Below, piece by piece: positions 1 to 64,000 of a stretch of 64,000 nucleotides of DNA. The stretch is from Paramoeba atlantica (taxonomy: Eukaryota; Protista; Discosea). The stretch is from contig CDRNVI010000062.1 in assembly GCA_977017575.1 (NCBI GenBank), positions 1-64,000 on the forward strand, in the 5' to 3' direction. The notes below the pieces were generated by a model. It ran no database searches and was not told the DNA's origin. It saw only the letters and a list, made by a program, of their open reading frames with translations. Positions within the stretch are counted from its first letter, which is position 1. Each line of letters opens with the position of its first letter. A program made the position numbers and the translations under genes.

Positions 1-738
1 GGGGTCCAGGGGGGGGTCCAGGGGGGGGGTCCAGGGGGGGGGGCATGGTCGATCAAATTTTTTCGAAAAAATTAGTTTTCGAAAAAAAACCGCAGAAAGG
101 GTAGCCGGGGTCTTGGCGCGCATTTTCCACCCCCCTACCCGGGGGTGACCCCCCCGCGTATCCGCAGGACGGGTCCGCCAAGTTCGGATTTTTTCGGAAA
201 AATTTTTTCGAAAAAAAATTCAACTTGGCGAAAAAAATGACAAAAAAAATATTTTTCCAAAATCGTTTCCCCTATTGTATTTTGATAGTTTGGGACCTCC
301 ACTAGCTTTCTCCGCAGTTGTTTTCGCAAGGTATCACTTCTTCGAACTGTGGTGCGCCCCTCAAAATGACCCACTTTTGACTAAAAAAGGTGAAAAAGTA
401 TTTTTCGGACCTAAAGGGGCATTTTTGTGTCGAAAGAATGGTATGGTTGGAGTCGTATTCTCTACCCAATACGTTCGGTAGGCTTTTATTCATGCCTGCG
501 AGTGATTTCCCACGCGCAAATGTCGGATTTAGTGCTCTGAGAGCAAAAATATGCGAAAATGACCCCATTTGTACCCGAAATTCGGCTATTTTTGGCTATA
601 ATCTTTCCGTTTTCCAGGCTAAATTTTCTTTTTTAGGCTCTTCGTTAAACGCGGCGGTAGTTTTCAACGCGAAGCGCGCAGCATGAGTGACTTCTAAGTT
701 GAAAGCAACCACCGCGTTTAACGAAGAGCCTAAAAAAG
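1..738. mobile_element. Non-autonomous family A (Helitron2/Helentron-like), long palindrome at right end, cut by window start
   Basis: Body matches copies at 19727, 26863, 44646 and 60050; ends in the ~110-bp palindrome TTTTTAGGCTCTTCGTTAAACGCGG...CCGCGTTTAACGAAGAGCCTAAAAA (~628-738). Confidence 0.8.
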
Positions 739-2485
739 TTAAAGTCCTTATGCCTTCTGCTTTGCATGAAAATGTTGCGTAGATTATCTGGTTCAGCACC
801 TTGCAATCCTTCAACAGGTGCCTGTATATCAAGAGATATTTTTGTGATTGGTTTCGGAATTTCCTTTCCCGAAGATCGAAGGCAAGAGGCAAGAAGATCC
901 CAGGAAGGAAGATCTTCTGTATGCAGTTGCGCTGCGACCTGTTCACAAATTCTGTTGTTAAACTTCTCTGCATGTTCTGGGTTTGATAATTGAAACCAGT
1001 GTATTTTCGATCTTTTGATGTTGGACGATATCTTCCATTTGATTCGAATCTCTGCTCGCACAAGAAAGTGTACTGTCGGCGTAGGAGCGGCAAAAACTTG
1101 ATGATGTCGCAGAGCTGATGCAAAACGTGGGTACACTGCAATGTGATCCAACTGGCGTTTAGCATCATTAGGCAATATGCATGTCCATACTCGCTTGCTA
1201 GGGCATAAGGAGTGTCCTGATTTGCAATCTATCCCTTCCAAAAGCCCCTTCAACCTTTCAACAACAAGTTCGTCTTCTTCTGTCGTTTTGCCGAAAGTGA
1301 GAGGTGCATTTAAGTCCCCAAGTAGAAGTGCGGGTCTTCGAGGGGCTTTGCCTACTGCTTCGTGAAACGCGTTTGTCAAAGAAATATCAAACTCTTGTTT
1401 GGCCTCCTCTGGGGAGTCACGCGTCGGCCCATATGCGTTGAGCATAAAGGCTGACCCTCCTTCGATGTTGAACTCGCCGGCAATTATCCTATCATTTACT
1501 TTCCACGCCTTTATTGGCTCTTGCGTGATGAACCCCATACCGTTATACCCTTTCACTGCAGACATAAGGTAGATGAAAAAGATTTTATTCCCGTGTCGAA
1601 GCTTGCGCTTTAAAATATCAAATCCTTCGCCAGAAGTAAAAGTAAACCTTGTCTCCTGGAGAGCCAGTATATGCAAGTTGGTTTGTGCCATGTATCGCAC
1701 AATCTCGTGCAATCGAGCAGAAGCTTTCAGTTTGAAAACGTCGTCACCTTCAAGTTTCAATGATGTCGTATTAAGAGTGCCTACAGCCAGATACTTCTTC
1801 ACAAAATCCAAAAAATCCAAATCATTCCGGATTGCTCCGGATGGTCACTGGCAAGCCAGACCCTTCACAGACAGATTTGGAAGTTCCGAGGCCGACGTCC
1901 TCTACCAGTTTCCGCTTGTCCAAGGCGGCACCAACGTGCTGTTGCCAACACGCTGCGTCGACGAACTGTACGTCAACACGGGTCACCCAAGAGGTGTAAG
2001 CCGGGTAAGGGAGCTGGTTCCCTGAGGGGAGGGTCCGGGACGGTCCTCCGAGTACCGGGCCTAGTCGGTTATCAGCCCAGCCTCTTAGAGTGAGGCCGCC
2101 GGGAATGTTGCGATGAGTGGGTTTGAACTCGCCGTCTGAGCACCATGTGCTTCAAACTTTGAGTTCTTGCCACTCCGCCACCTCCACAGCAGCCACCTCC
2201 ACTCCGCCACACTCCACACTTCTTCACAGCAGACCCTTTCGGGTCGTCGTCGCGTAGGGCATGCTTGCCACACAGTACCCTAGTTTTCCGTGCTTTTCTA
2301 CGGTTGTTCGAACGCCCAGGTTTTCGAATGCGTGCTCCGCATAACACGATTCGCGAATCATACGGCGGAAAGGGAAGCGTTTCCGATCGCTGGTGGTACT
2401 TTACCCGCCAGCGACCTAGCTGAAAGAGGAAACCAGGCCCTCGTTGAGTTACAGTGCCCTTCCAAATCCGAAACTCCGCAAATAT
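739..2485 (-). pseudogene. Fragment of RTE-like LINE family C (N-terminal domain end + APE endonuclease), split by a SINE
   Basis: ORF 645-1820 has APE motifs (LNTTSL, ALQETR, YGPT, GDLNA, LDH); near-identical by eye to 13574-14885. Confidence 0.9.
1804..2217 (-). mobile_element. tRNA-headed SINE family B, copy 1
   Basis: 11-bp TSD ACTTCTTCACA (1793-1803, 2218-2228); the empty site is intact at ~14625-14640. Minus strand has an A-box-like TGGCGGAGTGG and a B-box-like GAGTTCAAACCC; ends in hairpin TCCGGA-GCAA-TCCGGA + TTTGGATT tail. Confidence 0.8.
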
Positions 2486-2570
2486 GCATATAGCACATTG
2501 ATAATGCATATAGCACATTGATATTGCATACAGCACATTGATAATGCATACAGCACATTGATGATGCATT
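2486..2570. repeat. 20-bp tandem repeat (GCATATAGCACATTGATAAT)x~4
   Basis: Read directly; one unit recurs at ~16200-16225. Confidence 0.85.
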
Positions 2571-2616
2571 ATTTGGAAATTAAAGGTGTTTTCAAGAAAT
2601 AATGAACACTCGTCTC

Positions 2617-3186
2617 TGCTCCCGGTGAGGCCCCGGAGTTGCGAGAGGCCTCCATACCCCACAACTACCACCTTCCCCCCCTATTTAGCGGGGGTCGCGC
2701 GAGCATAGGACACGTTGTATGCGTGTATAGGGGATGCGAACTTGCACCCCTCTCTCCCTACATGCTGTAGCGAGTGCGGCGGTAACGGACCTCCCCATGA
2801 TGCATCATGATCCACGATAGACCATCTGACAGCATGAACCCACGGCTTGACCGTGTTGCAGCATGAACCATGGCTATACGTGCTGTCGCATGACCGATGG
2901 GCGTCTCGTCTCCTACCTCGCACTCCACTCTCTGTGTGACACCCGTCGTATGCGGGTCATGCGCCGATGGTATCGGCCGTCACACAGAGAGACGTATCTC
3001 TGCGCCACGAGCGTATGATCATAACCTTTACCCGTCTGCACAACAGAACCGTAAATGGCACGTAAAGATGGTTAGCCGAGGTACCCAATAAATTCACCTT
3101 TGCTCCCGGTGAGGCCCCGGAGTTGCGTGAAGGCCTCCATACCCCACAATTACCACCTTCCACCCCTATTTAGCGGGGGTCGCGCT
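2617..3186. repeat. ~85-bp direct repeats (2617-2700, 3101-3186) flanking a structured ~400-bp segment; third partial copy at ~29946-29993
   Basis: TGCTCCCGGTGAGGCCCCGGAGTTGCG..GGCCTCCATACCCCACAA appears three times with a common left boundary. Confidence 0.8.
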
Positions 3187-3557
3187 CAGAAGCTCAAAGG
3201 GTTAGCTCAGAAACCGTTCAAACCATGAATCGTCCTCGGAAACACTGTGGCCAAATACCTAAGCCATTAGGGAAAAGACGGGATTACTTCAAGATTGCAG
3301 AAGGTGATCTTCTCTCAAAAAAGGGTACCTCGCCACCTGTAGAGACTGGAGTGGATTCTCCTGAAAAGAAAGAGTGTTTGCCTGAGGAATGTGATGCCAA
3401 AAATACAAAGTTGCATGAAAGACGTACCACTCCCGGTTCAGCGGACAAGGAGCATGAAAGGGCGAATTCACCTGAGAGAAAGACGTCGAAGCGACGAATA
3501 AAACGGATGTGTTCTTAACCGATGCAAATCGGTCTTATAGGATAGGATAGGATAGGA
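3187..3557 (+). mobile_element. Probable 3' end of a further RTE-like LINE
   Basis: Basic C-terminal ORF (3225-3518), then hairpin ACCGAT-GCAA-ATCGGT, CTT and a (AGGAT)n tail; same layout as the LINE end at 9783-9817. Confidence 0.55.
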
Positions 3558-3559
3558 GG

Positions 3560-4367
3560 GCCAAGAAAAGTTCCGCAATGCAATTGTCATTGTTTGAACA
3601 AATATTGAACGACACAAGATTAATGTCGCAATGGCAAGAAATTTTGCCAGACGTCACAATTGCCCATTGTTCGCATGGGCAGGCGATAACGTCCAAGGTA
3701 CTCATTGATAGAAAAAACTCATTGATACACACCCTGAAGCATTTTCTGTATTTGTAAAAGGAGCACCCGGTGTAATCACCGAGAATATTGCTCCTTGTAA
3801 AATGAAAATTGCGAATGGGACCGTGATTGAAATGAAAGACCTTGTGTCAGACGATTTGTCATACGACACAAGTGGAATTGGGATTTGAAGAAGAAGAAGA
3901 CACGGAGGGCTCTGCAGCGCCAACCGTGAGGGCAGAGTCTCAGGTCACTGACCTTCATCGTCTTGCTACCCCCTTCCCAGACGGCACTCGACGCCTTGCG
4001 GCCCGAGCAAGGCTACCCAACCGTAGCTACCAGAACTGGCGTCCAACCCCGTTGCATCGTGTAGGCTGTGTCTCAAGCCTCCTTTGCGTAAGCAGCTCGC
4101 AATTTAGCGGCTGCACTGGAGCCTGGCTCAGCTCGGCGGTTCCGGGTCGGTCCTCCAGGGGAGCGGGGGGTGTGGGCCTTGAAGGCCCTTCCTGATCGCT
4201 TTCCCTTGCGAGTTTTGTCGATAGTGGGAATCGAACCCCCAACCTGCAGGTTGTAGGGCCCACCGTCTACCAACTACACTCGCACCGCTTTAATTGTAGG
4301 CAATTGGGATTTGCCTACACGTATCACAAAGTACAAGGAATTAACGTGAAGAACGGTGTTTGACCAT
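3560..4367 (+). pseudogene. Deleted PIF1-helicase fragment of the Helitron-like element, interrupted by a SINE
   Basis: Nucleotide match to ~23500-23975 with an internal deletion. Confidence 0.85.
3887..4301 (-). mobile_element. tRNA-headed SINE family A
   Basis: 11-bp TSD AATTGGGATTT (3876-3886, 4302-4312); empty site at ~23922. Minus strand reads TAGTTGGTAGAC...CCTACAA...GGGGGTTCGATTCCC (tRNA-like) and ends in a (TCT)n tail. Confidence 0.8.
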
Positions 4368-7300
4368 CTTTTTGTTAAGACCATCTTTTTGTTAATATTT
4401 TAACAAAATGACGACGGATGCGTCCGGTGCGGTCGAGGTGCGCGTTGTTCGCAAATGTCTCGATCATTCCACGCTTGGTCGGGGCTCTCTTTTTCTGCCG
4501 CCTATTCCGGTTGAAAATGAGGGTGCAAAACTCCTTCGCAGTGCGTTATCAAGTCTCATGCGCTGGATGCGTAGAGGTTGCCTTATTGCAGTCGTATGGC
4601 GGTATGATGGTTCGAGTAAATACCGACTATGGGATGGAGATGTTATGGGAAACTTTGAGGATACTGATCGCTTCAGTGTGAAATATCATCAAAGAGCTGA
4701 CCTGGTGTTTCCCTTCCCACCCATTTCCGCGAGAGTTATCATATGCGCTGTTCGAATGAGAGCGGCTCCCTCCCGGCGTAAGAGACGATGGCGTCGCTTC
4801 CCTATCTAATCGACGTCGACCGGCGAGCATGTCGATCGCGCTTTGGAGAACCAAAATGGTTCGGCTGTGAAGGAGAAGTTGTCCATAGCGACCCTGAATG
4901 TGACCTCATTAAAATTAGAGGGGGGGATTTGTTTTCTATTCGATCATGTGTCCGATTGAAGGAAATATTGACCTTTATGAGTAGCAAGAGGATTCAGATA
5001 CTGGGGTTGCAGGAAACGAGGTTCCGTTTTGATTCTCGTCTCTTTGGTGAGATTCTACGTCAGCAAACGGAGGACATGGACGTTACGTATTACTTATATT
5101 TTTCCTCAGCCACGTCCGACCGTTCTTACAACGGAATGGTGCTCGTTAGTACTTTTCCATTGGAAAAGGTGCGGGTTATCTCAGAACGGATTATGACTGC
5201 ACAGTTTCCTTGGGAAAACGGGAACGCTACACTATTCAATGTGCACGGTCCCATTAGGGATTCTTCTAGGGAAATGAAATCTACCTTCGGCGCTTCTTTA
5301 AGAAAAGCCGTTCGCGATCTTGACTCCACGAACCCCCAAAGACCTACGATCTTAATGGGAGATTTTAATTCCCCTTTAACGCTGGTCAACAAAACTGCTG
5401 AAGACAAAGCAGCTGTAGCTCGATTTCGCGCCTTACTTGTAGACGTTGGTTGCAAGTCTGCCCACGCTCTCTCACCAAGATCAACCTTTTTGTAAATTTT
5501 TGCAAAATGGCGGATGCGTCCGGTGCGCAGGAGTCCACGCGCATTATGAATCTTCTTTTGCGTTCTACGCTTGATCGGGGGGCCTTGTTTCGTCCTCACA
5601 AGGGCGGGGGGAGTCCTGCTAAGCTCCGCGCGAGGTCGTTGAGACAGTTGTTGCTGCGTATGGAAAAGGGGGCGAGGCTGGCAGTGGTGTGGAGATACGG
5701 GTATAGTGATGATTTGAAGTTGTGGGAGGGGGTCGTCGAACGATGGCTTGGCTTGTGGCGCATTCGATGCACCGAGCGCCTGCGTGAAACACTTCCGTTT
5801 CCCCCTTTAAGTCCTTTGATCGTTCTCTGCGCTGCTCGTGTTTTCAAACCTTTTTCCCTGTCCAGCAGAAAAAAGCGACATCGCAAAAGTAGGGCATTGT
5901 CCGGCAAACGTGCTCTTCATGACTCGGAGGGTCCTAGAGGCCCCGCTTTGAAGGGAAAGCTTAACGTGGCAACCTTGAATGTGACTAGTCTAAAGCTAAA
6001 GGGTGAGGATGAGTTTAGTTTGATAAAGTGCGGGCACCTGTATGAAGTATTTAATTTTATGAATATGAAAGGAATCAATATTCTGGGAATGCAGGAGACA
6101 AGGTACAGATTTTCGTCTTCTGAAAAGTCGGAGGTACTTTGCCGCAAAGTACAATACCGGAATTCGGAATATTTCTTCAACCTCATTACAGCTCGCGCGA
6201 AGGATGCGTACAATGGAATGGGCATCGTAAGCTCAATGCCTATGTCCAAGGTATTTCGAGTAAGTAAAGGATCATGGCTGGTGAATTTGAGATGGAAGAC
6301 GGAGTTGGGACAGTTGTTAATGTTTATGCTCCTACAAGAGATTCTTCGGAACTCGCGCTATCAACATTTTACGGAGATTTAGAAAAGTGTTGCACAAAAG
6401 CATTAGAAAACAATCAGCGACGCCCTCTTTTCGTGATAGGAGATTTCAACGCGCCCTTAACGCTTATATCAAACAAAGAAATGGACCCACTGGCTGTTGC
6501 TCGTCTCAAAGGTCTTTCCTGTGCTATGGGATGCAAATCCGCGCATAGCCTGTGCCCTAGTAGTAGGAAGTGGACCTGTGAGCTGCCAAACAAAACTTTG
6601 CGTCAATTGGATCATATATTTATAAGCAGCCGATTCGCATCAGCCATTCAGCGCGACAAGGTCGTAAAGGCACCAGTTCCCACAACGCACTGCTGTGCAA
6701 TTGCCAGTGTAAAAATTAAATGGAGAGCAGTAAACCCGAAAGCTGCAAATAATTATCTCTCTTGGGCCTTTCTTCGAAACAGTGAAAATCGTCAAGCATT
6801 TATTACCAAAGTTCACTCTCAATCTGAGAAGGGGGGTAATATCATGCAAGGGTGGGAACGACTTTCGAACAGTATAATAACCGCCGCCAAAAATTTTAAG
6901 AAGCGACAAAAACGTACGATAAACAGAGAACCTATTAAGCATGTGGAGATAAATAACCTGCGGGGCCTTTATCAGAGAAGCAGACAGAAGACTACGTTTA
7001 ATGAGTTAATAAAAGAACATAAAAAAGATATTGAACAGACCATTTCGGAAGAATGCTTAAAACTTGAGAACAAGCTTCGCAAGAATCACTCAAATCCATG
7101 GAGAACTCTTCGGCAAATATGTGGACAATACCGTACTCAGTTCAATACAAATGGTGAGACGCGTGATATGAAACTACAAGCGATCCGTGAACATTTCTTA
7201 AAATTCAGTAATTATGATGCAGGAGATCCAAATATCAGTTTCGACCCTATTCCACCATTATTCGTGCCGATCGAGGATGGCCCATTTATTGTTCAGGAGT

Positions 7301-10300
7301 TGACTTTGTCAGTGAAGCATTTTGGGAGAGGACGAGCACCCGGAAGCGACGGAATACCTATGGAGGCCCTACAAGCTATCGCAAGTCACGAAGTTCTAAG
7401 AGAGCAGCTTTTAGGTATAATAAACAAAGTTTATGAGACCGGGTCTACGGATGAAGCTTGGCGAATGACACTCCAGATACCCGTACCAAAGAAAGGGGAT
7501 CTCACTGACATTTCAAACTGGAGGCCGATATGTGTGGTGAATAGCGTTGTTAAACTGATGAATCACATGATTCTTTCACGCATTCGGCCCAGCGTAGAAG
7601 GTTTCCTACGCGATAATCAGTATGGGTTTCGGCCAAACTGATCTACAGCTGGCGCCCAAATCATTATGAACGAGGTTAAAACTAAGGCTTTTCGAAAAGA
7701 CGGAATAATGGTAGCCTTTGTAGATTTTGCTAAAGCATTTCCCTCCGTATCCTTTGCTGCTATAAAAGCCTGCCTATATGCTTTCCGAGTTGGCAATCGA
7801 TTGTCCACCACAATCTTGTCCATCTATCGCGACTTGAAAGGAACAGTTCGAACGCCGTTTGGTAATACTGAACCTTTTCCAATCACCACAGGGATTCTAC
7901 AAGGGGATGTATTAGCTCCCTATCTATTCGTTATGGTGATGGACAGGATTCTACACAAGGCTCTCGACGACGGATCAGATGGTGTTCTTCTGAAATCTAG
8001 AGGTACACGAAGGCGAGGGTTAAACGAAAAACGACTGAGTGATATCGATTATGCCGACGACGTCGCGCTATTTAGTGATTCGATGGAAGGTTTGCAAAAT
8101 ATGATAAACAGCGTTTCTCGGGAAGCAGAGAAAGCTAATCTACGACTTGCGGTTGGTCAATCGAAAACTGCATGGATGTCTTTTGGTAAAGTTGCACGTT
8201 CCGAAAACGACCCCGTCATCTACAACAACAACTTGAAGGTACCAAAGGTGTGGTCATACAGGCATCTGGGGCAACGTCAAGATCAAGATTTTTCTTCCAC
8301 CGTAAAAGATCGATTAAAGCTTGCATGGGGATCACTCCAGCGTTTAAATGGAATTTGGTCTTCTCCTCTAAGTGAAGGGATGAAACTTCGACTTTATGAT
8401 GCCTTAGTTTACCCTGTTCTGAATTTTGGAATGGGAGCAGTTCATATTTCTCAAAAGGAGCTCCGTAAAATTGATATTGAGGTCAACACAATGAGAAGAA
8501 TTGCCACCCGTTCAAACAAAGTTGATGAGTACGGGTTATGCTACCCCAACGCTTCTCTCTATGTTAATACCGACCGGTTTTCTACTATTCATAAAGTGCA
8601 GCGAGCAAAACTGGTGGGACATATGATCCGTCATTCTTCAGACTTTCGGGAACTGATTCAATGGAAACAACGTAGCAACGCTAGATTACCTTCCCCAAGT
8701 GAAGCTTGTGTTAAAGATCTTGGCATTACTATTGAACAAGCATTGGTTTACGCCATGGACCGCGAGCATTGGTTCAGAATTACAGAACAACTTCGTGACA
8801 ACCTTGAACCAGCTGCAACCTATATAAAATATGGCACGCAAAAGTGGAGAACCGCCGTCACAAAAGCCAAGAAGACTAAAGACTTGCGCGAGTTACAGTA
8901 TATTGAAGAGTCAACGGATCCTTTCCCTAACTTTAAAGCTATTCAGATATATACGGATGCTTCTATTAAGAGTATGGTTAGTTCTAAGGAAATTCGAAGT
9001 GGCGCTGGTATTGTGGTTATACCAACGAAAAAAGATCCAATAAGATGTTCAATCCCACTGGAAGTTACAACAATTGAGAGAGCAGAACTTCAATCGTTTT
9101 ATTTAGCTCTCAACAAATTGCCAGAAAATTCATGCGCGTGCTTGTTTCACACAGATTCGCATTACGTTTGGGACTTCTTTCACAATTTACGAAATAAACG
9201 GCGCATTGTGGGATACACTGGGACAAAAAATGGCGACCTTAATGTACGTAATGCACCTTAATGTATAATGTGGACGCAAAGCTCAGGTTACTAAAATTCC
9301 ATTCGTATAATATATATTTGTGCAAGGTAAAGGCGCACATTGGAAACAAATGGAATGAGGAGGCAGATGGTCTAGCACTTTTGGCATCACGAAAAGTGGC
9401 ACGGGCTCCGACTCAAAAAAGGAGAAAAACAACTGCTAACTCGGAGGATAGTGAGAATTCACAACCGTTATGGTCTTTGAAAGCCTTACTCAAAAGGAAG
9501 CCCCTTGGAAATAAGCAAGCACAAGACATTCCATCATCCAAGCGCGAAGCTGAGGCGGAAGGGATATTTCGAGGGAAGGTTGCGAGAGCTGGCGGTAATA
9601 GGAAACCGTCTAAGCAGGGATAGAATTGATGGAATTATTTCTTTTCCAACTTAGAATACCTTGAGGATTATTCATAGGTTATCGGAAAAATATTGTTTGT
9701 TTGTACCGTATCAGACACATATAAACTCTGAACGGGGAAGCGATAGATGAAAGCTTTCAAGGTGTAAACATTAAGTTTTTCAACCGACTTTACGTCGGTC
9801 TTTTGGATTGGATTGGATCACCAAGATCTCGAAAGTGGACTGGATCTAAATCTAGTCGAAATGCGCATACATTCAAAGATCTTGTAGGCAAGAGTCGTGA
9901 GCAAATTGAGGACACAATTGAAGCTGAATGTGCAATTCTCCAAGACAAACTACGGAAAAACCATTCCAGCCCTTGGAGATTCATTCGCGAAATATGCGGA
10001 ATGAGGAAAACGGTTTTTAATTATGGCGCAGGTCAATCAAACCGGAAACGACTAGCAGCCGTTAAGGACTTCTCTAAAATTGCTAACCGAGGTGTTGGAG
10101 ATACAAAAGTTGAATTTGATGAGGCCAAAAACTTTGAAGGAGAAATCATGGATTTACCTTTCACAGAAGATGAACTTGCATGCGCTGCGCGTAGACTTAA
10201 ACGAAGCAAAGCCCCAGGACTCGACGAGATACCAGCGAAAGCGTACATAGCCATACTCGAAGAAAATTCTTTACGCCATCTCCTTCTTGGAATCATTAAC

Positions 10301-10395
10301 AAAACCCTTGAAACGGGACCACTGAGGATCAGAGATTAACATAGTTGCCGAGTCTAATCGGCGCATATTGTAAACTTGTGTTACCAAGAGGGGTA
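4368..10395 (+). mobile_element. RTE-like LINE family A (N-terminal domain + APE; pre-RT segment resumes at 9829 after the family B insertion), frameshifted and truncated
   Basis: ORFs 4408-4809 and 4788-5495 (LGLQETR, HGP, GDFNS); the reading SAHALSPRS|RKWT continues across the TSD into ORF 9803-10339 (KAPGLDEIP). Confidence 0.8.
5483..9817 (+). mobile_element. Near full-length RTE-like LINE family B: N-terminal domain-APE-RT-RNase H; two frameshifts and one in-frame stop
   Basis: 11-bp TSD TCACCAAGATC (5472-5482, 9818-9828). RT motifs PKKGD, FVDFAKAF, GILQGDVLAPYLF, YADD; RNase H motifs YTDAS, RAE, TDS, VKAH, NEEAD; (TTGGA)n tail. Confidence 0.92.
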
Positions 10396-10430
10396 TATAT
10401 TTATGGTTATGTTTATGTTTATGTTTAGTT

Positions 10431-13400
10431 CACTCACTCACTCGCTCACTTTACACTAAGCCCCGGAATAGGGCGTTAGTTAAATATCTATCTGTATTTA
10501 CGTTCAATACATTCATCATCTAACTCTCCAACTGATTTCGTTTTCACGTCGATTGCCTCGTACTCGGTGCGCTTCGAAAGCGAAACACACAGCACCTTGC
10601 GTACACTGGATTTTATTGTCCCATCTTGGTTTCCGTCAAAGGGGATATTTTTCCGCGTTATGAGGTCGCGTCTCGTGGTCTACCTTTCTTGGTGCGGTTC
10701 GCGGCGGTACTTAATTGTGATCAAGGCGCGGGGCAATGCTGTGATAAGTGCCGTTCTAGTGTAGTAGCCGAGGTCTTGCGCCTTTTCTCTGAGAGAGCGC
10801 CGAAAAGAGCTGTCTTTTCCAACGTGTCACACTTATCGTTGCATGGGTTGCCGCAATGCCCCTTTACTTTAATCACGTAGAATTTGACGCCATTCTCCTC
10901 TAAGGTCTTTATTGCACCACCTAAATCCCAATAAATGGAAGGCCATTGTATCCTATTAGGTAATACGTTCGCCGCGTATTGCGTATAAAATGCCATGCTA
11001 CCCACGAATCCGTATGCAGTACGATTGTACCCTCAACTTTGGGTGCTCTCTGAATAGCTAGTAGTGCCGCATAAAATTCCGCTCTTTCTGGCGATGGTGT
11101 GCCAATAATCTCCTTACAAACAGTAGAACTAGCCACTTCATGGCCACACTGAACTTCAACAATCCCAATTCCAATCTTTCCGATGTAACCAGAACTAACT
11201 GAGGCGTCGGTATAAAGGTGTAGAACGTTGTTGTCACTTGAGAAAGGTGTTGGACCTTCTTCAGCGTACTGCAGGGCTGAAAGATCATTTTCCCGCTGTG
11301 CAGCAGCTGCAATGCGGTGCCAACCGCTTGATCTATAACCAATATACATTTTAGGATTCTCTAGCCCCATTTGAAGTTTTTCAACTTGTTTTTGCCAACA
11401 TTTTCTATCCTCCGCATATACCAGGGCTTCCTCGACTACTAATTCCATATCCCCGGTGCAAGCTTCGGATGGAGAACGAATTCGACGCTGCATCAGAACG
11501 AACGCGCCGCTGCATCAGTTCCGAATATATCTCTGAATTCCGTATTAAGTGTCCTACAAGACGAGCCCAGTTAACTTTGTGCAGTGTGGAAAAAAGTGGG
11601 TGTCTATATATAAGGCGGATATTGGCACACTTTTCCCAGAATGATCCAGTTTCGGACACTTACAAATAATACAACGCATCTTATTTACCCGTATATCTAC
11701 CCATTTCAATGTGGTTTCGCTCAACACTAATGTGTCCGAGTTGTAATTTAGGATAGTGTATACGAGGGCATCGAAAAAACGAAGTTTTGTCTTGACGCTC
11801 AAGGGCGATACCCATATCGGGGGATAGCGGCGGAGGTGGCGGAGGTGGCGGAGTGGCAAGAATTCAAAGTTTGAAGCACATGGTGCTCAGACGGCGAGTT
11901 TAAACCCGCTCATCGCAATATTCCCGGCGGCCTCACTCTAAGAGGCTGGGCTGAGAACCGAATAGGCCCAGTACTCGGAGGACCGTCCCGGACCCTCCTC
12001 TCAGGGAACCAGCTCCCTTACCCGGCTTACACCTCTTGGGTGAGCCGTGTTGACGTACAGTTCGTCGACGCAGCGTGTTGGCAACAGCACGTTGGTGCCG
12101 CCTTGGACAAGCGGAAACTGGTAGAGGATGTCGGCCTCGGAACTTCCAAATCTGTCTGTGAAGGGTCTGGCTCGCCAGTGACCATCCGGAGTTCTTTATC
12201 TCCGGAGCAATCCGGAAAATCCGATACCCATATGCCCCGAAATTTTGAGAAACCTGCCCACGTAAGTCGCAACCTGTCCCTGATACATGCCAATGGTTCA
12301 GTTTCATGGAAAAGATTTCCCAGATACCTATAGGAAAGTACTTTGAGCACCGTCCCCAAAGGATCAGATATCATTTCATCGGGGCCTCGTTGCCTTCCTA
12401 GTTGCATCCACGCTGTTTTAGCAGGGCCTACTGCTATTCTTAGGTTCGCGGAGAGGGCTTGTTCCGCTGTATCCTCAATCATACTCTGTAGATCAGCCTT
12501 GTTATCTGAAAAGAAAAGAAGATCATCAGCATAATTTAGATCCGTAAGACGTGTTTCCCTCAGGCCTCTGCTCTTGGATGATAGAAGGATGCCATGGGAT
12601 TTTGAATCAATAGCTTTGCTTAATATACGATCCAGAACCATTACGAAGAGGTAGGGAGCGAGGACATCCCCTTGAAGAATGCCGGTTGTAATGGGGAATG
12701 TTTCTGTTAAACCATATGATGTTCGCACGACCCCTCGCATATTCCGACATACTGACATAATCATTTCTCGCAATTTCGGTCCAATGTGAAACGCCACTAG
12801 GGATGCATGAATGGCACTAAATAAAACGGATGGAAAAGCTTTCGAAAAATCTAGAAAACCAATGCACATCCCGTTTCCTCTTAATGCTTTTACTCGTGCT
12901 TCGTTGAGAATCGCCTGGGCTTGCATTGTCGAACGGTCAGGTCTGAACCCACATTGATTATGGCGAAGCACAGGCTCTACATACGGACGAATTCGTTGTA
13001 ATATTAAACAGTTCATAAGTTTAACAACACAATTTACTAAGCATATGGGCCTTCAATTCTTTAAAAGAGTCAAGTCACCTTTCTTCGGTATCGGAACTTG
13101 TAGGACGTCACCCCAAACTTCCGGAGCCAATCCCGTGTCGTAAACGCGGTTGATAATGCTGAGCAACCACTTTCTAAGATAATCATTATCAACGATGCAC
13201 GCAAAAGCCTCCATGGGGATTTCATCCTTTCCCGGTGCCTTACCCCTCCCAAAGTGTGAAATTCCGCTTCGAAGCTCTTCCTCAGTGAAAGGGGCGTCCT
13301 CAAGTGTGTTTGTTGGAAGATTCGCCTCTAAGAATCTTATATTGTCGTCGCCCCCTGTGTCTCCAGCAAAAGCTTCAAAAAACGTTTTTATCTCCGCCAG

Positions 13401-15112
13401 CTTCTGTCTGTTTGAGGCCCCCGGTATGTTGAAGTCTGCTCGATCAACTCCACATATTTCTTTTACTGCTCTCCATGGGCTGGCGTGATTTTTCTTCATC
13501 TTAGATTCTAGGACTTCACAAGACCTAGTTATAGCATCCTCGATTGCTCCCCTGTTGTGTGATACTAGTTCATTAAAGTCCTTACGCCTTCTGCTTTGCA
13601 TGAAAATGTTGCGTAGATTATCTGGTTCAGCACCTTGCAATCCTTCAACAGGTGCCTGTATATCAAGAGATATTTTTGTGATTGGTTTCGGAATTTCCTT
13701 TCCCGAAGATCGAAGGCAAGAGGCAAGAAGATCCCAGGAAGGAAGATCTTCTGTATGCAGTTGCGCTGCGACCTGTTCACAAATTCTGTTGTTAAACTTC
13801 TCTGCATGTTCTGGGTTTGATAATTGAAACCAGTGTATTTTCGATCTTTTGATGTTGGACGATATCTTCCATTTGATTCGAATCTCTGCTCGCACAAGAA
13901 AGTGTACTGTCGGCGTAGGAGCGGCAAAAACTTGATGATGTCGCAGAGCTGATGCAAAGCGTGAGCACACTGCAATGTGATCCAACTGGCGTTTAGCATC
14001 ATTAGGCAATATGCATGTCCATACTCGCTTGCTAGGGCATAAGGAGTGTCCTGATTTGCAATCTATCCCTTCCAAAATCCCCTTCAACCTTTCAACAACA
14101 AGTTCGTCTTCTTCTGTCGTTTTGCCGAAAGTGAGAGGTGCATTTAAGTCCCCAAGTAGAAGTGCGGGTCTTCGAGGGGCTTTGCCTACTGCTTCGTGAA
14201 ACGCGTTTGTCAAAGAAATATCAAACTCTTGTTTGGCCTCCTCTGGGGAGTCACGCGTCGGCCCATATGCGTTGAGCATAAAGGCTGACCCTCCTTCGAT
14301 GTTGAACTCGCCGGCAATTATCCTATCATTTACTTTCCACGCCTTTATTGGCTCTTGCGTGATGAACCCCATACCGTTATACCCTTTCACTGCAGACATA
14401 AGGTAGATGAAAAAGATTTTATTCCCGTGTCGAAGCTTGCGCTTTAAAATATCAAATCCTTCGCCAGAAGTAAAAGTAAACCTTGTCTCCTGGAGAGCCA
14501 GTATATGCAAGTTGGTTTGTGCCATGTATCGCACAATCTCGTGCAATCGAGCAGAAGCTTTCAGTTTGAAAACGTCGTCACCTTCAAGTTTCAATGATGT
14601 CGTATTAAGAGTGCCTACAGCCAGATACTTCTTCACAGCAGACCCTTTCGGGTCGTCGTCGCGTAGGGCATGCTTGCCACACAGTACCCTAGTTTTCCGT
14701 GCTTTTCTACGGTTGTTCGAACGCCCAGGTTTTCGAATGCGTGCTCCGCATAACACGATTCGCGAATCATACGGCGGAAAGGGAAGCGTTTCCGATCGCT
14801 GGGGTACTTTACCCGCCAGCGACCTAGCTGAAAGAGGAAACCAGGCCCTCGTTGAGTTACAGTGCCCTTCCAAATCCGAAACTCCGCACTGCTCGCGTAT
14901 CTCCAGGAGAGTGCGATTTGTAACCTGGGCGAATAATTTTACTAATGCTCATCACTGCAAGGGAGCGAAGTTTAGCATGCCCGTCTGACCCCAACATCGG
15001 GTCAAACAGAGCACCCCGACCTAACGTGGACCTAAACAGAAGGTTAATAATTCCTAGCTGTGCAGGCCCGGGCGCCTCCGCCATATTTTTGAAAATGTTC
15101 AAAAAAACAAAG
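10431..15112 (-). mobile_element. Near full-length RTE-like LINE family C with RNase H; frameshifted, contains a SINE
   Basis: ORFs 14857-15102, 13053-14873 (APE), 12027-13016 (RT: LDFSKAF, GILQGD, YADD), 10921-11493 and 10721-11005 (RNase H: YTDAS, RAE, TDS, VKGH). Candidate 8-bp TSD GTTTAGTT (10423-10430, 15113-15120). Confidence 0.88.
11818..12221 (+). mobile_element. tRNA-headed SINE family B, copy 2
   Basis: 12-bp TSD CGATACCCATAT (11806-11817, 12222-12233); removing it restores the RT-thumb reading GIWVS|PLSVKTKLR. Confidence 0.85.
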
Positions 15113-15135
15113 GTTTAGTTAAACCCGTTGTTTTG

Positions 15136-15960
15136 AGCTAATTAACGGTATGATTTTAAATCGTATTCGGCCCTCGACCGAGCGAATTCTACGCGAAAAT
15201 CAATATGGTTTCCGCCCGGAGAGGTCCACCTGTGGAGCCCAAATTATTCTCAACGAAATCCTCACGAAATCAAGACGGAACCGAAGTCATGAAAATGTCA
15301 TGATTGCTTTCATCGACTTCGCGAGTGCCTTTCCATCGCTTTCACACTCATCTATCAGGGCAGCGTTACATTCGTTCCACGTAGGACATCGAATGACAAC
15401 CCTTGCAATGTCGGCCTACGAGGGTTTAGAGGATGGGTTTAGATTGTACGTACCCCGTTTGGGAAAACCAGCTCCTTTCCTATTACCTCGGGTATTTTGC
15501 AAGGGGATGCACTGGCTCCGTATTTATTTATCATGGTTCTCGATCGCATCCTTCACGCGGCATTGAAACATAAAGATGATGGACTAACGCTGAGCTCCAC
15601 CGGAACCAGAAAACGTGGATATAAATCAATACGAGTGACTGATATTGATTGCGCTGATGATTCGATCCTGTTTTCCGACTCCAAACGTTCATTAGAAAGG
15701 ATGGTTGACAGCGTCGCTGCTGAAGCATCCAAAGCTAATTTGAGTATAGCCGCTGGTGTCAACAAAACGGCATGGAACAAAACAGCATGGCCAATATGGC
15801 TTGTCAACGTTATCCTCAAGCTAATTAACGGTATGATTTTAAATCGTATTCGGCCCTCGACCGAGCGAGTTCTACGCGAAAATCAATATGGTTTCCCCGC
15901 CCGGAGAGGTCCACCTGAGGAGCCCAAATTATTCTCAACGAAATCCTTAAGAAATCATCG
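15136..15960 (+). pseudogene. RT fragment of an RTE-like LINE with internal duplication
   Basis: NRIRP..ENQYGFRP, FIDFASAF, QGDALAPYLF, CADD; the first ~130 bp are repeated at ~15820. Confidence 0.85.
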
Positions 15961-15961
15961 C

Positions 15962-16182
15962 AAAAAAAAAAATCCGAATCATTCCGGATTGCTCCGGATG
16001 GTCACTGGCAAGCCAGGCCCTTCACAGACAGATTTGGAAGTTCCGAAGCCGACGTCCTCTACCAGTTTCCGCTTTTCCAAGGCGGCACCAACATGCTGTT
16101 GCCAACACGCTGCGTCGACGAACTGTACGTCAACACGGCTCACCCAAGAGGTGTAAGCCGGGTAGGGGGGCTGGTTCCCTGA
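15962..16182 (-). mobile_element. SINE family B, 5'-truncated copy
   Basis: Matches 1810-2025. Confidence 0.8.
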
Positions 16183-16225
16183 TGCATACTAAGCGGCACT
16201 TGATAATGCATATAGCACATTGATT

Positions 16226-16505
16226 GCGAGGAGATGGCGCTGGTGAGGGGCATGGGGTTCCACCCTCCGGCCTTCTCCACGTACAGGGTCCCGGGCCCAG
16301 AAACCTTGACCTTCCTCAACAAGGTGGCCCGGGCCCACTCATCGGACAAGAATGGGTTTCTCGCCCATCTCTTAATGGCCATCGGGGTGGCCATCCAGAG
16401 AGGGAATGCCCAGATTGCGCAGGCGGCGGTACAGGACTGGTACCGCCGCGGGGTTCTGGGGTAGGACCAGGGAGGGGGGGTAGGCTTCCGGTGGGCCTAG
16501 GGGGG
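16226..16505 (+). mobile_element. 3' fragment of a CRE-clade (restriction-like endonuclease) retrotransposon
   Basis: PGPETL.FLN.VAR...AIGVAIQRGNAQI C-terminus, homologous to ORF 45850-46680. Confidence 0.75.
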
Positions 16506-16519
16506 TTAACATATCCTAC

Positions 16520-16670
16520 TTAAAATACGTTTTAGGAGTCGATTTTGGAAAAATAATATTTTTACTTGTTTTTGGGTCAAAGAAAAAAATTTTTGGTCAA
16601 CCCAAAAATTTCAGAAAATTTGACCTTGTCGGACCCTTCCTGCGCGTACCAAGGGGGGGATGGAAAATTA
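16520..16670. repeat. Dispersed repeat family C, associated with AT-rich minisatellites
   Basis: TTTAGGAGTCGATTTTGGAAAAAT...TTGACCTTGTCGGACCC recurs at ~25850-25960, ~28850-28990 (reverse) and partly ~18895-18930. Confidence 0.7.
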
Positions 16671-16698
16671 TCGACGCGATATACAGTGAAGTATTACA

Positions 16699-17538
16699 CG
16701 AAAGAGCCTAAAAAACAAAAATTGGCTTCGAAAACAGGAGAAACCGGAAGGATTGGAGCCAAAAAAAGCCGATTTTCAGGTAAAAATGGGGTCAATTTTA
16801 GCTATTTTCGCTCTCAGAGCACTAAATCAGACATTTGCGCTTGGGAAATTACTCTTAGGCATGAATGAAAGCCTACCGAACGTATTGGGTGGAGAATACG
16901 ACTCCAACCATACCATTCTTTCGACACTAAAATGACCCTTGGGGTCCGAAAAATACTTTTTCACCTTTTTTAGTCAAAAATGGGTCATTTGGAGGGGCGC
17001 ACCACGGTTCGAAGAAGGGATACCTTGCGAAAACAACTGCGGAGAAAGCTAGTGTAGGTCCCAAACTATCAAAATGCAATAGGGGAAACGATTTTGGAAA
17101 AATATTTTTTTTGCCATTTTTTTAGCTAAGTTGAAATGTTTTTCAAAAATGTTTTCCGAACTTGGCGGACCCGTCCTGCGGATACGCGAGGGGGTCACCA
17201 CCGGGTAGGGGGATATAAAATGCGCGCCAAGACCCCGGCTATCCCTTCTGCGGTTTTTTTTCGAAAACTAATTTTCTCGAAAAAATTTGCTCGACCATGA
17301 CCTCCCTAATTTTCCCCCCCTGGACCCCCCTAATTTTTTCGAAAAAATTTGCTCCACCATGACCTCCCACTGGACCCCCCATTTTTATCATTTTTTTTTT
17401 TAAATTTTGGACCACCGGAGCCCCCTTTTATATTTTTTTCCTTTATTATATTACTGTGTTCCTCTTTATATTTTCACTGTTCTTGTTCACTTTTTTTTCA
17501 ATAATCGAGGGTAGAGCGGTAGTTATACAACCACCGCA
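16699..17538. mobile_element. Family A copy; palindrome mostly lost at left, short-hairpin end at right
   Basis: Body homology; ends GCGGTAGTTATACAACCACCGCA. Confidence 0.8.
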
Positions 17539-17553
17539 GTACGAGTGGATTAT

Positions 17554-18128
17554 ATTGCGGTGGTTGTATAACTACCGCTCTACCCTCGATTATTGAAAAA
17601 AAAGTGAACAAAAACGGTGAAAATATAAAGAGGAACACAGTAATATAATAGAAGAAAAATTTATAGAAGGGGCTCCGGTGGTCAAAAAATTTTCCGGGGG
17701 GGGGTCCATGGGGGGGAGCATACCGCACGAAACTTTTTTGAAAAAATTATTTTTCGAAAAAAATCCGCAGAAAGGGTAGCCGGGGTCTTGGCGCGCATTT
17801 TCCACCCCCCAACCCGGGAGTGACCACCCCTCGCATGCGCAGGACGGGTCCGCCAAGTTTGGATTTTTTCGGATTTTTTTTTTGAAAAAAAATTCAAATT
17901 GGCGAAAAAAATGGCAAAAAAAATATTTTTTCAAAATCCTTTTCCCTATTGTGTTTTTATAGTTTGGGCCCTATACTAGCTTTCTACACCGTTGTTTTCG
18001 CAAGATATCCATTCTTCGAGCCGTGATACGCCCCTCAAAATGATACATTTTTGACTAAAAAAGGTGAAAAAGTATTTTTCATACCCCAAGGGGATTTTTT
18101 GTGTCGAAAGAATGGTTTTTGTGTCGAA
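17554..18128. mobile_element. Family A copy in opposite orientation, truncated before the palindrome
   Basis: Begins ATTGCGGTGGTTGTATAACTACCGC; mirrors the preceding copy. Confidence 0.8.
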
Positions 18129-18444
18129 AGATGACCTTGGTGAAAGTTCCATTTTGGCTTCTTGGGATGCCACTGGTATTCGAAGAGAAATGTGGGGGTA
18201 TGAGCCATGGAGACGTCCATTGATCGACGATATCAAACAGAAAGCACAGTCTGGAAATCTTTTGGAAACCGTTGAAATTTCTGAAGACCCTCCAAGCGAT
18301 AGTGACATTGAGGATATCTCCGATCAGCGTGATTCAAGACGAACAAGTCTTCCTTCCGGATCTTTCCCAATTCCATGGCGAAACTTTCCTCTCCTGCTTG
18401 TGAAGAACATCGGAAGGCCCCGAAAAACAGTTCCTGTGGAAGAA

Positions 18445-19227
18445 ATCCAGGCTAAACTGGTCGAGGGAGATACTAAAGGCACCTTTGGAAAACCACCTCG
18501 AAACTAGAACGGTATCACCCGTTAAAGACCCTTTTGCCACATCAGAATGCTCTACAAACCGGGGGATACCGTTCCAGTTTCGAGGTGATTTCCCAAAGTG
18601 CCTTTAGCATCTCCCTCGCCCACTTTAACCCGGATTACATAGCCATCCGAACATGCTCCCTATGGCGCTTTATAGCTTCCAACGCGAGGAAGTCGTCGTC
18701 GCTGCGGTAAAAAGACAGAAAGGCTACGCCTTCTGCCTTTTTGCCTTGCGCCTCCTCCTTCCTCTACGGCCTCGCGTGTCACACACTTCCGAGTAAAGTT
18801 TGGCCTTTGTAGGTATATTACCGGAACGTTGTGGAGAAATATCGAATGAAACCAAAGCGTATACACGTATATCAGGCCTCAAACTCTCAAAAAACGGTCT
18901 AGGAGTTGATTTGGGAAAAATATATTTTTTGACTTTCACCCACAAGTTTTCAGTTTAATTTTTCAAAATTTCAAAAATTGCTATGATCACCCTGGTGGGG
19001 AGGTGGGGGGGGGCAGGGGATACCCATCGGAATTGTTGAAAAACTAGTGATCTCGTCACTCAATTCGATTCATACGTCTTTGTAATTTTTTTTTTCAAAA
19101 ACTGACCTGAAACGATATCGGGCACGATATCGGGCCACAAATCGGGCACGAAATGGGGCACGAAATCGGGCAAGAACGGGCACGGCGAATTAACCTACGG
19201 TAGCGAGGGAGTAGTATCTCCATCAAT
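18445..19227. mobile_element. Non-autonomous family B, copy 1 (190-bp palindrome at left, short hairpin + CAAT at right)
   Basis: Arms ATCCAGGCTAAA..GAGGGAGATACTAAAGGCACCTTTGGAAAACCACCTCGAAAC and its reverse complement, ~33-nt spacer; right end GAGGGAGTAGTATCTCCATCAAT. Confidence 0.75.
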
Positions 19228-19309
19228 ATAAATATAATCCAGGCTAAAATCGGGCACGGCGAATCAACCTACGGTAGCGAGGGAGTAGTATCTCCCTCAA
19301 TATAAATAT

Positions 19310-19687
19310 AATCCAGGCTAAAGTGGACGAGGGAGATACTAAAGGCACCTTTGGAAAACCACCTCGAAACTGGAACGGTATCACCCGTTAAAGACCCTTT
19401 TGCCACATCAGAATGCTCTACAAACCGGGAGATACCGTTCCAGTTTCGAGGTGGTTTTCCAAAGGTGCCTTTAGTATCTCCCTTGCCCACTTTAGCCTGG
19501 ATTACATAGCCATCCGAACATGCTCCCTATGGCGGAATTGTTGAAAAACTAGTGATCTCGTCACTCAATTCGATTCATATGTCTTTGTAAATATTTTTTT
19601 CGAAAACTCACCTGAAACGAAATCGGGCCACAAATCGGGCACGACGAATTAAATCTACGGTAGCGAGGGAGTAGTATCTCCCCCAAT
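19310..19687. mobile_element. Family B, internally deleted copy 2, tandem with copy 1
   Basis: Same palindrome (19310-19503) and same right end GAGGGAGTAGTATCTCCCCCAAT. Confidence 0.75.
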
Positions 19688-19726
19688 AACTTTTTACCCG
19701 CCCAAGTCATTTTATAAATGTTGGTA

Positions 19727-20424
19727 TTTTCTTTTTTAGGCTCTTCGTTAAACGCGGTGGTTGTTTTCAACTTAGAAGTCACTCATGCTGCGCGCTTCGC
19801 GTTGAAAACTACCGCCGCGTTTAACGAAGAGCCTAAAAAAGAAAATTTAGCCTGGCAAACGGAAAGATTATAGCCAAAAATAGCCGAAATTCGGGTAAAA
19901 ATGGGGTGATTTTCGCGTAGTTTTGCTGTCAGAGCACTAAATCCGACATTTGCGCGTGGGAAATCACTCGTAGGCATGAATGGAAGCCTACCGAACGTAT
20001 TGAGTAGAGAATGCGACTCCAACCATACCATTCTTTCGACACTAAAATGACCCTTGGGGTCCGAAAAATACTTTTTCACCTTTTTAGTCAAAAATGGGTC
20101 ATTTTGAGGGGCGCACCACGGTTAGAAGAAGGGATACCTTGCGAAAGCAACTGCGGAGAAAGCTAGTGTAGGTCTCAAACTATCAAAATACAATAGGGGA
20201 AACGATTTTAGAAAAATATTTTTTTTGTCATTTTTTTAGCTAAGTTGAATTTTTTTTCAAATTTTTTTTTCCGAAAAAATCCGAACTTGGCGGACCCGTC
20301 CTGCGGATACGCGGGGGGGTCACCCCCGGGTAGGGGGGTGGAAAATGCGCGCCAAGACCCCGGCTACCCTTTCTGCGGCTTGTTTTCGAAAGCTAATGTT
20401 TTCGAAAAAAATTGCTCGACCATG
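19727..20424. mobile_element. Family A copy (palindrome at left) joined directly to RepHel coding sequence
   Basis: Palindrome ~19727-19845; the body runs into the Rep-encoding frame at ~20421. Confidence 0.8.
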
Positions 20425-22388
20425 AAAAAAACGATACCCTTTTCGCCAGCAAAGCGAAAGGCATCACAAGGTCAGATCTACGCCTTATACAGGCGATACG
20501 GGCTGCCAACTTACAGGATCGCAGTGGGTCCAAACAAGAACGATAAAAATCTAGCTCTAAGAATCATTACAAATGATGAGAGCGAAAAAATGCAGGAAAT
20601 GCGGGCCAACCTTTCGAACGGCAAATCCGTACTCTTCTTACCAAATTGTACGGAATGTCGAATGTAGATGAGGTAAAGAAGGAACGTGACGTTCTTGAAG
20701 GCCTCTTTGGTCGCCCTCGAGCATTTTTTGGTGTCGTAGAATGCCAGAAACGAGGTGCGCTACACTTTCATAGTGTACTATGGACGAATCTTAGTCCACA
20801 CTACGTCTCCGAATTAATTCACATTGTGAAGGAGCACGATGGTCTCGCGAAGTCTTTGAGTACGACGATGCGCTCTGATCTGCACGAGTGGGCGCGAAGG
20901 ATCAGTAAGGAGCTTTACGGCCCTGCAACGCTCGACTACTCAAAGATGTATCGCGGAGGACTACATATCATTCCTGATGAAGAGGATGATTATTTCAGGG
21001 AACATGTGGCCAAAAGTGCTGTTGATGTTCAGCAGCACGTTGGTCACAGACCCATGTTTTTAAAAATGAAAGGAAACATAAACAAGAACAAATACCGATA
21101 TGGCATTCCATCCGTACTTCATGAAAATGAAACGGAAGTTGGAGAGGTTGAGGTTCAGATGGATGAATCTGGACAACCGGAATTCCGGCTCAAGCCTCCA
21201 ACACGGTCGATTAAAAATGATGCCATTTGGTCAGTACTTGATGAACGGTCTCTGATTGTGCTTCTGCGCAATAACCATGACCCGACACAAGACACTAAAC
21301 GGGAATCCATCACCGTTCCGTACAATGAAACACTCACTGCTTGCGTAAGATGCAATACATGTGCAGTTTTCATTGGGAGCGAAGGCCCCGGCATAAAAAT
21401 TATGCAGTATCTCATAAAATATATGAGCAAGAACATTGGTCCACCTGTGTACATTGTACCAGCACTTCGCGCAGCCAATGACCACCTTCAAAGGGGTCTG
21501 AATTCAGAGCACAGAGCGCAAACTGACATTCCGATGGCACGCTTAGTTTTACAGAAATTGTCGAACATGACACATCGAAAGATGGAAGTTTCAATCGAAA
21601 TGGCAACTGTCTTTTGTCTCGGCCAACCCTCCGAGTACATGAGCCATAACTTCACATGGATCAATATGAACCGTGTAATGAAGTTCCTGGCAAACATCTC
21701 AAGTGAGTTAGATCACAGATATATAGAAATCAGTGACGATGATTCGTCACAAGACTCCTATATAGAGTTCGACAACGGTATCTTAGAGGCTCCTATAATG
21801 ATCACCGAACATGATTGTGCAGTTATTGCACCGCTCCATGTGCGTTACATGCACAGGGGCGAAGATCTTCAAGACCTTGAACTGTATTCCTATGCAAGCA
21901 TTGTCAGCGTAAAGAAGAAAAGAGCTGAGCTAGCTCAAGAAGAGCCCGATCATGATTCAGATTTTGAGTCAGGGACAAATCGAAGACGTCGTCGCGGACG
22001 TCGTGCTAATGGGAGATACGCCTTTGAGGAAATTGAGGGCCTCCCGGAATTTGAGCCTGGATATATTGTTAAGCAACAGTTGCGCTCTTTGCACACTGTG
22101 CCAGCTATACCAGGTTTTCCCATATTGAGTTCTTCAAAAGAACCTGGGACACGAGCTCGAAGCCAGCTTCGAGTAGGGAAACGCATGGTGGCATTGTTTT
22201 CCCCATGGACGAAAGGCTCACCGAGCCATGAAATGACCCTAGAAGGGTTTGAAAAGCTTCTCAATGAAGCGAAAGTAAATACGCCTGGAAAGTATGACAC
22301 AATGTGCAACTTTCTTCGGCTTTTACATGCTTCTAAGAATACAGAGAACGCGGCAGATTTGTATAACGCAAAGATGCTTGCCATCTAG
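20421..22388 (+). pseudogene. Helitron-type HUH Rep domain, 5'-truncated and frameshifted
   Basis: Motif 1-like YGLPTYRIAVGPN (ORF 20245-20667), HUH motif VECQKRGALHFHSVLW, CNT motif and Y2 motif QYLIKYMSK (ORF 20646-22388). Confidence 0.88.
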
Positions 22389-22899
22389 AAGAAGCAAGAT
22401 TAGCACGCAACATTGTGTACGAAAATGAGCTTGAAGTCCGAGAGGTTGAACCTCATCTTCAAGATGCTCTTGAAGCACAGCAGAACACTGCAGTGGTCAA
22501 TGAAGAGCGATTGGTTCAGCAGAATGCATACTGCGAACTACAAACGTGAACTTTAACGGCCGCGTTAGGAAGTTCTACTGAGAACTCCCCTGAAGAAAAT
22601 GTTGATCTTGCATCGACGATGACAAGGACGAGGTCCAATATTTCAGTCATAAATGCGAGAGAGCGCTATGCTGAAATGATTCAAAACGAGCGACTTGCAA
22701 CTTCGGCTCAATCTGAGCCAAGTGCACCAATGGACAGAGCTCATTTTAATGAGGATCGTCCGCTGGCTCGCAGTAATACGACGAGATTACGTTCGATCGC
22801 AGCTACATATTGCGCGAAGTCAACAGTTCCATTGAACTGAACTATGCACAGAAACAGTGCGTAAATCAAATTGAAAATTTACTAAACGGGAAACTAGAC

Positions 22900-24090
22900 C
22901 GCGAGCGGAAATGAATGTTTCTGCTCGGTGGCCCCGGAACCGGGAAAAGTCTAGCTTCCCGTTTTATAATGCAAGAACTGGGAAGCCAATGTATTACAAT
23001 GGCGCCCACTGGGATCGCCGCATCAGTACTGCACTGTTTCACAATACACGCTTCCCTCTGCATACCGATAGGGGCTACTGCAAGAAATTTGAAACATCTT
23101 TCAAGCAGTAGGCTTCTAAAGGTATGAGAAATGTCGATTAATCATAGTCGACGAAGTGTCAATGATCAGCAAGTGTTTCCTTGCTTGTATCAACACTAGA
23201 TTGCAGCAAATCAAAGGCAATGAGCAGCTCCCCTATGGAGGCATCAACATGCTCTTTTTGGGAGATTTTTATCAGCTGCGACCAGTACAAGGAGCATCTC
23301 TTACCATAGAAGATAGTCCTCCTGGTAATAATCCCATTTTTGGGAATATTTTTCAAGTCTCGCATGTGTTTGAACTCAAACAGCAAATGCGAGCACGACA
23401 AGATACTGTATTTTCAGATATCTTGCGTCTTGTTCGAAAAACTCCGAATGAGGGGTTGAAGTTCATCCAATTGGTAAAACCTCTGACCTCTGAGGACCAA
23501 GAAAAGTTCCGCAATGCAATTGTCATTGTTGGAACAAATATTGAACGACACAAGATTAATGTCGCAATGGCAAGAATTTTTGCCAGACGTCACAATTGCC
23601 CATTGTTTGCATGGACAGGCGATAACGTCCAAGGTAAACTCATTGACACACACCCTGAAGCATTTTCTGTATTTGTAAAAGGAGCACCCGTTGTAATCAC
23701 GGAGAACATTGCTCCTTATACATTGAAAATTGCGAATGGGACCGTGATTGAAATGAAAGATCTTGTGTCAGACGATTTGTCATACGACACTATTGATGGT
23801 GTTCGTTATCTAAGAAAAGCCCCTTCTTTTATGCAATGCATTGAGAAGGGGTCAGGAGTAGGGTTTTACGCCAAAAAGGCGCAGCACCATGACAAGACAA
23901 CCCAAAGAAACTTTTAAGTGGAATTGGGATTTGCCTATACGTATCACAAAGTACAAGGTATCACCGTGAAGAAAGGTGTTATTCTTGACTTGAATGATAG
24001 GACGTGGTTGAGGACTCGCCAAGCTCACAGTAGCAATATCCAGGGCACAATGCTTCGGTGATATTCGAGTGCTCCCTGGCATGGGCACAG
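22900..24090 (+). pseudogene. PIF1-family SF1B helicase of the Helitron-like element, disrupted
   Basis: GGPGTGKS, MAPTGIAA, DEVSM, GDFYQLRPV, ELKQQMR, GAPVVITENI, ELGFAYTYHKVQG, and KLTVAISRA in shifted frames. Confidence 0.92.
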
Positions 24091-24749
24091 ATCGCCCAGG
24101 AACACACCTGAATTCAGGTTACCATAGGCCTAAATTTCCGGCCATGGAAAAAGCAAATCGGCTTACCGATTTGTCTTATCAATTCTAAGACATTAGAATG
24201 AAACCATCTTCTCAGGAAGACCTCTCCAGGGGGGAAGCACGCTTGATACCGGTCACAAGCCCGGCGTCTTCAGCTTTGGCAGAAGAAGTGTGACCCCAAC
24301 GCTCACGTGGCCCCTACCAAAAAAAATGTCCCCATTAAGAAGTCTCCTTTAAAAGCACCTTCAAAAACAAACCATTACTTCAAAATTATCTGCCAGGAAG
24401 TAGAGCACCCCCCGCCCCAGCGGGTCTGCACCCACTCGAAGGGCCCGCGCAACGGGCCCTTCAAAAAAAAGATTTCAGAACCTTGCGTCCTTCAAAATTA
24501 CCTACCACAAAGTAAAGCACCCCCCTCGCCAGCACCTCCTAGAAGGGTCCGAAACTAAAATTACGAAAAAGTACGAGCGATCCGAACGCTCACACGGCCG
24601 CTACGAAAAGAAGAGGTATCCATCCTGCTCTGTTAAAAATTCCCCGAAGCGAAGTAAATCACATCCCTGCGTCAGCGTGTCTCGAAGTTCAGTAGTATCT
24701 GATTCACTTTTTTATTCACCTTCATCTCTTTCACCATTCATCGCACCCA

Positions 24750-24807
24750 CTTAGTATACCTACTCATTTAGTATACCTACTACGTATACTATCCTGGAAC
24801 ATGGTTT
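24750..24807. mobile_element. Solo right end of the AACCATG-type MITE
   Basis: GTATACTATCCTGGAACATGGTT|TA is identical to the end at 60403-60427. Confidence 0.7.
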
Positions 24808-24859
24808 AATATCTGATTCACTTTTTTAATCACCTTATCTTTTTACCCTTCCTCCCTAT

Positions 24860-25225
24860 ATGTCTACTCTTCCGGAGAACGTCCTCACCGCAGAATGCGA
24901 TACATCGCTGAAGATCAGTGATGTTAAGCGGAAGCGGGATGACTTGCACGAATCAGAGATGAACTTGAGTTCAGCTCTGGGCGAGCGTGACGAGCGCTCG
25001 ATCACTGTGGAGCATGTTCCGGCGGAAATGACAAACAAAAATCTAAGTGAGTATTATGCCTTCTTTGGTGACGTAAAACTTGTCACAATAATTAGAAAGT
25101 TCAAACGTGCGTATGTCTGTTTTGCTACGACAGAACAAGCTAAACATGCATGCAGCACGTACCGCAAGAGCAAGGACAGCCAAAAAACACAGCCAAAAAA
25201 GCAGGTGAAGAAGATGAAGTTTTGA
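24860..25225 (+). CDS. Small single-RRM protein
   Basis: RNP2-like ITVEHVP, helix NLSEYYAFFGDV, RNP1-like RAYVCF, then ATTEQAKHA; basic tail. Confidence 0.7.
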   Translation: MSTLPENVLTAECDTSLKISDVKRKRDDLHESEMNLSSALGERDERSITVEHVPAEMTNKNLSEYYAFFGDVKLVTIIRKFKRAYVCFATTEQAKHACSTYRKSKDSQKTQPKKQVKKMKF

Positions 25226-25477
25226 AAGGCGAAGATTAATTGACAAAGAAAAGTGATACAGGAAGAAAGTTTTTTTCTTTGTCGAAGAAGTGAATTTCTA
25301 AAACGTAGTTTTCCGGGGTTTTTTCAGTGCACGTTTTCATGTTTTTCTTCTCCACTTTTTCTCCTCTAAAAGCCCATACTGTTCTGTTTAACAAGTAAAG
25401 TACTACTCGTTCTCCAAATCTATATTTTCATTCTCCTAAATTTTCGTTCTCCAAATTGTCCATCGTTCTCCAAATTT

Positions 25478-25697
25478 TTCTTTTCTAGGCTCTTCGTTAA
25501 ACGCGGAGGTAGCTTTCAACGCGAAGCGCGCAGCAGTGGTGCCTTCTAAGTTGAAAACAACCACCGCGTTTAACGAAGAGCCTGGAAAAGAATACAACCA
25601 CCGCAATAACACATTTATTTTTCTTTTTTAGGCTCTTCGTTAAACGCGGTGGTAGTTTTCAACGTGAAGCGCGCAGCATGAGTGACTTCTAAGTTGG
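25478..25697. mobile_element. Family A mini-element (palindrome + TACAACCACCGCAAT end) followed by a partial palindrome
   Basis: Palindrome ~25478-25590, terminal motif ~25594-25609, new palindrome arm from ~25622. Confidence 0.65.
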
Positions 25698-25974
25698 TGA
25701 TCTCCAAAAGATCATGAATAATCTACTTTTTTGGGGGGAAAAGCTCGATTTTTCGGCAACAATTGCGAAATATTACACCGAATTTGGGCCGTTTTGGATG
25801 CCCTTAATCTGTCGACAAAAACGCCGCAGAATGGTAGGTGAGGTCCCAAACTCTCCAAATACGGTTTAGGAGTCGATTTTGGAAAAATAATATTTTTGCT
25901 TTTTTCGGAATTTTTGACCTTGTCGGACCCCTCCCGCGCGTACCAGGGGGGGGGGTACCCCACTCGCACCTTTA

Positions 25975-26100
25975 TCTGGCATAAAAAGTGGCCCACTTAT
26001 ATTGCATACTAAGCTGCACCTTTATATTGCATAATTCACCTTTATATGGCATATTAAGCTGCACCTTTATATTGCATAAATTCTACACCTTTGTCTGGCA
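25975..26100. repeat. AT-rich minisatellite (CACCTTTATATTGCATA-like)
   Basis: Imperfect tandem units; reverse complement of the array at 27766-27975. Confidence 0.7.
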
Positions 26101-26556
26101 TAAAAGTTGAAAAAAAATCGATAACTTGGTGAGACAGATCTCTCCGGAAAAATTGTTGTTACTCAAGACCATATAGGCTATATTACCTGGAAGCGCAGTG
26201 AGGTCAGCCTTTCCACGAAAAAAATTACCATCAATGCAGAAATTAAGAAGCTTCGGTGGCAGCTCCGTAAAAGGTACCTCACCTTCCAGTCCATTACTGT
26301 AGAGTTTTAAAATAACCAGAGCATGAGGGAGAAATTCCCACCGAAGAATCCCCGAAAGGCGGAATCGATGCCATTCAATTTCAGTAACATGGCCTTCCTC
26401 ATCGCATGTGATTCCACTCCACCTACAAGCGGGAGTGTCTATATTCCATGACGGCCGATGAAGTTTCACGTTTTCAATGAGATGCGCAAGTTGATATTCT
26501 GGAGGCGGCAAGTTTCCTCGCACCTTTGCAGCCTCCAGTGGAATGCTCGTGTTCAT
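26083..26556 (-). pseudogene. C-terminally truncated plant-type LRR protein
   Basis: Nearly identical to 38096-38800 up to CLTKL, then joins repeat DNA; the start MNTSIP is inferred from paralogs. Confidence 0.8.
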
Positions 26557-26862
26557 ACGTCTGCTAGGGAAATAAGAAAAGTTGAATGAAGCACATAATT
26601 CTTGCATAAAAACAAGTTGGAAATCGGAAAATCGTAATAAGTCATGTTCCGTGTTAGTAACACGAAAGTAAGGGCGGCAAAGCTCTTCGTTAGGGGAGAG
26701 AGACCTCTTGTTTGCAACAACAATGAGCAAAAACGAAAAAAAAAGAATCAAAATTCCCCACGACGGGGGGGGGGAGGTCAATAACCTCCCCTATACTTAC
26801 GTATCTCCATTGTTTTTTTTGTATATTTTACGTTGCAAAGCCCATCACCGGTAAAGTGACTA

Positions 26863-27766
26863 ATTGCGGTGGTTGTAAAACTACCGCTCTACACTCGATT
26901 ATTGAAAAAAAAGTGAACAAAAACAGTGAAAATATAAAGGGGAACACAGTAATATAATAGAAGAAAAAAATATAAAAGGGGGCTCCGGTGGTCCAAAACT
27001 GAAAAAAAAATTTGAAAAAAATGGGGGGTCCATGGGGGGGGTCCAGGTGGGGGGTCCAGGTGGGGGGTGGCATGGTCGAGCAAATTTTTTCGAAAAAATT
27101 AGTTTTCGAAAAAAAACCGCAGAAAGGGTAGCCGGGGTCTTGGCGCGCATTTTCCACCCCCCTACCCGGGGGTGACCCCCCCGCGTATCCGCAGGACGGG
27201 TCCGCCAAGTTCGGATTTTTTCGGAAAAAAAAATTTGAAAAAAAATTCAACTTAGCTAAAAAAATGACAAAAAAAATATTTTTCCAAAATCGTTTCCCCT
27301 ATTGTATTTTGATAGTTTGGGACCTACACTAACTTTCTACGCAGTTGTTTTCGCAAGGTATCACTTCTTCGAACTGTGGTGCGCCCCCGAAAATGACCCA
27401 TTTTTGACTAAAAAGGTGAAAAAGTATTTTTCGGACCCCAAGGGTCATTTTAGTGTCGAAAGAATGGTATGGTTGGAGTCGCATTCTCTACCCAATACGT
27501 TCGGTAGGCTTCCATTCATGCCTGCGAGTGATTTCCCACGCGCAAATGTCGGATTTAGTGCTCTGAGAGCAAAAATATGCGAAAATGACCCCATTTTTAC
27601 CCGAATTTCGGCTATTTTTGGCTATAATCTTTCCGTTTTCCAGGCTAAATTTTCTTTTTTAGGCTCTTCGTTAAACGCGGCGGTAGTTTTCAACGCGAAG
27701 CGCGCAGCATGAGTGACTTCTAAGTTGAAAGCAACCACCGCGTTTAACGAAGAGCTTAAAAAAGAA
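26863..27766. mobile_element. Family A, complete ~900-bp copy (short-hairpin end left, palindrome right)
   Basis: Inserted after GTAAAGTGACTA; the uninterrupted equivalent flank is at ~39100-39125. Confidence 0.85.
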
Positions 27767-27975
27767 TTATAAAGGTGCACTATGCAATATAAAGGTGATT
27801 ATACAATATAAAGGTGCAGCTTAATATGCAAAATGAAGGTGCCGCTGAATATGCAATATCAAGGTGAATTATGCAATATTAAGGTGCCTTATGCAATATA
27901 AAGGTGCATTATGCCAGATAAAGGTGAATTCATGCCAGATAAAGGTGAATTCATGCAATATAAAGTGCCACTTTT
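27766..27975. repeat. AT-rich minisatellite (TGCAATATAAAGGTG-like)
   Basis: Many imperfect tandem units; related array at ~29995-30085. Confidence 0.75.
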
Positions 27976-28228
27976 TATGCAAGATAATGGTGCGGGTGCC
28001 TACCCCCAGGTGGGCGGGTGGAAAGTCATCGCCGCGGCCTACTCTACCACTTCCCTGCGCTCGATTTCGAAAATCAAGATTTTGAAAATTTCAAAAAATG
28101 TATATGCCCCCCCCCCCCTGGACTCCCCATTTTTTTCAATTTTGGACCACCGGGGCCCCCCTTTCAATTTTTTCTTCTATTATATTACAGTGCGTGGTGT
28201 TATTACGGGACGGGTATTTAAGGGACAA

Positions 28229-28632
28229 TATTGAGGCCACGATTTGTGGCCCGATTTCATGCCCGATATCGCGCCCGATATCGTTTCAGGTGAGTTTTCT
28301 AAAAAAAAGTTTACAAAGACGTATGAATCGAATTGAGTGACAAGATCACTAGTTTTTCAACAATTCCGATGGGTACCCCCTGCCCCCCCTCCCCACCAGG
28401 GTGATCATAGCAATTTCTGAAATCAGAGGAAGGAGGAGGCGCAAGGCACAAAGGCAGAAGGCGTAGCCTTCTGTCCTTTTGCCGCGGCGACGACGACTTC
28501 CTCGCGTGGGAAGCTGTAAGAGGTCCTAGGGAGCATCTTTCGATGGCTCTGTAACCCAGGCTAAAGTGGACGAGGGAGATACTAAAGGCGCCTTTGGCAA
28601 ACTACCACAAAACTGGAACGATATCTCCCGGT
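28229..28632. mobile_element. Family B copy in reverse orientation, half palindrome
   Basis: Reverse complement of parts of 18560-19190; left end retains ATTGAGG (reverse of CCTCAAT). Confidence 0.7.
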
Positions 28633-28989
28633 TTATATATATTTTATATATAAAAAGGGGGCTCCGGTATATTTATAAAAGGGGGCTCCGGTGGTCCAAA
28701 ATTTTAAAAAAAATTGAAAAAAATGGGGGTCCATCGGGGGGGGGGGCACAAGTCGCTTTTTGAAAATCTTGATTTTCGAAATCGAGCGCAGGGAAGTGGT
28801 AGAGTAGGCCGCGGCGATGACGTTCCACGACCACCACCTGTGTGTACCCCCCCCCCCTGGTACGCGCTGGAGGGGTCCGACAAGGTCAAAAATTCCGAAT
28901 TTTTTGGGATGACCAAAAAAATTTTTTTTGGACCCGGAAAAAAGTAAAAATTTTATTTTTCCAAAATCGACTCCTAAAACGTGTTTTAG

Positions 28990-29870
28990 GAGTTTGGTTT
29001 CTCGAAAAAAACCCGCAGCAGCGGTGGCCGGGGTCTTGGCGCGCATTTTCCACCCCCCTACCCGGGGGTGACCCCCCCGCGTATCCGCAGGACGGGTCCG
29101 CCAAGTTCGGATTTTTTCGGAAAAAAAAATGTGAAAAAATTTCAACTTGGCGAAAAAAATGGCAAAAAAAAATATTTTTCCAAAATCGTTTCCCCTATTG
29201 TATTTTGATAGTTTGGGACCTACACTAGCTTTCTCCGCAGTTGTTTTCGCAAGGTATCACTTCTTGACCCCCCGCGTTCGCCAAGTTCGGATTTTGAAAG
29301 AACGGGTCCGCCAAGTTCGGATTTTTTCGGAAAAAAAATTCAACTTGGCGAAAAAAACGGTAAAAAAAATATTTTTTCAACCTTTTTGCCCTATTGTATT
29401 TTGACAGTTTGGGACCTATACTAGCTTTCTGCGCAGTTGTTTTCGCAAGATATCACTTCGTGGAGCCGTGGCACGCCTCCCACAATAGCCCATTTTTGAC
29501 CAAAAAGTGCGAAAAAATAATTTTCGGACCTAATGGGGTCTTTTTATGTCAAAAGAATGGTGTGGTTGGAGTCGCATTCTCTGCCCAATACGTTTAGTAG
29601 GCTTTCATTCACGCCTACGAGTGATTTTTCACACGCAAATACAAGATTTAGTGCTCTGAGAGCAAGAATACGCAAAAATTACCCCATTTTTATCTGAAAA
29701 TCGGCTAATTTTGGCCATAATCCTTGTGTTTTCTTTAGCTTTCCAGGCCGAATTTTCTTTTTTAGGCTCTTCGTTAAACGCGGTGGTAGTTTTCAACGCG
29801 GAGCGCGTAGCATGAGGGACTTCTAAGTTGAAAACAACCACCGCGTTTAACGAAGAGCCTAAAAAAGAAA
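28990..29870. mobile_element. Family A copy (palindrome at right), rearranged
   Basis: Body homology with internal duplication at ~29270-29330; palindrome ~29755-29870. Confidence 0.8.
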
Positions 29871-30328
29871 AGCTTATTTTCAACCCCTTGCAAAAAATTA
29901 CATTTTTGCTACACAGTTAACATAAAAAATGGGTAACCTCGATTGTGCTCCCGGTGAGGCCCCGGAGTTGCGAGAGGCCTCCATACCCCACAACATGTGC
30001 ATTATGACAGATAAGGGTGCATTGTGACAGATACGGGAGCATTTATGACAGATCAGGGTGCGAGTTTCTATGACAGATAAGGGTGCGGGTAGAGTAGGTG
30101 GTGGTAGAGTAGGCCGCGGCGATAATTCCCCCCCGCCCCCCCCCCCCCCTCACACACATGTGGGGGTTACCACTCCCTGTAAACGCGGAGGTAGTTTTCA
30201 ACGCGAAGCGCGCAGCTGTGGCCTTGGGGGGAACCACGACTGTATGTTGGATTGCCAAGCGTTGAAACAGAAATGTTGAAAGTCCTAAAAAAGGATAAAC
30301 AAGCGCACATTGAGACCATGTGACTAAG

Positions 30329-32545
30329 TTAGCTCTCTACGCTATAGTCCCACATAAGCACTTTATGTGCCCCAGATGCATCACAAGCCTCCCGAAAAAA
30401 CCGCGAAACGTTTTTCTGCTGTTCTTTCCCCGAGCACAACACCACAGCAATACCACCACATCCCGTACCCGAGAGCTTTGCACCGAGCACTCCGTTTCTG
30501 GATGTCGCGTTTTGTACAATCCATTCCAGGGCCTCACAGGAGACCCCGATGTCTTGTAGCAATGCGTGATTATTTGTCATGGCGTTTCCCAGAGCTTCGA
30601 GTGAGAGCGTAGAGGAACTCAGCGAATGTAAAACGGGAAGAAGAACATCCACACGATAACGGCACAAAATTTGATAAAACCAACACGGATGAGCTAATGC
30701 ACGACTTCGTACCGCCTCCACCACCTGTGCGGTACTCGAGGTAATTCCTGTCGAGAGAACTAGCAAAGAAAGAACTCGTTTTTGGGTATTCTCATCGTTC
30801 GGTGTGGCTTCCCCTCGATTTTTCCGTGCTCCTCGAAGTATCGTAAAGCAACATCCCTCGCCTTGGATCGTATCCCCGGCGGATTCTATTCTGCTCACCA
30901 TTTCCCAATACTCCTTCATTTCTACCTCCTTTCTTTCCTCCTTGATAGCTTTTTCACCTTCTTTTCTAGCCTTTTCTTCTTTTCTCGTTTCCTCTTTTTC
31001 GCTCTTTTTTTCGTTGCCCGTTTCTTCTTCTTTTCTCGTTTCTTTTTCTTTTCTATCTTCCTCTTTTTCCTTTCTGTCTTCTTCTACTCTTTTCGTTTCT
31101 TCTTCTCTTTCCATTTCTTCTTTTTCTGTTCTACTTTCGCCTTCTTCTTTTCTATCTTCTTCTTTTTCCTTTCTATCTTCTCCTTCTTTTCTATTTTCTT
31201 CTTCTTTTTCCTTTCTATCTTCTTCTTTCTTTCCACCATCTTCTTCCTTTTCCTTTCCACCTCCTTCTCCTCTACCCCCCCTCCCCCCTCTCCGGTACAG
31301 CAGCACCCCCCCGTAGGTCGCGGCCGTGTTGTCCACGCCCGAGGGGTTGCCGTGGTACCCGCGCTCCCCGGCGTACCCGCTGCGGTTGATCGCGCGCTCG
31401 CTGAGGCCGAGCCCGTAGAGACTGCTGAGGGCGCGGGAGAGGGCGACGACGTCCGCGGCGCTGGCCCCGACGCCGGAGACCGCGGTGAGGGGGCCGTGGA
31501 GGGTGAGGGAGAGAGAGAGTGAAGGAGATTGAGGGGATAGAGAGGATTGAGGGGATAGAGAGGATTTGGAGGATAGAGAGGATTTGGAGGATAGAGAGGA
31601 TTCGGAGGATAGAGAGGATTTGGAGGATAGAGAGGATTTGGAGGATAGAGAGGATTTGGAGGATAGAGAGGATTTGGAGGATAGAGAGGATTTGGAGGAT
31701 AGAGAGGATTCGGAGGATAGAGAAGAAGAAGGAGGAGGAGAAGACGCTGAAATGGAGATAGGGTCTTTTGTAGGAGACCATTTTGTGTTTTCTGGAAGGT
31801 TATTTGACGATGTAGAAGACACAGATGAAGGCACAGAGGAATAAGGCACAGAAGAAGATGCAGAAGACGACTCTCTGCTTCCTGGAGTCGTATTTGACGA
31901 TGCAGAAGTGCGATCCGATTCGTTGGAAACCACTTTTAAGTTTTCTGCATTCGACGACAAACCGTTTGGTTTTATCGGTTTACCATCCCCGCTCACAGAA
32001 ACAGGCGTTACGCTCGTTTCACTCTCACCACCTTCGTCCGTACTCCAGTCAAATAATGCAGTAAACCGTTTGTTCTTGTCTTTTGGTGCCTCACTTGTTT
32101 CACTTCCATTTTCAACTTCATTCACGTCTAAAAGCGAAATTTGAAAGAGATGCTCCAAAACAAGACGATGCGCTTTGCGTTGTTCAAATCGTTTCTCGTG
32201 TTTGTATCCCGGGACTGCGGGACGACGATCCGTGACTTCCATTCGGATTATAGGAAGTGTGGATAAGTATGAATCGATGTTGTTGTTTAAAGAAGGAGAA
32301 GTGTTTTCGAAGTTGTTGTTTAAAAACGGAGCGCTGCTATGAGCAAATTGGCTAAAAAGCGAAGCATCAGGACATTGCAGCACTTGAATCGAACACGCGG
32401 TGTACTCCGAGACCGCCGCGACGAGTGCGGGCTCGCCGTAGACCACAAAGTGTTCCCCAAAGAGAATCACTTTACCGTACCCTTTGTGGAGTTCCGTGGT
32501 GTGGGTTTTGTGGGGGAAGAAAATACAGGGGGGAGGAGGTGACAT
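30329..32545 (-). CDS. MVK: Mevalonate kinase (kinetoplastid type) with large low-complexity insertions
   Basis: GYGKVILFGEHFVVYG, GHMP motif SGVGASAADVVA, GYHGNPSGVDNTAATYGG, GAKLSGTGCGG. Confidence 0.92.
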   Translation of the reverse strand: MSPPPPCIFFPHKTHTTELHKGYGKVILFGEHFVVYGEPALVAAVSEYTACSIQVLQCPDASLFSQFAHSSAPFLNNNFENTSPSLNNNIDSYLSTLPIIRMEVTDRRPAVPGYKHEKRFEQRKAHRLVLEHLFQISLLDVNEVENGSETSEAPKDKNKRFTALFDWSTDEGGESETSVTPVSVSGDGKPIKPNGLSSNAENLKVVSNESDRTSASSNTTPGSRESSSASSSVPYSSVPSSVSSTSSNNLPENTKWSPTKDPISISASSPPPSSSLSSESSLSSKSSLSSKSSLSSKSSLSSKSSLSSKSSLSSESSLSSKSSLSSKSSLSPQSSLSPQSPSLSLSLTLHGPLTAVSGVGASAADVVALSRALSSLYGLGLSERAINRSGYAGERGYHGNPSGVDNTAATYGGVLLYRRGGRGGRGEGGGKEKEEDGGKKEEDRKEKEEENRKEGEDRKEKEEDRKEEGESRTEKEEMEREEETKRVEEDRKEKEEDRKEKETRKEEETGNEKKSEKEETRKEEKARKEGEKAIKEERKEVEMKEYWEMVSRIESAGDTIQGEGCCFTILRGARKNRGEATPNDENTQKRVLSLLVLSTGITSSTAQVVEAVRSRALAHPCWFYQILCRYRVDVLLPVLHSLSSSTLSLEALGNAMTNNHALLQDIGVSCEALEWIVQNATSRNGVLGAKLSGTGCGGIAVVLCSGKEQQKNVSRFFREACDASGAHKVLMWDYSVES
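31520..31720. repeat. 18-bp coding tandem repeat inside MVK (SSLSSK)n
   Basis: GAGAGGATTTGGAGGATA repeated about ten times. Confidence 0.9.
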
Positions 32546-32935
32546 GGGGGTAAGGGGTGAGAGGGGGAAGAAAAGGGATAGAAAATGAGTTTTCTATTGG
32601 TTTCTGTGGAGATGGTGGGGATCGATTGATTCATTTTGAAACGTTGTGAACCACAACGTTCTCCATCAAAACTAAACTCAAAATCTGCAACGCTTGTAAA
32701 ATTTAGGAAAGCGTGTTGCTGTAGTTTGTAGGCTTATATCTACAGTATGTAAGCTATCACAGCGCTTCATATTAGAATGTTCCTGTACTGTAAATTGTAG
32801 CACGAACAAGCTTTGCACTCGATTTCCAATAACATTAAAAGCATAAAACACCATATCTCCCCCTTTTTCATATTCTACACCCTTCGTTTCTTATGATTTC
32901 AAACAAAATCTCTATAAACCACATTTTCCCCTCTT

Positions 32936-34285
32936 TCACTCATTCGGAGCGCTCGACAACAGCTCTCGCGCGTGTTCCACAACCTGCTCTTTATCATGCA
33001 GCGCTAACAACGTCTCGTCCTTGAAATAGATCACCAAATCGTGTAGTTTTCTTTGATACATCTCCGCCTCTTTTTTATACCGCAGCAACGCCTCCTCGTT
33101 TCTTCCCATCCCTCGAGAGCTTAGGCTATTCCCTGAAAAACTTGGTCCTCTCGTAAAACGATTGGAACTTACAGACGATGAAAAAGTGCCTTGCGTGGGG
33201 GTTCGTGGTTGTGTCCTCAAATTCGCTCGTACTCCAGTTTCTCGAACACTCGATACCCTTGAAGAAACAGCAGCATTCGTATTTTTACTCAAACCATTCG
33301 ATCGCGACATGAAACCCGTTCGATTTGTCGAAACACTCGAGGAGCGTTGGGTGGGATACGACAAATTCGATGTCGTTGGGGTTCTCGATGATCGGGGAAG
33401 CACACCCTTTTGGTTTTTATCCTTTACGGCGGCGCTCATTTGAGATAAACTCCCGGAAGGCACCGTACGCTGTCTCGAGGCACTACGCACTCTCCCGAGT
33501 GCTTTTCCCAGCGGGGTCTCAAACGAGGAAGAAGGCAGAGGTGGTCGAATGCTGGGCTCGAAATCAAAATTCCCCTCCCCGTGCGCGTCCAACGCATAAG
33601 AACCCATTTTCGAAAAAGGTGTGCGATGCGCAGAGGAACACGACGAAAACAAACCCCGCTGTCCGGACACCGCCCCGGTTTTACTTCTCTCCTTTTGCAT
33701 CCCCACCACCGCGCTTGTCCCCCCAACACTCGGGGCTCGACTACTTTTTCCCACACTCCCTGCACGATACGAATTCACACTCGACCGTGTCAACCGCGGA
33801 GAGGTTCGTCCTAAACGACCTCCAGAGCTACTTGAGAGCTCTTTTACCCCCCCTAGCCCCCCATATTGTCGTTTTTGTGGGATTTGTTGTTGGGTTTCTT
33901 CTTCCCCCCTTTTCTCTCCCCCCCACCCCCACCCCCCTACCCTCTCACTCTGCCCCTTCATCCACTGCAGCAACTCTAAATTATGCTGAAAGTTCCCCGC
34001 GGCTAATTTGCGTACCTCCAACTCCTTCGTCGTACACTCTGCCGCAAACAGCTCTTGCAGTAATTTAAAATTATGCAGCGCCTCCGAAGGGGAGCGCACG
34101 GGGGAGCGGACCCGGTGCCGGGGACATGGCGTGGAGCTTAAATAAGAAAATAAAAAAACAAAGGCCTCCCCGGAGCCGCATTGCTCGATGGAGGTGTAGG
34201 AGAGTCCCAGGACGGTGTTGAGCCAGGAAAGGCAGTCGGAGCGGGAAGAGGAAGAGGGGGGAGGGCAGGATAAGGGGTCGGACAT
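32936..34285 (-). CDS. EB1: EB1-family microtubule plus-end binding protein
   Basis: CH domain (LSWLNTVL..IEQCGSG, NFKLLQ, FQHNLELLQWMK), long Ser/Arg linker, C-terminal coiled coil (MYQRKLHDL). Confidence 0.85.
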   Translation of the reverse strand: MSDPLSCPPPSSSSRSDCLSWLNTVLGLSYTSIEQCGSGEAFVFLFSYLSSTPCPRHRVRSPVRSPSEALHNFKLLQELFAAECTTKELEVRKLAAGNFQHNLELLQWMKGQSERVGGWGWGGEKRGEEETQQQIPQKRQYGGLGGVKELSSSSGGRLGRTSPRLTRSSVNSYRAGSVGKSSRAPSVGGTSAVVGMQKERSKTGAVSGQRGLFSSCSSAHRTPFSKMGSYALDAHGEGNFDFEPSIRPPLPSSSFETPLGKALGRVRSASRQRTVPSGSLSQMSAAVKDKNQKGVLPRSSRTPTTSNLSYPTQRSSSVSTNRTGFMSRSNGLSKNTNAAVSSRVSSVRETGVRANLRTQPRTPTQGTFSSSVSSNRFTRGPSFSGNSLSSRGMGRNEEALLRYKKEAEMYQRKLHDLVIYFKDETLLALHDKEQVVEHARELLSSAPNE

Positions 34286-34742
34286 GGTATTTAGAAGGCT
34301 TGGATAAGGGTATAAGGGGTGTTTGGGGTATAAAAGGGTTTTTAGGAGATAAAAAAGAAAGAGAGAGAGGTGAAGAAGATAGGGGAGAGGGTGGGGATAT
34401 GGGAAAGAAAAGGGTAGGAGAGAAAGAAGGAAAAAGAAGGAGGTAACAAAAGAGGTATTTTTTCTATAAATACGTTTTTGTTATTGTTACTATTCACATT
34501 TAACGTGTTTCTAAAAAAAGCAAAAAAATTAGAAGTCACGCAAAAAAGCAACACTGCCAACCAAATGCTTAAACTTAAACACGGGCACTAAATTCTAAGA
34601 AGAATTCAGACCCAAATTGAAGATAAAAAACACATGAGAAAAAGCTTTACTTTCGTTATTTGCTATCTGATCCCCACAAATATACAAACCCCTTCGAAAG
34701 CAAAAAAACTCATATCTATTCTTCCACTCCCCGCTCTCCGCC

Positions 34743-37346
34743 TTACACCTTCCCCCCTTTCACCACAAAACGCAGCCTGCTCCCGCTGCCATCCAACCCG
34801 ACCTCCACGACACTATCCTCCACGAGCTCATTACTTATGATCATCCGACTCAGCTGGGTGACCACATTTTTATCCATCCACCGTTTTAACGGTCGTGCTC
34901 CAAATTCCGGGTCATAGGCTTGTTCCAGAATAAACGTCTTAGCCGCGGGCTCCAGCACCACCGTCACGCGTTTCTCCGCGAGCTGCTGATTTAACGTTTT
35001 CACCAACGCCTCCACAATCCCATGAAGTTCCGCAAACCCGAGTCTTTTAAACATAACAATATCATCCAGTCGGTTAAGAAACTCGGGACGAAAAAACTGT
35101 CGAACCGCTTGCAAAACTTTACCCTTCGCCACCTCATGAATCCCTGGACTCTCCGGGGCGTGTTGCAAAAACTCAGCCCCCAAATTGGAGGTCAAGATCA
35201 TCACGGTGTTGGTAAAATCCACCGTTCGGCCTTGGCTATCCGTGAGTCGTCCATCATCGAGGGTTTGCAGCAGCACATTCAGCACGTTCGGGTGGGCCTT
35301 CTCCACCTCATCGAACAGCACCACGGAGTGCGGTCGTCGTCGCACGGGCTCCGTGAGTTGGCCCCCTTCCTCATGCCCGACATACCCCGGGGGCGCCCCG
35401 ACAAGCCGTGCCACGCTGTGGGGCTCCATGTACTCACTCATGTCGATTCGGACCATATTCTTTTCACTGTCGAAGAGCTCAGAGGCGAGCGCTTTCGCGA
35501 GCTCTGTCTTTCCCACCCCCGTGGGCCCGATGAAGAGAAAACATCCCGTGGGGCGGGACCGGTGGGAGAGTCCCGCACGGGAGCGCAGAATCGCCTCGGA
35601 AACCGCAGCCACGGCCTCCTCCTGGCCCTGGATACGCCGGTGGAGGACCGCGGGGAGGTGAAGCAGCCGCTGCTGCTCGGTTTGGTTGAGTTTACTCACG
35701 GGGATTCCGGTCCACCGCGCCACGATCAGCGCAATGTCGTTTTCGGTGACACAGTTTTGTAACATGTGGGTTTTTTTTTCACGTTCCATTTTTTCTTTTG
35801 TGGAACGAATCATGTCTTGGATTTGCGGGATGGCGTTGTAGCGAAGATCCGCGGCAGCTTCCATGTCGTGGGAGCGCTCCGCACGTTCGAGTTTTACCCG
35901 TTTTTCCTCTAAACGGGTTTGTAGATCGGTGAGTTGATGCACCAGACTGCGCTCGGCTTCGTAACGGGCCAGGAGAGGCCCGAGTTCGTCTCGGATGCGT
36001 TGAATCTCGGCCTGGATCGCTTGCAGACGTTCTTTGTTTTTGGGATTTTCCGAATCCCGTTCCAGGGCTTTGGTTTCAATCTCCAGTTGTCGTTGACGGC
36101 GCTCTAAGGTGTCGATGTTCTCCGGTCGTGAGTCCAGCTGTACGCGAACGTTGGCACAAGCCTCATCGATTAAATCAATCGCCTTGTCCGGGAGAAATCG
36201 ATTGGTGATGTACCGATCCGAGAGCTGAGCGGCGAGCACAATCGCGTTATCCGTGATCTGTACCCCATGATGGGTTTCATACCGCTCCTGGAGTCCTCGA
36301 AGAATAGAAATACAGTCCGGGACATTGGGCTCGTTAACGTAGACAGGCTGAAACCGGCGCTCAAAAGCGGCGTCTTTTTCCACATGCTTTCGGTACTCTT
36401 GAAGGGTCGTGGCCCCAATGGTTCGCAACTCCCCTCGTGCGAGCATGGGCTTTAACAAATTCGCCGCATCCATGGCCCCTTCCGCTTTTCCCGCACCCAA
36501 CACCAGATGAATCTCATCAATAAACAAAATAATCTCATTCGGATTCTCCTTCACCTCATTCAGCACCGCTTTCAATCTTTCCTCAAACTCCCCACGGTGA
36601 CTGGCCCCCGCAATCAGCGCTCCCATATCAAGAGAAAAAATTCTCCCTTTTAAACTTTCCGGAATGTCCCCTCGCACAATCCGCTGGGCTATCCCCTCCA
36701 CGATCGCCGTCTTCCCCACCCCGGGCTCCCCAATCAGCACGGGGTTATTTTTCGTCCGTCGGCTTAACACCCGAATGGTGCGACGGATCTCCTCATCCCG
36801 CCCCACCACCGGGTCGATCTTCCCCTCCTCCGCGAGTTGGCAAATGTCCTGGCTGTATTTCTCCAGCGCCTCATAGGTGGTTTCCTGATGCGCGGAGGTC
36901 ACCTTTTTACCCTTTCGCAGCTCCGTGACTTTCCCCTCGATCGCTTTTTTCGAAAGCCCCTGTCGGGTCAGAACCTCCCCGAGCTCCCGGCTCTCGTGGA
37001 GACTGAGTAAAAAGTGATCCACGGCCAGCAGCGTGTCCTGCAGAGAAATTCGTTTCTGCTCCGCGGTGTTTAAAATGCGCTGGAGTTCACTGTTCGGGGA
37101 GACCGAGGCCGGGGGAGGGGATTGTCCCGGCAGAGCGTTGGCTTTTTCACGAAACAGCCCCTCTAAATGGGAGGGGTCGGCCCCCAGTTTTTGCGCCACC
37201 CGCGCGGCCAGCCCGTGGGGGTCCTCGAAAAGGGCACAGGCGAGGTGGAACGGGGAGAGGAAACCACAGCCTTTTTGTTTGGCCATGGCGAGAGCGGTGG
37301 AGAGGGCGCGTTGGGCCATTTGGGTCCATTCGGTTGTGCTGGACAT
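34743..37346 (-). CDS. HSP100: HSP100/ClpB AAA+ disaggregase
   Basis: Two Walker A motifs (GEPGVGKT, GPTGVGKT), FIDEIH, middle coiled coil, RIDMSEY, GARPL. Confidence 0.97.
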   Translation of the reverse strand: MSSTTEWTQMAQRALSTALAMAKQKGCGFLSPFHLACALFEDPHGLAARVAQKLGADPSHLEGLFREKANALPGQSPPPASVSPNSELQRILNTAEQKRISLQDTLLAVDHFLLSLHESRELGEVLTRQGLSKKAIEGKVTELRKGKKVTSAHQETTYEALEKYSQDICQLAEEGKIDPVVGRDEEIRRTIRVLSRRTKNNPVLIGEPGVGKTAIVEGIAQRIVRGDIPESLKGRIFSLDMGALIAGASHRGEFEERLKAVLNEVKENPNEIILFIDEIHLVLGAGKAEGAMDAANLLKPMLARGELRTIGATTLQEYRKHVEKDAAFERRFQPVYVNEPNVPDCISILRGLQERYETHHGVQITDNAIVLAAQLSDRYITNRFLPDKAIDLIDEACANVRVQLDSRPENIDTLERRQRQLEIETKALERDSENPKNKERLQAIQAEIQRIRDELGPLLARYEAERSLVHQLTDLQTRLEEKRVKLERAERSHDMEAAADLRYNAIPQIQDMIRSTKEKMEREKKTHMLQNCVTENDIALIVARWTGIPVSKLNQTEQQRLLHLPAVLHRRIQGQEEAVAAVSEAILRSRAGLSHRSRPTGCFLFIGPTGVGKTELAKALASELFDSEKNMVRIDMSEYMEPHSVARLVGAPPGYVGHEEGGQLTEPVRRRPHSVVLFDEVEKAHPNVLNVLLQTLDDGRLTDSQGRTVDFTNTVMILTSNLGAEFLQHAPESPGIHEVAKGKVLQAVRQFFRPEFLNRLDDIVMFKRLGFAELHGIVEALVKTLNQQLAEKRVTVVLEPAAKTFILEQAYDPEFGARPLKRWMDKNVVTQLSRMIISNELVEDSVVEVGLDGSGSRLRFVVKGGKV

Positions 37347-37367
37347 GAGAGAGGGGGAGAAAGTGTT

Positions 37368-37560
<193 letters not shown>

Positions 37561-37769
37561 AGAAGAGGTAAATAAAAAAGGGTTGAAGAGGATCTTTCTT
37601 TGTTCTGGTGTCAAATTATCGAAAGACAACAACGGAGATTTTAGTCACGTAAGGTCTCGGGCAGGCGACTGAGGTTCGGAAACTTCGAACATAGATTACA
37701 AACGTTCAGGAGAGGAGGTAAAAACTCCAAGTCTATTCTGTGTGAAGAATTACCAACGAGAGCTCTATT

Positions 37770-37852
37770 TTTTCACTGTTTTTGTTCACTTTGTTTCTTC
37801 AATAAACGAGGGTAGAGCGGTAGTTATGTAAAATAACCGCTGCAATAAAGGA
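37770..37852. mobile_element. Solo diverged short-hairpin end of family A
   Basis: GAGGGTAGAGCGGTAGTTATGTAAAATAACCGCTGCAAT. Confidence 0.65.
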
Positions 37853-38095
37853 CACTGAATTACAGGTCGATAAATCCTGTGAATCGAGAGTGAATGAATC
37901 TTCAAGATATAGTCTTCGAGAATTACAGGACATTTTCAACCTAAAAGGGGATGTGCCTTAATTAACGTGTCGCGTAATTACACTTAATTATAGTAAGTTC
38001 CAACCTGTATTCCGTATCTCCCTGAATTTTGTTCATGGAACGTTTGTGGGCCCAAGTACGATCGTTAAAGTCTACTTTGATGGCTATGCGTATTG

Positions 38096-38800
38096 TTAAG
38101 GAATTACCTTCTTCACAAGATCCATTACATTTCCTCCCGGAACTCGAAAAGCTTCCTCCTTGAATGCACTGTCTTTAACGTACAGAAACGGGTTACCGTC
38201 CAAGCCCAGTTGACCCATTCCTTTGGGAAGAGAACTCAAGCTGACATGACCACGAAAACGATTGCTATTTAGAAGAAGTGAATTCATTGCGGAAGGAAGG
38301 TTTGTTAAATCCAACGGCCCACTGAATTGATTGCTAACCAATTCAAGCAAATAAAGAGTTTGAGGTAACTTGGTGAGACAGATCTCTCCGGAAAAATTGT
38401 TGTTACTCAAGACCATATAGGCTATATTACCTGGAAGCGCAGTGAAGTCAGCCTTTCCACGAAAAAAATTACCATCAATGCAGAAATTAAGAAGCTTCGG
38501 TGGCAGCTCCGTAAAAGGTACCTCACCTTCCAGTCCATTACTGTAGAGTTTTAAAATAACCAGAGCATGAGGGAGAAATTCCCACCGAAGAATCCCCGAA
38601 AGGCGGAATCGATGCCATTCAATTTCAGTAACACGGCCTTCCTCATCGCATGTGATTCCACTCCACCTACAAGCGGGAGTGTCTATATTCCATGACGGCC
38701 GATGAAGTTTCACGTTTTCAATGAGATGCGCAAGTTGATATTCTGGAGGCGGCAAGTTTCCTCGCACCTTTGCAGCCTTCAGTGGAATGCTCGTGTTCAT
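38096..38800 (-). CDS. Plant-type LRR protein (234 aa from MNTSIP)
   Basis: N-cap ACRWSGITC, repeats LxxLxLxxNxFsG; start chosen by identity with paralogs 52521 and 54737. Confidence 0.85.
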   Translation of the reverse strand: MNTSIPLKAAKVRGNLPPPEYQLAHLIENVKLHRPSWNIDTPACRWSGITCDEEGRVTEIEWHRFRLSGILRWEFLPHALVILKLYSNGLEGEVPFTELPPKLLNFCIDGNFFRGKADFTALPGNIAYMVLSNNNFSGEICLTKLPQTLYLLELVSNQFSGPLDLTNLPSAMNSLLLNSNRFRGHVSLSSLPKGMGQLGLDGNPFLYVKDSAFKEEAFRVPGGNVMDLVKKVIP

Positions 38801-39596
38801 ACTTCTGCTAGGGAAATAAGAAAAGTTGACTGAAGCACGTAATTCTTGCATAAAAACAAGTTGGAAATCGGAAAATCGTAATAAGCCATGTTCCGTGTTA
38901 GTAACACGAAAGTAAGGGCGAAGGCAAAGCTCTTCGCTAGGGGAGAGAGATCTCTTGTTTGCAACAACAATGAGCAAAAACGAAAAACAAAAGAATCAAA
39001 ATTCCACACGACGGGGGGGGGAGGTCAATAACCTCCCCTGTACTTACGTATCTCCATTGTTTTTTTTTGTATATTTTGCGCTGCAAAGCGCATCACCGGT
39101 AAAGTGACTAATTGAACATTAAAGTGACATTGGAATATTGAAAAGCAAGCTGACATTAATCGGTACCCAGATTACACTTTTTAAGTTTTATGAAGTATTC
39201 GCTACGATATTACACTTGGATACGTAGCCCCTAACCACCATCCACTGACAGGAAAATCCTTGCAGATGTTTCAGCTTCAGCAACAAAGCCAAGAACAAGG
39301 CTCCGCAAGCTGTCCTATACCACTGTTGAATACTGGGTTAAAAACCTTTCAGAGGTGTATTGGACACAAGAATGGGAGTAAGAAGTTGCACTAAGTTTTG
39401 AGGACTCCATGGCACCGAAAAACCGCTCGAAAATAACTGAATCATTTTCACATGACACTTCAAAAGTCGCATCTTTACCATTGTGCTTTACAAATTCCTA
39501 TTCGCCTTCCAGAACCTTCTTTGCCTCATCTTTTCCTTCCATCCAACCCCATCATCCTCAACAGAATTCATTCTTCCAGATAGCCTCTGTGCTCTC

Positions 39597-42500
39597 TCAG
39601 GAAAGCATTTCCTCCCGTGACAGCTCTTCCAGCCTTTGCTGGGTCGCTTTTCGGTATTCCATCTCCTCTTTCTTTCGTTGCGCGAGCTGTGCTTGCTGTG
39701 CTTCCACCAGAGTGTGGGTAACCGGAACCTCCACGTGTCGTATTTCATACCCGACCCCATAGGAGGACTTCGAGGATCCCTCGGTCGCCCCTCCCCCCAC
39801 TCGCTTCTTACGAATCGCTACCCCAAGCGAAACCGTTTGCTGGGTATGGATCTTTTTTTCCGTATTTTTTGAGGATAACAAAAGATCTTTTTCTTTGGCA
39901 TGATCTTCCCCTTTTTCATGGGATAATGATTCCTTGTTTTCGTGAGAGGATCGTAGTAAGGACGTGCGACCGGCCAAAGGGGTAGGACCCAGTCTACGCC
40001 CTCCCATGGATTTAAGGGTATTTTGTAACTTGATGGCATCAAAGCTTTCTTTGGCCGTTTCTCGTAGAAGCCGGTCCATTTCCTCCTCTTCTTTTGGATT
40101 GCTTAATGGTTGATTCGCGTGAGTTGCGTTCTCTTCTTCATCCCATTTTTCGTTCTCAAATTCATTTTCTGCATCGATTTCAGCGTCTTTGGATTGGCTC
40201 TCGTCCCGTGCAGTTGTTTTTTCCTCTTTAGAAACATTTAGACGCTTCATTTCTTCCTCCGTAGTGAGCTCTTCCTCCTCTGTACTTTCCTCCAGTGAAT
40301 CTTGTACCTCCACTTGTTGTAAAAATCGGTCATCCTCAATCGGATGCAACGCTTTATCCATTTCAGCATGTGATAACGCGAAATAATACACATAATCGTT
40401 CACAGGGTCTTGCGAAGCCTCCTGCACTCGTGACTTTGTCATCCCCGCTTTACGCGAAAAAGACGAAAGCGTAAAAGCATGTGCTTTACTGCTCTTGCTG
40501 TTCTTTTTTCCCGAATTTCGCGTTTCTGCTGCCGCTCGATCCAACTCTTTCATCACGCGGTCTAAATTCTCATTTGCCTCCTTTAAGGTTGCAGGAAAGG
40601 CTGAAACGAGATTGAACCCCGCAGGCGATTGTTTCGAAAGCCCTTCATGGACTTCTGCAAATAGAAACCCTAGAGCGACGGGAAGCGGTTTCGGCAAACG
40701 CTGCATGTTTCGAAAAAAATAAAAAAGATAATAAAACAGCCGGGAGCGAAAAAGAGGATCCGTAAACCGTGTTTTAAACCGGGAAAGCGTGAGCGCGTGC
40801 AGGAGGGTAAGCACAAGCCGCGCACGGGCGTAGCCCCCATGGGGGGTGTCCTGCTCCATCCCATACAGCGTTACCATATAGAGAACATAGAAAAGAGTCC
40901 CATCGGTGAGCATACGACGTGAGGCGAACTCACCAAGGAAGCGAATATCGTGGATTCGTTTTTGTATCGCACGAACGGGATGGGGCGACGAAAAGAATTC
41001 GTTTTCTAAATCCTGACGAAGTCGTTCGACAATGTCGTCAATTAAAAGGTGAGTGTGCGTACGCCACATTTTGTCGTTTTTCCACAGAATGTGAAGCACA
41101 TTGGTGAGGTCTTCGATGCCCGTATCCCGCATACGAGCGGTTTTTCGCATCACACGTTGAAGCATTTGGAGATTTTCCGGTTTTGAACAGTCCAGTTTAC
41201 GAATTTGTTTGCTCACGAAACTGACATTGTCACTGGAAAGCTCCACGAAAAGTAAATGGCGAAAGTAACGTTCCAGCATGGGTTTGTCGGTGTCTTTTCG
41301 TGTTGTCTTGGGGACGTTAAGCAATGCTTTCTCCTGGGCCGCTGTTTGGTCTTCTATAATAGATTTACATGTGGAGATGGCAGTCCCGAGACGAAGCTCC
41401 AACTCACCTCCCAGCACACGAATGGATTTTACAAAACTTCGAAGGAGGGATTCGAATTTAGGTCGTGTTACGGCGTTTCGAGTTAAATAGGGACCTACAG
41501 ATTGTAAAAACAGCAGCAGCGATTCCCCATTATGGGATCTCCCTTTGAGTTGCGCAATGTCTCCGCAGTAGGAAAGCAGACGAAGTAAACTTGCACTGGA
41601 ACCGAGTTGGAACTTCGTTGCCTCACACAGCAACGTAACCAATGCGTGTTTAGGGCCGAGATCGGAGAAAGCGGATTGATCGACCATTTTCATCAGCCCC
41701 TCTTCGCATTGTTTGAAGCAAATCTCACCTAAATCGGTCAGAATGGGTTCAGAAGAGGCTTGTAGCATCGCTGCAATGCGTAGCAATCCGGGAGCACTGG
41801 CTTTGTGCTCAAAAGGCATCTCACTGATCGATCGGATCAGTTTTTTCTTACAGGAGAGTAAAAACGAGCGCCCTTGATCCTTGGAATGCCGTGTGCGGTA
41901 TCGATTGAGCGCATGAGAAGGGGATAAAAAGGTAGAAAGCCATGTCTCAGCGGAATGAGAAACTTTTACCAGGTCCATAGCTTCGGACGAAAGCACATGA
42001 TAAAGTAAGCCCAGGTCCTGAGTAACAGATAGCACCGCTTCTTGCTCCTCAACTTCAACATCCGTGTCCGTGAGAGAGGCGGCTCTCGGAGCTCCCAACG
42101 CCTCATCAATCGGAATGGCTATGGAGGCAACATTATGATAAAAGGCTTCCTCGTCTTCCGTTTCAAAAAGTTTATCGCTGGACCAGGAAATCTCCCCCAC
42201 GGAATAAAAAGCAGACAGCCCGGAGAGCAGAACAATATCCGATGTGTTTGCGGAATCTTTTTGAGAAGATTTTAAGTCATCCTGTAACGATGCCAAGGTA
42301 GGGGGGCTTTGTAGAGGAATCAATTCCCCATTCGGGTGTGTCACAACAATAGGGTGAAGTAACTGATAAAGCTTGTCGGCTATTTTTTTCTGCGTCCCGA
42401 ATTGTTCACAAAGCGTCTCGGGAAGCTCCCCGGTACGTCGGATGACTTCCAAATTTTCTTTCCACAACGCTTTCATTTCGGAGTAAACTTCGTCCAAAAT

Positions 42501-43355
42501 GTCAGTACAGAATTGGGAGACGTTTTTTACAAGTTCTTTAAATTCCTCCGCGGACGCCTGGCTGACATAAAGTTCCAAACTGGGCTCTGCACGTGAAACA
42601 ATATCGTCAAAAGATGCAGTTTTATTCCTTTCTTCGCCCGACTCTGATATTTCTTGCCACTGTTTCGCACCATACAAATGACAGCCGATACTTTTTACAA
42701 TAATTTGCACCACGGACAACGCAAGTGTGACAATACCCGATGGAGGAATTAACTCCGGGTTATTTTCTGAATTTTGCAGCGTTTTGAGCGCTTCTCTAGA
42801 AAGGTAGGAACGCTGTAACTGAGAAATAACCCAACGAAACAATTTCCACTCGGTGATAACACCATAGCGAAATAACGCACAACACAGTCGCGTGAGAATG
42901 CGAGATCGGGTCACGTCTTCTGCCTCCTTTCGGGGAGCAAGAAAAAAGGAAAGGGTCCATCGTTTTTTGAGATCTCCTAAAAGGGCAGGAGTAAAGCTTC
43001 CGTAGCGTTGGTGCATCTCTCCACACACCAGGGCAAGGCTCGGTACATCGGATGATTTGGTTTTTCCTTCTAGAACGGTGCTGATAATGTTTCCTGCGGC
43101 CTCGGTAAGATATCGGCTTAGATTAAGTTGTTGCACGTCACGTATCACGACCGGGAGAGAACTGCTTTTGAACTCCGCAATGCGACGAAGAAATATCGCG
43201 GATCTTTTCATGTCACTGGAGAGCTCACGGAGTTGGGCTGTGTCCAGTCGGTACGGTTTGGGTTCCAGATTTCGATTACGAAGCTCCTGGAGGCATTCTG
43301 CGTTCTCTATACAGTCGTTTTCAAGATGGAGATTAGGTGTAGAAAAGGTCGTCAT
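39597..43355 (-). CDS. UPF2: UPF2 nonsense-mediated decay factor (MIF4G repeats)
   Basis: N-terminal LSSDMKR..LNLSRYLTEA..MHQRY, third MIF4G IRFLGE, acidic region and C-terminal basic segment. Confidence 0.82.
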   Translation of the reverse strand: MTTFSTPNLHLENDCIENAECLQELRNRNLEPKPYRLDTAQLRELSSDMKRSAIFLRRIAEFKSSSLPVVIRDVQQLNLSRYLTEAAGNIISTVLEGKTKSSDVPSLALVCGEMHQRYGSFTPALLGDLKKRWTLSFFLAPRKEAEDVTRSRILTRLCCALFRYGVITEWKLFRWVISQLQRSYLSREALKTLQNSENNPELIPPSGIVTLALSVVQIIVKSIGCHLYGAKQWQEISESGEERNKTASFDDIVSRAEPSLELYVSQASAEEFKELVKNVSQFCTDILDEVYSEMKALWKENLEVIRRTGELPETLCEQFGTQKKIADKLYQLLHPIVVTHPNGELIPLQSPPTLASLQDDLKSSQKDSANTSDIVLLSGLSAFYSVGEISWSSDKLFETEDEEAFYHNVASIAIPIDEALGAPRAASLTDTDVEVEEQEAVLSVTQDLGLLYHVLSSEAMDLVKVSHSAETWLSTFLSPSHALNRYRTRHSKDQGRSFLLSCKKKLIRSISEMPFEHKASAPGLLRIAAMLQASSEPILTDLGEICFKQCEEGLMKMVDQSAFSDLGPKHALVTLLCEATKFQLGSSASLLRLLSYCGDIAQLKGRSHNGESLLLFLQSVGPYLTRNAVTRPKFESLLRSFVKSIRVLGGELELRLGTAISTCKSIIEDQTAAQEKALLNVPKTTRKDTDKPMLERYFRHLLFVELSSDNVSFVSKQIRKLDCSKPENLQMLQRVMRKTARMRDTGIEDLTNVLHILWKNDKMWRTHTHLLIDDIVERLRQDLENEFFSSPHPVRAIQKRIHDIRFLGEFASRRMLTDGTLFYVLYMVTLYGMEQDTPHGGYARARLVLTLLHALTLSRFKTRFTDPLFRSRLFYYLFYFFRNMQRLPKPLPVALGFLFAEVHEGLSKQSPAGFNLVSAFPATLKEANENLDRVMKELDRAAAETRNSGKKNSKSSKAHAFTLSSFSRKAGMTKSRVQEASQDPVNDYVYYFALSHAEMDKALHPIEDDRFLQQVEVQDSLEESTEEEELTTEEEMKRLNVSKEEKTTARDESQSKDAEIDAENEFENEKWDEEENATHANQPLSNPKEEEEMDRLLRETAKESFDAIKLQNTLKSMGGRRLGPTPLAGRTSLLRSSHENKESLSHEKGEDHAKEKDLLLSSKNTEKKIHTQQTVSLGVAIRKKRVGGGATEGSSKSSYGVGYEIRHVEVPVTHTLVEAQQAQLAQRKKEEMEYRKATQQRLEELSREEMLS

Positions 43356-43699
43356 GTAGGAAAGGGAATTTATCTATTACTAGTTAGATAGTGGACGTTG
43401 AGCTTTGATTTTTTGCCTTGCGGTACTGGAAAAACCTACTCGGGGTACGGGCTAATGAAATTATTAAGATTAAAATTGTTGCACAATAAAAAATTCACAA
43501 ATTTTTGTTTTCCTGTTTTTTCCTGTTGAATGTGTGTGTCTTTTACAGAAAAAATGATGAAGTCACACATACAGCAGAGGTCTTTGGAGGACGTTGAGAA
43601 CAAACACCGCGTCCAAAGAAGTGACGAAAACCAAACAAAGAAAATATAAACTTATTTAAACACCGAGAACCCTGAAAAAAGAGAAAAAAGAAAAACAGC

Positions 43700-44383
43700 C
43701 TAGCCGCTGAAATCCTCAAACCCTCGAACGCGGGTGAGTATACCATTGTTGACGATAATTTCAGTTCGTGTCACATCATAGTGCAAGCCCTTATACCTTT
43801 CCTCCACGTCCAAAATCCCCTCTAATTTTTTGTTTCTATCCAGATAAATGTCACGCAGAGACGAGGGGAGAACCGAAAAATCAACCCACCCTGAAAAGTC
43901 GTTTCCAGCAATGCTCAAGTATTTTATCGAAGGAGGCAAAGACAGAAAATTCGGCGTTCCAGTAAATTTATTGTCTGAAATGCCGAGATTTTCCAATGAG
44001 GAAGGCAGACATTCAAACGGAACGTTTCCTTCCAATTGATTTCCCCAAAGCTTTAACTCTACTACAGTTCTGGGAAGATAATTCCAATCCAACTCACCAC
44101 TGAGGTAACCGTTGTACCAATAAATGCCCATCACGTTGAGTTCTAAATCGCAATCAATTCCACCCCATTCACATGCGGGGGTATCGGTACTCCACGTGTC
44201 TTGATCCTGTTCCACGTTTTTCACGAATCGTGCCAAGTCATACTCCAGGGGGAGGGGAACTCCAGATACTTTTCCCGGGCGCTGGCCATGTGGAGCTTCT
44301 GAAGCCAATGTACGCAACAAAATGTTGTGGTAGATAGGCATATAGAATGCTTTTTTAGAGTTTCTAATAAGGAAGAGAAACAA
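43700..44383 (-). CDS. Plant-type LRR protein, distant paralog
   Basis: PLEYDL..TPACEWGGIDC, LxLxxNxLxG repeats. Confidence 0.85.
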   Translation of the reverse strand: MFLFLIRNSKKAFYMPIYHNILLRTLASEAPHGQRPGKVSGVPLPLEYDLARFVKNVEQDQDTWSTDTPACEWGGIDCDLELNVMGIYWYNGYLSGELDWNYLPRTVVELKLWGNQLEGNVPFECLPSSLENLGISDNKFTGTPNFLSLPPSIKYLSIAGNDFSGWVDFSVLPSSLRDIYLDRNKKLEGILDVEERYKGLHYDVTRTEIIVNNGILTRVRGFEDFSG

Positions 44384-44493
44384 AGTTCACCGGCTCGAAT
44401 CAATTTTTTGTCACCGGTTATTCGAGGTTTTGCCACCGGTTATTCGAAGGAGTTTTACCACCGGTTATGGGTAAATCTGAAAAAAAAATACTA

Positions 44494-45780
44494 AAGGGAG
44501 GGCTCGTCTACTGTTGGCAACTTTTTTTGCCAACAATAGCCGATTGCCAACAATAGATGATACAATACCCCCTTTAACCAACAATAGATGGAGCGGCAAT
44601 AAAATCATCTATTGTTGGCCATCAAGGTAACTTACGCTACGTTTATTTTTTAGGCTCTTCGTTAAACGCGGTGGTTGTTTTCAACTTAGAAGTCACTCAT
44701 GCTGCGCGCTTCGCGTTGAAAACTACCACCGCGTTTAACGAAGAGCCTAAAAAAGAAAGTTTAGCCTGGAAAACGGAAAGATTATAGCCAAAAATAGCCG
44801 AATTTCGGGTAAAAATGGGGTGATTTTCGCGTATTTTTGCTGTCAGAGCACTAAATCCGACATTTGCGCATGGGAAATCACTCGTAGGCATGAATAGAAG
44901 CCTACCAAACGTATTGGGTAGAGAATGCGACTCCAACCATGCCATTCTTTCGACACAAAAATGCCACTTTAGGTCCGAAAAATACTTTTTCACCTTTTTA
45001 GTCAAAAATGGGTCATTTTGAGGGGCGCACCACGGTTAGAAGAAGGGATACCTTGCGAAAACAACTGCGGAGAAAGCTAGTGTAGGTCCCAAACTATCAA
45101 AATACAATAGGGGAAACGATTTTGGAAAAATATTTTTTTTACCATTTTTTTCGCCAAGTTGAAATTTTTTTCAATTTTTTTTTCCGAAAAAATCCGAACT
45201 TGGCGGACCCGTCCTGCGGATACGCGGGGGAGTCACCCCCGGGTAGGGGGGTGGAAAATGCGCGCCAAGACCCCGGCTACCCTTTCTGCGGTTTCGAAAA
45301 CTATTTTTTTCGAAAAAATTTGCTCGACCATGACCCCCCTGGACCCCCAATTTTTTTCAATTTTTTTTAAGTTTTGGACCACCGGAGCCCCCTTTTATAT
45401 TTTTTTCTTCTATTATATTACTGTGTTCCTCTTTATATTTTCACTGTTTTTGTTCACCTTTTTTCTAATAATCGAGGGTAGAGCGGTAGTTTTACAACCA
45501 CCGCAATCACTTACACTACCGTCGCCCCCCCCCTCACATACACGAGGATACATACATGCACATGTATACGTATCTTCGAAAAAGAGGAAATTTTCGAAAA
45601 GTTTCGAAAAAAGTGGAAATTTTGACCTTAGCAGACTCCAGGATTTTATCCGCCATACATGGCAATGAATCAAAAAAATCAAAATTAATTAAATGTCAAC
45701 AATAACCGATTGCCAACAATAGATGATTTTATTAGTTTGCCAACAATAGATGATTGCGAACAATAGACGTACGCCCCCTT
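44494..45780. mobile_element. TA-flanked TIR element (AAGGG.. termini) carrying an inserted family A copy
   Basis: TA|AAGGGAGGGCTCGTCTACTGTTGGC ... GCGAACAATAGACGTACGCCCCCTT|TA; subterminal AACAATAG repeats. Confidence 0.65.
44646..45507. mobile_element. Family A, complete copy (palindrome left, hairpin + CAAT right)
   Basis: Both termini present. Confidence 0.85.
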
Positions 45781-45824
45781 TACTGAAGACACTACTGTCC
45801 CTGCCATTAATAATGATAACAATA

Positions 45825-46808
45825 TTTTTTTTGTCATCCCCCGAACCCATTAGCGCACGCCCCTACGGTACCAGTTTTGTACCGCGACATGCGCTATCTG
45901 GGCGTTCCCCTTTTGGATGGATACCCCGATTGCCATGATAAAATGGCTGAGGCAACCATTCTTCTCGCCGGTGGCCTTCCGAGCGACCAGATTTAGAAAC
46001 TGGAGGGTCTCGGGCCCGGGGACACTGTACGTGATGAAGGCTAAAGGGAAGAAATCCATCTCCCCGGCCCCCGCCATTTCCTCGTGAGTGCGCCTTTTGA
46101 GGCGCTCAGCCTGCCTCACGGTGAAGGAGGGCTCAGCTGCCCCCTTATCGACGTAGGACGGGGCCAGTGGGTTTACCACCGTCACGTCCACTAGGACTAG
46201 TTTCCGCCCCAAAAGGAGGCAGATGTCCGGTCCCTGACCGTTATCGAATCTAGGTTCGACTAGGTCTGGGGAGAATCCGTACTGGATTAGTAGGTTGCAG
46301 AAAGTTTCCTTAACCCCCTTGTGACGAGAGGCTTGTGTCTTCCCCCGAACTTTCTTGCAATCCATGGCGTGGACGCAGAACTCCTCATTTTTGAGGGCCG
46401 CGCCGCACACACATTGGATTTCAGGTTCGGAGGTGGGGGCCACCATGTACCGGAGTCTAGCGGCGGTCTCCCATTCGGGATCCCGCATGTAGTACTCCGG
46501 CCTGTTCGGCCACGCATTCATCCACTTGGTCGAGTGGATGTTCTGGATCTGGCGCATGCAGAACAGATGCGTGGCCGACGGTGCCTTGTCCAGAGCAGCC
46601 GCCCCATAAGCGCGTCGCTGCTCCCTGGAGGGGGTGCCGGGGGACTGGCCTTGTAAGGCCTTGACTGCTTTGGCCTGCATGTCCTCCGCTTTGTCTTCGA
46701 AGGGGATGGTGCCCAGGAAGTCCGCCGTAAAAAGTTATTTACGAACGGCGTCGTTCCCATGGCTCCCATCCCCCCGAGCAAGGTTTCGGAACATGCGGTG
46801 ATGGCCGC
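45825..46808 (-). mobile_element. 5'-truncated CRE-clade retrotransposon with CCHC finger and REL endonuclease
   Basis: CVCG..HAMDC..RH, PD..DVTV..K, IQKGNA; poly(A)8; 9-bp TSD ATAACAATA (45816-45824, 46809-46817). Confidence 0.85.
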
Positions 46809-46852
46809 ATAACAATAAACTTCAAGAATGATAATGATTTCTTGGTCAGAAC

Positions 46853-47630
46853 CCAATATTGCACACTCTCGAAAAAAAAATGTATTTTAAAATTTTCGAT
46901 GCCATAAATTTTCTAACACGAAAATGTCTCAGAACAGAAGTACATGTGTATTTTATGTCCTCAAATATTCTTTTTCGGGGGCATTTTTGATACTTTATTA
47001 GTCTGTCGTTGTACTTTTCGGCCATAGCACGGAGGCGTGCCTCTCGAGAGTCCTCATTTCTTCCCAGACTCCCCCCTCAGAAGTTAATCTCTTTTTAAGC
47101 ATAGAATTTGCCCCTTTCACCGTGCTAGTATGAACCCGCACTCTTCGGCTATATTCGTTCTTTTCATTGAGTGTGTATACCCAATGAGGCCTAGGATAGA
47201 TTGTGTGGGGGGTGAGTCGATATCTGCGGGAGAGAAAAGGAGACTCCGGCGCTCGACAAGTACGCACTGGATATAAAAAAAATACCCATCGCTCCCCCCC
47301 CCCTGGATAACGTATGTGATTTGTGAATGTCCTCGCTCACATTTCACTGTTTGAGCTATTAGTTTGGGCCCCTGAGCCATAAAATGCACTGACCTGCATC
47401 CCAGGAGCCAACTTTGCTCATGCCAATGCTCTTAACACAAGAAATATCCGGGCATCCTGCGCAAACCGGAGTAAAATTTTCCTAAGTCATGCGGAAGGAG
47501 CGCTTGTAAGACAAAAATGAACATAAATAAGCTAAGAAACGATGTCTAACGATTTTACTAGACGAAAATAAAAATTGGAAAAGTGTTAAAGTTGGGCGAA
47601 AAAAAATATTTTTTGTGCAATATTGGATTA
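46853..47630. mobile_element. ~780-bp element with CCAATATTGCACA inverted ends
   Basis: Diverged second copy at ~51419-52190 with the same inverted termini. Confidence 0.6.
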
Positions 47631-47639
47631 ATTCCACCG

Positions 47640-48015
47640 ATTTCTTATTTAGGATCTTCGTTAAACGCGGTGGTTGCTTTCAACTTAGAAGTCACTCATG
47701 CCGCGCGATTCGCGTTGAAAACTGCATACGCGTTTAACGCAGAGCCTAGAGAAGAAAAATTGGTTACGAAAGCCGAAGAAACCGGACGGCTTTAAACCAA
47801 AAATAGCCGATTTTTAGGTAAAAATAGGGGCATTTTTGCGTAGATTTACGCTCAGAACACTAAATCCAACATTTGTGTGTGAGAAATCACTCGTAGGCAT
47901 GAATACAAGACTACTGCACGTAATGGGTAAATAATGCGACTTCAACCACACCATTCTTCCGACACAAAAACCCTTTAGGTCCGAATTTTTGTTTTGCACA
48001 ACTTTAATCATTCAG
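47640..48015. mobile_element. Diverged, truncated family A copy (palindrome left)
   Basis: Palindrome with substitutions plus partial body. Confidence 0.75.
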
Positions 48016-48195
48016 CCACCACCGGTCGTATTTAGCCCAAATGAGTCCTTGAACAGACTTAAATTTAGTGCTAAAGCTAATATCCTGCTTTACTCTCGTG
48101 GCCAAGCTCACGCGGTTTCCGAGGCAGAGACCGACCTACAGTGCTCGTAAAAATTAGTGTATTTTTAATTAGTGTCGGTCGAGAAAATGACACTA

Positions 48196-48690
48196 AACGG
48201 GGGCCCGGGATAACATACCTGTAACACGTTAACATACCTGGGGGGTATGTTATCGTGAACAGGGGTGGATAACATACCCCCCCCTCTGGATTTTGGAGTT
48301 TAGGGGTCAATTTTCTTTTTGAGATTTTTTTACATGTGTAATACTGATAATTTTTTTGTCAACATGTGCACTCAAGAACTGAGTGGTATCCATGAAGAAA
48401 TTCCAAGCGAGATTGTTTCGTCGGAGGATGAAGAGGAAGACGAGGAGGAAGAAGAGGAGGAAGATATTGACAATTCAGGAGTATTTTCGAAGACATAGTT
48501 GTCCTGAAATTGTGGAGTAAAATACATGTATATTATTGTATATTACATGTATATTGGAGTAATTTTTTGAATTGGTGAATCATATTCTTCAAAAAAAATG
48601 ATGGCATAAAAGTTAACATACCTGTAACAGCGTAAACATACCTGTAACACGATAACATACCGGGGGGGTATGTTATCCTGTAACACCGTT
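48196..48690. mobile_element. TA-flanked MITE (AACGG.. termini)
   Basis: TA|AACGG...GGATAACATACC and GGTATGTTATCC...CCGTT|TA; subterminal AACATACC repeats. Confidence 0.7.
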
Positions 48691-48722
48691 TAATTAAAGA
48701 TATACTAATTTTTACGAAGCTA

Positions 48723-49102
48723 AACCACTGTCCGGGTTAATATTCCTGGTAGGAATATTAAGAGGGTAATAGGAATATTGCGGGGGTTGTTTACAACCTC
48801 TGCTTCTCCCTTCTTTAAGGTGTCCGGGGTAGGGTGGATCCAGCAGTGTGAGAAAAGGGGGTCCAGCCCCCCTATCCTCGATTTGGGCACAAATCACTGT
48901 GCTTAAAAACGTAGGTCCCGGGACTCGAACCCAGGTAGTCCAGTGGGTAAGACCTGCCGTTCATAATCTGGTGGTCGCAGGTTCGAAGCGGCGCGAAAAA
49001 AAACTTGGTCCTTTTTTGTTAATTTTTTAACATTCCTATGCCTCGTAATATTCCTATACCCTCTTAATATTCCTACCAGGAATATTAACCCGGACAGTGG
49101 TT
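48723..49102. mobile_element. TA-flanked MITE (AACCACTG.. termini)
   Basis: ~44-bp TIR AACCACTGTCCGGGTTAATATTCCTGGTAGGAATATTAAGAGGG; TA on both sides. Confidence 0.85.
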
Positions 49103-49430
49103 TAAAAAATTAGCAGAAAAGCACCAAAGTTTTTTTCGCGCCACGAAGCGGCGCGATCTTTGATCTTGTGCTCGTTTTGGTCTGTTCGGGTCTTGTGTGC
49201 GCGTTGGGGTTGCTATTTTGATGAAAAAATCATACCAAAAAGGGATTTTTGAGGGATAAATTGTGTGGATCTCAAGCAAAGACAGGGTAGGTGTCAGGGA
49301 GAGGGGGGGTAGGAATATTAAGCACCATTGGACCCCCAGCAATTTCGGTGCATTTCTGGGGCCACTATGGGACAACCGGTGCCACGATTGGACACTTCAA
49401 AGTTTAAGTTGTGCATTTTGTTTGCATTTA

Positions 49431-49780
49431 AACCCTGTTCCGGGTTATTGTGCCCCCCTGCACAACAACTGGCTCTAGGCACAATAACTAAATATTGGAA
49501 AAAACCAAAAAAAGGGTAAAAAAAAATTGGCGCCGCTTCGCGGCGCCTTTTTTGTAAACAAACACGTTCATGTGCAGAATGAGTTCTATTTAACGAATGC
49601 GTTGCTGAACAAACACCGTTTTTTTCGAGAAAATGGGAATAAAAAACCTGCAAAAACATGCGGCGCCGCTTCGCGGCGCCATATTTGGGAGGGGGGGGCA
49701 CAATAACAGTCGTCGTTTTCACTTATTGTGCCCCCCCTGCACAATAAGTAGCTCTAGGCACAATAACCCGGAACAGGGTT
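49431..49780. mobile_element. TA-flanked MITE (AACCCTG.. termini)
   Basis: TIR AACCCTGTTCCGGGTTATTGTGCC; TA on both sides. Confidence 0.85.
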
Positions 49781-50403
49781 TAAGTTGTGTAAACTTAAAC
49801 TACTAAGTTTAGGTCAGATTAAACGAAGTTTGCACACTTTGCAAAAAAATTCTAAAAGTGACTAAATATCAGTGAATTCCAAAGAAAATCAAAATGATGC
49901 AGACAAGACGATTTCCGCACAAAACAATGCCACATCCAACAAAACTCGTACCAGCGGGCTTAACCTCACTTAACCTCACTAAACGGAAGACGTGTGACAC
50001 AGTTTATTTCAAGATACCCACAACAAAACCCACCATCAAAGTGATTGATCATGATTTTACCCGTACCTGAGAACGTAAAAAGGTCAAAGATACTAGCAAA
50101 GATTTTAAACTACATATATTTTGCAAGCAGCAGAAACAAAAAATATTAATAAGAAAGATTGTTTTAATTTTTTTTGAAGAAAAGTGCAAACTTCGTTCAA
50201 TTCCACCTAAGTTTACGGTTACCCCGGTTACTTACCCCTAAGTTTAAGTTACCCCCCGGTAGTTTAGTAATACAGGAGAACTAGTGGTAGGACTACGAGG
50301 TACTGAGTACAGAGGTCTAGTAAGTACATACAACCAGGTAAGGTATCAACCAGGTAAGGTCTCGGATCTTCTAAACTGGACCCCTGACTAATGAATGTGT
50401 GGA

Positions 50404-51144
50404 TCACTGCAGAATTATTGAAGTGTTCTTACAATCAAGATATAAAAATTCACCAAGTTCATTTCGCTCAACGCGTCCCGTAAGTTTGGGGTTATCGTTC
50501 AAATATAGAGTCTCAAGTGAGCTCGGCAATGCATCCAGTTGTATCTTACCACAAAAGTCGTTTAAGCCCATCTCAAGATGTAGCATGCATGCAGGAAGAT
50601 ATTGCAAGTCAGGAGTTCCGGTAAATGCATTTCCTAATAGACACAAATACGACAAGTGAAAAGGCAGCACGGTGAGATCAACGCTCCCACTCATTTTATT
50701 ACACAACACGATCAATTTGTCCATCATCTCGGGAAGTTTACCCAACTCCAGTCCTCCACGTACATTTTTATCGGAGATATCAAACACTTGAACGGTATCG
50801 GGAATAAACTCCCAGCAAAGAAACCCCCTCATCGAAACGTAGGTTTCGGTCCAATAAATGTTTAGCACCTCATCGGTTTGGTACCTGCATTCGACGGCTG
50901 CCCAATCACACGCAGGCGTCTCCGTAGTCCAACTCGGGTGAGGGTCTTCAATATTTTGGATAAGACGAGACAACGTGTACTCCTGAGGCAGCGGGATGTT
51001 ACGAATACGTCCAGCGCGGACCTGATTGGGTGTCTCCTGTCTCCTGTGGGTTTCCTTGGAAGTTTGTTTTCGTTGTTTTTTTCTCGGAGGCTCGTCGTCC
51101 ACAAGCACAACGTGGAGGGCAGGGTAAAAATGAAAGGGTAGCAT
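50404..51144 (-). CDS. Plant-type LRR protein with basic N-terminal extension
   Basis: PQEYTL..TPACDWAAVEC, LRR repeats. Confidence 0.85.
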   Translation of the reverse strand: MLPFHFYPALHVVLVDDEPPRKKQRKQTSKETHRRQETPNQVRAGRIRNIPLPQEYTLSRLIQNIEDPHPSWTTETPACDWAAVECRYQTDEVLNIYWTETYVSMRGFLCWEFIPDTVQVFDISDKNVRGGLELGKLPEMMDKLIVLCNKMSGSVDLTVLPFHLSYLCLLGNAFTGTPDLQYLPACMLHLEMGLNDFCGKIQLDALPSSLETLYLNDNPKLTGRVERNELGEFLYLDCKNTSIILQ

Positions 51145-51418
51145 AACAATATTACCTGTTACAGAGATTATTGTCGTAATTCATTACACGGTAAAAAAAA
51201 GAACAAGAATGGTTGCGGTTTGTTTTTGAGGACCAATACTCCTTTTTAGGACGAACAAAAGCGGGACGAAAGGACAGCGGATTCGGAACGATTGGGTCGA
51301 AAAACGGTGACATGCAAAATATTTGGATAATTTTGCAAAAACAAAATATTTCCAAAGTAAAGACCTATAGGGGGGGTACACATTGATAACGAATAGTGTA
51401 TTAAAAGGTCAGATTCAG

Positions 51419-52190
51419 CCAATATTGCACAGTTTCAAAATAAATAAATAAATGAAAATCAACCACTTCTTTCTCAGAAGCACATAAAATCAACTATCAT
51501 GAAAATATCTCAAAATAGAAGTGTTGTATATCCTCAAATTTTCTTATTCGCGGGCATTTGTGATACCTTTTTAGTGAACCGTTGCACTTTTTTGATACGA
51601 CACGAGGACGTGTCTCTCGAGTGTCCTCTTTTCTTCCCAAACTCCCCCCTCAGAAGTAAGTCTTTTTTAAGCATAGAATTAAGCTCAGAAATCCCACTCT
51701 TCTACATCCTTTCCTTTCATTGAGCGTGAATCTCCAATGAGGCCCAGTATTACCTGGGTAGGAGTGAGCTGACATTTCGAGGGCAGAAGCGGAGACTCCA
51801 GCGCGTATAGGGATCGACAAGTGCGCACGGGATATACCCATTGCCCCCCCCCTCCTGACAACGCCACGTGGTTTGTGAATGTGCACGTTCACATTTTACG
51901 GTTTGGGCAATGAGTTTGTACCCTCTGAGCCATGAAACGCAGTCCCCTCCATCTCATGATCCAACCTTGACCATCATTCTCATGACCATAATTCTAGCAC
52001 ATGAAATATCTGCATACCCTGCACAAATCGTAGCAACCCATTCGCTAGACATGCGGAAGTAACCCTCGTAAAGTAAAAATGGCCAAACAAATACTGAAAA
52101 ATGATGCCCAATATTTTTACCTTTTAAAATAAGAATATGAAGATCGCTAGAAAACTCGAGATTTTTTCTTATTTGCTTGTGCAATATTGG
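51419..52190. mobile_element. Second copy of the CCAATATTGCACA-ended element
   Basis: Collinear similarity to 46853-47630. Confidence 0.6.
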
Positions 52191-52520
52191 CTCAATTCCA
52201 CCAATTAAAAGAGTATCATGAAGTGCTCTGTCTTCGAATATGCTATTCTTTGGTTGCAAATTTCAAAATACTTACAATAAATTACAAAATATTCGTTATA
52301 TTCATTACCGGTATTATCGGCTGCAAATTACAAAATATAAATTACTGGTAGTATTTCTCCGATGGCATTCTCATCGGTTTAAAAAAGGTGCACAACTTCA
52401 ACCATTCGGCCACCACCGGTCGTATTTCGCCCAAATGAGTCCTTGAACAGACTTAAAATTAGTTTCTGAGACGTTTGCAGGTCCAAGTATGATTGTTAAA
52501 GTCTACGCTAATGGACACGA

Positions 52521-53225
52521 TTAAGGAATTACGTTCTTAACAAGATCCATTATATTTCCTCCAGGGATTCGAAAAGCTTCCTCCTTGAAAGTACTGTCTT
52601 TAATGTATAGAACCGAGTTACCGTTCAAAACAAGTTTACTCATTCCTTTGGGAAGAGAACTCAAGCTCACATGACCACGAAAACGATTGCTATTTAGAAA
52701 GAGTGAATTCATTGCGGAAGGAAGGTTCGTTAGATCCAACGTCCCACTGAATCGATTTCTTGCCAAGTTAAGCAAAGAAAGAGTTTGAGGCAACTTGGTG
52801 AGACAGATCTCTCCGGAAAAATTGTTGTCATTCAAGACGATATAGGCTATTGTATTTGGAAGCGCGGTGAAGTCAGCTTCGCTATGAAAAAAATTGCTTT
52901 CCATGCAGAGAGTAGTAAGTTTAGGTGGCAGCTCCATAAAAGGCACCTTACCTTCGAGTTTATTGCTATTGAGATTGAGCGCAACCAGAGTATGAGGAAG
53001 AAATTCCCACCGAAGAATCCCCGAAAGGTGGAATCGATGCCATTCAATTTCAGTAACATGGCCTTCCTCATCGCATGTGATTCCACTCGATTTACAAGCG
53101 GGAGTGTCCATAATCCATGACCGCCGATGAAGTTTCACGTTTTCAATGAGGTGCGCAAGTTGATATTCTGGAGGCGGCAAGTTCCCTCGCACCTTTGCAG
53201 CCTTCAACGGAATGCTTGTGTTCAT
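52521..53225 (-). CDS. Plant-type LRR protein (MNTSIP subfamily)
   Basis: 234-aa ORF, close paralog of 38096 and 54737. Confidence 0.9.
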   Translation of the reverse strand: MNTSIPLKAAKVRGNLPPPEYQLAHLIENVKLHRRSWIMDTPACKSSGITCDEEGHVTEIEWHRFHLSGILRWEFLPHTLVALNLNSNKLEGKVPFMELPPKLTTLCMESNFFHSEADFTALPNTIAYIVLNDNNFSGEICLTKLPQTLSLLNLARNRFSGTLDLTNLPSAMNSLFLNSNRFRGHVSLSSLPKGMSKLVLNGNSVLYIKDSTFKEEAFRIPGGNIMDLVKNVIP

Positions 53226-53294
53226 TTTTTCTTGACGTGGTTGTAGAAGATAAGGTGAAACTTTGATAGTAATGTATGCGTTTGGTTTGAGTTA

Positions 53295-53632
53295 CAGGGG
53301 GAAAATTATGTTGCGTCAAGAAAAGTCGTGTTAATTTCTGGGATTAACACGACTTTTGTTGACACAACTTATGTTGCCACAACTTTTGTCCCCTCCATCA
53401 GCGAGATAGCAGTGCCAGAGCGTCATGTAATACCCCTGAAACCGCACTCTCGATGGTCAAGTGACCTTCGCTCCAAGGCAAAAGAGCGAATATGCACCTA
53501 TTTTACCAAAAATAAGAACAATTATATTTTTTAACATACTTTTGTTCCTCCCCACGTTTCGCATTAACACGACTTTTGTTGACACAACTTTTGTTGCCTC
53601 GACTTTTGTTGACATAACTTTTTTTCCCCCTG
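53295..53632. mobile_element. TA-flanked MITE (CAGGGGGAAAA termini, Tc1/mariner-like)
   Basis: TA|CAGGGGGAAAA ... TTTTCCCCCTG|TA; internal ACTTTTGTTG repeats. Confidence 0.8.
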
Positions 53633-53724
53633 TAACTAACCCGGGGAACGGTGTATTATTCAAAATTGGAATTTGAACCCAGGCTAAATATTGGAATTCG
53701 AAATTGGAATTTGAACCCAGGCTA

Positions 53725-53880
53725 AATATTCTTTTCCCGTTAAATATTCTTTTGTCACATCAGAATGCTTTACAAAACGGGAGACACCGTTCCAGTTTTG
53801 TGGTAGTTTGCCAAAGGGGCCTTTAGTATCTCCCTCGTCGACTTTAGCTTGGGTTACATAGCCATCGACTTGAAGCGCAC
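53725..53880. mobile_element. Family B palindrome, partial
   Basis: Spacer and right arm followed by TTACATAGCCATC, as in the other copies. Confidence 0.7.
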
Positions 53881-54108
53881 GATGATCCCCCAAGCGGAGT
53901 CCGAGAGTTGTGGGAGAGGGTAAAAATGAAATGGACGAACATACCACCCTCGAACATACCATGCCGTGTCCAGGTGGACAATATGCCTGCCCGTATGAAG
54001 GCAGTGCTGAAGGCTCGTGGGGGGGAATGCTAAATACTAATTTTACGGACATAAACTCTCTGGGGCGATTACTTTTCATCTTTTTTTTGGGACAAGAATT
54101 TCTTTATA

Positions 54109-54292
54109 CTGTCCCCCCCCGTTTAAGCGCACCTCGTTTTCCGCGAAAAGTACGCTTAAACGGGGGGGTCTGAATCACTACATAAAAAAAAATTGGCGCC
54201 GCTTCGCGGCGCCGGGCTCTTTCCTTCAACTCTATGTGCGCTTAAACGGGGGGGGGAGGCTGACCGGGTGCGCTTAAAGGGGGGGAGGACAG
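54109..54292. mobile_element. TA-flanked MITE (CTGTCC.. termini)
   Basis: TA|CTGTCCCCCCCCGTTTAAGCGCACC ... GGTGCGCTTAAAGGGGGGGAGGACAG|TA. Confidence 0.8.
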
Positions 54293-54736
54293 TAATAGGT
54301 AGCAAAAAAACCTTTCGAATGCTAAACCTTTCTATATTCATTCTTATTTCTTTTGTAGAACGAAATGAGATGAACTATCTATGGGTACTATTAGGTGACA
54401 CTCATGCCTACACTACTAGCATACGTTACCAGCGCAGCGATGTTATTTTGTAAATAGCTGAATACAAAAAATCCGCCATATCAATATCTACAAAATATCC
54501 GCCTTCTGCCGTTTTACCTTGCGTCTCCTCCTTCCTCTACGGCCTTGTGTGTATTCATCACGGGTAGTATTTCTCCGATGGCATTCTCATCGGTTTAAAA
54601 AAGGTGCACAACTTCAACCATTCAGCCACTACCAGTCGTAGTTTGCCCAAATGAGTCCTTGAACAGACTTAAAATTAGTTCCTGAGATGTTTGTAGGTCC
54701 AAGTATGATTGTTAAAGTCTACGCTAATGGACAAAA

Positions 54737-55441
54737 TTACGGAATTACTTTCCTCACAAGATCCATTACATTTCCTCCCGGAACTTCAAATGCTTCGTCC
54801 TTGAATGCACTGTCTTTAATGTACAGAGACGGGTTACCGTCCAAGCCCAGATGACTCATTCCTTTGGGGAGAGAACTCAAGCTCACATGACCACGAAAAC
54901 GATTGCTATTTAGAAAAAGTAAACTCATTGCGGAGGGAAGATTTGTTAGATCCAACGGCCCACTGAATCGATTTTTTGTCAAGTTAAGCAAAGAAAGGGT
55001 TTGAGGCAACTTGGTGAGACAGATCTCTCCGGAAAAATTGTTGTCACTCAAGACGATGTAGGCTATTGTATTTGGAAGCGCGGTGAAGTTAGCTTCACTA
55101 TGAAAAAAATTACCATCCATGTAGAGATGAAGAAGTTTAGGTGGCAGCTCCATAAAAGGCACCTTGCCTTCGAGTCTATTGCTATTGAGATTGAGCGCAA
55201 CCAGAGTATGAGGAAGAAATTCCCACCGAAGAATACCTGAAAGGCGGAATCGATACCATTTGATTCCAGTGACAAGGCCTTCCTCATCGCATGTGACTCC
55301 ACTCCATTTACAAGCGGGAATCTCCGTACCCCATGAAGGCCGATGAAGTTTCACGTTTTCAATGAGATGCGCAAGTTGATATTCTGGAGGCGGCAAGTTC
55401 CCTCGCACCTTTGCAGCCTTCAACGGAATGCTTGTGTTCAT
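54737..55441 (-). CDS. Plant-type LRR protein (MNTSIP subfamily)
   Basis: 234-aa ORF; shares downstream flank with 52521. Confidence 0.9.
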   Translation of the reverse strand: MNTSIPLKAAKVRGNLPPPEYQLAHLIENVKLHRPSWGTEIPACKWSGVTCDEEGLVTGIKWYRFRLSGILRWEFLPHTLVALNLNSNRLEGKVPFMELPPKLLHLYMDGNFFHSEANFTALPNTIAYIVLSDNNFSGEICLTKLPQTLSLLNLTKNRFSGPLDLTNLPSAMSLLFLNSNRFRGHVSLSSLPKGMSHLGLDGNPSLYIKDSAFKDEAFEVPGGNVMDLVRKVIP

Positions 55442-56022
55442 TTTTTCTTGACGACGTGGTTGTAGAAGATAAGGTGAAACTTTGATATTAAGGTACGTTT
55501 TTGGTTTGATTCAACTAGATTTTCGTTGGAGATAGCTTTCAACGTGAAGAGCAGCAGTAGTGTATTCTCCGCTAAGAACAATCACCACGTTTAGCGAATC
55601 TTAAAAAGTAATAAAGAAACATAAAAATTATGGATGAGCATCCAAAGATTGAAAAATATGAATAACGCGGCAAAGGTACGTGAACAGGGGTTCTAAAAAT
55701 CATTTCGTGCGATCACATTTCTGCGAAAATATCTGATACGACAGAACCATTAAATAGAAGTATTAAAAGAGTAACACGAAATGCTTAGCTTTCCGATATA
55801 AATACTATTCGTTTGAGGACGGAAATTTCAAGGTATCCATCGCCGATATTCCTCTTTTCAGTACCGGTACTATTTCTCGAGTGGTATTCACATCGTTAAA
55901 AAAGTATTCATTCTATCCCCATAATTCAAGCTTGACTCAAAGGCGAAAAACAAGCGTCATCCCCGTGACGTTTGCTTTTCAACCGCGATCTCATTTTTTG
56001 GCCACTTAAGAAATCCACGCAC

Positions 56023-56853
56023 TTAGGCCAGCAGTCGAGTGTAAATTCGCTTCGCATTGGGGCAGTCCCACACCCAGTGCCTCATCGCAGTCAAATGCCA
56101 GTGAAGTTCCTTCACCGCTTTGGTTCGGTACGCTGCGGGAACTTGTTCACAGAAATCGGTGTAGGCCTTTGCGCACCCGAGTAATATTTTTTCTCGCTCT
56201 TCTGCATCCCACACTTCACGTTGCATTTTAAATTTTGCGCGAAAAAGTGACGAGTAGACTTTTTCTGTTCGAAACGCCCACTTGACCAAATCCTCAAATT
56301 GACAAAGATACGTTTGAAGGATTCGCTTTTCCTCTTGCGAGGCGTCTGTCGTTTTTCGCGTTCCTATCCATCTTTGATACCACGAAAAGTGTTTTCCAAG
56401 ATACGCCTCTTCATAGGTTGTGCGGTGCGTGTAGACCTGATCGTCCCAGAAAGCATCAAAGCCGGTTGTCCAATCTACTTTTCGGAGCAACACAATGTCA
56501 TGCAACAGGGCACTGAGCAGATAGGATCCCTGCGGGGTAAGACTTTGAATTAAGGAGGGCGTCAGTACCGGGAAGACGGAAGCGCCAGGGCCGACGTGTT
56601 CGGCTGAAAGAGCCCGAGTGAGATGTATCGCTTTTGTGGGATCGGTTTGGATATCGACAAAGTGAGTAAATTGATGCGATCGGGTGTTTTCGGGGCGACG
56701 CCAGGTACGTAGGAAAGCCCCTAGGGTAGCTGTGTTCGGTTTTTTGAAACCCATACCGCCCCAGAAGGACTGGATGGATTTAGGGGAGGTGACACGAAAC
56801 ATGGGAAGGATGGGAGAAGAAGGGTAAGAGCAATACCAAGGAAAAATTGACAA
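56023..56853 (-). CDS. Hypothetical protein, probably a genuine host gene
   Basis: 276-aa ORF of normal complexity on the gene-cluster strand; no family recognised. Confidence 0.7.
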   Translation of the reverse strand: MSIFPWYCSYPSSPILPMFRVTSPKSIQSFWGGMGFKKPNTATLGAFLRTWRRPENTRSHQFTHFVDIQTDPTKAIHLTRALSAEHVGPGASVFPVLTPSLIQSLTPQGSYLLSALLHDIVLLRKVDWTTGFDAFWDDQVYTHRTTYEEAYLGKHFSWYQRWIGTRKTTDASQEEKRILQTYLCQFEDLVKWAFRTEKVYSSLFRAKFKMQREVWDAEEREKILLGCAKAYTDFCEQVPAAYRTKAVKELHWHLTAMRHWVWDCPNAKRIYTRLLA

Positions 56854-57146
56854 AATGGCTTTAGAGAACAGTGGCTATAAAAAGGAATGTAAAGACAATT
56901 TTGGTAATCTCCCTGCAGGCGCAGATAAACTGATTCCGTCAAAGGACATAAAACGTATAGAAATGGGAACCAAATATCGGAAGAGGGTCAACATTCGTAA
57001 AACTGAACCAACTGTAAAGATTAATAGCGCATTGGAGAGCTCACATAGATTTCACATGATTGTACACTATGCCTCACGTCACGTACAGTAATTACATGGA
57101 CTTCTGTGCATGCGAAAAAAAAAATAAAAAAATAGAAAAGGAAAAA

Positions 57147-58346
57147 TTAGTCTGGATCTCGCAAATGGGACACCACCGTTCGTGTTTTTACCCGCCGAAG
57201 AGCTTCCTCCATTACCTGGATTTCCTCATCTCGTAGGGAACGGTATTCCCCAGGGAGAAGCGACATTTTCTGCGCGTCCAAATGTTCGTAACCAAGACAC
57301 TCTACGGAACTTACGGCGTGTTGCCGAATTTTTTGTATCATACCGGGGCGCAACATTTGTGTGCGCAAATCCAAGTAAAGAACATCAGAAGAGGAGGCTG
57401 CACCTGCACTGTCCAACACAGGTTTCGGAGAAGATTCACCTTCCGTAGAAGCTGAATAAATCCGAAACCCAGCACCTTGGGGTTTCGAAAAAGAGGAAGA
57501 AGAATATTCCATTCCTCCCTCTCCCCTTTCCTGCACCCTATGCACGTCTTCCTTTTCCTCCGGCGTCGCTTTCCTTCTTTGCACCCCACTTACCTCATAT
57601 TTCACAAATTCACCTCGAAAGAACCCTGCGGTGTCCTTTTCCGGCACGTTGCGCAAAATTTGCTCCAAATTCTGCGCCACCTCTACTGGAGTGCCGAAAC
57701 AAAAATGCAGCCGAAACAACCCTCCAGTCCCAAACATCGGGTGACATCCAAAATACCGATGCCACATTAAATCATTACTCAACAACACACACCCCGAACT
57801 TATGGAAGTTAAATACGGTGAATTAAAACCATAAACCGTGTGAGGTTGCCAGATTCCAAAATCCGGAGGCTGTATTCGATGCACAAAACTTTTCGCATTT
57901 CCCCCATTTAACGAAAGCGAAACCCCCGGAGGTTTCGCATAGACCCCATAGACGCGGTGCAGGGCGCGGAGCTCCACGGGAACCCATTGCCCGTTGGTGG
58001 AGCAACGCACGTAGAGGTTTCTGTTTTCCCATTGCTCATAGGGGAGCTGTTCCAGAAGGTTTTCAGGCGACAGCAACGCCCCGGTGGAACCGAGACGTAA
58101 CGCGTTGTCCGAGACCCGGGCCTCCGCCTCGGATTGGGTCATGCCGGCGCGCATGGTAAGATAGAGCGCGGCACTGGGGAGGTGGGAGCAGAGGCGGTCG
58201 AGGCTGCGGACGGGTTTCCCGGCATCGGCCTTTTTGAGCGTTTCTGCCGGGATGTGGGTGATCGCGGGCAGGCGTAGGGAGCCGCGGGTGTAGGAGGGGG
58301 TGTGGTAGGTGAAAGGACCGATCCGACGTGGGGGTTGGAAGACCAT
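57147..58346 (-). CDS. RsuA/RluB-like pseudouridine synthase homolog, catalytic Asp apparently replaced
   Basis: S4-like SLDRLC..AGM, YAKPPGV, SSGCVLLSND, C-terminal LLPGEYRSLRDEE. Confidence 0.65.
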   Translation of the reverse strand: MVFQPPRRIGPFTYHTPSYTRGSLRLPAITHIPAETLKKADAGKPVRSLDRLCSHLPSAALYLTMRAGMTQSEAEARVSDNALRLGSTGALLSPENLLEQLPYEQWENRNLYVRCSTNGQWVPVELRALHRVYGVYAKPPGVSLSLNGGNAKSFVHRIQPPDFGIWQPHTVYGFNSPYLTSISSGCVLLSNDLMWHRYFGCHPMFGTGGLFRLHFCFGTPVEVAQNLEQILRNVPEKDTAGFFRGEFVKYEVSGVQRRKATPEEKEDVHRVQERGEGGMEYSSSSFSKPQGAGFRIYSASTEGESSPKPVLDSAGAASSSDVLYLDLRTQMLRPGMIQKIRQHAVSSVECLGYEHLDAQKMSLLPGEYRSLRDEEIQVMEEALRRVKTRTVVSHLRDPD

Positions 58347-58579
58347 GGGATCGGGGGGAATGTAAAAGGGTAAGGTAAATTTGTAATGTAAATTTGGGAA
58401 GAAAGGAGGAATAAAAGGAAGAAAGAAAGAAAGAAAAGGTAGGTTATGAAAAATGGAAAAGCCTTCGATGGAGAGGTGTAATCAAGTCCGGTTTAGCATA
58501 CAGCGTAGCCCCGGTATGGTACGAAGTCACAGGTATGGTAAGTTAATCCTCCCTCTGCCCTGCTACTAGGGGGGCGAGG

Positions 58580-58930
58580 GAGCGGTGAGGGGTGAGGGAA
58601 CAGAGTGGTACGAACGTAAAGTTTAGAGTGGATGGTGCTCAGACGACGAGTTCGATTCCACCTTAATACCTGGAGGCCTCACTCTAAGAGGCTGGGCTGA
58701 GATCCGACTAGGCCCAGTACTCGGAGCACCGTCCCAGACACACCCTCAGGGAACCAGCTCCCTTATCCGGCCTACACCGCTTGGGTAAGCCGTATTGACG
58801 TACAATTCACCGACACAGCGTGTTGGTAACATCGTGTTGTAAGGGCGCATTGGGCATGCACCAAATTGGAAGAGGTTGTCCGTCTCGGTTATCAGTCTGT
58901 GAAGAGTATGGTCTTGCTTTTTTTCCGTTT
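58580..58930 (+). mobile_element. SINE family B, diverged subfamily
   Basis: GAGTGGTACG..GAGTTCGATTCC head and conserved GGCCTCACTCTAAGAGGCTGGGCTGA core; no TSD found. Confidence 0.7.
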
Positions 58931-58982
58931 TTCGAAAACTGACATGCACGTTATTCTAAAAATTTATGATCATTACTATTGA

Positions 58983-59711
58983 GTGATATTCTATAGACGC
59001 TCTTTGTTTTCTTATCCCATGACTTCTAACGACACTCCAAGAAAGGCGGAAAAGGGGGCGACACGTAAGTCTTCTAGAGGAGGTATAGAAACCCCCACCG
59101 ATAACGGAAATATTTCACAAGAATCACCATCTCAGGCCCGTCAACGTAGATCGCAGACCATTAGAAATTTGGAAGATAAAATTGCTGCTGCTCCGTCGCA
59201 GGCTGCCTTTGGTAATGCATCAGGGGGAACTCTTATTCATCACGTGTGCCCTGGTACGAAACGATTTGGGAATATCCAAGTTCCGCTGAAGTACACAGAA
59301 TTGGCGAAACATTTTGAATATCAAATGTGTATCTTTGATAATAGTCAGGGCTATCCATCTAGGATATGTTCGCAGGAGTTCGCGAAACGCAAAGATCCGC
59401 AATCATTCCTTCAGGACGACGGCAATCAAAGGTGCCATATAAGTTTTAATTGCGACACAATATTTCATGGTCGATGTAAGCAACCGTACTACATCCATAA
59501 GAATGTGACATGCAAGGTGCTGCATCCCAAAGGGGGAAGTAGCCAGGCGGAATTGTCACCCACAAATGACATTAAGAACGTAGAGGTTTTCATTAACAGG
59601 CATCTTCCCTGTATAGCGGCTTTGGCGAATATTTCAACTGCGAGATTCCTGGCTCATACACGGAGTTGTACAAGCTACTTCGTCCGGAAGCTACTCCCCA
59701 TGAGATACTGA
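58983..59711 (+). CDS. Orphan ORF on the strand opposite the gene cluster
   Basis: 242 aa with Cys/His clusters; no family recognised. Confidence 0.3.
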   Translation: MIFYRRSLFSYPMTSNDTPRKAEKGATRKSSRGGIETPTDNGNISQESPSQARQRRSQTIRNLEDKIAAAPSQAAFGNASGGTLIHHVCPGTKRFGNIQVPLKYTELAKHFEYQMCIFDNSQGYPSRICSQEFAKRKDPQSFLQDDGNQRCHISFNCDTIFHGRCKQPYYIHKNVTCKVLHPKGGSSQAELSPTNDIKNVEVFINRHLPCIAALANISTARFLAHTRSCTSYFVRKLLPMRY

Positions 59712-60049
59712 AAACTGTCTGCCAAGCGCGAAGACATTCCATTGATGCGAAAACGGATGCCACCCGTTGGGCAACCGACAGATTCGAAAGTTTTTCTTGG
59801 ATCGAAGTGCGATGTCCGGTGAGGTAACGTTTACTTGCCTTCTCAACGTTTTATCTCTGGAGGCTGCCATCGTCGGGCGACTGAAAGCCTGTTGTTTCAA
59901 TAACATTGTTTCGCATATCGTTAAGCGCATCATTTTCCTTATCGTGAACATGACCATAGGGAACAAAAAAATTCAAAAGTCGCACGAAAAAACCGAAATT
60001 AATTCATTGTTAACAATAATCGAATGTTAACAATAAATGAATTCCGATT

Positions 60050-61260
60050 ATTGCGGTGGTTGTAAAACTACCGCTCTACACTCGATTATTGAAAAAAAAG
60101 TGAACAAAAACAGTGAAAACATAAAGAGAAACACAGTAAACCATGTTCCAGGATAGTATACCTAGTAGGTATACTAAGTGGGTACGGTATCCTAATTTTT
60201 GTCTAAAAAGCAAAAAAAATATTTTTGCGCCGCTTCGCGGCGCGTTCCTTATCTGTAATTGCTAGAAAAATGGTGTTTTGACCTTAAAATACGATTTCTT
60301 ACCGTCTGATTGCTAGAAAAGTTGCTCTGTCGCTTCTAAAAAAGGGACTTCGCCCGCTCGTGTTGCTGGGAGGGGGGGGGTAGGTATACTAAGTGGGCAT
60401 GGGTATACTATCCTGGAACATGGTTTAATATAATAGAAGAAAAAAATATAAAAGGGGGCTCCGGTGGTCCAAAATTGAAAAACAAAATTGAAAAAAATGG
60501 GGGGTCTAGGGGGGGTCCATGGGGGGATCCATGGGGGGGTCTAGGGGGGGCCATACCGCAAGAAATTTATTTTCAAAAGAATATTTTTCGAAAAAAACCC
60601 ACAGAAGCGGTAGCCGGGGTCTTGGCACGCATTTTCCACCCCCCTACCCGGGGGTGACCCCCCCGCGTATCCGCAGGACGGGTCCGCCAAGTTCGGATTT
60701 TTTCGGAAAATGTTTTTTGAAAAAAAATTCAACTTGGCGAACAAAATGGAAAGAAAAATATTTTTTCAACATTTTTTTCCCTATTGTATTTAGAGAGTTT
60801 GGGACCTATACTACTAGCCTTCTGCACCGCAGGTTTCGGCAGATACACCTTCTTCTAGCCGTGGCACGCCTCCCAATATGGCCCATTTTTGACCAAAAAG
60901 TGCGGAAAAGTAATTTTCGTACTTAAAGGGGTCTTTTTATGTCGAAAGAATGGTATGGTTGGAGTCGCATTCTCTACCCAATACGTTCGGTAGGCTTTCA
61001 TTCACGCCTACGAGTGATTTCTCACACGCAAATATCAGATTTAGTGCTCTGAGAGCAAAAATACGCGAAAATCACCCCATTTTTACCCGAAATTCGGCTA
61101 TTTTCGGCTATAATATTTCAATTTTCTTCAGCTTTCCAGGCTTAATTTTCTTTTTTAGGCTCTTCGTTAAACGCGGTGGCAGTTTTCAACGCGAAGCGCG
61201 CAGCACGAGTGACTTCTAAGTTGAAAACAACCACCGCGTTTAACGAAGAGGCAAAAAAAA
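60050..61260. mobile_element. Family A, complete copy with a nested MITE (palindrome at right)
   Basis: Both termini present. Confidence 0.85.
60139..60425. mobile_element. TA-flanked MITE (AACCATG.. termini)
   Basis: TIR AACCATGTTCCAGGATAGTATAC; the empty site ACACAGTAATATAATAG in other family A copies shows TA duplication. Confidence 0.9.
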
Positions 61261-61344
61261 ATATTGATTGTTAACAATAATCGAAAGTTAACAATAAACG
61301 ATCCCCCATTTAAATAAAATTGACTTATTATCATTGGAGAGTAT

Positions 61345-61445
61345 GCAGTAGGTCTGTGTAAGTTCGTGTTGGTCCGTGGCGAGCTGTGTAGGTACGTGTA
61401 GGTTCGTGGTAATCCGTGTAGATTCGTGTAGGTTTGTGTAGTTTT
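61345..61445. repeat. 10-bp degenerate tandem repeat (GTGTAGGTTC)
   Basis: Recurs at ~62085-62140. Confidence 0.7.
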
Positions 61446-62529
61446 TTTTTGACATTTTTTGTGAAGGTTCAATGGGTCGGCCGCTAGGATGATTGCATGT
61501 AGGTAAAGTAGAACGAATTAGTTAAAACACGTCACTTGAATAAAAAGTTGAATAACAGCTGAAAGAATAACAACTGAAGGAATAAACCCGCTTAGGCACA
61601 ATACTAAGAATCCTTGTGATGGTAATAGTCGTTTTATTTAGCACGACTCACTCTTTACCTTATTTGGTGCCACTTATCTTTACTTCTTTATTAAAACTCT
61701 TTTACTATCTTAAACCTCTTTTTAGCTTTACATGCTTAAAACATCACGCACTTCGCGAGAAGCGACGTTCTTTTTTCGCTTTTTTGAAGATTCTACCTTA
61801 TGTGAACCTTCTTCATCTTCAACTTCAATATGTTGTGGGCCACGTTTTACGTGAACCAAACGTGGTTCGTCTTCTTTATCCCGTAAAACTTTCAGTTCCT
61901 TGAGAATAGAAAACAAATCTTCAGGAGAAAGAGTCTCATCCTGAAGATCAGAACTGGCACGATGTACCTGATTTCGACGAATAAAAATCCTTCCTTCGTG
62001 ACTAGGCGGTTCTCTATCGCAGAAACCAGGTCGTTGCGTTTTTCTTTTACGCTATGTATAAAACTAGAAATCAGAAAAAAGTGGTTCTGTGTAAGTCTGT
62101 GTGAATTCGTGTAGGTCCGTGTAGGTTCGTGTAGGTTTTTTTTGAACCCCAACCTAGCCCATCTGCAGACTCTCCATTATCATTTATCAAGATAAATAGG
62201 AACCGAAAACAGCATTCGGGCGAAAATACCCGATTTCTAGGCGAAAAAGTCAACTTTTTACCCCAGATTTTGGCCATTTTCAGCATTCGAATTGAAAAGT
62301 TTGTGACTTCGCTGTTCTAGAGAACAAAATATGTAGCTACAAGGGAAAAATTATTAGCGAAAAATTATTTAGCGATAATAATTTTTGGCTTGGGTGTAGC
62401 TTGAAACAATTCAATGCTGACGCGCGCGACCCCTTCCCTCACAGCCTTCATCTCTGCTTCAATCTTCCCTTGCACGTTTCTGTCCAAAGTTCTGCAGGAG
62501 TCAATGTTTATCGAACATCCAAGGAGGTA

Positions 62530-63430
62530 CTGTGCCCCCCCACTTATTTGTCGTAGTCCCACCCCCCCACTTAATTGTCCTTTTTGACGAGACTGAGCAG
62601 AAGCTGCGCCGGATTTTTTTTTTGGGGGCGGGCAATTTTTCCCTACGAACCTCATACATACAGTGTATCAGAACCCGACGTCTGAAGTAGTATTGTTTGT
62701 ATTTATAAACTGTCTACTTCAAGTTTTTCATATCACAATACGCTATACCTAGCTACATTTTTTTTCTTTGAAACTTAGTCCACCTCTTCCACAGAGTTTT
62801 GACGCGTCTGTGGCAGTATAAAGAGTTAGTCCTGTTGTGCGCGGTTCGCTGGCTTGGTTCCAGGTTCGGTCTATGGCCAATCGGAAAATATCTGATTTTC
62901 CAGTGTTCCATTGCAAGAGAAGTACGCTAGATAATCTTGAATTCCAATTATGGGCATGCGCCTGACTTGTACATTCGGAGAGGAGTTCCATAGCATAATC
63001 AACTTCATACAGCGGTTTGCGTACGATTCTGAGCATCCAAAGGAGCCGTGCAATTCAGCTTACTGCCGTACGAACAGTAAAGTCATCATAAGTAGACTTT
63101 GGTGTCACCCACGATGAGACCGTTTCACTACGAACTCGCCAAAAAAGAATGTGCTTCTTCCATTCGTATTCCCAAAAAATTGGCCTTCAGACTTTCGCAG
63201 AATGGTTTTGGTTCTTTCCAGTACGCCTGTAAAATTTTGGAATCCTCCCTGCGAACAACCGTTCCCTACCACCACCACTCCCTTCTTCCCTCACTGCGAA
63301 CAGTCATTTCCCACCACCATCCCGGTCGTCTCGCCCATGCCGCCTTGATGCTTGGGTTACAATATGGCCTCCTGCCCCACGAGTCGGTGCTCTATCAAAC
63401 CCCATACCTTATAGCGGTTTGACAAAAGAA

Positions 63431-63464
<34 letters not shown>

Positions 63465-63651
63465 TAAACTTTACTAGTACGGGAAAGGTAGAAAAACTAC
63501 TCATACGATAAAGATACCGTTTCTGTAAAGCCAATTTTATCCGAACGCTTTGGAGATTCCTTTGTTTCATCTAACCAAATAAATTGACCCCCCCACTTAA
63601 TTGTCCTTTTTTTGAAAAAGTGGTAACAAATAAGTAGGGGGGGGGGCACAG
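62530..63651. mobile_element. TA-flanked TIR element (CTGTGCCCC termini) with coding remnant and (CTA)n tract
   Basis: TA|CTGTGCCCCCCCACTTATTTGT ... ACAAATAAGTAGGGGGGGGGGCACAG|TA. Confidence 0.75.
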
Positions 63652-64000
63652 TACGTGAAAGCCAAAACGTATGGTGGTGAAAGTGTAGTGAGTATAGTGA
63701 CTCACTACACATGTAATGAGGTCAATACAAGTCACCTCCAGGGTATGTAAATAGGGGGGTTGTAATAAAGAATTGTAAAAATGTAAAACGTTTAGTCCTC
63801 AGTGAAAAGTGTGAAGAGCGCGAAATGTGCAATAATTCTGAAACCTTTCCCCTTCTACTAGTGCTGTGGTTATCCAAGAAAACAAAAGAAAATGGACAAA
63901 AAAAGAAAGGATGTTACTTTAAAAAAAGAAAATTATAAACGGGAGGGGAAGTGCAACTTTGTAGATGATAGCACATGCATTAGGTACTCGTGCGCAGACT

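Follow-up and report, generated by a model that had tools for sequence, protein, structure and literature searches.

At positions 18444–19687 of the window, by which we mean the whole 64-kb stretch of Paramoeba atlantica DNA analysed here, two copies of a short repeat (family B) lie head to tail, each with a long palindrome at one end and a small hairpin at the other. This raises the question of what kind of element family B is, where exactly it begins and ends, and which enzyme moves it. A sequence-only reading of the window had proposed that B and a second repeat family, A, use the same terminal grammar, and that this grammar is the cis signal for a shared class of Rep proteins. Our results indicate, with a probability of about 0.8, that B is a non-autonomous Helitron2-type (HLE2) rolling-circle transposon of 0.38–1.5 kb, present in ~110–140 copies, with a giant 3' palindrome and an enzyme of clade II/III. 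The new feature is the giant four-site terminal palindrome, which is common to several families of this genome; the rest is the known Helitron2 design.

Family B in the window and in the genome

Inspection of the sequence showed that the interval 18444–19687 comprises the two B copies and a duplicated 74-bp junction. The transposon orientation of B is the minus strand, with the 5' end of copy 2 at 19687 and its 3' end at 19310. Read along the plus strand, each copy opens with the palindrome and closes with the small hairpin followed by CAAT. The features of this region are listed below.

17636–17656, no strand: site of recurrent B insertion (..AGTAATAT-AAT-AGAAG..), here unoccupied, within the 5' part of an A-type element
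18444–19227, minus strand: B copy 1, 784 bp, with ~360 bp of extra body (18668–19027) that is absent from copy 2
18444–18636, minus strand: 3' terminal palindrome of B copy 1, decayed, with arms 85–90% complementary
19112–19184, no strand: tandem repeat with a 12-bp unit (consensus ACGAAATCGGGC) in 6.2 copies, subterminal on the 5' side of B copy 1
19177–19322, no strand: 74-bp tandem duplication, 2.0 copies, 97% match, repeating the junction of B copy 1 and copy 2
19204–19227, minus strand: 5' terminus of B copy 1, with one stem mismatch
19310–19687, minus strand: B copy 2, 378 bp, a minimal non-autonomous element whose boundaries agree with other copies
19310–19503, minus strand: 3' terminal palindrome of B copy 2, with arms at 19310–19387 and 19426–19503 and a 38-nt spacer
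19664–19687, minus strand: 5' terminus of B copy 2, consisting of ATT, G and a stem-loop, with the 13-nt asymmetric repeat beginning 3 nt in and one stem mismatch
19726–19846, no strand: neighbouring family-A palindrome, not part of B, 38 nt from the 5' end of B copy 2

The 74-bp unit consists of the last ~50 nt of the B 5' region, the 8-nt spacer that separates the two copies (ATAAATAT) and the first 13 nt of the next palindrome. A shorter version of the 12-bp tandem repeat is found in copy 2, at about 19617–19644. Rfam and tRNA scans of the 64-kb window gave no matches. The bodies of B and the A-type element show no similarity at the BLAST level, in line with what had been read from the window, apart from a lone patch of 63 nt with 75% identity (18874–18936 versus 20170–20232).

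The window belongs to a eukaryotic assembly of 45.7 Mb in 248 contigs, which was searched genome-wide. The 29-nt hairpin end of B had 143 matches and a 33-nt probe from the palindrome arm had 222 (equal to ~111 palindromes), while the reversed-pattern control gave 0 matches for either probe. Family B is a real mobile family, non-coding, with roughly 110–140 copies. Its elements are 0.38–1.46 kb long, and their palindromes are 78–99.5% identical between copies (median 90.5%).

At the ~30 B loci that were fetched, the exact limits of similarity were AATCC.. at one end and ..CAAT at the opposite end, and beyond them lay more than 15 different, unrelated flanks. One B copy (locus L002, on contig C2) sits within another repeat, of which three paralogues (on C12, C65 and C19) are without B. 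These empty sites contain a single ATT and read ..tagtttatagt-ATT-tcaaaaaa.., and the filled site has ATT at both junctions and reads ..tatagt-ATT-[element]-ATT-tcaaaaaa... The three empty sites therefore fix the boundaries of B up to the 3-nt redundancy of ATT. The palindrome of B is terminal and not internal to a larger element. Hence, across more than 15 independent flanks and three empty sites, the motifs recognised in the window lie exactly at the mobile boundaries, as the sequence-only reading had supposed; neither B boundaries unrelated to these motifs nor a palindrome internal to a larger element were found at the loci compared.

Fold-back dimers also occur among the B copies (L007, L016/L022); in these, the palindrome is flanked by internal sequence to its left and right. 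Between B subfamilies, the orientation of the palindrome spacer is flipped. Public sequencing runs of the same organism, from which low-share short repeat contigs were available, gave repeat noise; they contained neither a bridging contig nor an empty or circular junction that could be used.

Terminal structure of family B

The 5' end of B reads (A)TT-G and is directly followed by the 13-nt asymmetric inverted repeat, which pairs with downstream bases. The repeat begins 3 nt from the 5' end, or 1 nt if the insertion is of the T^T type. The resulting hairpin has a 7-bp stem and a 6-nt loop. Folded alone it is weak (−6.7 kcal/mol at best, z = −1.85), an energy that is not significant; we take the hairpin to be real because 143 genomic copies conserve it, where the reversed-pattern control gave 0. 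At L002 the hairpin has lost 3 nt of its loop and kept its stem. The 5' stems of family D, a coding relative of B that is described below, and of the D variant L028 differ from the stem of B, yet are intact.

The end that had been read as GAGGGAG-TAGTAT-CTCCCTC-AAT occurs in perfect form only once in the interval, at 19280–19301 inside the 74-bp duplication, whereas the copies ending at 19227 and 19687 have one stem mismatch. Similarly, the statement that both families end in a hairpin followed by CAAT was borne out for the hairpin, but the CAAT is partly target sequence, as the ATT is redundant at both junctions and not assignable to element or host.

The hairpin 13-mer TAGTATCTCCCTC is the exact reverse complement of GAGGGAGATACTA in the palindrome arm. 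This had been noticed in the window, and it applies to every B copy checked and to related families. The complement is located in the distal arm of the palindrome, where it ends ~19–20 nt from the 3' end, and the element closes with ..CCTGGATT at the outer edge of the ~194-bp palindrome. Some copies terminate in GGTTT or GGTT, so that the number of terminal Ts is variable. The ~20 nt that follow the 3' repeat form no separate hairpin; the repeat sits within the 194-bp palindrome.

In copy 2, the 194-bp palindrome has 78-nt arms that are 95% complementary and a spacer of 38 nt. The earlier description of a ~190-bp palindrome was thus accurate as to length (193–194 bp in the two copies), but its ~33-nt spacer was too short. 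Folded as single-stranded DNA, this palindrome reaches −94.2 kcal/mol (z = −24.4), which none of 200 shuffles equalled. An alignment of 27 B palindromes showed that 96% of the cells pair. It contained 10 double-changed pairs, compared with 2.4 in shuffles (0 of 500 reached the observed number) and 2–5 in slid controls, where the comparison with shuffles is one in which kinship among B copies can inflate the counts. These results lend modest support to the view that the pairing of the arms is maintained.

Most of this architecture has been described before. Helitron2 has a hairpin-forming 5' ATIR at 0–2 nt from the end and a 3' ATIR at 20–30 nt from the 3' end (PMC3627910). HLE2 elements have terminal repeats of 12–16 nt, T-T insertion sites and the marker domain DUF6570 (PMC11417382), and Helentrons and their non-coding HINE derivatives have 12–15-bp subTIRs, TT insertion and internal tandem repeats (PMC4067079). 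B agrees with Helitron2/HLE2 in the 5' hairpin formed from an 8–15-nt asymmetric repeat 0–3 nt in, the complement ~20 nt from the 3' end, the 5' T start and, probably, the TT insertion, and in that non-autonomous derivatives outnumber autonomous elements (PMC3627910, PMC11417382). Fusarium Helitrons are among the published matches of B to the Helitron2 design. B is also similar to Helentrons, HINEs and DINE-1 in its 12–15-bp subterminal repeats 2–4 nt from the 5' end, its 3' palindrome, its probable TT insertion with variable terminal Ts, its internal short tandem repeats and its tendency to form arrays (PMC4067079).

The 3' end differs from these descriptions. The published 3' structure of Helitron2/HLE2 is a stem-loop of ~5–10 bp after the right repeat, whereas here a palindrome of 194–207 bp encloses the repeat and holds three further copies of its 9-nt core at fixed spacing. 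Likewise, the 3' palindromes of Helentrons are 5–10 bp long and lie 8–35 nt from the end (PMC4067079), in contrast to the palindrome of B, which is ~194 bp long and terminal. The terminal grammar that had been put forward as a cis signal is not new; it is the already published architecture of Helitron2/HLE2 (PMC3627910, PMC4067079, PMC11417382), from which only the 3' palindrome departs, by its size and by what it contains. Helitron finders that expect 11–18-nt repeats and a short stem-loop would mis-call such ends.

Helitron1 elements have 5'-TC and CTRR-3' ends, a hairpin of 16–20 nt located ~11 nt from the 3' end and insertion at AT, and they have no terminal inverted repeats, 5' hairpin or DUF6570. 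B does not fit this description, with its ends (A)TTG.. and ..CCTGGATT and its target ATT. Nor does it fit the description of a TIR element or MITE: neither end is the inverse of the other, and the triplet at the junctions does not vary. What Helitron1 and Helraiser have in common with the relatives of B is an HUH Rep with a Pif1-like helicase, and probably the lack of a target duplication.

RepHel lineages and the putative partner of family B

Searching the genome with Pfam Helitron_like_N recovered 29 Rep-domain loci, which belong to four RepHel lineages.

Lineage I: ~90–99% identical internally, includes the broken copy at ~20.6 kb of the window and is associated with family-A palindromes
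Lineage II: ~95% identical internally, ~25% identical to lineage I
Lineage III: ~50% identical to lineage II
Lineage IV: a degenerate fragment

Lineage I is the most abundant RepHel of the genome. Lineages I, II and III all have DUF6570 and Helitron_like_N, and the downstream pieces of II and III contain a PIF1 helicase. An Exo_endo_phos endonuclease was not found in the RepHel pieces of these three lineages at E ≤ 0.001, and nearby matches belong to LINEs. The RepHel proteins thus differ from those of Helentrons, which carry an apurinic/apyrimidinic endonuclease domain. The combination of DUF6570, Rep and PIF1 helicase, with no endonuclease, in the relatives of B (family D and lineage III) is that of Helitron2/HLE2; B itself is non-coding.

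Lineage II is the RepHel of family D. On C99, an intact lineage II ORF of 2130 aa (13191–19580, minus strand) is followed by a perfect 207-bp D palindrome with 79-nt arms, and 3.5 kb upstream of this ORF lies the D 5' end, with ATT-G, a 12-nt repeat and a 6-bp hairpin. A D 5' end and a D palindrome flank the lineage II Rep on four contigs, C99, C86, C102 and C40, always with the same order and orientation. The position of the gene within the D ends establishes the polarity: the RepHel gene has the hairpin end on its 5' side and is followed by the palindrome on its 3' side. Genome-wide, family D has 53 5' ends and ~65 palindromes. A B-like 5' end at C99:29130 was considered as the start of the lineage II element and rejected, as the genome search assigns it to B'; the true D 5' end is at C99:23134.

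B' is a third non-coding family, ~0.4–0.5 kb long, which has the same 5' end as B and a palindrome of its own. The 5' end of family A, confirmed at ~35 different flanks, consists of (A)TT-G, a repeat of its own and a 9-bp hairpin. A, B, B' and D therefore have a common structural plan and the leading (A)TTG.

Within the palindrome of B, the 9-mer core GGGAGATAC (one mismatch allowed) occurs four times, at an outer and an inner site in each arm. The core occupies the same four positions in the palindromes of B, D and lineage III, with an outer-to-inner spacing of 46–48 nt, while the sequence between the core sites has diverged beyond alignment among them. The palindrome of B' has kept three of the four sites, and shuffles give ~0.04 sites per palindrome. 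The family-A palindrome has no 9-mer core and carries its own 11-mer instead, once per arm. The motif AGGCT, which had been pointed out in the palindromes of both A and B, is indeed present there. It is absent from D and B', the closest relatives, and was rejected as a common signal; it is probably not a signal.

D resembles B in the ATT target, the four-site palindrome layout and the sequence of its termini. The first 14 nt at the 5' end are identical, with a match of ~78% over the first ~45 nt and one 5-nt indel, and the last ~35 nt at the 3' end are homologous and include the 12-nt repeat core and the terminal CTGG-TT. In other respects the two families differ, as their bodies are unrelated, D is coding with a length of 9.5–12.5 kb, and the 5' hairpin of D uses the other half of the repeat (stem AGATAC/GTATCT). 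B had been introduced as an unrelated family, which describes its body relative to A but not its first ~45 and last ~35 nt relative to D. The homology with the D termini points to RepHel lineages II/III for B, and not to lineage I of family A.

Judged by these sequences, A and B share a Rep class, not an enzyme. The suggestion of a cis signal for a shared Rep class therefore survives in part. A, D and lineage III all have DUF6570 and Helitron_like_N (with PIF1 in D and lineage III), but the RepHels of A and D are only ~25% identical and do not constitute a common enzyme.

Autonomous Helentrons and their non-autonomous derivatives typically have termini that are >95% alike (PMC4067079). The termini of B and D are only 70–80% alike, which is below this value. 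A further clue is provided by lineage III. The lineage III gene on C88 ends at 23223, and a perfect B-type palindrome is located at 23338–23537, 115 bp after the stop codon. This palindrome is 90–92% identical to that of one B subfamily, with the loop or spacer flipped relative to that subfamily. There are only two lineage III copies (on C88 and C12), both with in-frame TAA, TAG and TGA stops and hence dead. The collinearity of C12 and C88 extends at least 680 bp past the B-type palindrome, and both copies are cut upstream at the same nucleotide by different LINEs. Therefore, they are not independent of each other and give no independent boundary for the palindrome; the use of the second copy to identify the B-type palindrome as the 3' terminus of lineage III left this unproven. 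The 4 kb upstream of the C12 and C88 copies yielded no lineage III 5' end. B sequence around all 29 Rep-domain loci consisted of chance neighbours only, and a B-terminated element with an intact RepHel was not found among the matches listed.

Lineage II is the only lineage of the II/III clade with an intact ORF in hand. Judging from the termini and palindromes, we consider the chances about even that B descends from a lineage III-type element. It is possible, at somewhat longer odds, that B is moved today by lineage II.

Insertion, proposed mechanism and alternative explanations

The junctions are best explained by insertion of B at a host ATT in T^T style, probably without duplication beyond the redundant triplet, where the bond cleaved cannot be read from the sequence because A^TT, AT^T, ATT^ and a fixed 3-bp duplication are not separable by the B junctions. 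Family D has ATT at its 5' junction but GTT at its 3' junction, which argues against the triplet being a target-site duplication. One D 3' junction lies within a known repeat, and there the G of D stands in place of the host A of ATT. This A is therefore host sequence, which leaves A^TT, AT^T or ATT^, and of these AT^T would agree with the literature. The base preceding TTG is A in ~90% of the 5' junctions and G in the remainder, and the 5' flank is T-rich.

We propose that a RepHel supplied in trans would nick the 5' junction of B, and that its helicase would peel the strand off in the 5' to 3' direction. The displaced strand would then snap into the very stable 3' hairpin, in which the core GGGAGATAC would become duplex at four phased sites, and the folded hairpin would mark the stop point of Rep and the second cut. 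Knowledge of Helitron termination is based on Helraiser, which belongs to HLE1 and has a small hairpin, and we know of no HLE2 element of which the transposition chemistry has been dissected. This genome offers a natural comparison: three or more RepHel lineages are each linked to a short repeat of specific sequence, and they all end in palindromes 10–20 times longer than the described hairpins. The 9-mer with conserved spacing in B, B', D and lineage III provides a testable model of which Rep reads which core, with the long hairpin as candidate stop signal. In Helraiser, termination is signalled by a 3' hairpin (PMC4778049).

The palindrome might also do more, or less, than mark a stop. On the one hand, the ~200-bp palindrome with its four phased putative Rep-recognition cores might serve as a hairpin origin or terminator of the parvovirus type. 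Once the strand had been displaced, its 3' end would fold back and prime or template synthesis, adding a rolling-hairpin step to rolling-circle transposition. If true, this would account for the spacer flip/flop from one subfamily to another, for the fold-back dimers and for the head-to-tail tandem pairs, and Helitrons would have a way of terminating that Helraiser has not shown; we regard it as unlikely. On the other hand, the giant palindrome might be an inherited by-product of fold-back (hairpin-primed) synthesis or repair rather than a selected signal, so that only the short repeats and terminal bases would be functional. The fold-back dimers (L007, L016/L022) and the flipped spacers would suit this explanation as well. 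We consider it similarly unlikely, since palindromes of ~120–250 bp terminate at least four families served by three RepHel lineages, the four core sites hold their positions while the intervening sequence has diverged, double changes keep the arms paired, and no palindrome-less B copies were seen among the ~30 loci examined.

Less probable still is that a single Rep, that of lineage I of family A, mobilises both A and B by reading a generic structure (long palindrome, short repeat, hairpin-CAAT) and not a sequence. Its appeal lies in the (A)TTG and hairpin at the start of both families and the large palindrome at their end, in lineage I being the commonest RepHel of the genome, and in the B 5' ends that lie 0–38 nt from A palindromes at two loci. 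Yet the repeats of B (GAGGGAGATAC) and A (GCGGTGGTTGT) are unrelated in sequence, the A palindrome is without the core 9-mer of B, and the termini of B are homologous to those of D, whose RepHel is ~25% identical to lineage I. Moreover, HLE2 families keep their own subterminal repeats (PMC4067079). An even more remote alternative, which we consider highly improbable, is that B is a cut-and-paste, MITE-like or fold-back DNA transposon with a 3-bp ATT target-site duplication, of which the likeness to Helitron2 is superficial. In its favour, B is short and non-coding with a large inverted repeat, and ATT does occur once in empty sites and on both sides of filled ones. However, the two ends of B do not form an inverted pair, having in common only one repeat, which is 13 nt long and asymmetric in position (3 nt versus ~20 nt from the ends); the triplet beside them does not change from site to site; and the autonomous relative D, with ATT at its 5' and GTT at its 3' junction, encodes a RepHel and no DDE transposase.

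At no fewer than five loci, the 5' region of an A-type element is occupied at one and the same site (..CTTCTATT^ATATTAC..) by B or B' copies, which belong to different subfamilies. The B 5' ends near A palindromes lie 0 and 38 nt from them, with direct abutment at L018/L019, and B copies also follow one another at distances of 8 or 37 nt. These positions suggest that B may prefer sites in or adjoining the ends of other Helitrons.

Paired and doubled 5' ends of family A

The A-type ends, which belong to the Helitron2-type family carrying RepHel lineage I, occur in two unusual arrangements. The first is a palindrome in the window:

17422-17672: palindrome of 251 bp, arms of 120 nt, spacer of 11 nt

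This palindrome consists of two A-type 5' ends that face one another head-to-head, an arrangement also found on contig C99 of the same assembly. In the second, the A-type 5' end is doubled, as seen at the loci L008:1376-1452, L019:11-87, L014 (about 2251-2289, minus strand) and L015 (about 960). There, a complete 5' end begins exactly 38 nt past another, directly behind ..CTCGATT. The doubling might be explained by repeated use of one ATT site. An alternative explanation might be re-initiation.

Copies and palindrome variants of family B

Two partial copies of family B, the non-coding Helitron2-type element, lie further along the window, and both stem from a diverged subfamily:

28242-28634, minus strand: partial B copy
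53736-53866: partial B copy

B copy 1 (18444-19227) is separated from an A-type body by a unique, coding-looking stretch (window 18122-18443), which is almost without coverage by the public contigs, these being dominated by repeats. At C34:26315-26438, a solo B 5' end is located ~60 nt upstream of the 5' end of a family D element (coding, RepHel lineage II) and in the same orientation. Possibly, this represents an element with two 5' ends.

B fold-back dimers were present at L007 (C52:225577-225832) and L016/L022 (C40:736315-736553), where inverted internal sequence flanks the palindrome on both sides, while normally it does so on one side only. Among B palindromes, the orientation of the 38-nt spacer also varies. 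The majority orientation is termed 'flip', and the inverted orientation, 'flop', is found in one subfamily and in the copy associated with lineage III. Comparison with alignment A3 identified the following:

L029:2775-2982: palindrome with 'flop' spacer
C88:23338-23537: palindrome with 'flop' spacer

Tandem arrays of family D

About ten D-type palindromes follow each other at a regular spacing of ~1995 bp at C21:764730-782370 of the assembly (G000), and no D 5' ends were found between them. This region is a tandem array whose units come from the 3' portion of one D element. Another array lies inside D:

C99:10923-12739 (L062:3923-5739): tandem array with a 112-bp period

Positioned after the RepHel stop codon and before the terminal palindrome, it bears 25-nt G+C-rich inverted repeats, and is shorter in the C86 copy than in the C99 copy.

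RepHel lineages III and IV

Upstream similarity between the two copies of the dead lineage III (C88, about 15731; C12, about 131415) ends at the same nucleotide in both, and each breakpoint adjoins a different LINE-like insertion. One of these insertions carries, on the opposite strand, an ORF for an endonuclease, and the second codes for RT and RNase H on the same strand. A degenerate Rep fragment (L058/L059; C8:284093-284242 and C52:288852-289001), with 46–49% identity to lineage I, constitutes a fourth lineage. It is located ~0.9 kb outside a B copy, on the 3' side.

Follow-up and report, generated by a model that had tools for sequence, protein, structure and literature searches.

The window analysed here is a single stretch of 64,000 nucleotides. 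Near 20 kb it carries a gene for a HUH/Y2 Rep joined to a PIF1-type helicase (RepHel), flanked on both sides by parts of a repeated sequence, family A, whose 3′ end is a giant palindrome. The locus (19727-25606) is made up as follows:

19726-19846 (-): giant 3′ palindrome of a family A copy; the element ends at ~19728 and the flank starts with T
19727-20424 (-): family A copy without its first 208 nt (reference positions 209-904, 96.6% identical)
20424-20427: junction left by a deletion, where the family A body runs into the interior of the Rep gene
20427-22388 (+): Rep half of RepHel, missing its N-terminus, with a frameshift near 20650 and a stop at 22386-22388
~20500-20535 (+): Rep motif 1
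20763-20771 (+): Rep HUH motif 2
21408-21431 (+): Rep Y2 motif 3
22389-24070 (+): linker and PIF1-type helicase, in pieces, with several stops and frameshifts
~22927-22950 and ~23150-23165 (+): helicase Walker A and Walker B
24860-25225 (+): RRM-domain ORF of 121 aa, carried by the RepHel element
25473-25592 (+): 3′ palindrome belonging to RepHel itself, with arms of 43 nt and body-left polarity
25593-25606 (-): family A 5′ tip, first 14 nt (TTGCGGTGGTTGTA), cut at the 5′ hairpin loop; flanking A at 25607

Both enzymes are genuine. Pfam matches are to Helitron_like_N and PIF1; Rep motifs 1-3 read YGLPTY, ECQKRGALHFH and YLIKYMSK, the helicase motifs read GGPGTGKS, IIVDEVSM, FLGDFYQL and YTYHKVQG, and residues H40/H42 and Y255/Y259/K262 are invariant (alignment A1). 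The HUH motif, the two catalytic tyrosines and the PIF1 helicase belong to one RepHel gene. An initial annotation of this DNA had proposed that a family A copy is joined to these genes: the genes stand, the reading frame is broken by stops or frameshifts in at least eight places with the N-terminal part absent, and the join is a deletion, three other RepHel copies matching from 20427 on and continuing upstream with Rep sequence. Neither an intact RepHel nor a RepHel 5′ end was recovered in the loci examined. No endonuclease domain follows the helicase in the L005 and L010 genes or in 24 homologues, and none is evident in the window translation. DUF6570 is found in 17 of 24 long homologues; in sister copy L002 the match is weak (22.5 bits, E 1.6e-4, under the 24.3 cut-off), and the region is deleted in the window.

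All 88 homologues with motif 2 read RG[S/A/T/C/N]xHxH, most commonly RGS, and RGLPH occurs in none of the 88; the window Rep (RGALHFH) has neither the serine of Helentrons nor the leucine of Helitron1 after RG. A tree separates it from 11 RGLPH-type Reps (SH-aLRT 100) and sets it on a long branch basal to 43 RGS/RGA-type homologues (85). Judged from this quick, unrooted tree, built without named HLE2 references and with the Rep pieces joined by X at the break, the Rep appears to be a deep branch on the HLE2 side. The nearest of the distant homologues are on contigs whose length does not extend to the ends; outside the genome sample, the element ends had no matches in JGI metagenomes or prokaryote genomes, the Rep motif matched no viral contigs, and a phage search returned helicases only. 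Rfam matches were to tRNAs only.

Family A is non-coding and ~904 bp long, and mapping within the window located at least ten copies or ends, as initially annotated. Those outside the composite locus, together with a related family, are:

1-738 (+): copy cut by the window start
16702-18116: two 3′-truncated copies, head to head, with 5′ ends at 17539 (-) and 17555 (+)
25619-25961 (-): family C, related, palindrome in common with family A; one arm lost, spacer inverted
26863-27766 (+): reference, complete copy; 5′ TT and 11-bp inverted repeat in a short hairpin
27652-27766 (+): 3′ palindrome of the reference copy
28994-29871 (+): broken, older copy; palindrome 29753-29871 intact
44643-45506 (-): complete copy
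47642-47985 (-): diverged, 5′-truncated copy with palindrome
60051-61259 (+): complete copy, interrupted by a TA-flanked inverted-repeat element at ~60137-60427

The 5′ end of family A consists of TT followed by GCGGTGGTTGT and forms a short hairpin, TTGCGGTGGTTGT-AAA-ACTACCGC (folding z -4.5). As had been proposed, the first site of this short end recurs, reverse-complemented, in the outer arm of the palindrome, where it reads ACAACCACCGC. The two constitute an 11-bp asymmetric inverted repeat (ATIR) that links the 5′ hairpin to the 3′ palindrome: at the 5′ end it starts 2 nt from the terminus and folds with the bases downstream, and at the 3′ end the distance from ACAACCACCGC to the terminus is 19-27 nt. 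An exhaustive recount of copies, from which the counts of 5′ ends and of spacers are taken, gave TT at 28 of 29 5′ ends; the TC...CTRR ends of Helitron1 were not found. A CTRR word (CTAA, CTAG or CTGG) is present near the 3′ end, followed by 0-9 further element-like bases, and both the 3′ ends and the outer arm are ragged among copies. Three head-to-tail 3′/5′ junctions and six repeated 5′ ends of 35-38 nt were also recorded, footprints known from Helitron2 elements (compare PMC5148889).

The palindrome at 19726-19846 has 46-nt arms, 96% complementary, and a 29-nt spacer; eight further palindromes in the window have arms of 40-45 nt and the identical spacer length. The total length is 115-121 nt (~120 nt): the palindrome and its ~29-nt spacer were correctly noted at the outset, the length of ~110 bp was too short. 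As single-stranded DNA the palindromes fold at -42 to -52 kcal/mol (z -9.8 to -11.8), which no shuffled sequence equalled; covariation within the hairpin is slight (3 of 39 pairs). The 3′ ATIR lies within the outer arm of this giant hairpin, and there is no separate small hairpin downstream of it. Family A and its relatives form what is probably a rolling-circle family, with a 120-base palindrome in place of the small hairpin that such ends usually carry.

Copies of the family are inserted between A and T, with no fixed duplication. An A precedes all 20 independent 5′ ends, and likewise the tip at 25593-25606; in 18 of 21 copies the base after the 3′ A/G run is T, as counted by a pattern scan that missed some imperfect copies. 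Target site duplication of fixed type, considered as a candidate, is rejected: the eight complete copies have none in common, and the longest direct match of any 5′ flank to any 3′ flank is 7 nt. Empty sites, proposed initially as a check, were found as half-site paralogues (CA^TT, AA^TT and A^TA); a full empty site carrying both flanks of a single copy was not found. For the copy at 1-738, an unoccupied paralogue of the 3′ flank lies at 13572/13573 (CA^TT), which leaves the A outside the 3′ junction and places the 3′ terminus at CTAAAAAAG.

The 3′ palindrome is common to family A and RepHel; the Helitron2-type 5′ grammar is seen in family A. Because the 3′ end is common to both, family A is likely a non-autonomous partner of RepHel, as first proposed, a reading drawn from sequence comparison. 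On the evidence as a whole, we consider it likely that a Helitron2-like (HLE2-side) RepHel has family A as its non-autonomous partner and that the locus at 19727-25606 is a dead composite shaped by one deletion. By analogy with known Helitron biochemistry, the HUH/Y2 Rep would nick at the 5′ TT and stay bound while one strand is displaced by the PIF1 helicase. On the displaced strand the 120-nt hairpin would fold and, with its 11-bp site, mark the second cut; circularisation of the strand and its insertion at A^T would follow. A further reading, which we regard as rather unlikely, is that of a deep, separate Helitron-like lineage, in a euglenozoan, with a 3′ terminator that has turned into a self-priming hairpin. 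Once the second cut is made, the 3′ end thereby freed would fold back, and its inner arm would serve as template for its extension ahead of circularisation or integration. If true, this would explain the ragged, arm-matching 3′ ends and would offer a direct handle on second-strand and 3′-end formation in HLE2 elements.

It is very unlikely that a different enzyme, either a DDE transposase or a second HUH protein, mobilises family A and that RepHel gained its end by read-through or recombination. DDE elements are abundant in the genome, the RepHel end of L005/L010 is mosaic and runs into a family A copy downstream, and the RepHel 5′ end was not seen; all three fit such a history. However, DDE-type terminal inverted repeats and a fixed duplication are absent; the asymmetric ends, tandem junctions and repeated 5′ ends match rolling-circle elements; and two RepHel subfamilies, with different RRM genes, both terminate in a variant of the giant palindrome.

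The initial annotation took 19727-25609 as one element. The short end it had marked at ~25609 was found, as TACAACCACCGCAAT at 25593-25607. Between helicase and tip, however, lie the RRM ORF and a full palindrome of opposite polarity (25473-25592). The RRM-to-palindrome end is repeated on a second contig, L008 (82% over 1034 bp), with no short tip after it; L005 and L010 likewise have an RRM ORF downstream of the helicase, in the order helicase-RRM-inner arm, and the diagnostic CTAGG inner-arm variant of the palindrome at 25473-25592 is shared by L008, L005 and L010. RepHel therefore has a palindrome of its own as its terminus, oriented as is usual in Helitron2, and the outer ends are those of an oppositely oriented family A. 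This makes the locus a composite of nested or adjacent elements: a RepHel-RRM-palindrome element (+), a family A copy (-) and one deletion, which would have removed the 5′ half of RepHel and family A positions 15-208. We lean towards RepHel having jumped into the 5′ hairpin loop of the family A copy, leaving the 14-nt tip outside; otherwise the tip would derive from a third copy. The divergence of the family A piece (3.6%) and of the Rep piece (2.6%) permits the nested order; with indels set aside, there was no support for the RepHel piece being the older of the two, an age order incompatible with nesting. In favour of the composite reading, its outer flanks have an 8-nt inverted match, attained by 3 of 587 other pairs. 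Against it, the young TAAAAC variant of the 5′ loop would make the RepHel insertion site T^T, and only the older TATAAC variant gives A^T.

We give very little credence to 19727-25606 as a real mobile element with family A outer ends and a reverse-oriented RepHel inside (HLE2-reverse; the FoHeli4/5 and Helitron-2_CRe type). Its outer ends are indeed the 5′ tip and 3′ palindrome of one polarity, and reverse ORFs are known in Helitron2, with opposite self-insertion as their proposed origin (PMC3627910; PMC5148889 Fig. 8). Yet the inner 3′ palindrome is still present, the Rep N-terminus is lost at a point where three other copies read through without a break, only 14 nt of the 5′ hairpin are left, and the junction has no second copy in the 189 kb examined. 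The dead composite does resemble the intermediate stage proposed for the origin of reverse-oriented Helitron2 elements.

The size and imperfect structure of the hairpin, the HUH Rep, the ragged outer arm and one flipped spacer recall a parvovirus-like rolling-hairpin origin, at which Rep would nick opposite and terminal resolution flip the palindrome, but this is close to negligible and the flip-flop is rejected: spacer polarity relative to the body is identical in 26 of 27 palindromes and arm mismatches are fixed, where terminal resolution predicts about half flipped; the sole flipped spacer, in family C at 25619-25696, belongs to a copy that lost one arm, as expected of a one-off template switch; and the helicase is an SF1 PIF1, whereas parvovirus helicases are of SF3 type.

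The ends of Helitron2-type elements have been less closely studied than those of Helitron1, and the literature searched describes short hairpins only. The range of end structures known for these elements is broadened by a terminal hairpin of 120 nt with the inverted repeat inside it, a Helitron1-like A^T target and a RepHel that branches deeply; tools seeking 11-18-nt repeats plus a short stem would miss such ends. If the host is a free-living kinetoplastid, rolling-circle elements would be added to a group in which Merlin alone had been reported from Bodo and Perkinsela (PMC8101967) and Helitrons were rejected for trypanosomatids by a survey of 57 genomes (PMC12278014). Mention of Helitron-like ORFs already exists for Diplonema, a euglenozoan (PMC10161547). 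The kinetoplastid-like host of the initial annotation found no confirmation. The spliced-leader core pattern was absent from the window and the loci examined, and homologue, PDB and Atlas searches with host genes placed the source no more closely than eukaryote.

Among known systems, Helitron1/HLE1 (Helraiser) likewise has a HUH/Y2 Rep fused to PIF1, an A^T target and no duplication; in the quick tree, Reps of its RGLPH type lie on the opposite side of the strongly supported branch (SH-aLRT 100). Here the 5′ end is TT rather than TC, the inverted repeats are asymmetric, the RGLPH motif is absent, and the terminal CTRR after a short hairpin is not matched, the CTRR word being followed by its 0-9 element-like bases. 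Helentron/HINE/DINE-1 elements (PMC4067079) resemble family A in the non-autonomous partner, the 5′ inverted repeat nested in a short stem-loop and the varying number of terminal bases between copies; they differ in their C-terminal apurinic endonuclease, TT target, 3′ palindrome of 5-10 bp (~120 nt here) and serine after RG in motif 2 (alanine here). The proto-Helentron of Phytophthora infestans (PMC4067079) shares with the elements here the 5′ TT, insertion between A and T and, probably, an HLE2-type RepHel, which lacks an endonuclease in both, and the CTRR word found here 0-9 nt inside the 3′ end recalls its terminus. That terminus is exactly CTAG, whereas ends here are ragged; HELIANO puts its inverted repeat 3.6 kb inside, and no giant palindrome is reported for it.

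Helitron2 itself (Bao and Jurka 2013, PMC3627910; HLE2 group, PMC11417382) has an 8-15-bp ATIR 0-2 bp from a 5′ T, folding into a 5′ hairpin, and a 3′ ATIR ~20-30 bp from the 3′ end. Here we find the 5′ T, an 11-bp ATIR 2 nt from the 5′ end and its partner ~19-27 nt from the 3′ end, with a RepHel lacking an endonuclease, no fixed duplication and a putative DUF6570-type N-terminal region. In contrast, the outer arm of the 115-121-nt palindrome encloses the 3′ repeat, which in Helitron2 stands immediately upstream of a short hairpin, the target is A^T rather than T^T or TTTT^T/C, and motif 2 is RGALH. The initial assignment to a Helitron2-like group with an enlarged hairpin is retained; simple growth of the hairpin is not, since it contains the 3′ repeat and insertion is at A^T instead of T^T. 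FoHeli1 and FoHeli2 of Fusarium oxysporum (PMC5148889) have hairpins at both ends, a 3′ inverted repeat that is part of its hairpin, multiple 5′ termini, self-insertion and non-autonomous derivatives, as here; their hairpins are short and the 3′ repeat lies 38-51 bp from the end, whereas the target here differs and the hairpin, at ~120 nt, reaches the terminus.

Mapping and folding in the window (part of the 203,687-bp contig ctg4008l of ENA assembly ERZ24900291) bore out the initial annotation's repeat family with a short end and a giant palindrome: family A, a non-coding element of ~904 bp (reference copy 26863-27766), is real and present as more than ten copies or ends, the young copies lying 1-2% from their consensus. 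A further 125 kb from the same sample (loci L002-L005 and L007-L010) was compared. The short end, TT followed by GCGGTGGTTGT, AAA and ACTACCGC, forms a short hairpin (fold z -4.5); the other is a palindrome with 40-46-nt arms around a constant 29-nt spacer, with folding energies between -42 and -52 kcal/mol and z of roughly -10 to -12. Because the 11-bp repeat of the short end recurs inverted in the outer palindrome arm, 19-27 nt from the terminus, both ends carry one common pair of sites, separated by a 3-nt loop in one case and a 43-nt insert in the other. The short end is called 5' here and the palindrome 3', in line with Bao and Jurka (PMC3627910). Hairpin covariation is slight (3/39 pairs), and palindrome mismatches near the loop are fixed; the arms are therefore not homogenised as a whole.

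The spacer gives direction: the body lies on the side of the GGTAG arm in 26 of 27 palindromes. It is for this reason unlikely that the giant palindrome is a rolling-hairpin origin, in which the spacer should flip: the single flipped case, 25619-25696, belongs to a related family (family C), is missing one of its arms and resembles the product of an isolated template switch. Family C shares the 3' palindrome, while its body differs (~70-75% like family A in parts).

Further repeats in the window and at loci on other contigs
Window 25619-25961; L009:17848; L010:2079, 5866 and 14570: family C
L010:2717: family C with the same 5' end as family A
Window 18444-18667, 19306-19534, 28425-28637 and 53736-53866: second family, whose palindrome of ~200 nt has 82-nt arms and a 38-nt spacer, found directly upstream of the studied locus; no sequence match to family A in the searches run
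Window 48777-48856 and L010:5778-5700: a further end of 5' type, A then TTGCGGGGGTTGT then a longer self-complementary stretch; in L010 it lies 10 nt after a family C 3' end
Window 17422-17672: a 250-nt inverted repeat made by a head-to-head pair of family A copies with a 15-nt gap

Insertion occurs between A and T (A^T). An A precedes all 20 independent 5' ends (A makes up 28% of the window); the exceptions, two of 29 ends, are both junctions with a preceding 3' end. A T follows the terminal A/G run at 18 of 21 3' ends, and for the copy that ends at 738 there is an empty paralogue reading CA^TTAAAG, in which the A stays on the 5' side. A fixed target-site duplication (TSD), typical of cut-and-paste transposons, was looked for in the flanks of family A copies and none was found. 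With both terminal repeats and TSD wanting, a DDE transposase is an unlikely mover of family A. The flanks of the complete copy 45506-44643 (45507-45520 and 44629-44642) match at 11/14 positions, which may be a decayed variable-length duplication, or chance. TSDs of 7-19 bp occur in Helitron2 elements of the CRe type.

Direct head-to-tail junctions at three sites (L007:6709, L009:17769, L010:13442), together with six repeated 5' ends of 35-38 nt, match those of Fusarium Helitron2 elements (PMC5148889). They fit circular intermediates or self-insertion, short of proof for circles. The 3' boundary is ragged, with the outer arm ending 0 to ~9 nt past a CTRR word, the extra bases matching the inner arm and being mostly A's or T's; in Helentrons the number of terminal T's varies (PMC4067079). 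At L002:3058 (L002:3011-3160) the inner arm has gained 16 nt mirroring the outer flank, itself duplicated, an indication that host template switching occurred across the hairpin once the element had inserted.

The studied locus contains the HUH/Y2 Rep and PIF1 helicase (RepHel) initially annotated, in a broken gene.

Layout of the studied locus
19727, minus strand: palindrome of a family A copy that retains positions 209-904
From 20427, plus strand: RepHel, with motif 1, HUH (ECQKRGALHFH), Y2 (YLIKYMSK) and PIF1 motifs, and at least eight stops or frameshifts
25473-25592: palindrome whose body, by the spacer rule, is the RepHel-RRM region to its left
25593-25606, minus strand: positions 1-14 of a family A 5' end, flanking A kept

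In three other RepHel copies the match begins at exactly 20427; upstream of that point they have further Rep sequence, zinc-finger-like pieces and a weak match to DUF6570, which makes 20424/20427 a deletion junction specific to the studied locus. Starting at 24594, locus L008 aligns over 1034 bp at 82% identity across the RRM gene, 3' of the helicase, and into a palindrome with the same CTAGG inner-arm variant and no short tip behind, confirming 25473-25592 as the RepHel-RRM end. L005 and L010 represent a second RepHel subfamily, whose RRM paralogue is a different one; there the helicase and RRM are followed by a stretch 70% similar to the 3' body of family A and then by the same variant inner arm, here fused to a family A copy downstream. 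By the spacer rule and these three loci, the giant palindrome forms the end of the autonomous element and lies downstream of its ORF, in the orientation usual for Helitron2. The Helitron2-like class first proposed holds, but not 19727-25609 as one element: 25473-25592 is RepHel's own end and the outer ends are minus-strand family A.

The two RepHel-RRM copies at L005:11352-14343 and L010:10136-13440 are 96.6% identical across the junction at which their own 3' palindrome is cut and joined to the downstream family A copy; that copy supplies a new 3' end, and transposition or duplication has since reproduced the fusion as a whole. Elements with TA-flanked inverted repeats starting AACC lie at 60137-60427, 24784-24812, 48721-49104 and 49428-49783; one end of the 60137 family sits at a fixed place immediately upstream of the RRM gene, in the window as well as in L008.

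We lean slightly towards tip and body being one family A copy, split by RepHel entry into its 5' hairpin loop; a single deletion accounts for the remaining layout. Ages allow such nesting (family A piece 3.6%, Rep piece 2.6% off consensus), and the outer flanks show an 8-nt inverted match equalled in just 3 of 587 other pairs. Against it, only the older TATAAC loop variant offers A^T at the loop site. Fig. 8 of PMC5148889 shows the nested arrangement as the intermediate in the origin of reverse-oriented elements; here that intermediate appears to have died.

For the Rep, helicase and RRM proteins, every close relative comes from another contig of the same sample; outside it, the nearest relative is a JGI metagenome fragment with 42% identity. 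Rep motif 2 is RG[S/A/T/C/N]xHxH in 88/88 homologues showing it (RGLPH in 0/88), and 17 of 24 long homologues carry DUF6570, an HLE2 (Helitron2/Helentron) marker in HELIANO (PMC11417382). In a quick ML tree, Rep is split with SH-aLRT 100 from 11 Reps of RGLPH type, which were picked out by motif from contaminated genome bins, and it forms a long branch lying outside the other 43 homologues (support 85). Since the tree has no root and no named references, and its 43 homologues were drawn by likeness to the query, it argues better for Rep being outside HLE1 (Helitron1) than inside HLE2. Helitron1-type Rep motifs in eighteen prokaryotic genome bins (L013-L030), mostly on short contigs, are probably eukaryotic contamination (L013 sits on a 363-kb contig).

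The host, a eukaryote, carries numerous DDE and LINE elements and has long unbroken one-strand ORFs (ClpB/Hsp104, a GHMP kinase, a MIF4G protein). It may be kinetoplastid-like, as initially annotated; the tests of host identity spoke neither for this nor against it. LINE-type elements at 6274-9261 and 12027-14873 encode apurinic endonuclease and reverse transcriptase, the first also RNase H. DDE remnants (L007:4015-4668, L002:4666-5226, L008:8403-9548, L009:11495-12642) are of IS1595/Merlin-like, DDE_Tnp_4, Tc3-like and DDE_1/CENP-B types. DNA transposons are reported to be absent from trypanosomatids. Four tRNA genes cluster amid repeats on both strands at L002:3966-4464. A 449-aa ORF at 32936-34285 (minus strand) has no Pfam match; a high Atlas score, a lead only, suggests a divergent EB1/calponin-homology protein.

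By analogy with the Helitron literature, Rep would nick at the 5' TT, the PIF1 domain would peel off the strand, the giant hairpin would mark the second cut, and a circle would form and then insert. The end structure, common 3' end, A^T target without TSD and catalytic motifs are directly supported.

The system works like Helitron2, but Helitron2 targets T^T rather than A^T and has its 3' repeat upstream of a short hairpin, which is not the case here; the endonuclease and RGS of Helentrons are likewise wanting, whereas the 5' TT and A^T are shared with proto-Helentron. We therefore do not file it as a plain Helitron2 member. A survey of 57 trypanosomatids rejected Helitrons (PMC12278014), Diplonema is mentioned as having unverified Helitron-like ORFs (PMC10161547), and a third clade is described in Paramecium (PMC13085455). 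Our incomplete coverage of the literature yielded no Helitron-like element with so large a terminal palindrome. The family is a variant of Helitron-like elements, new in its end structure.
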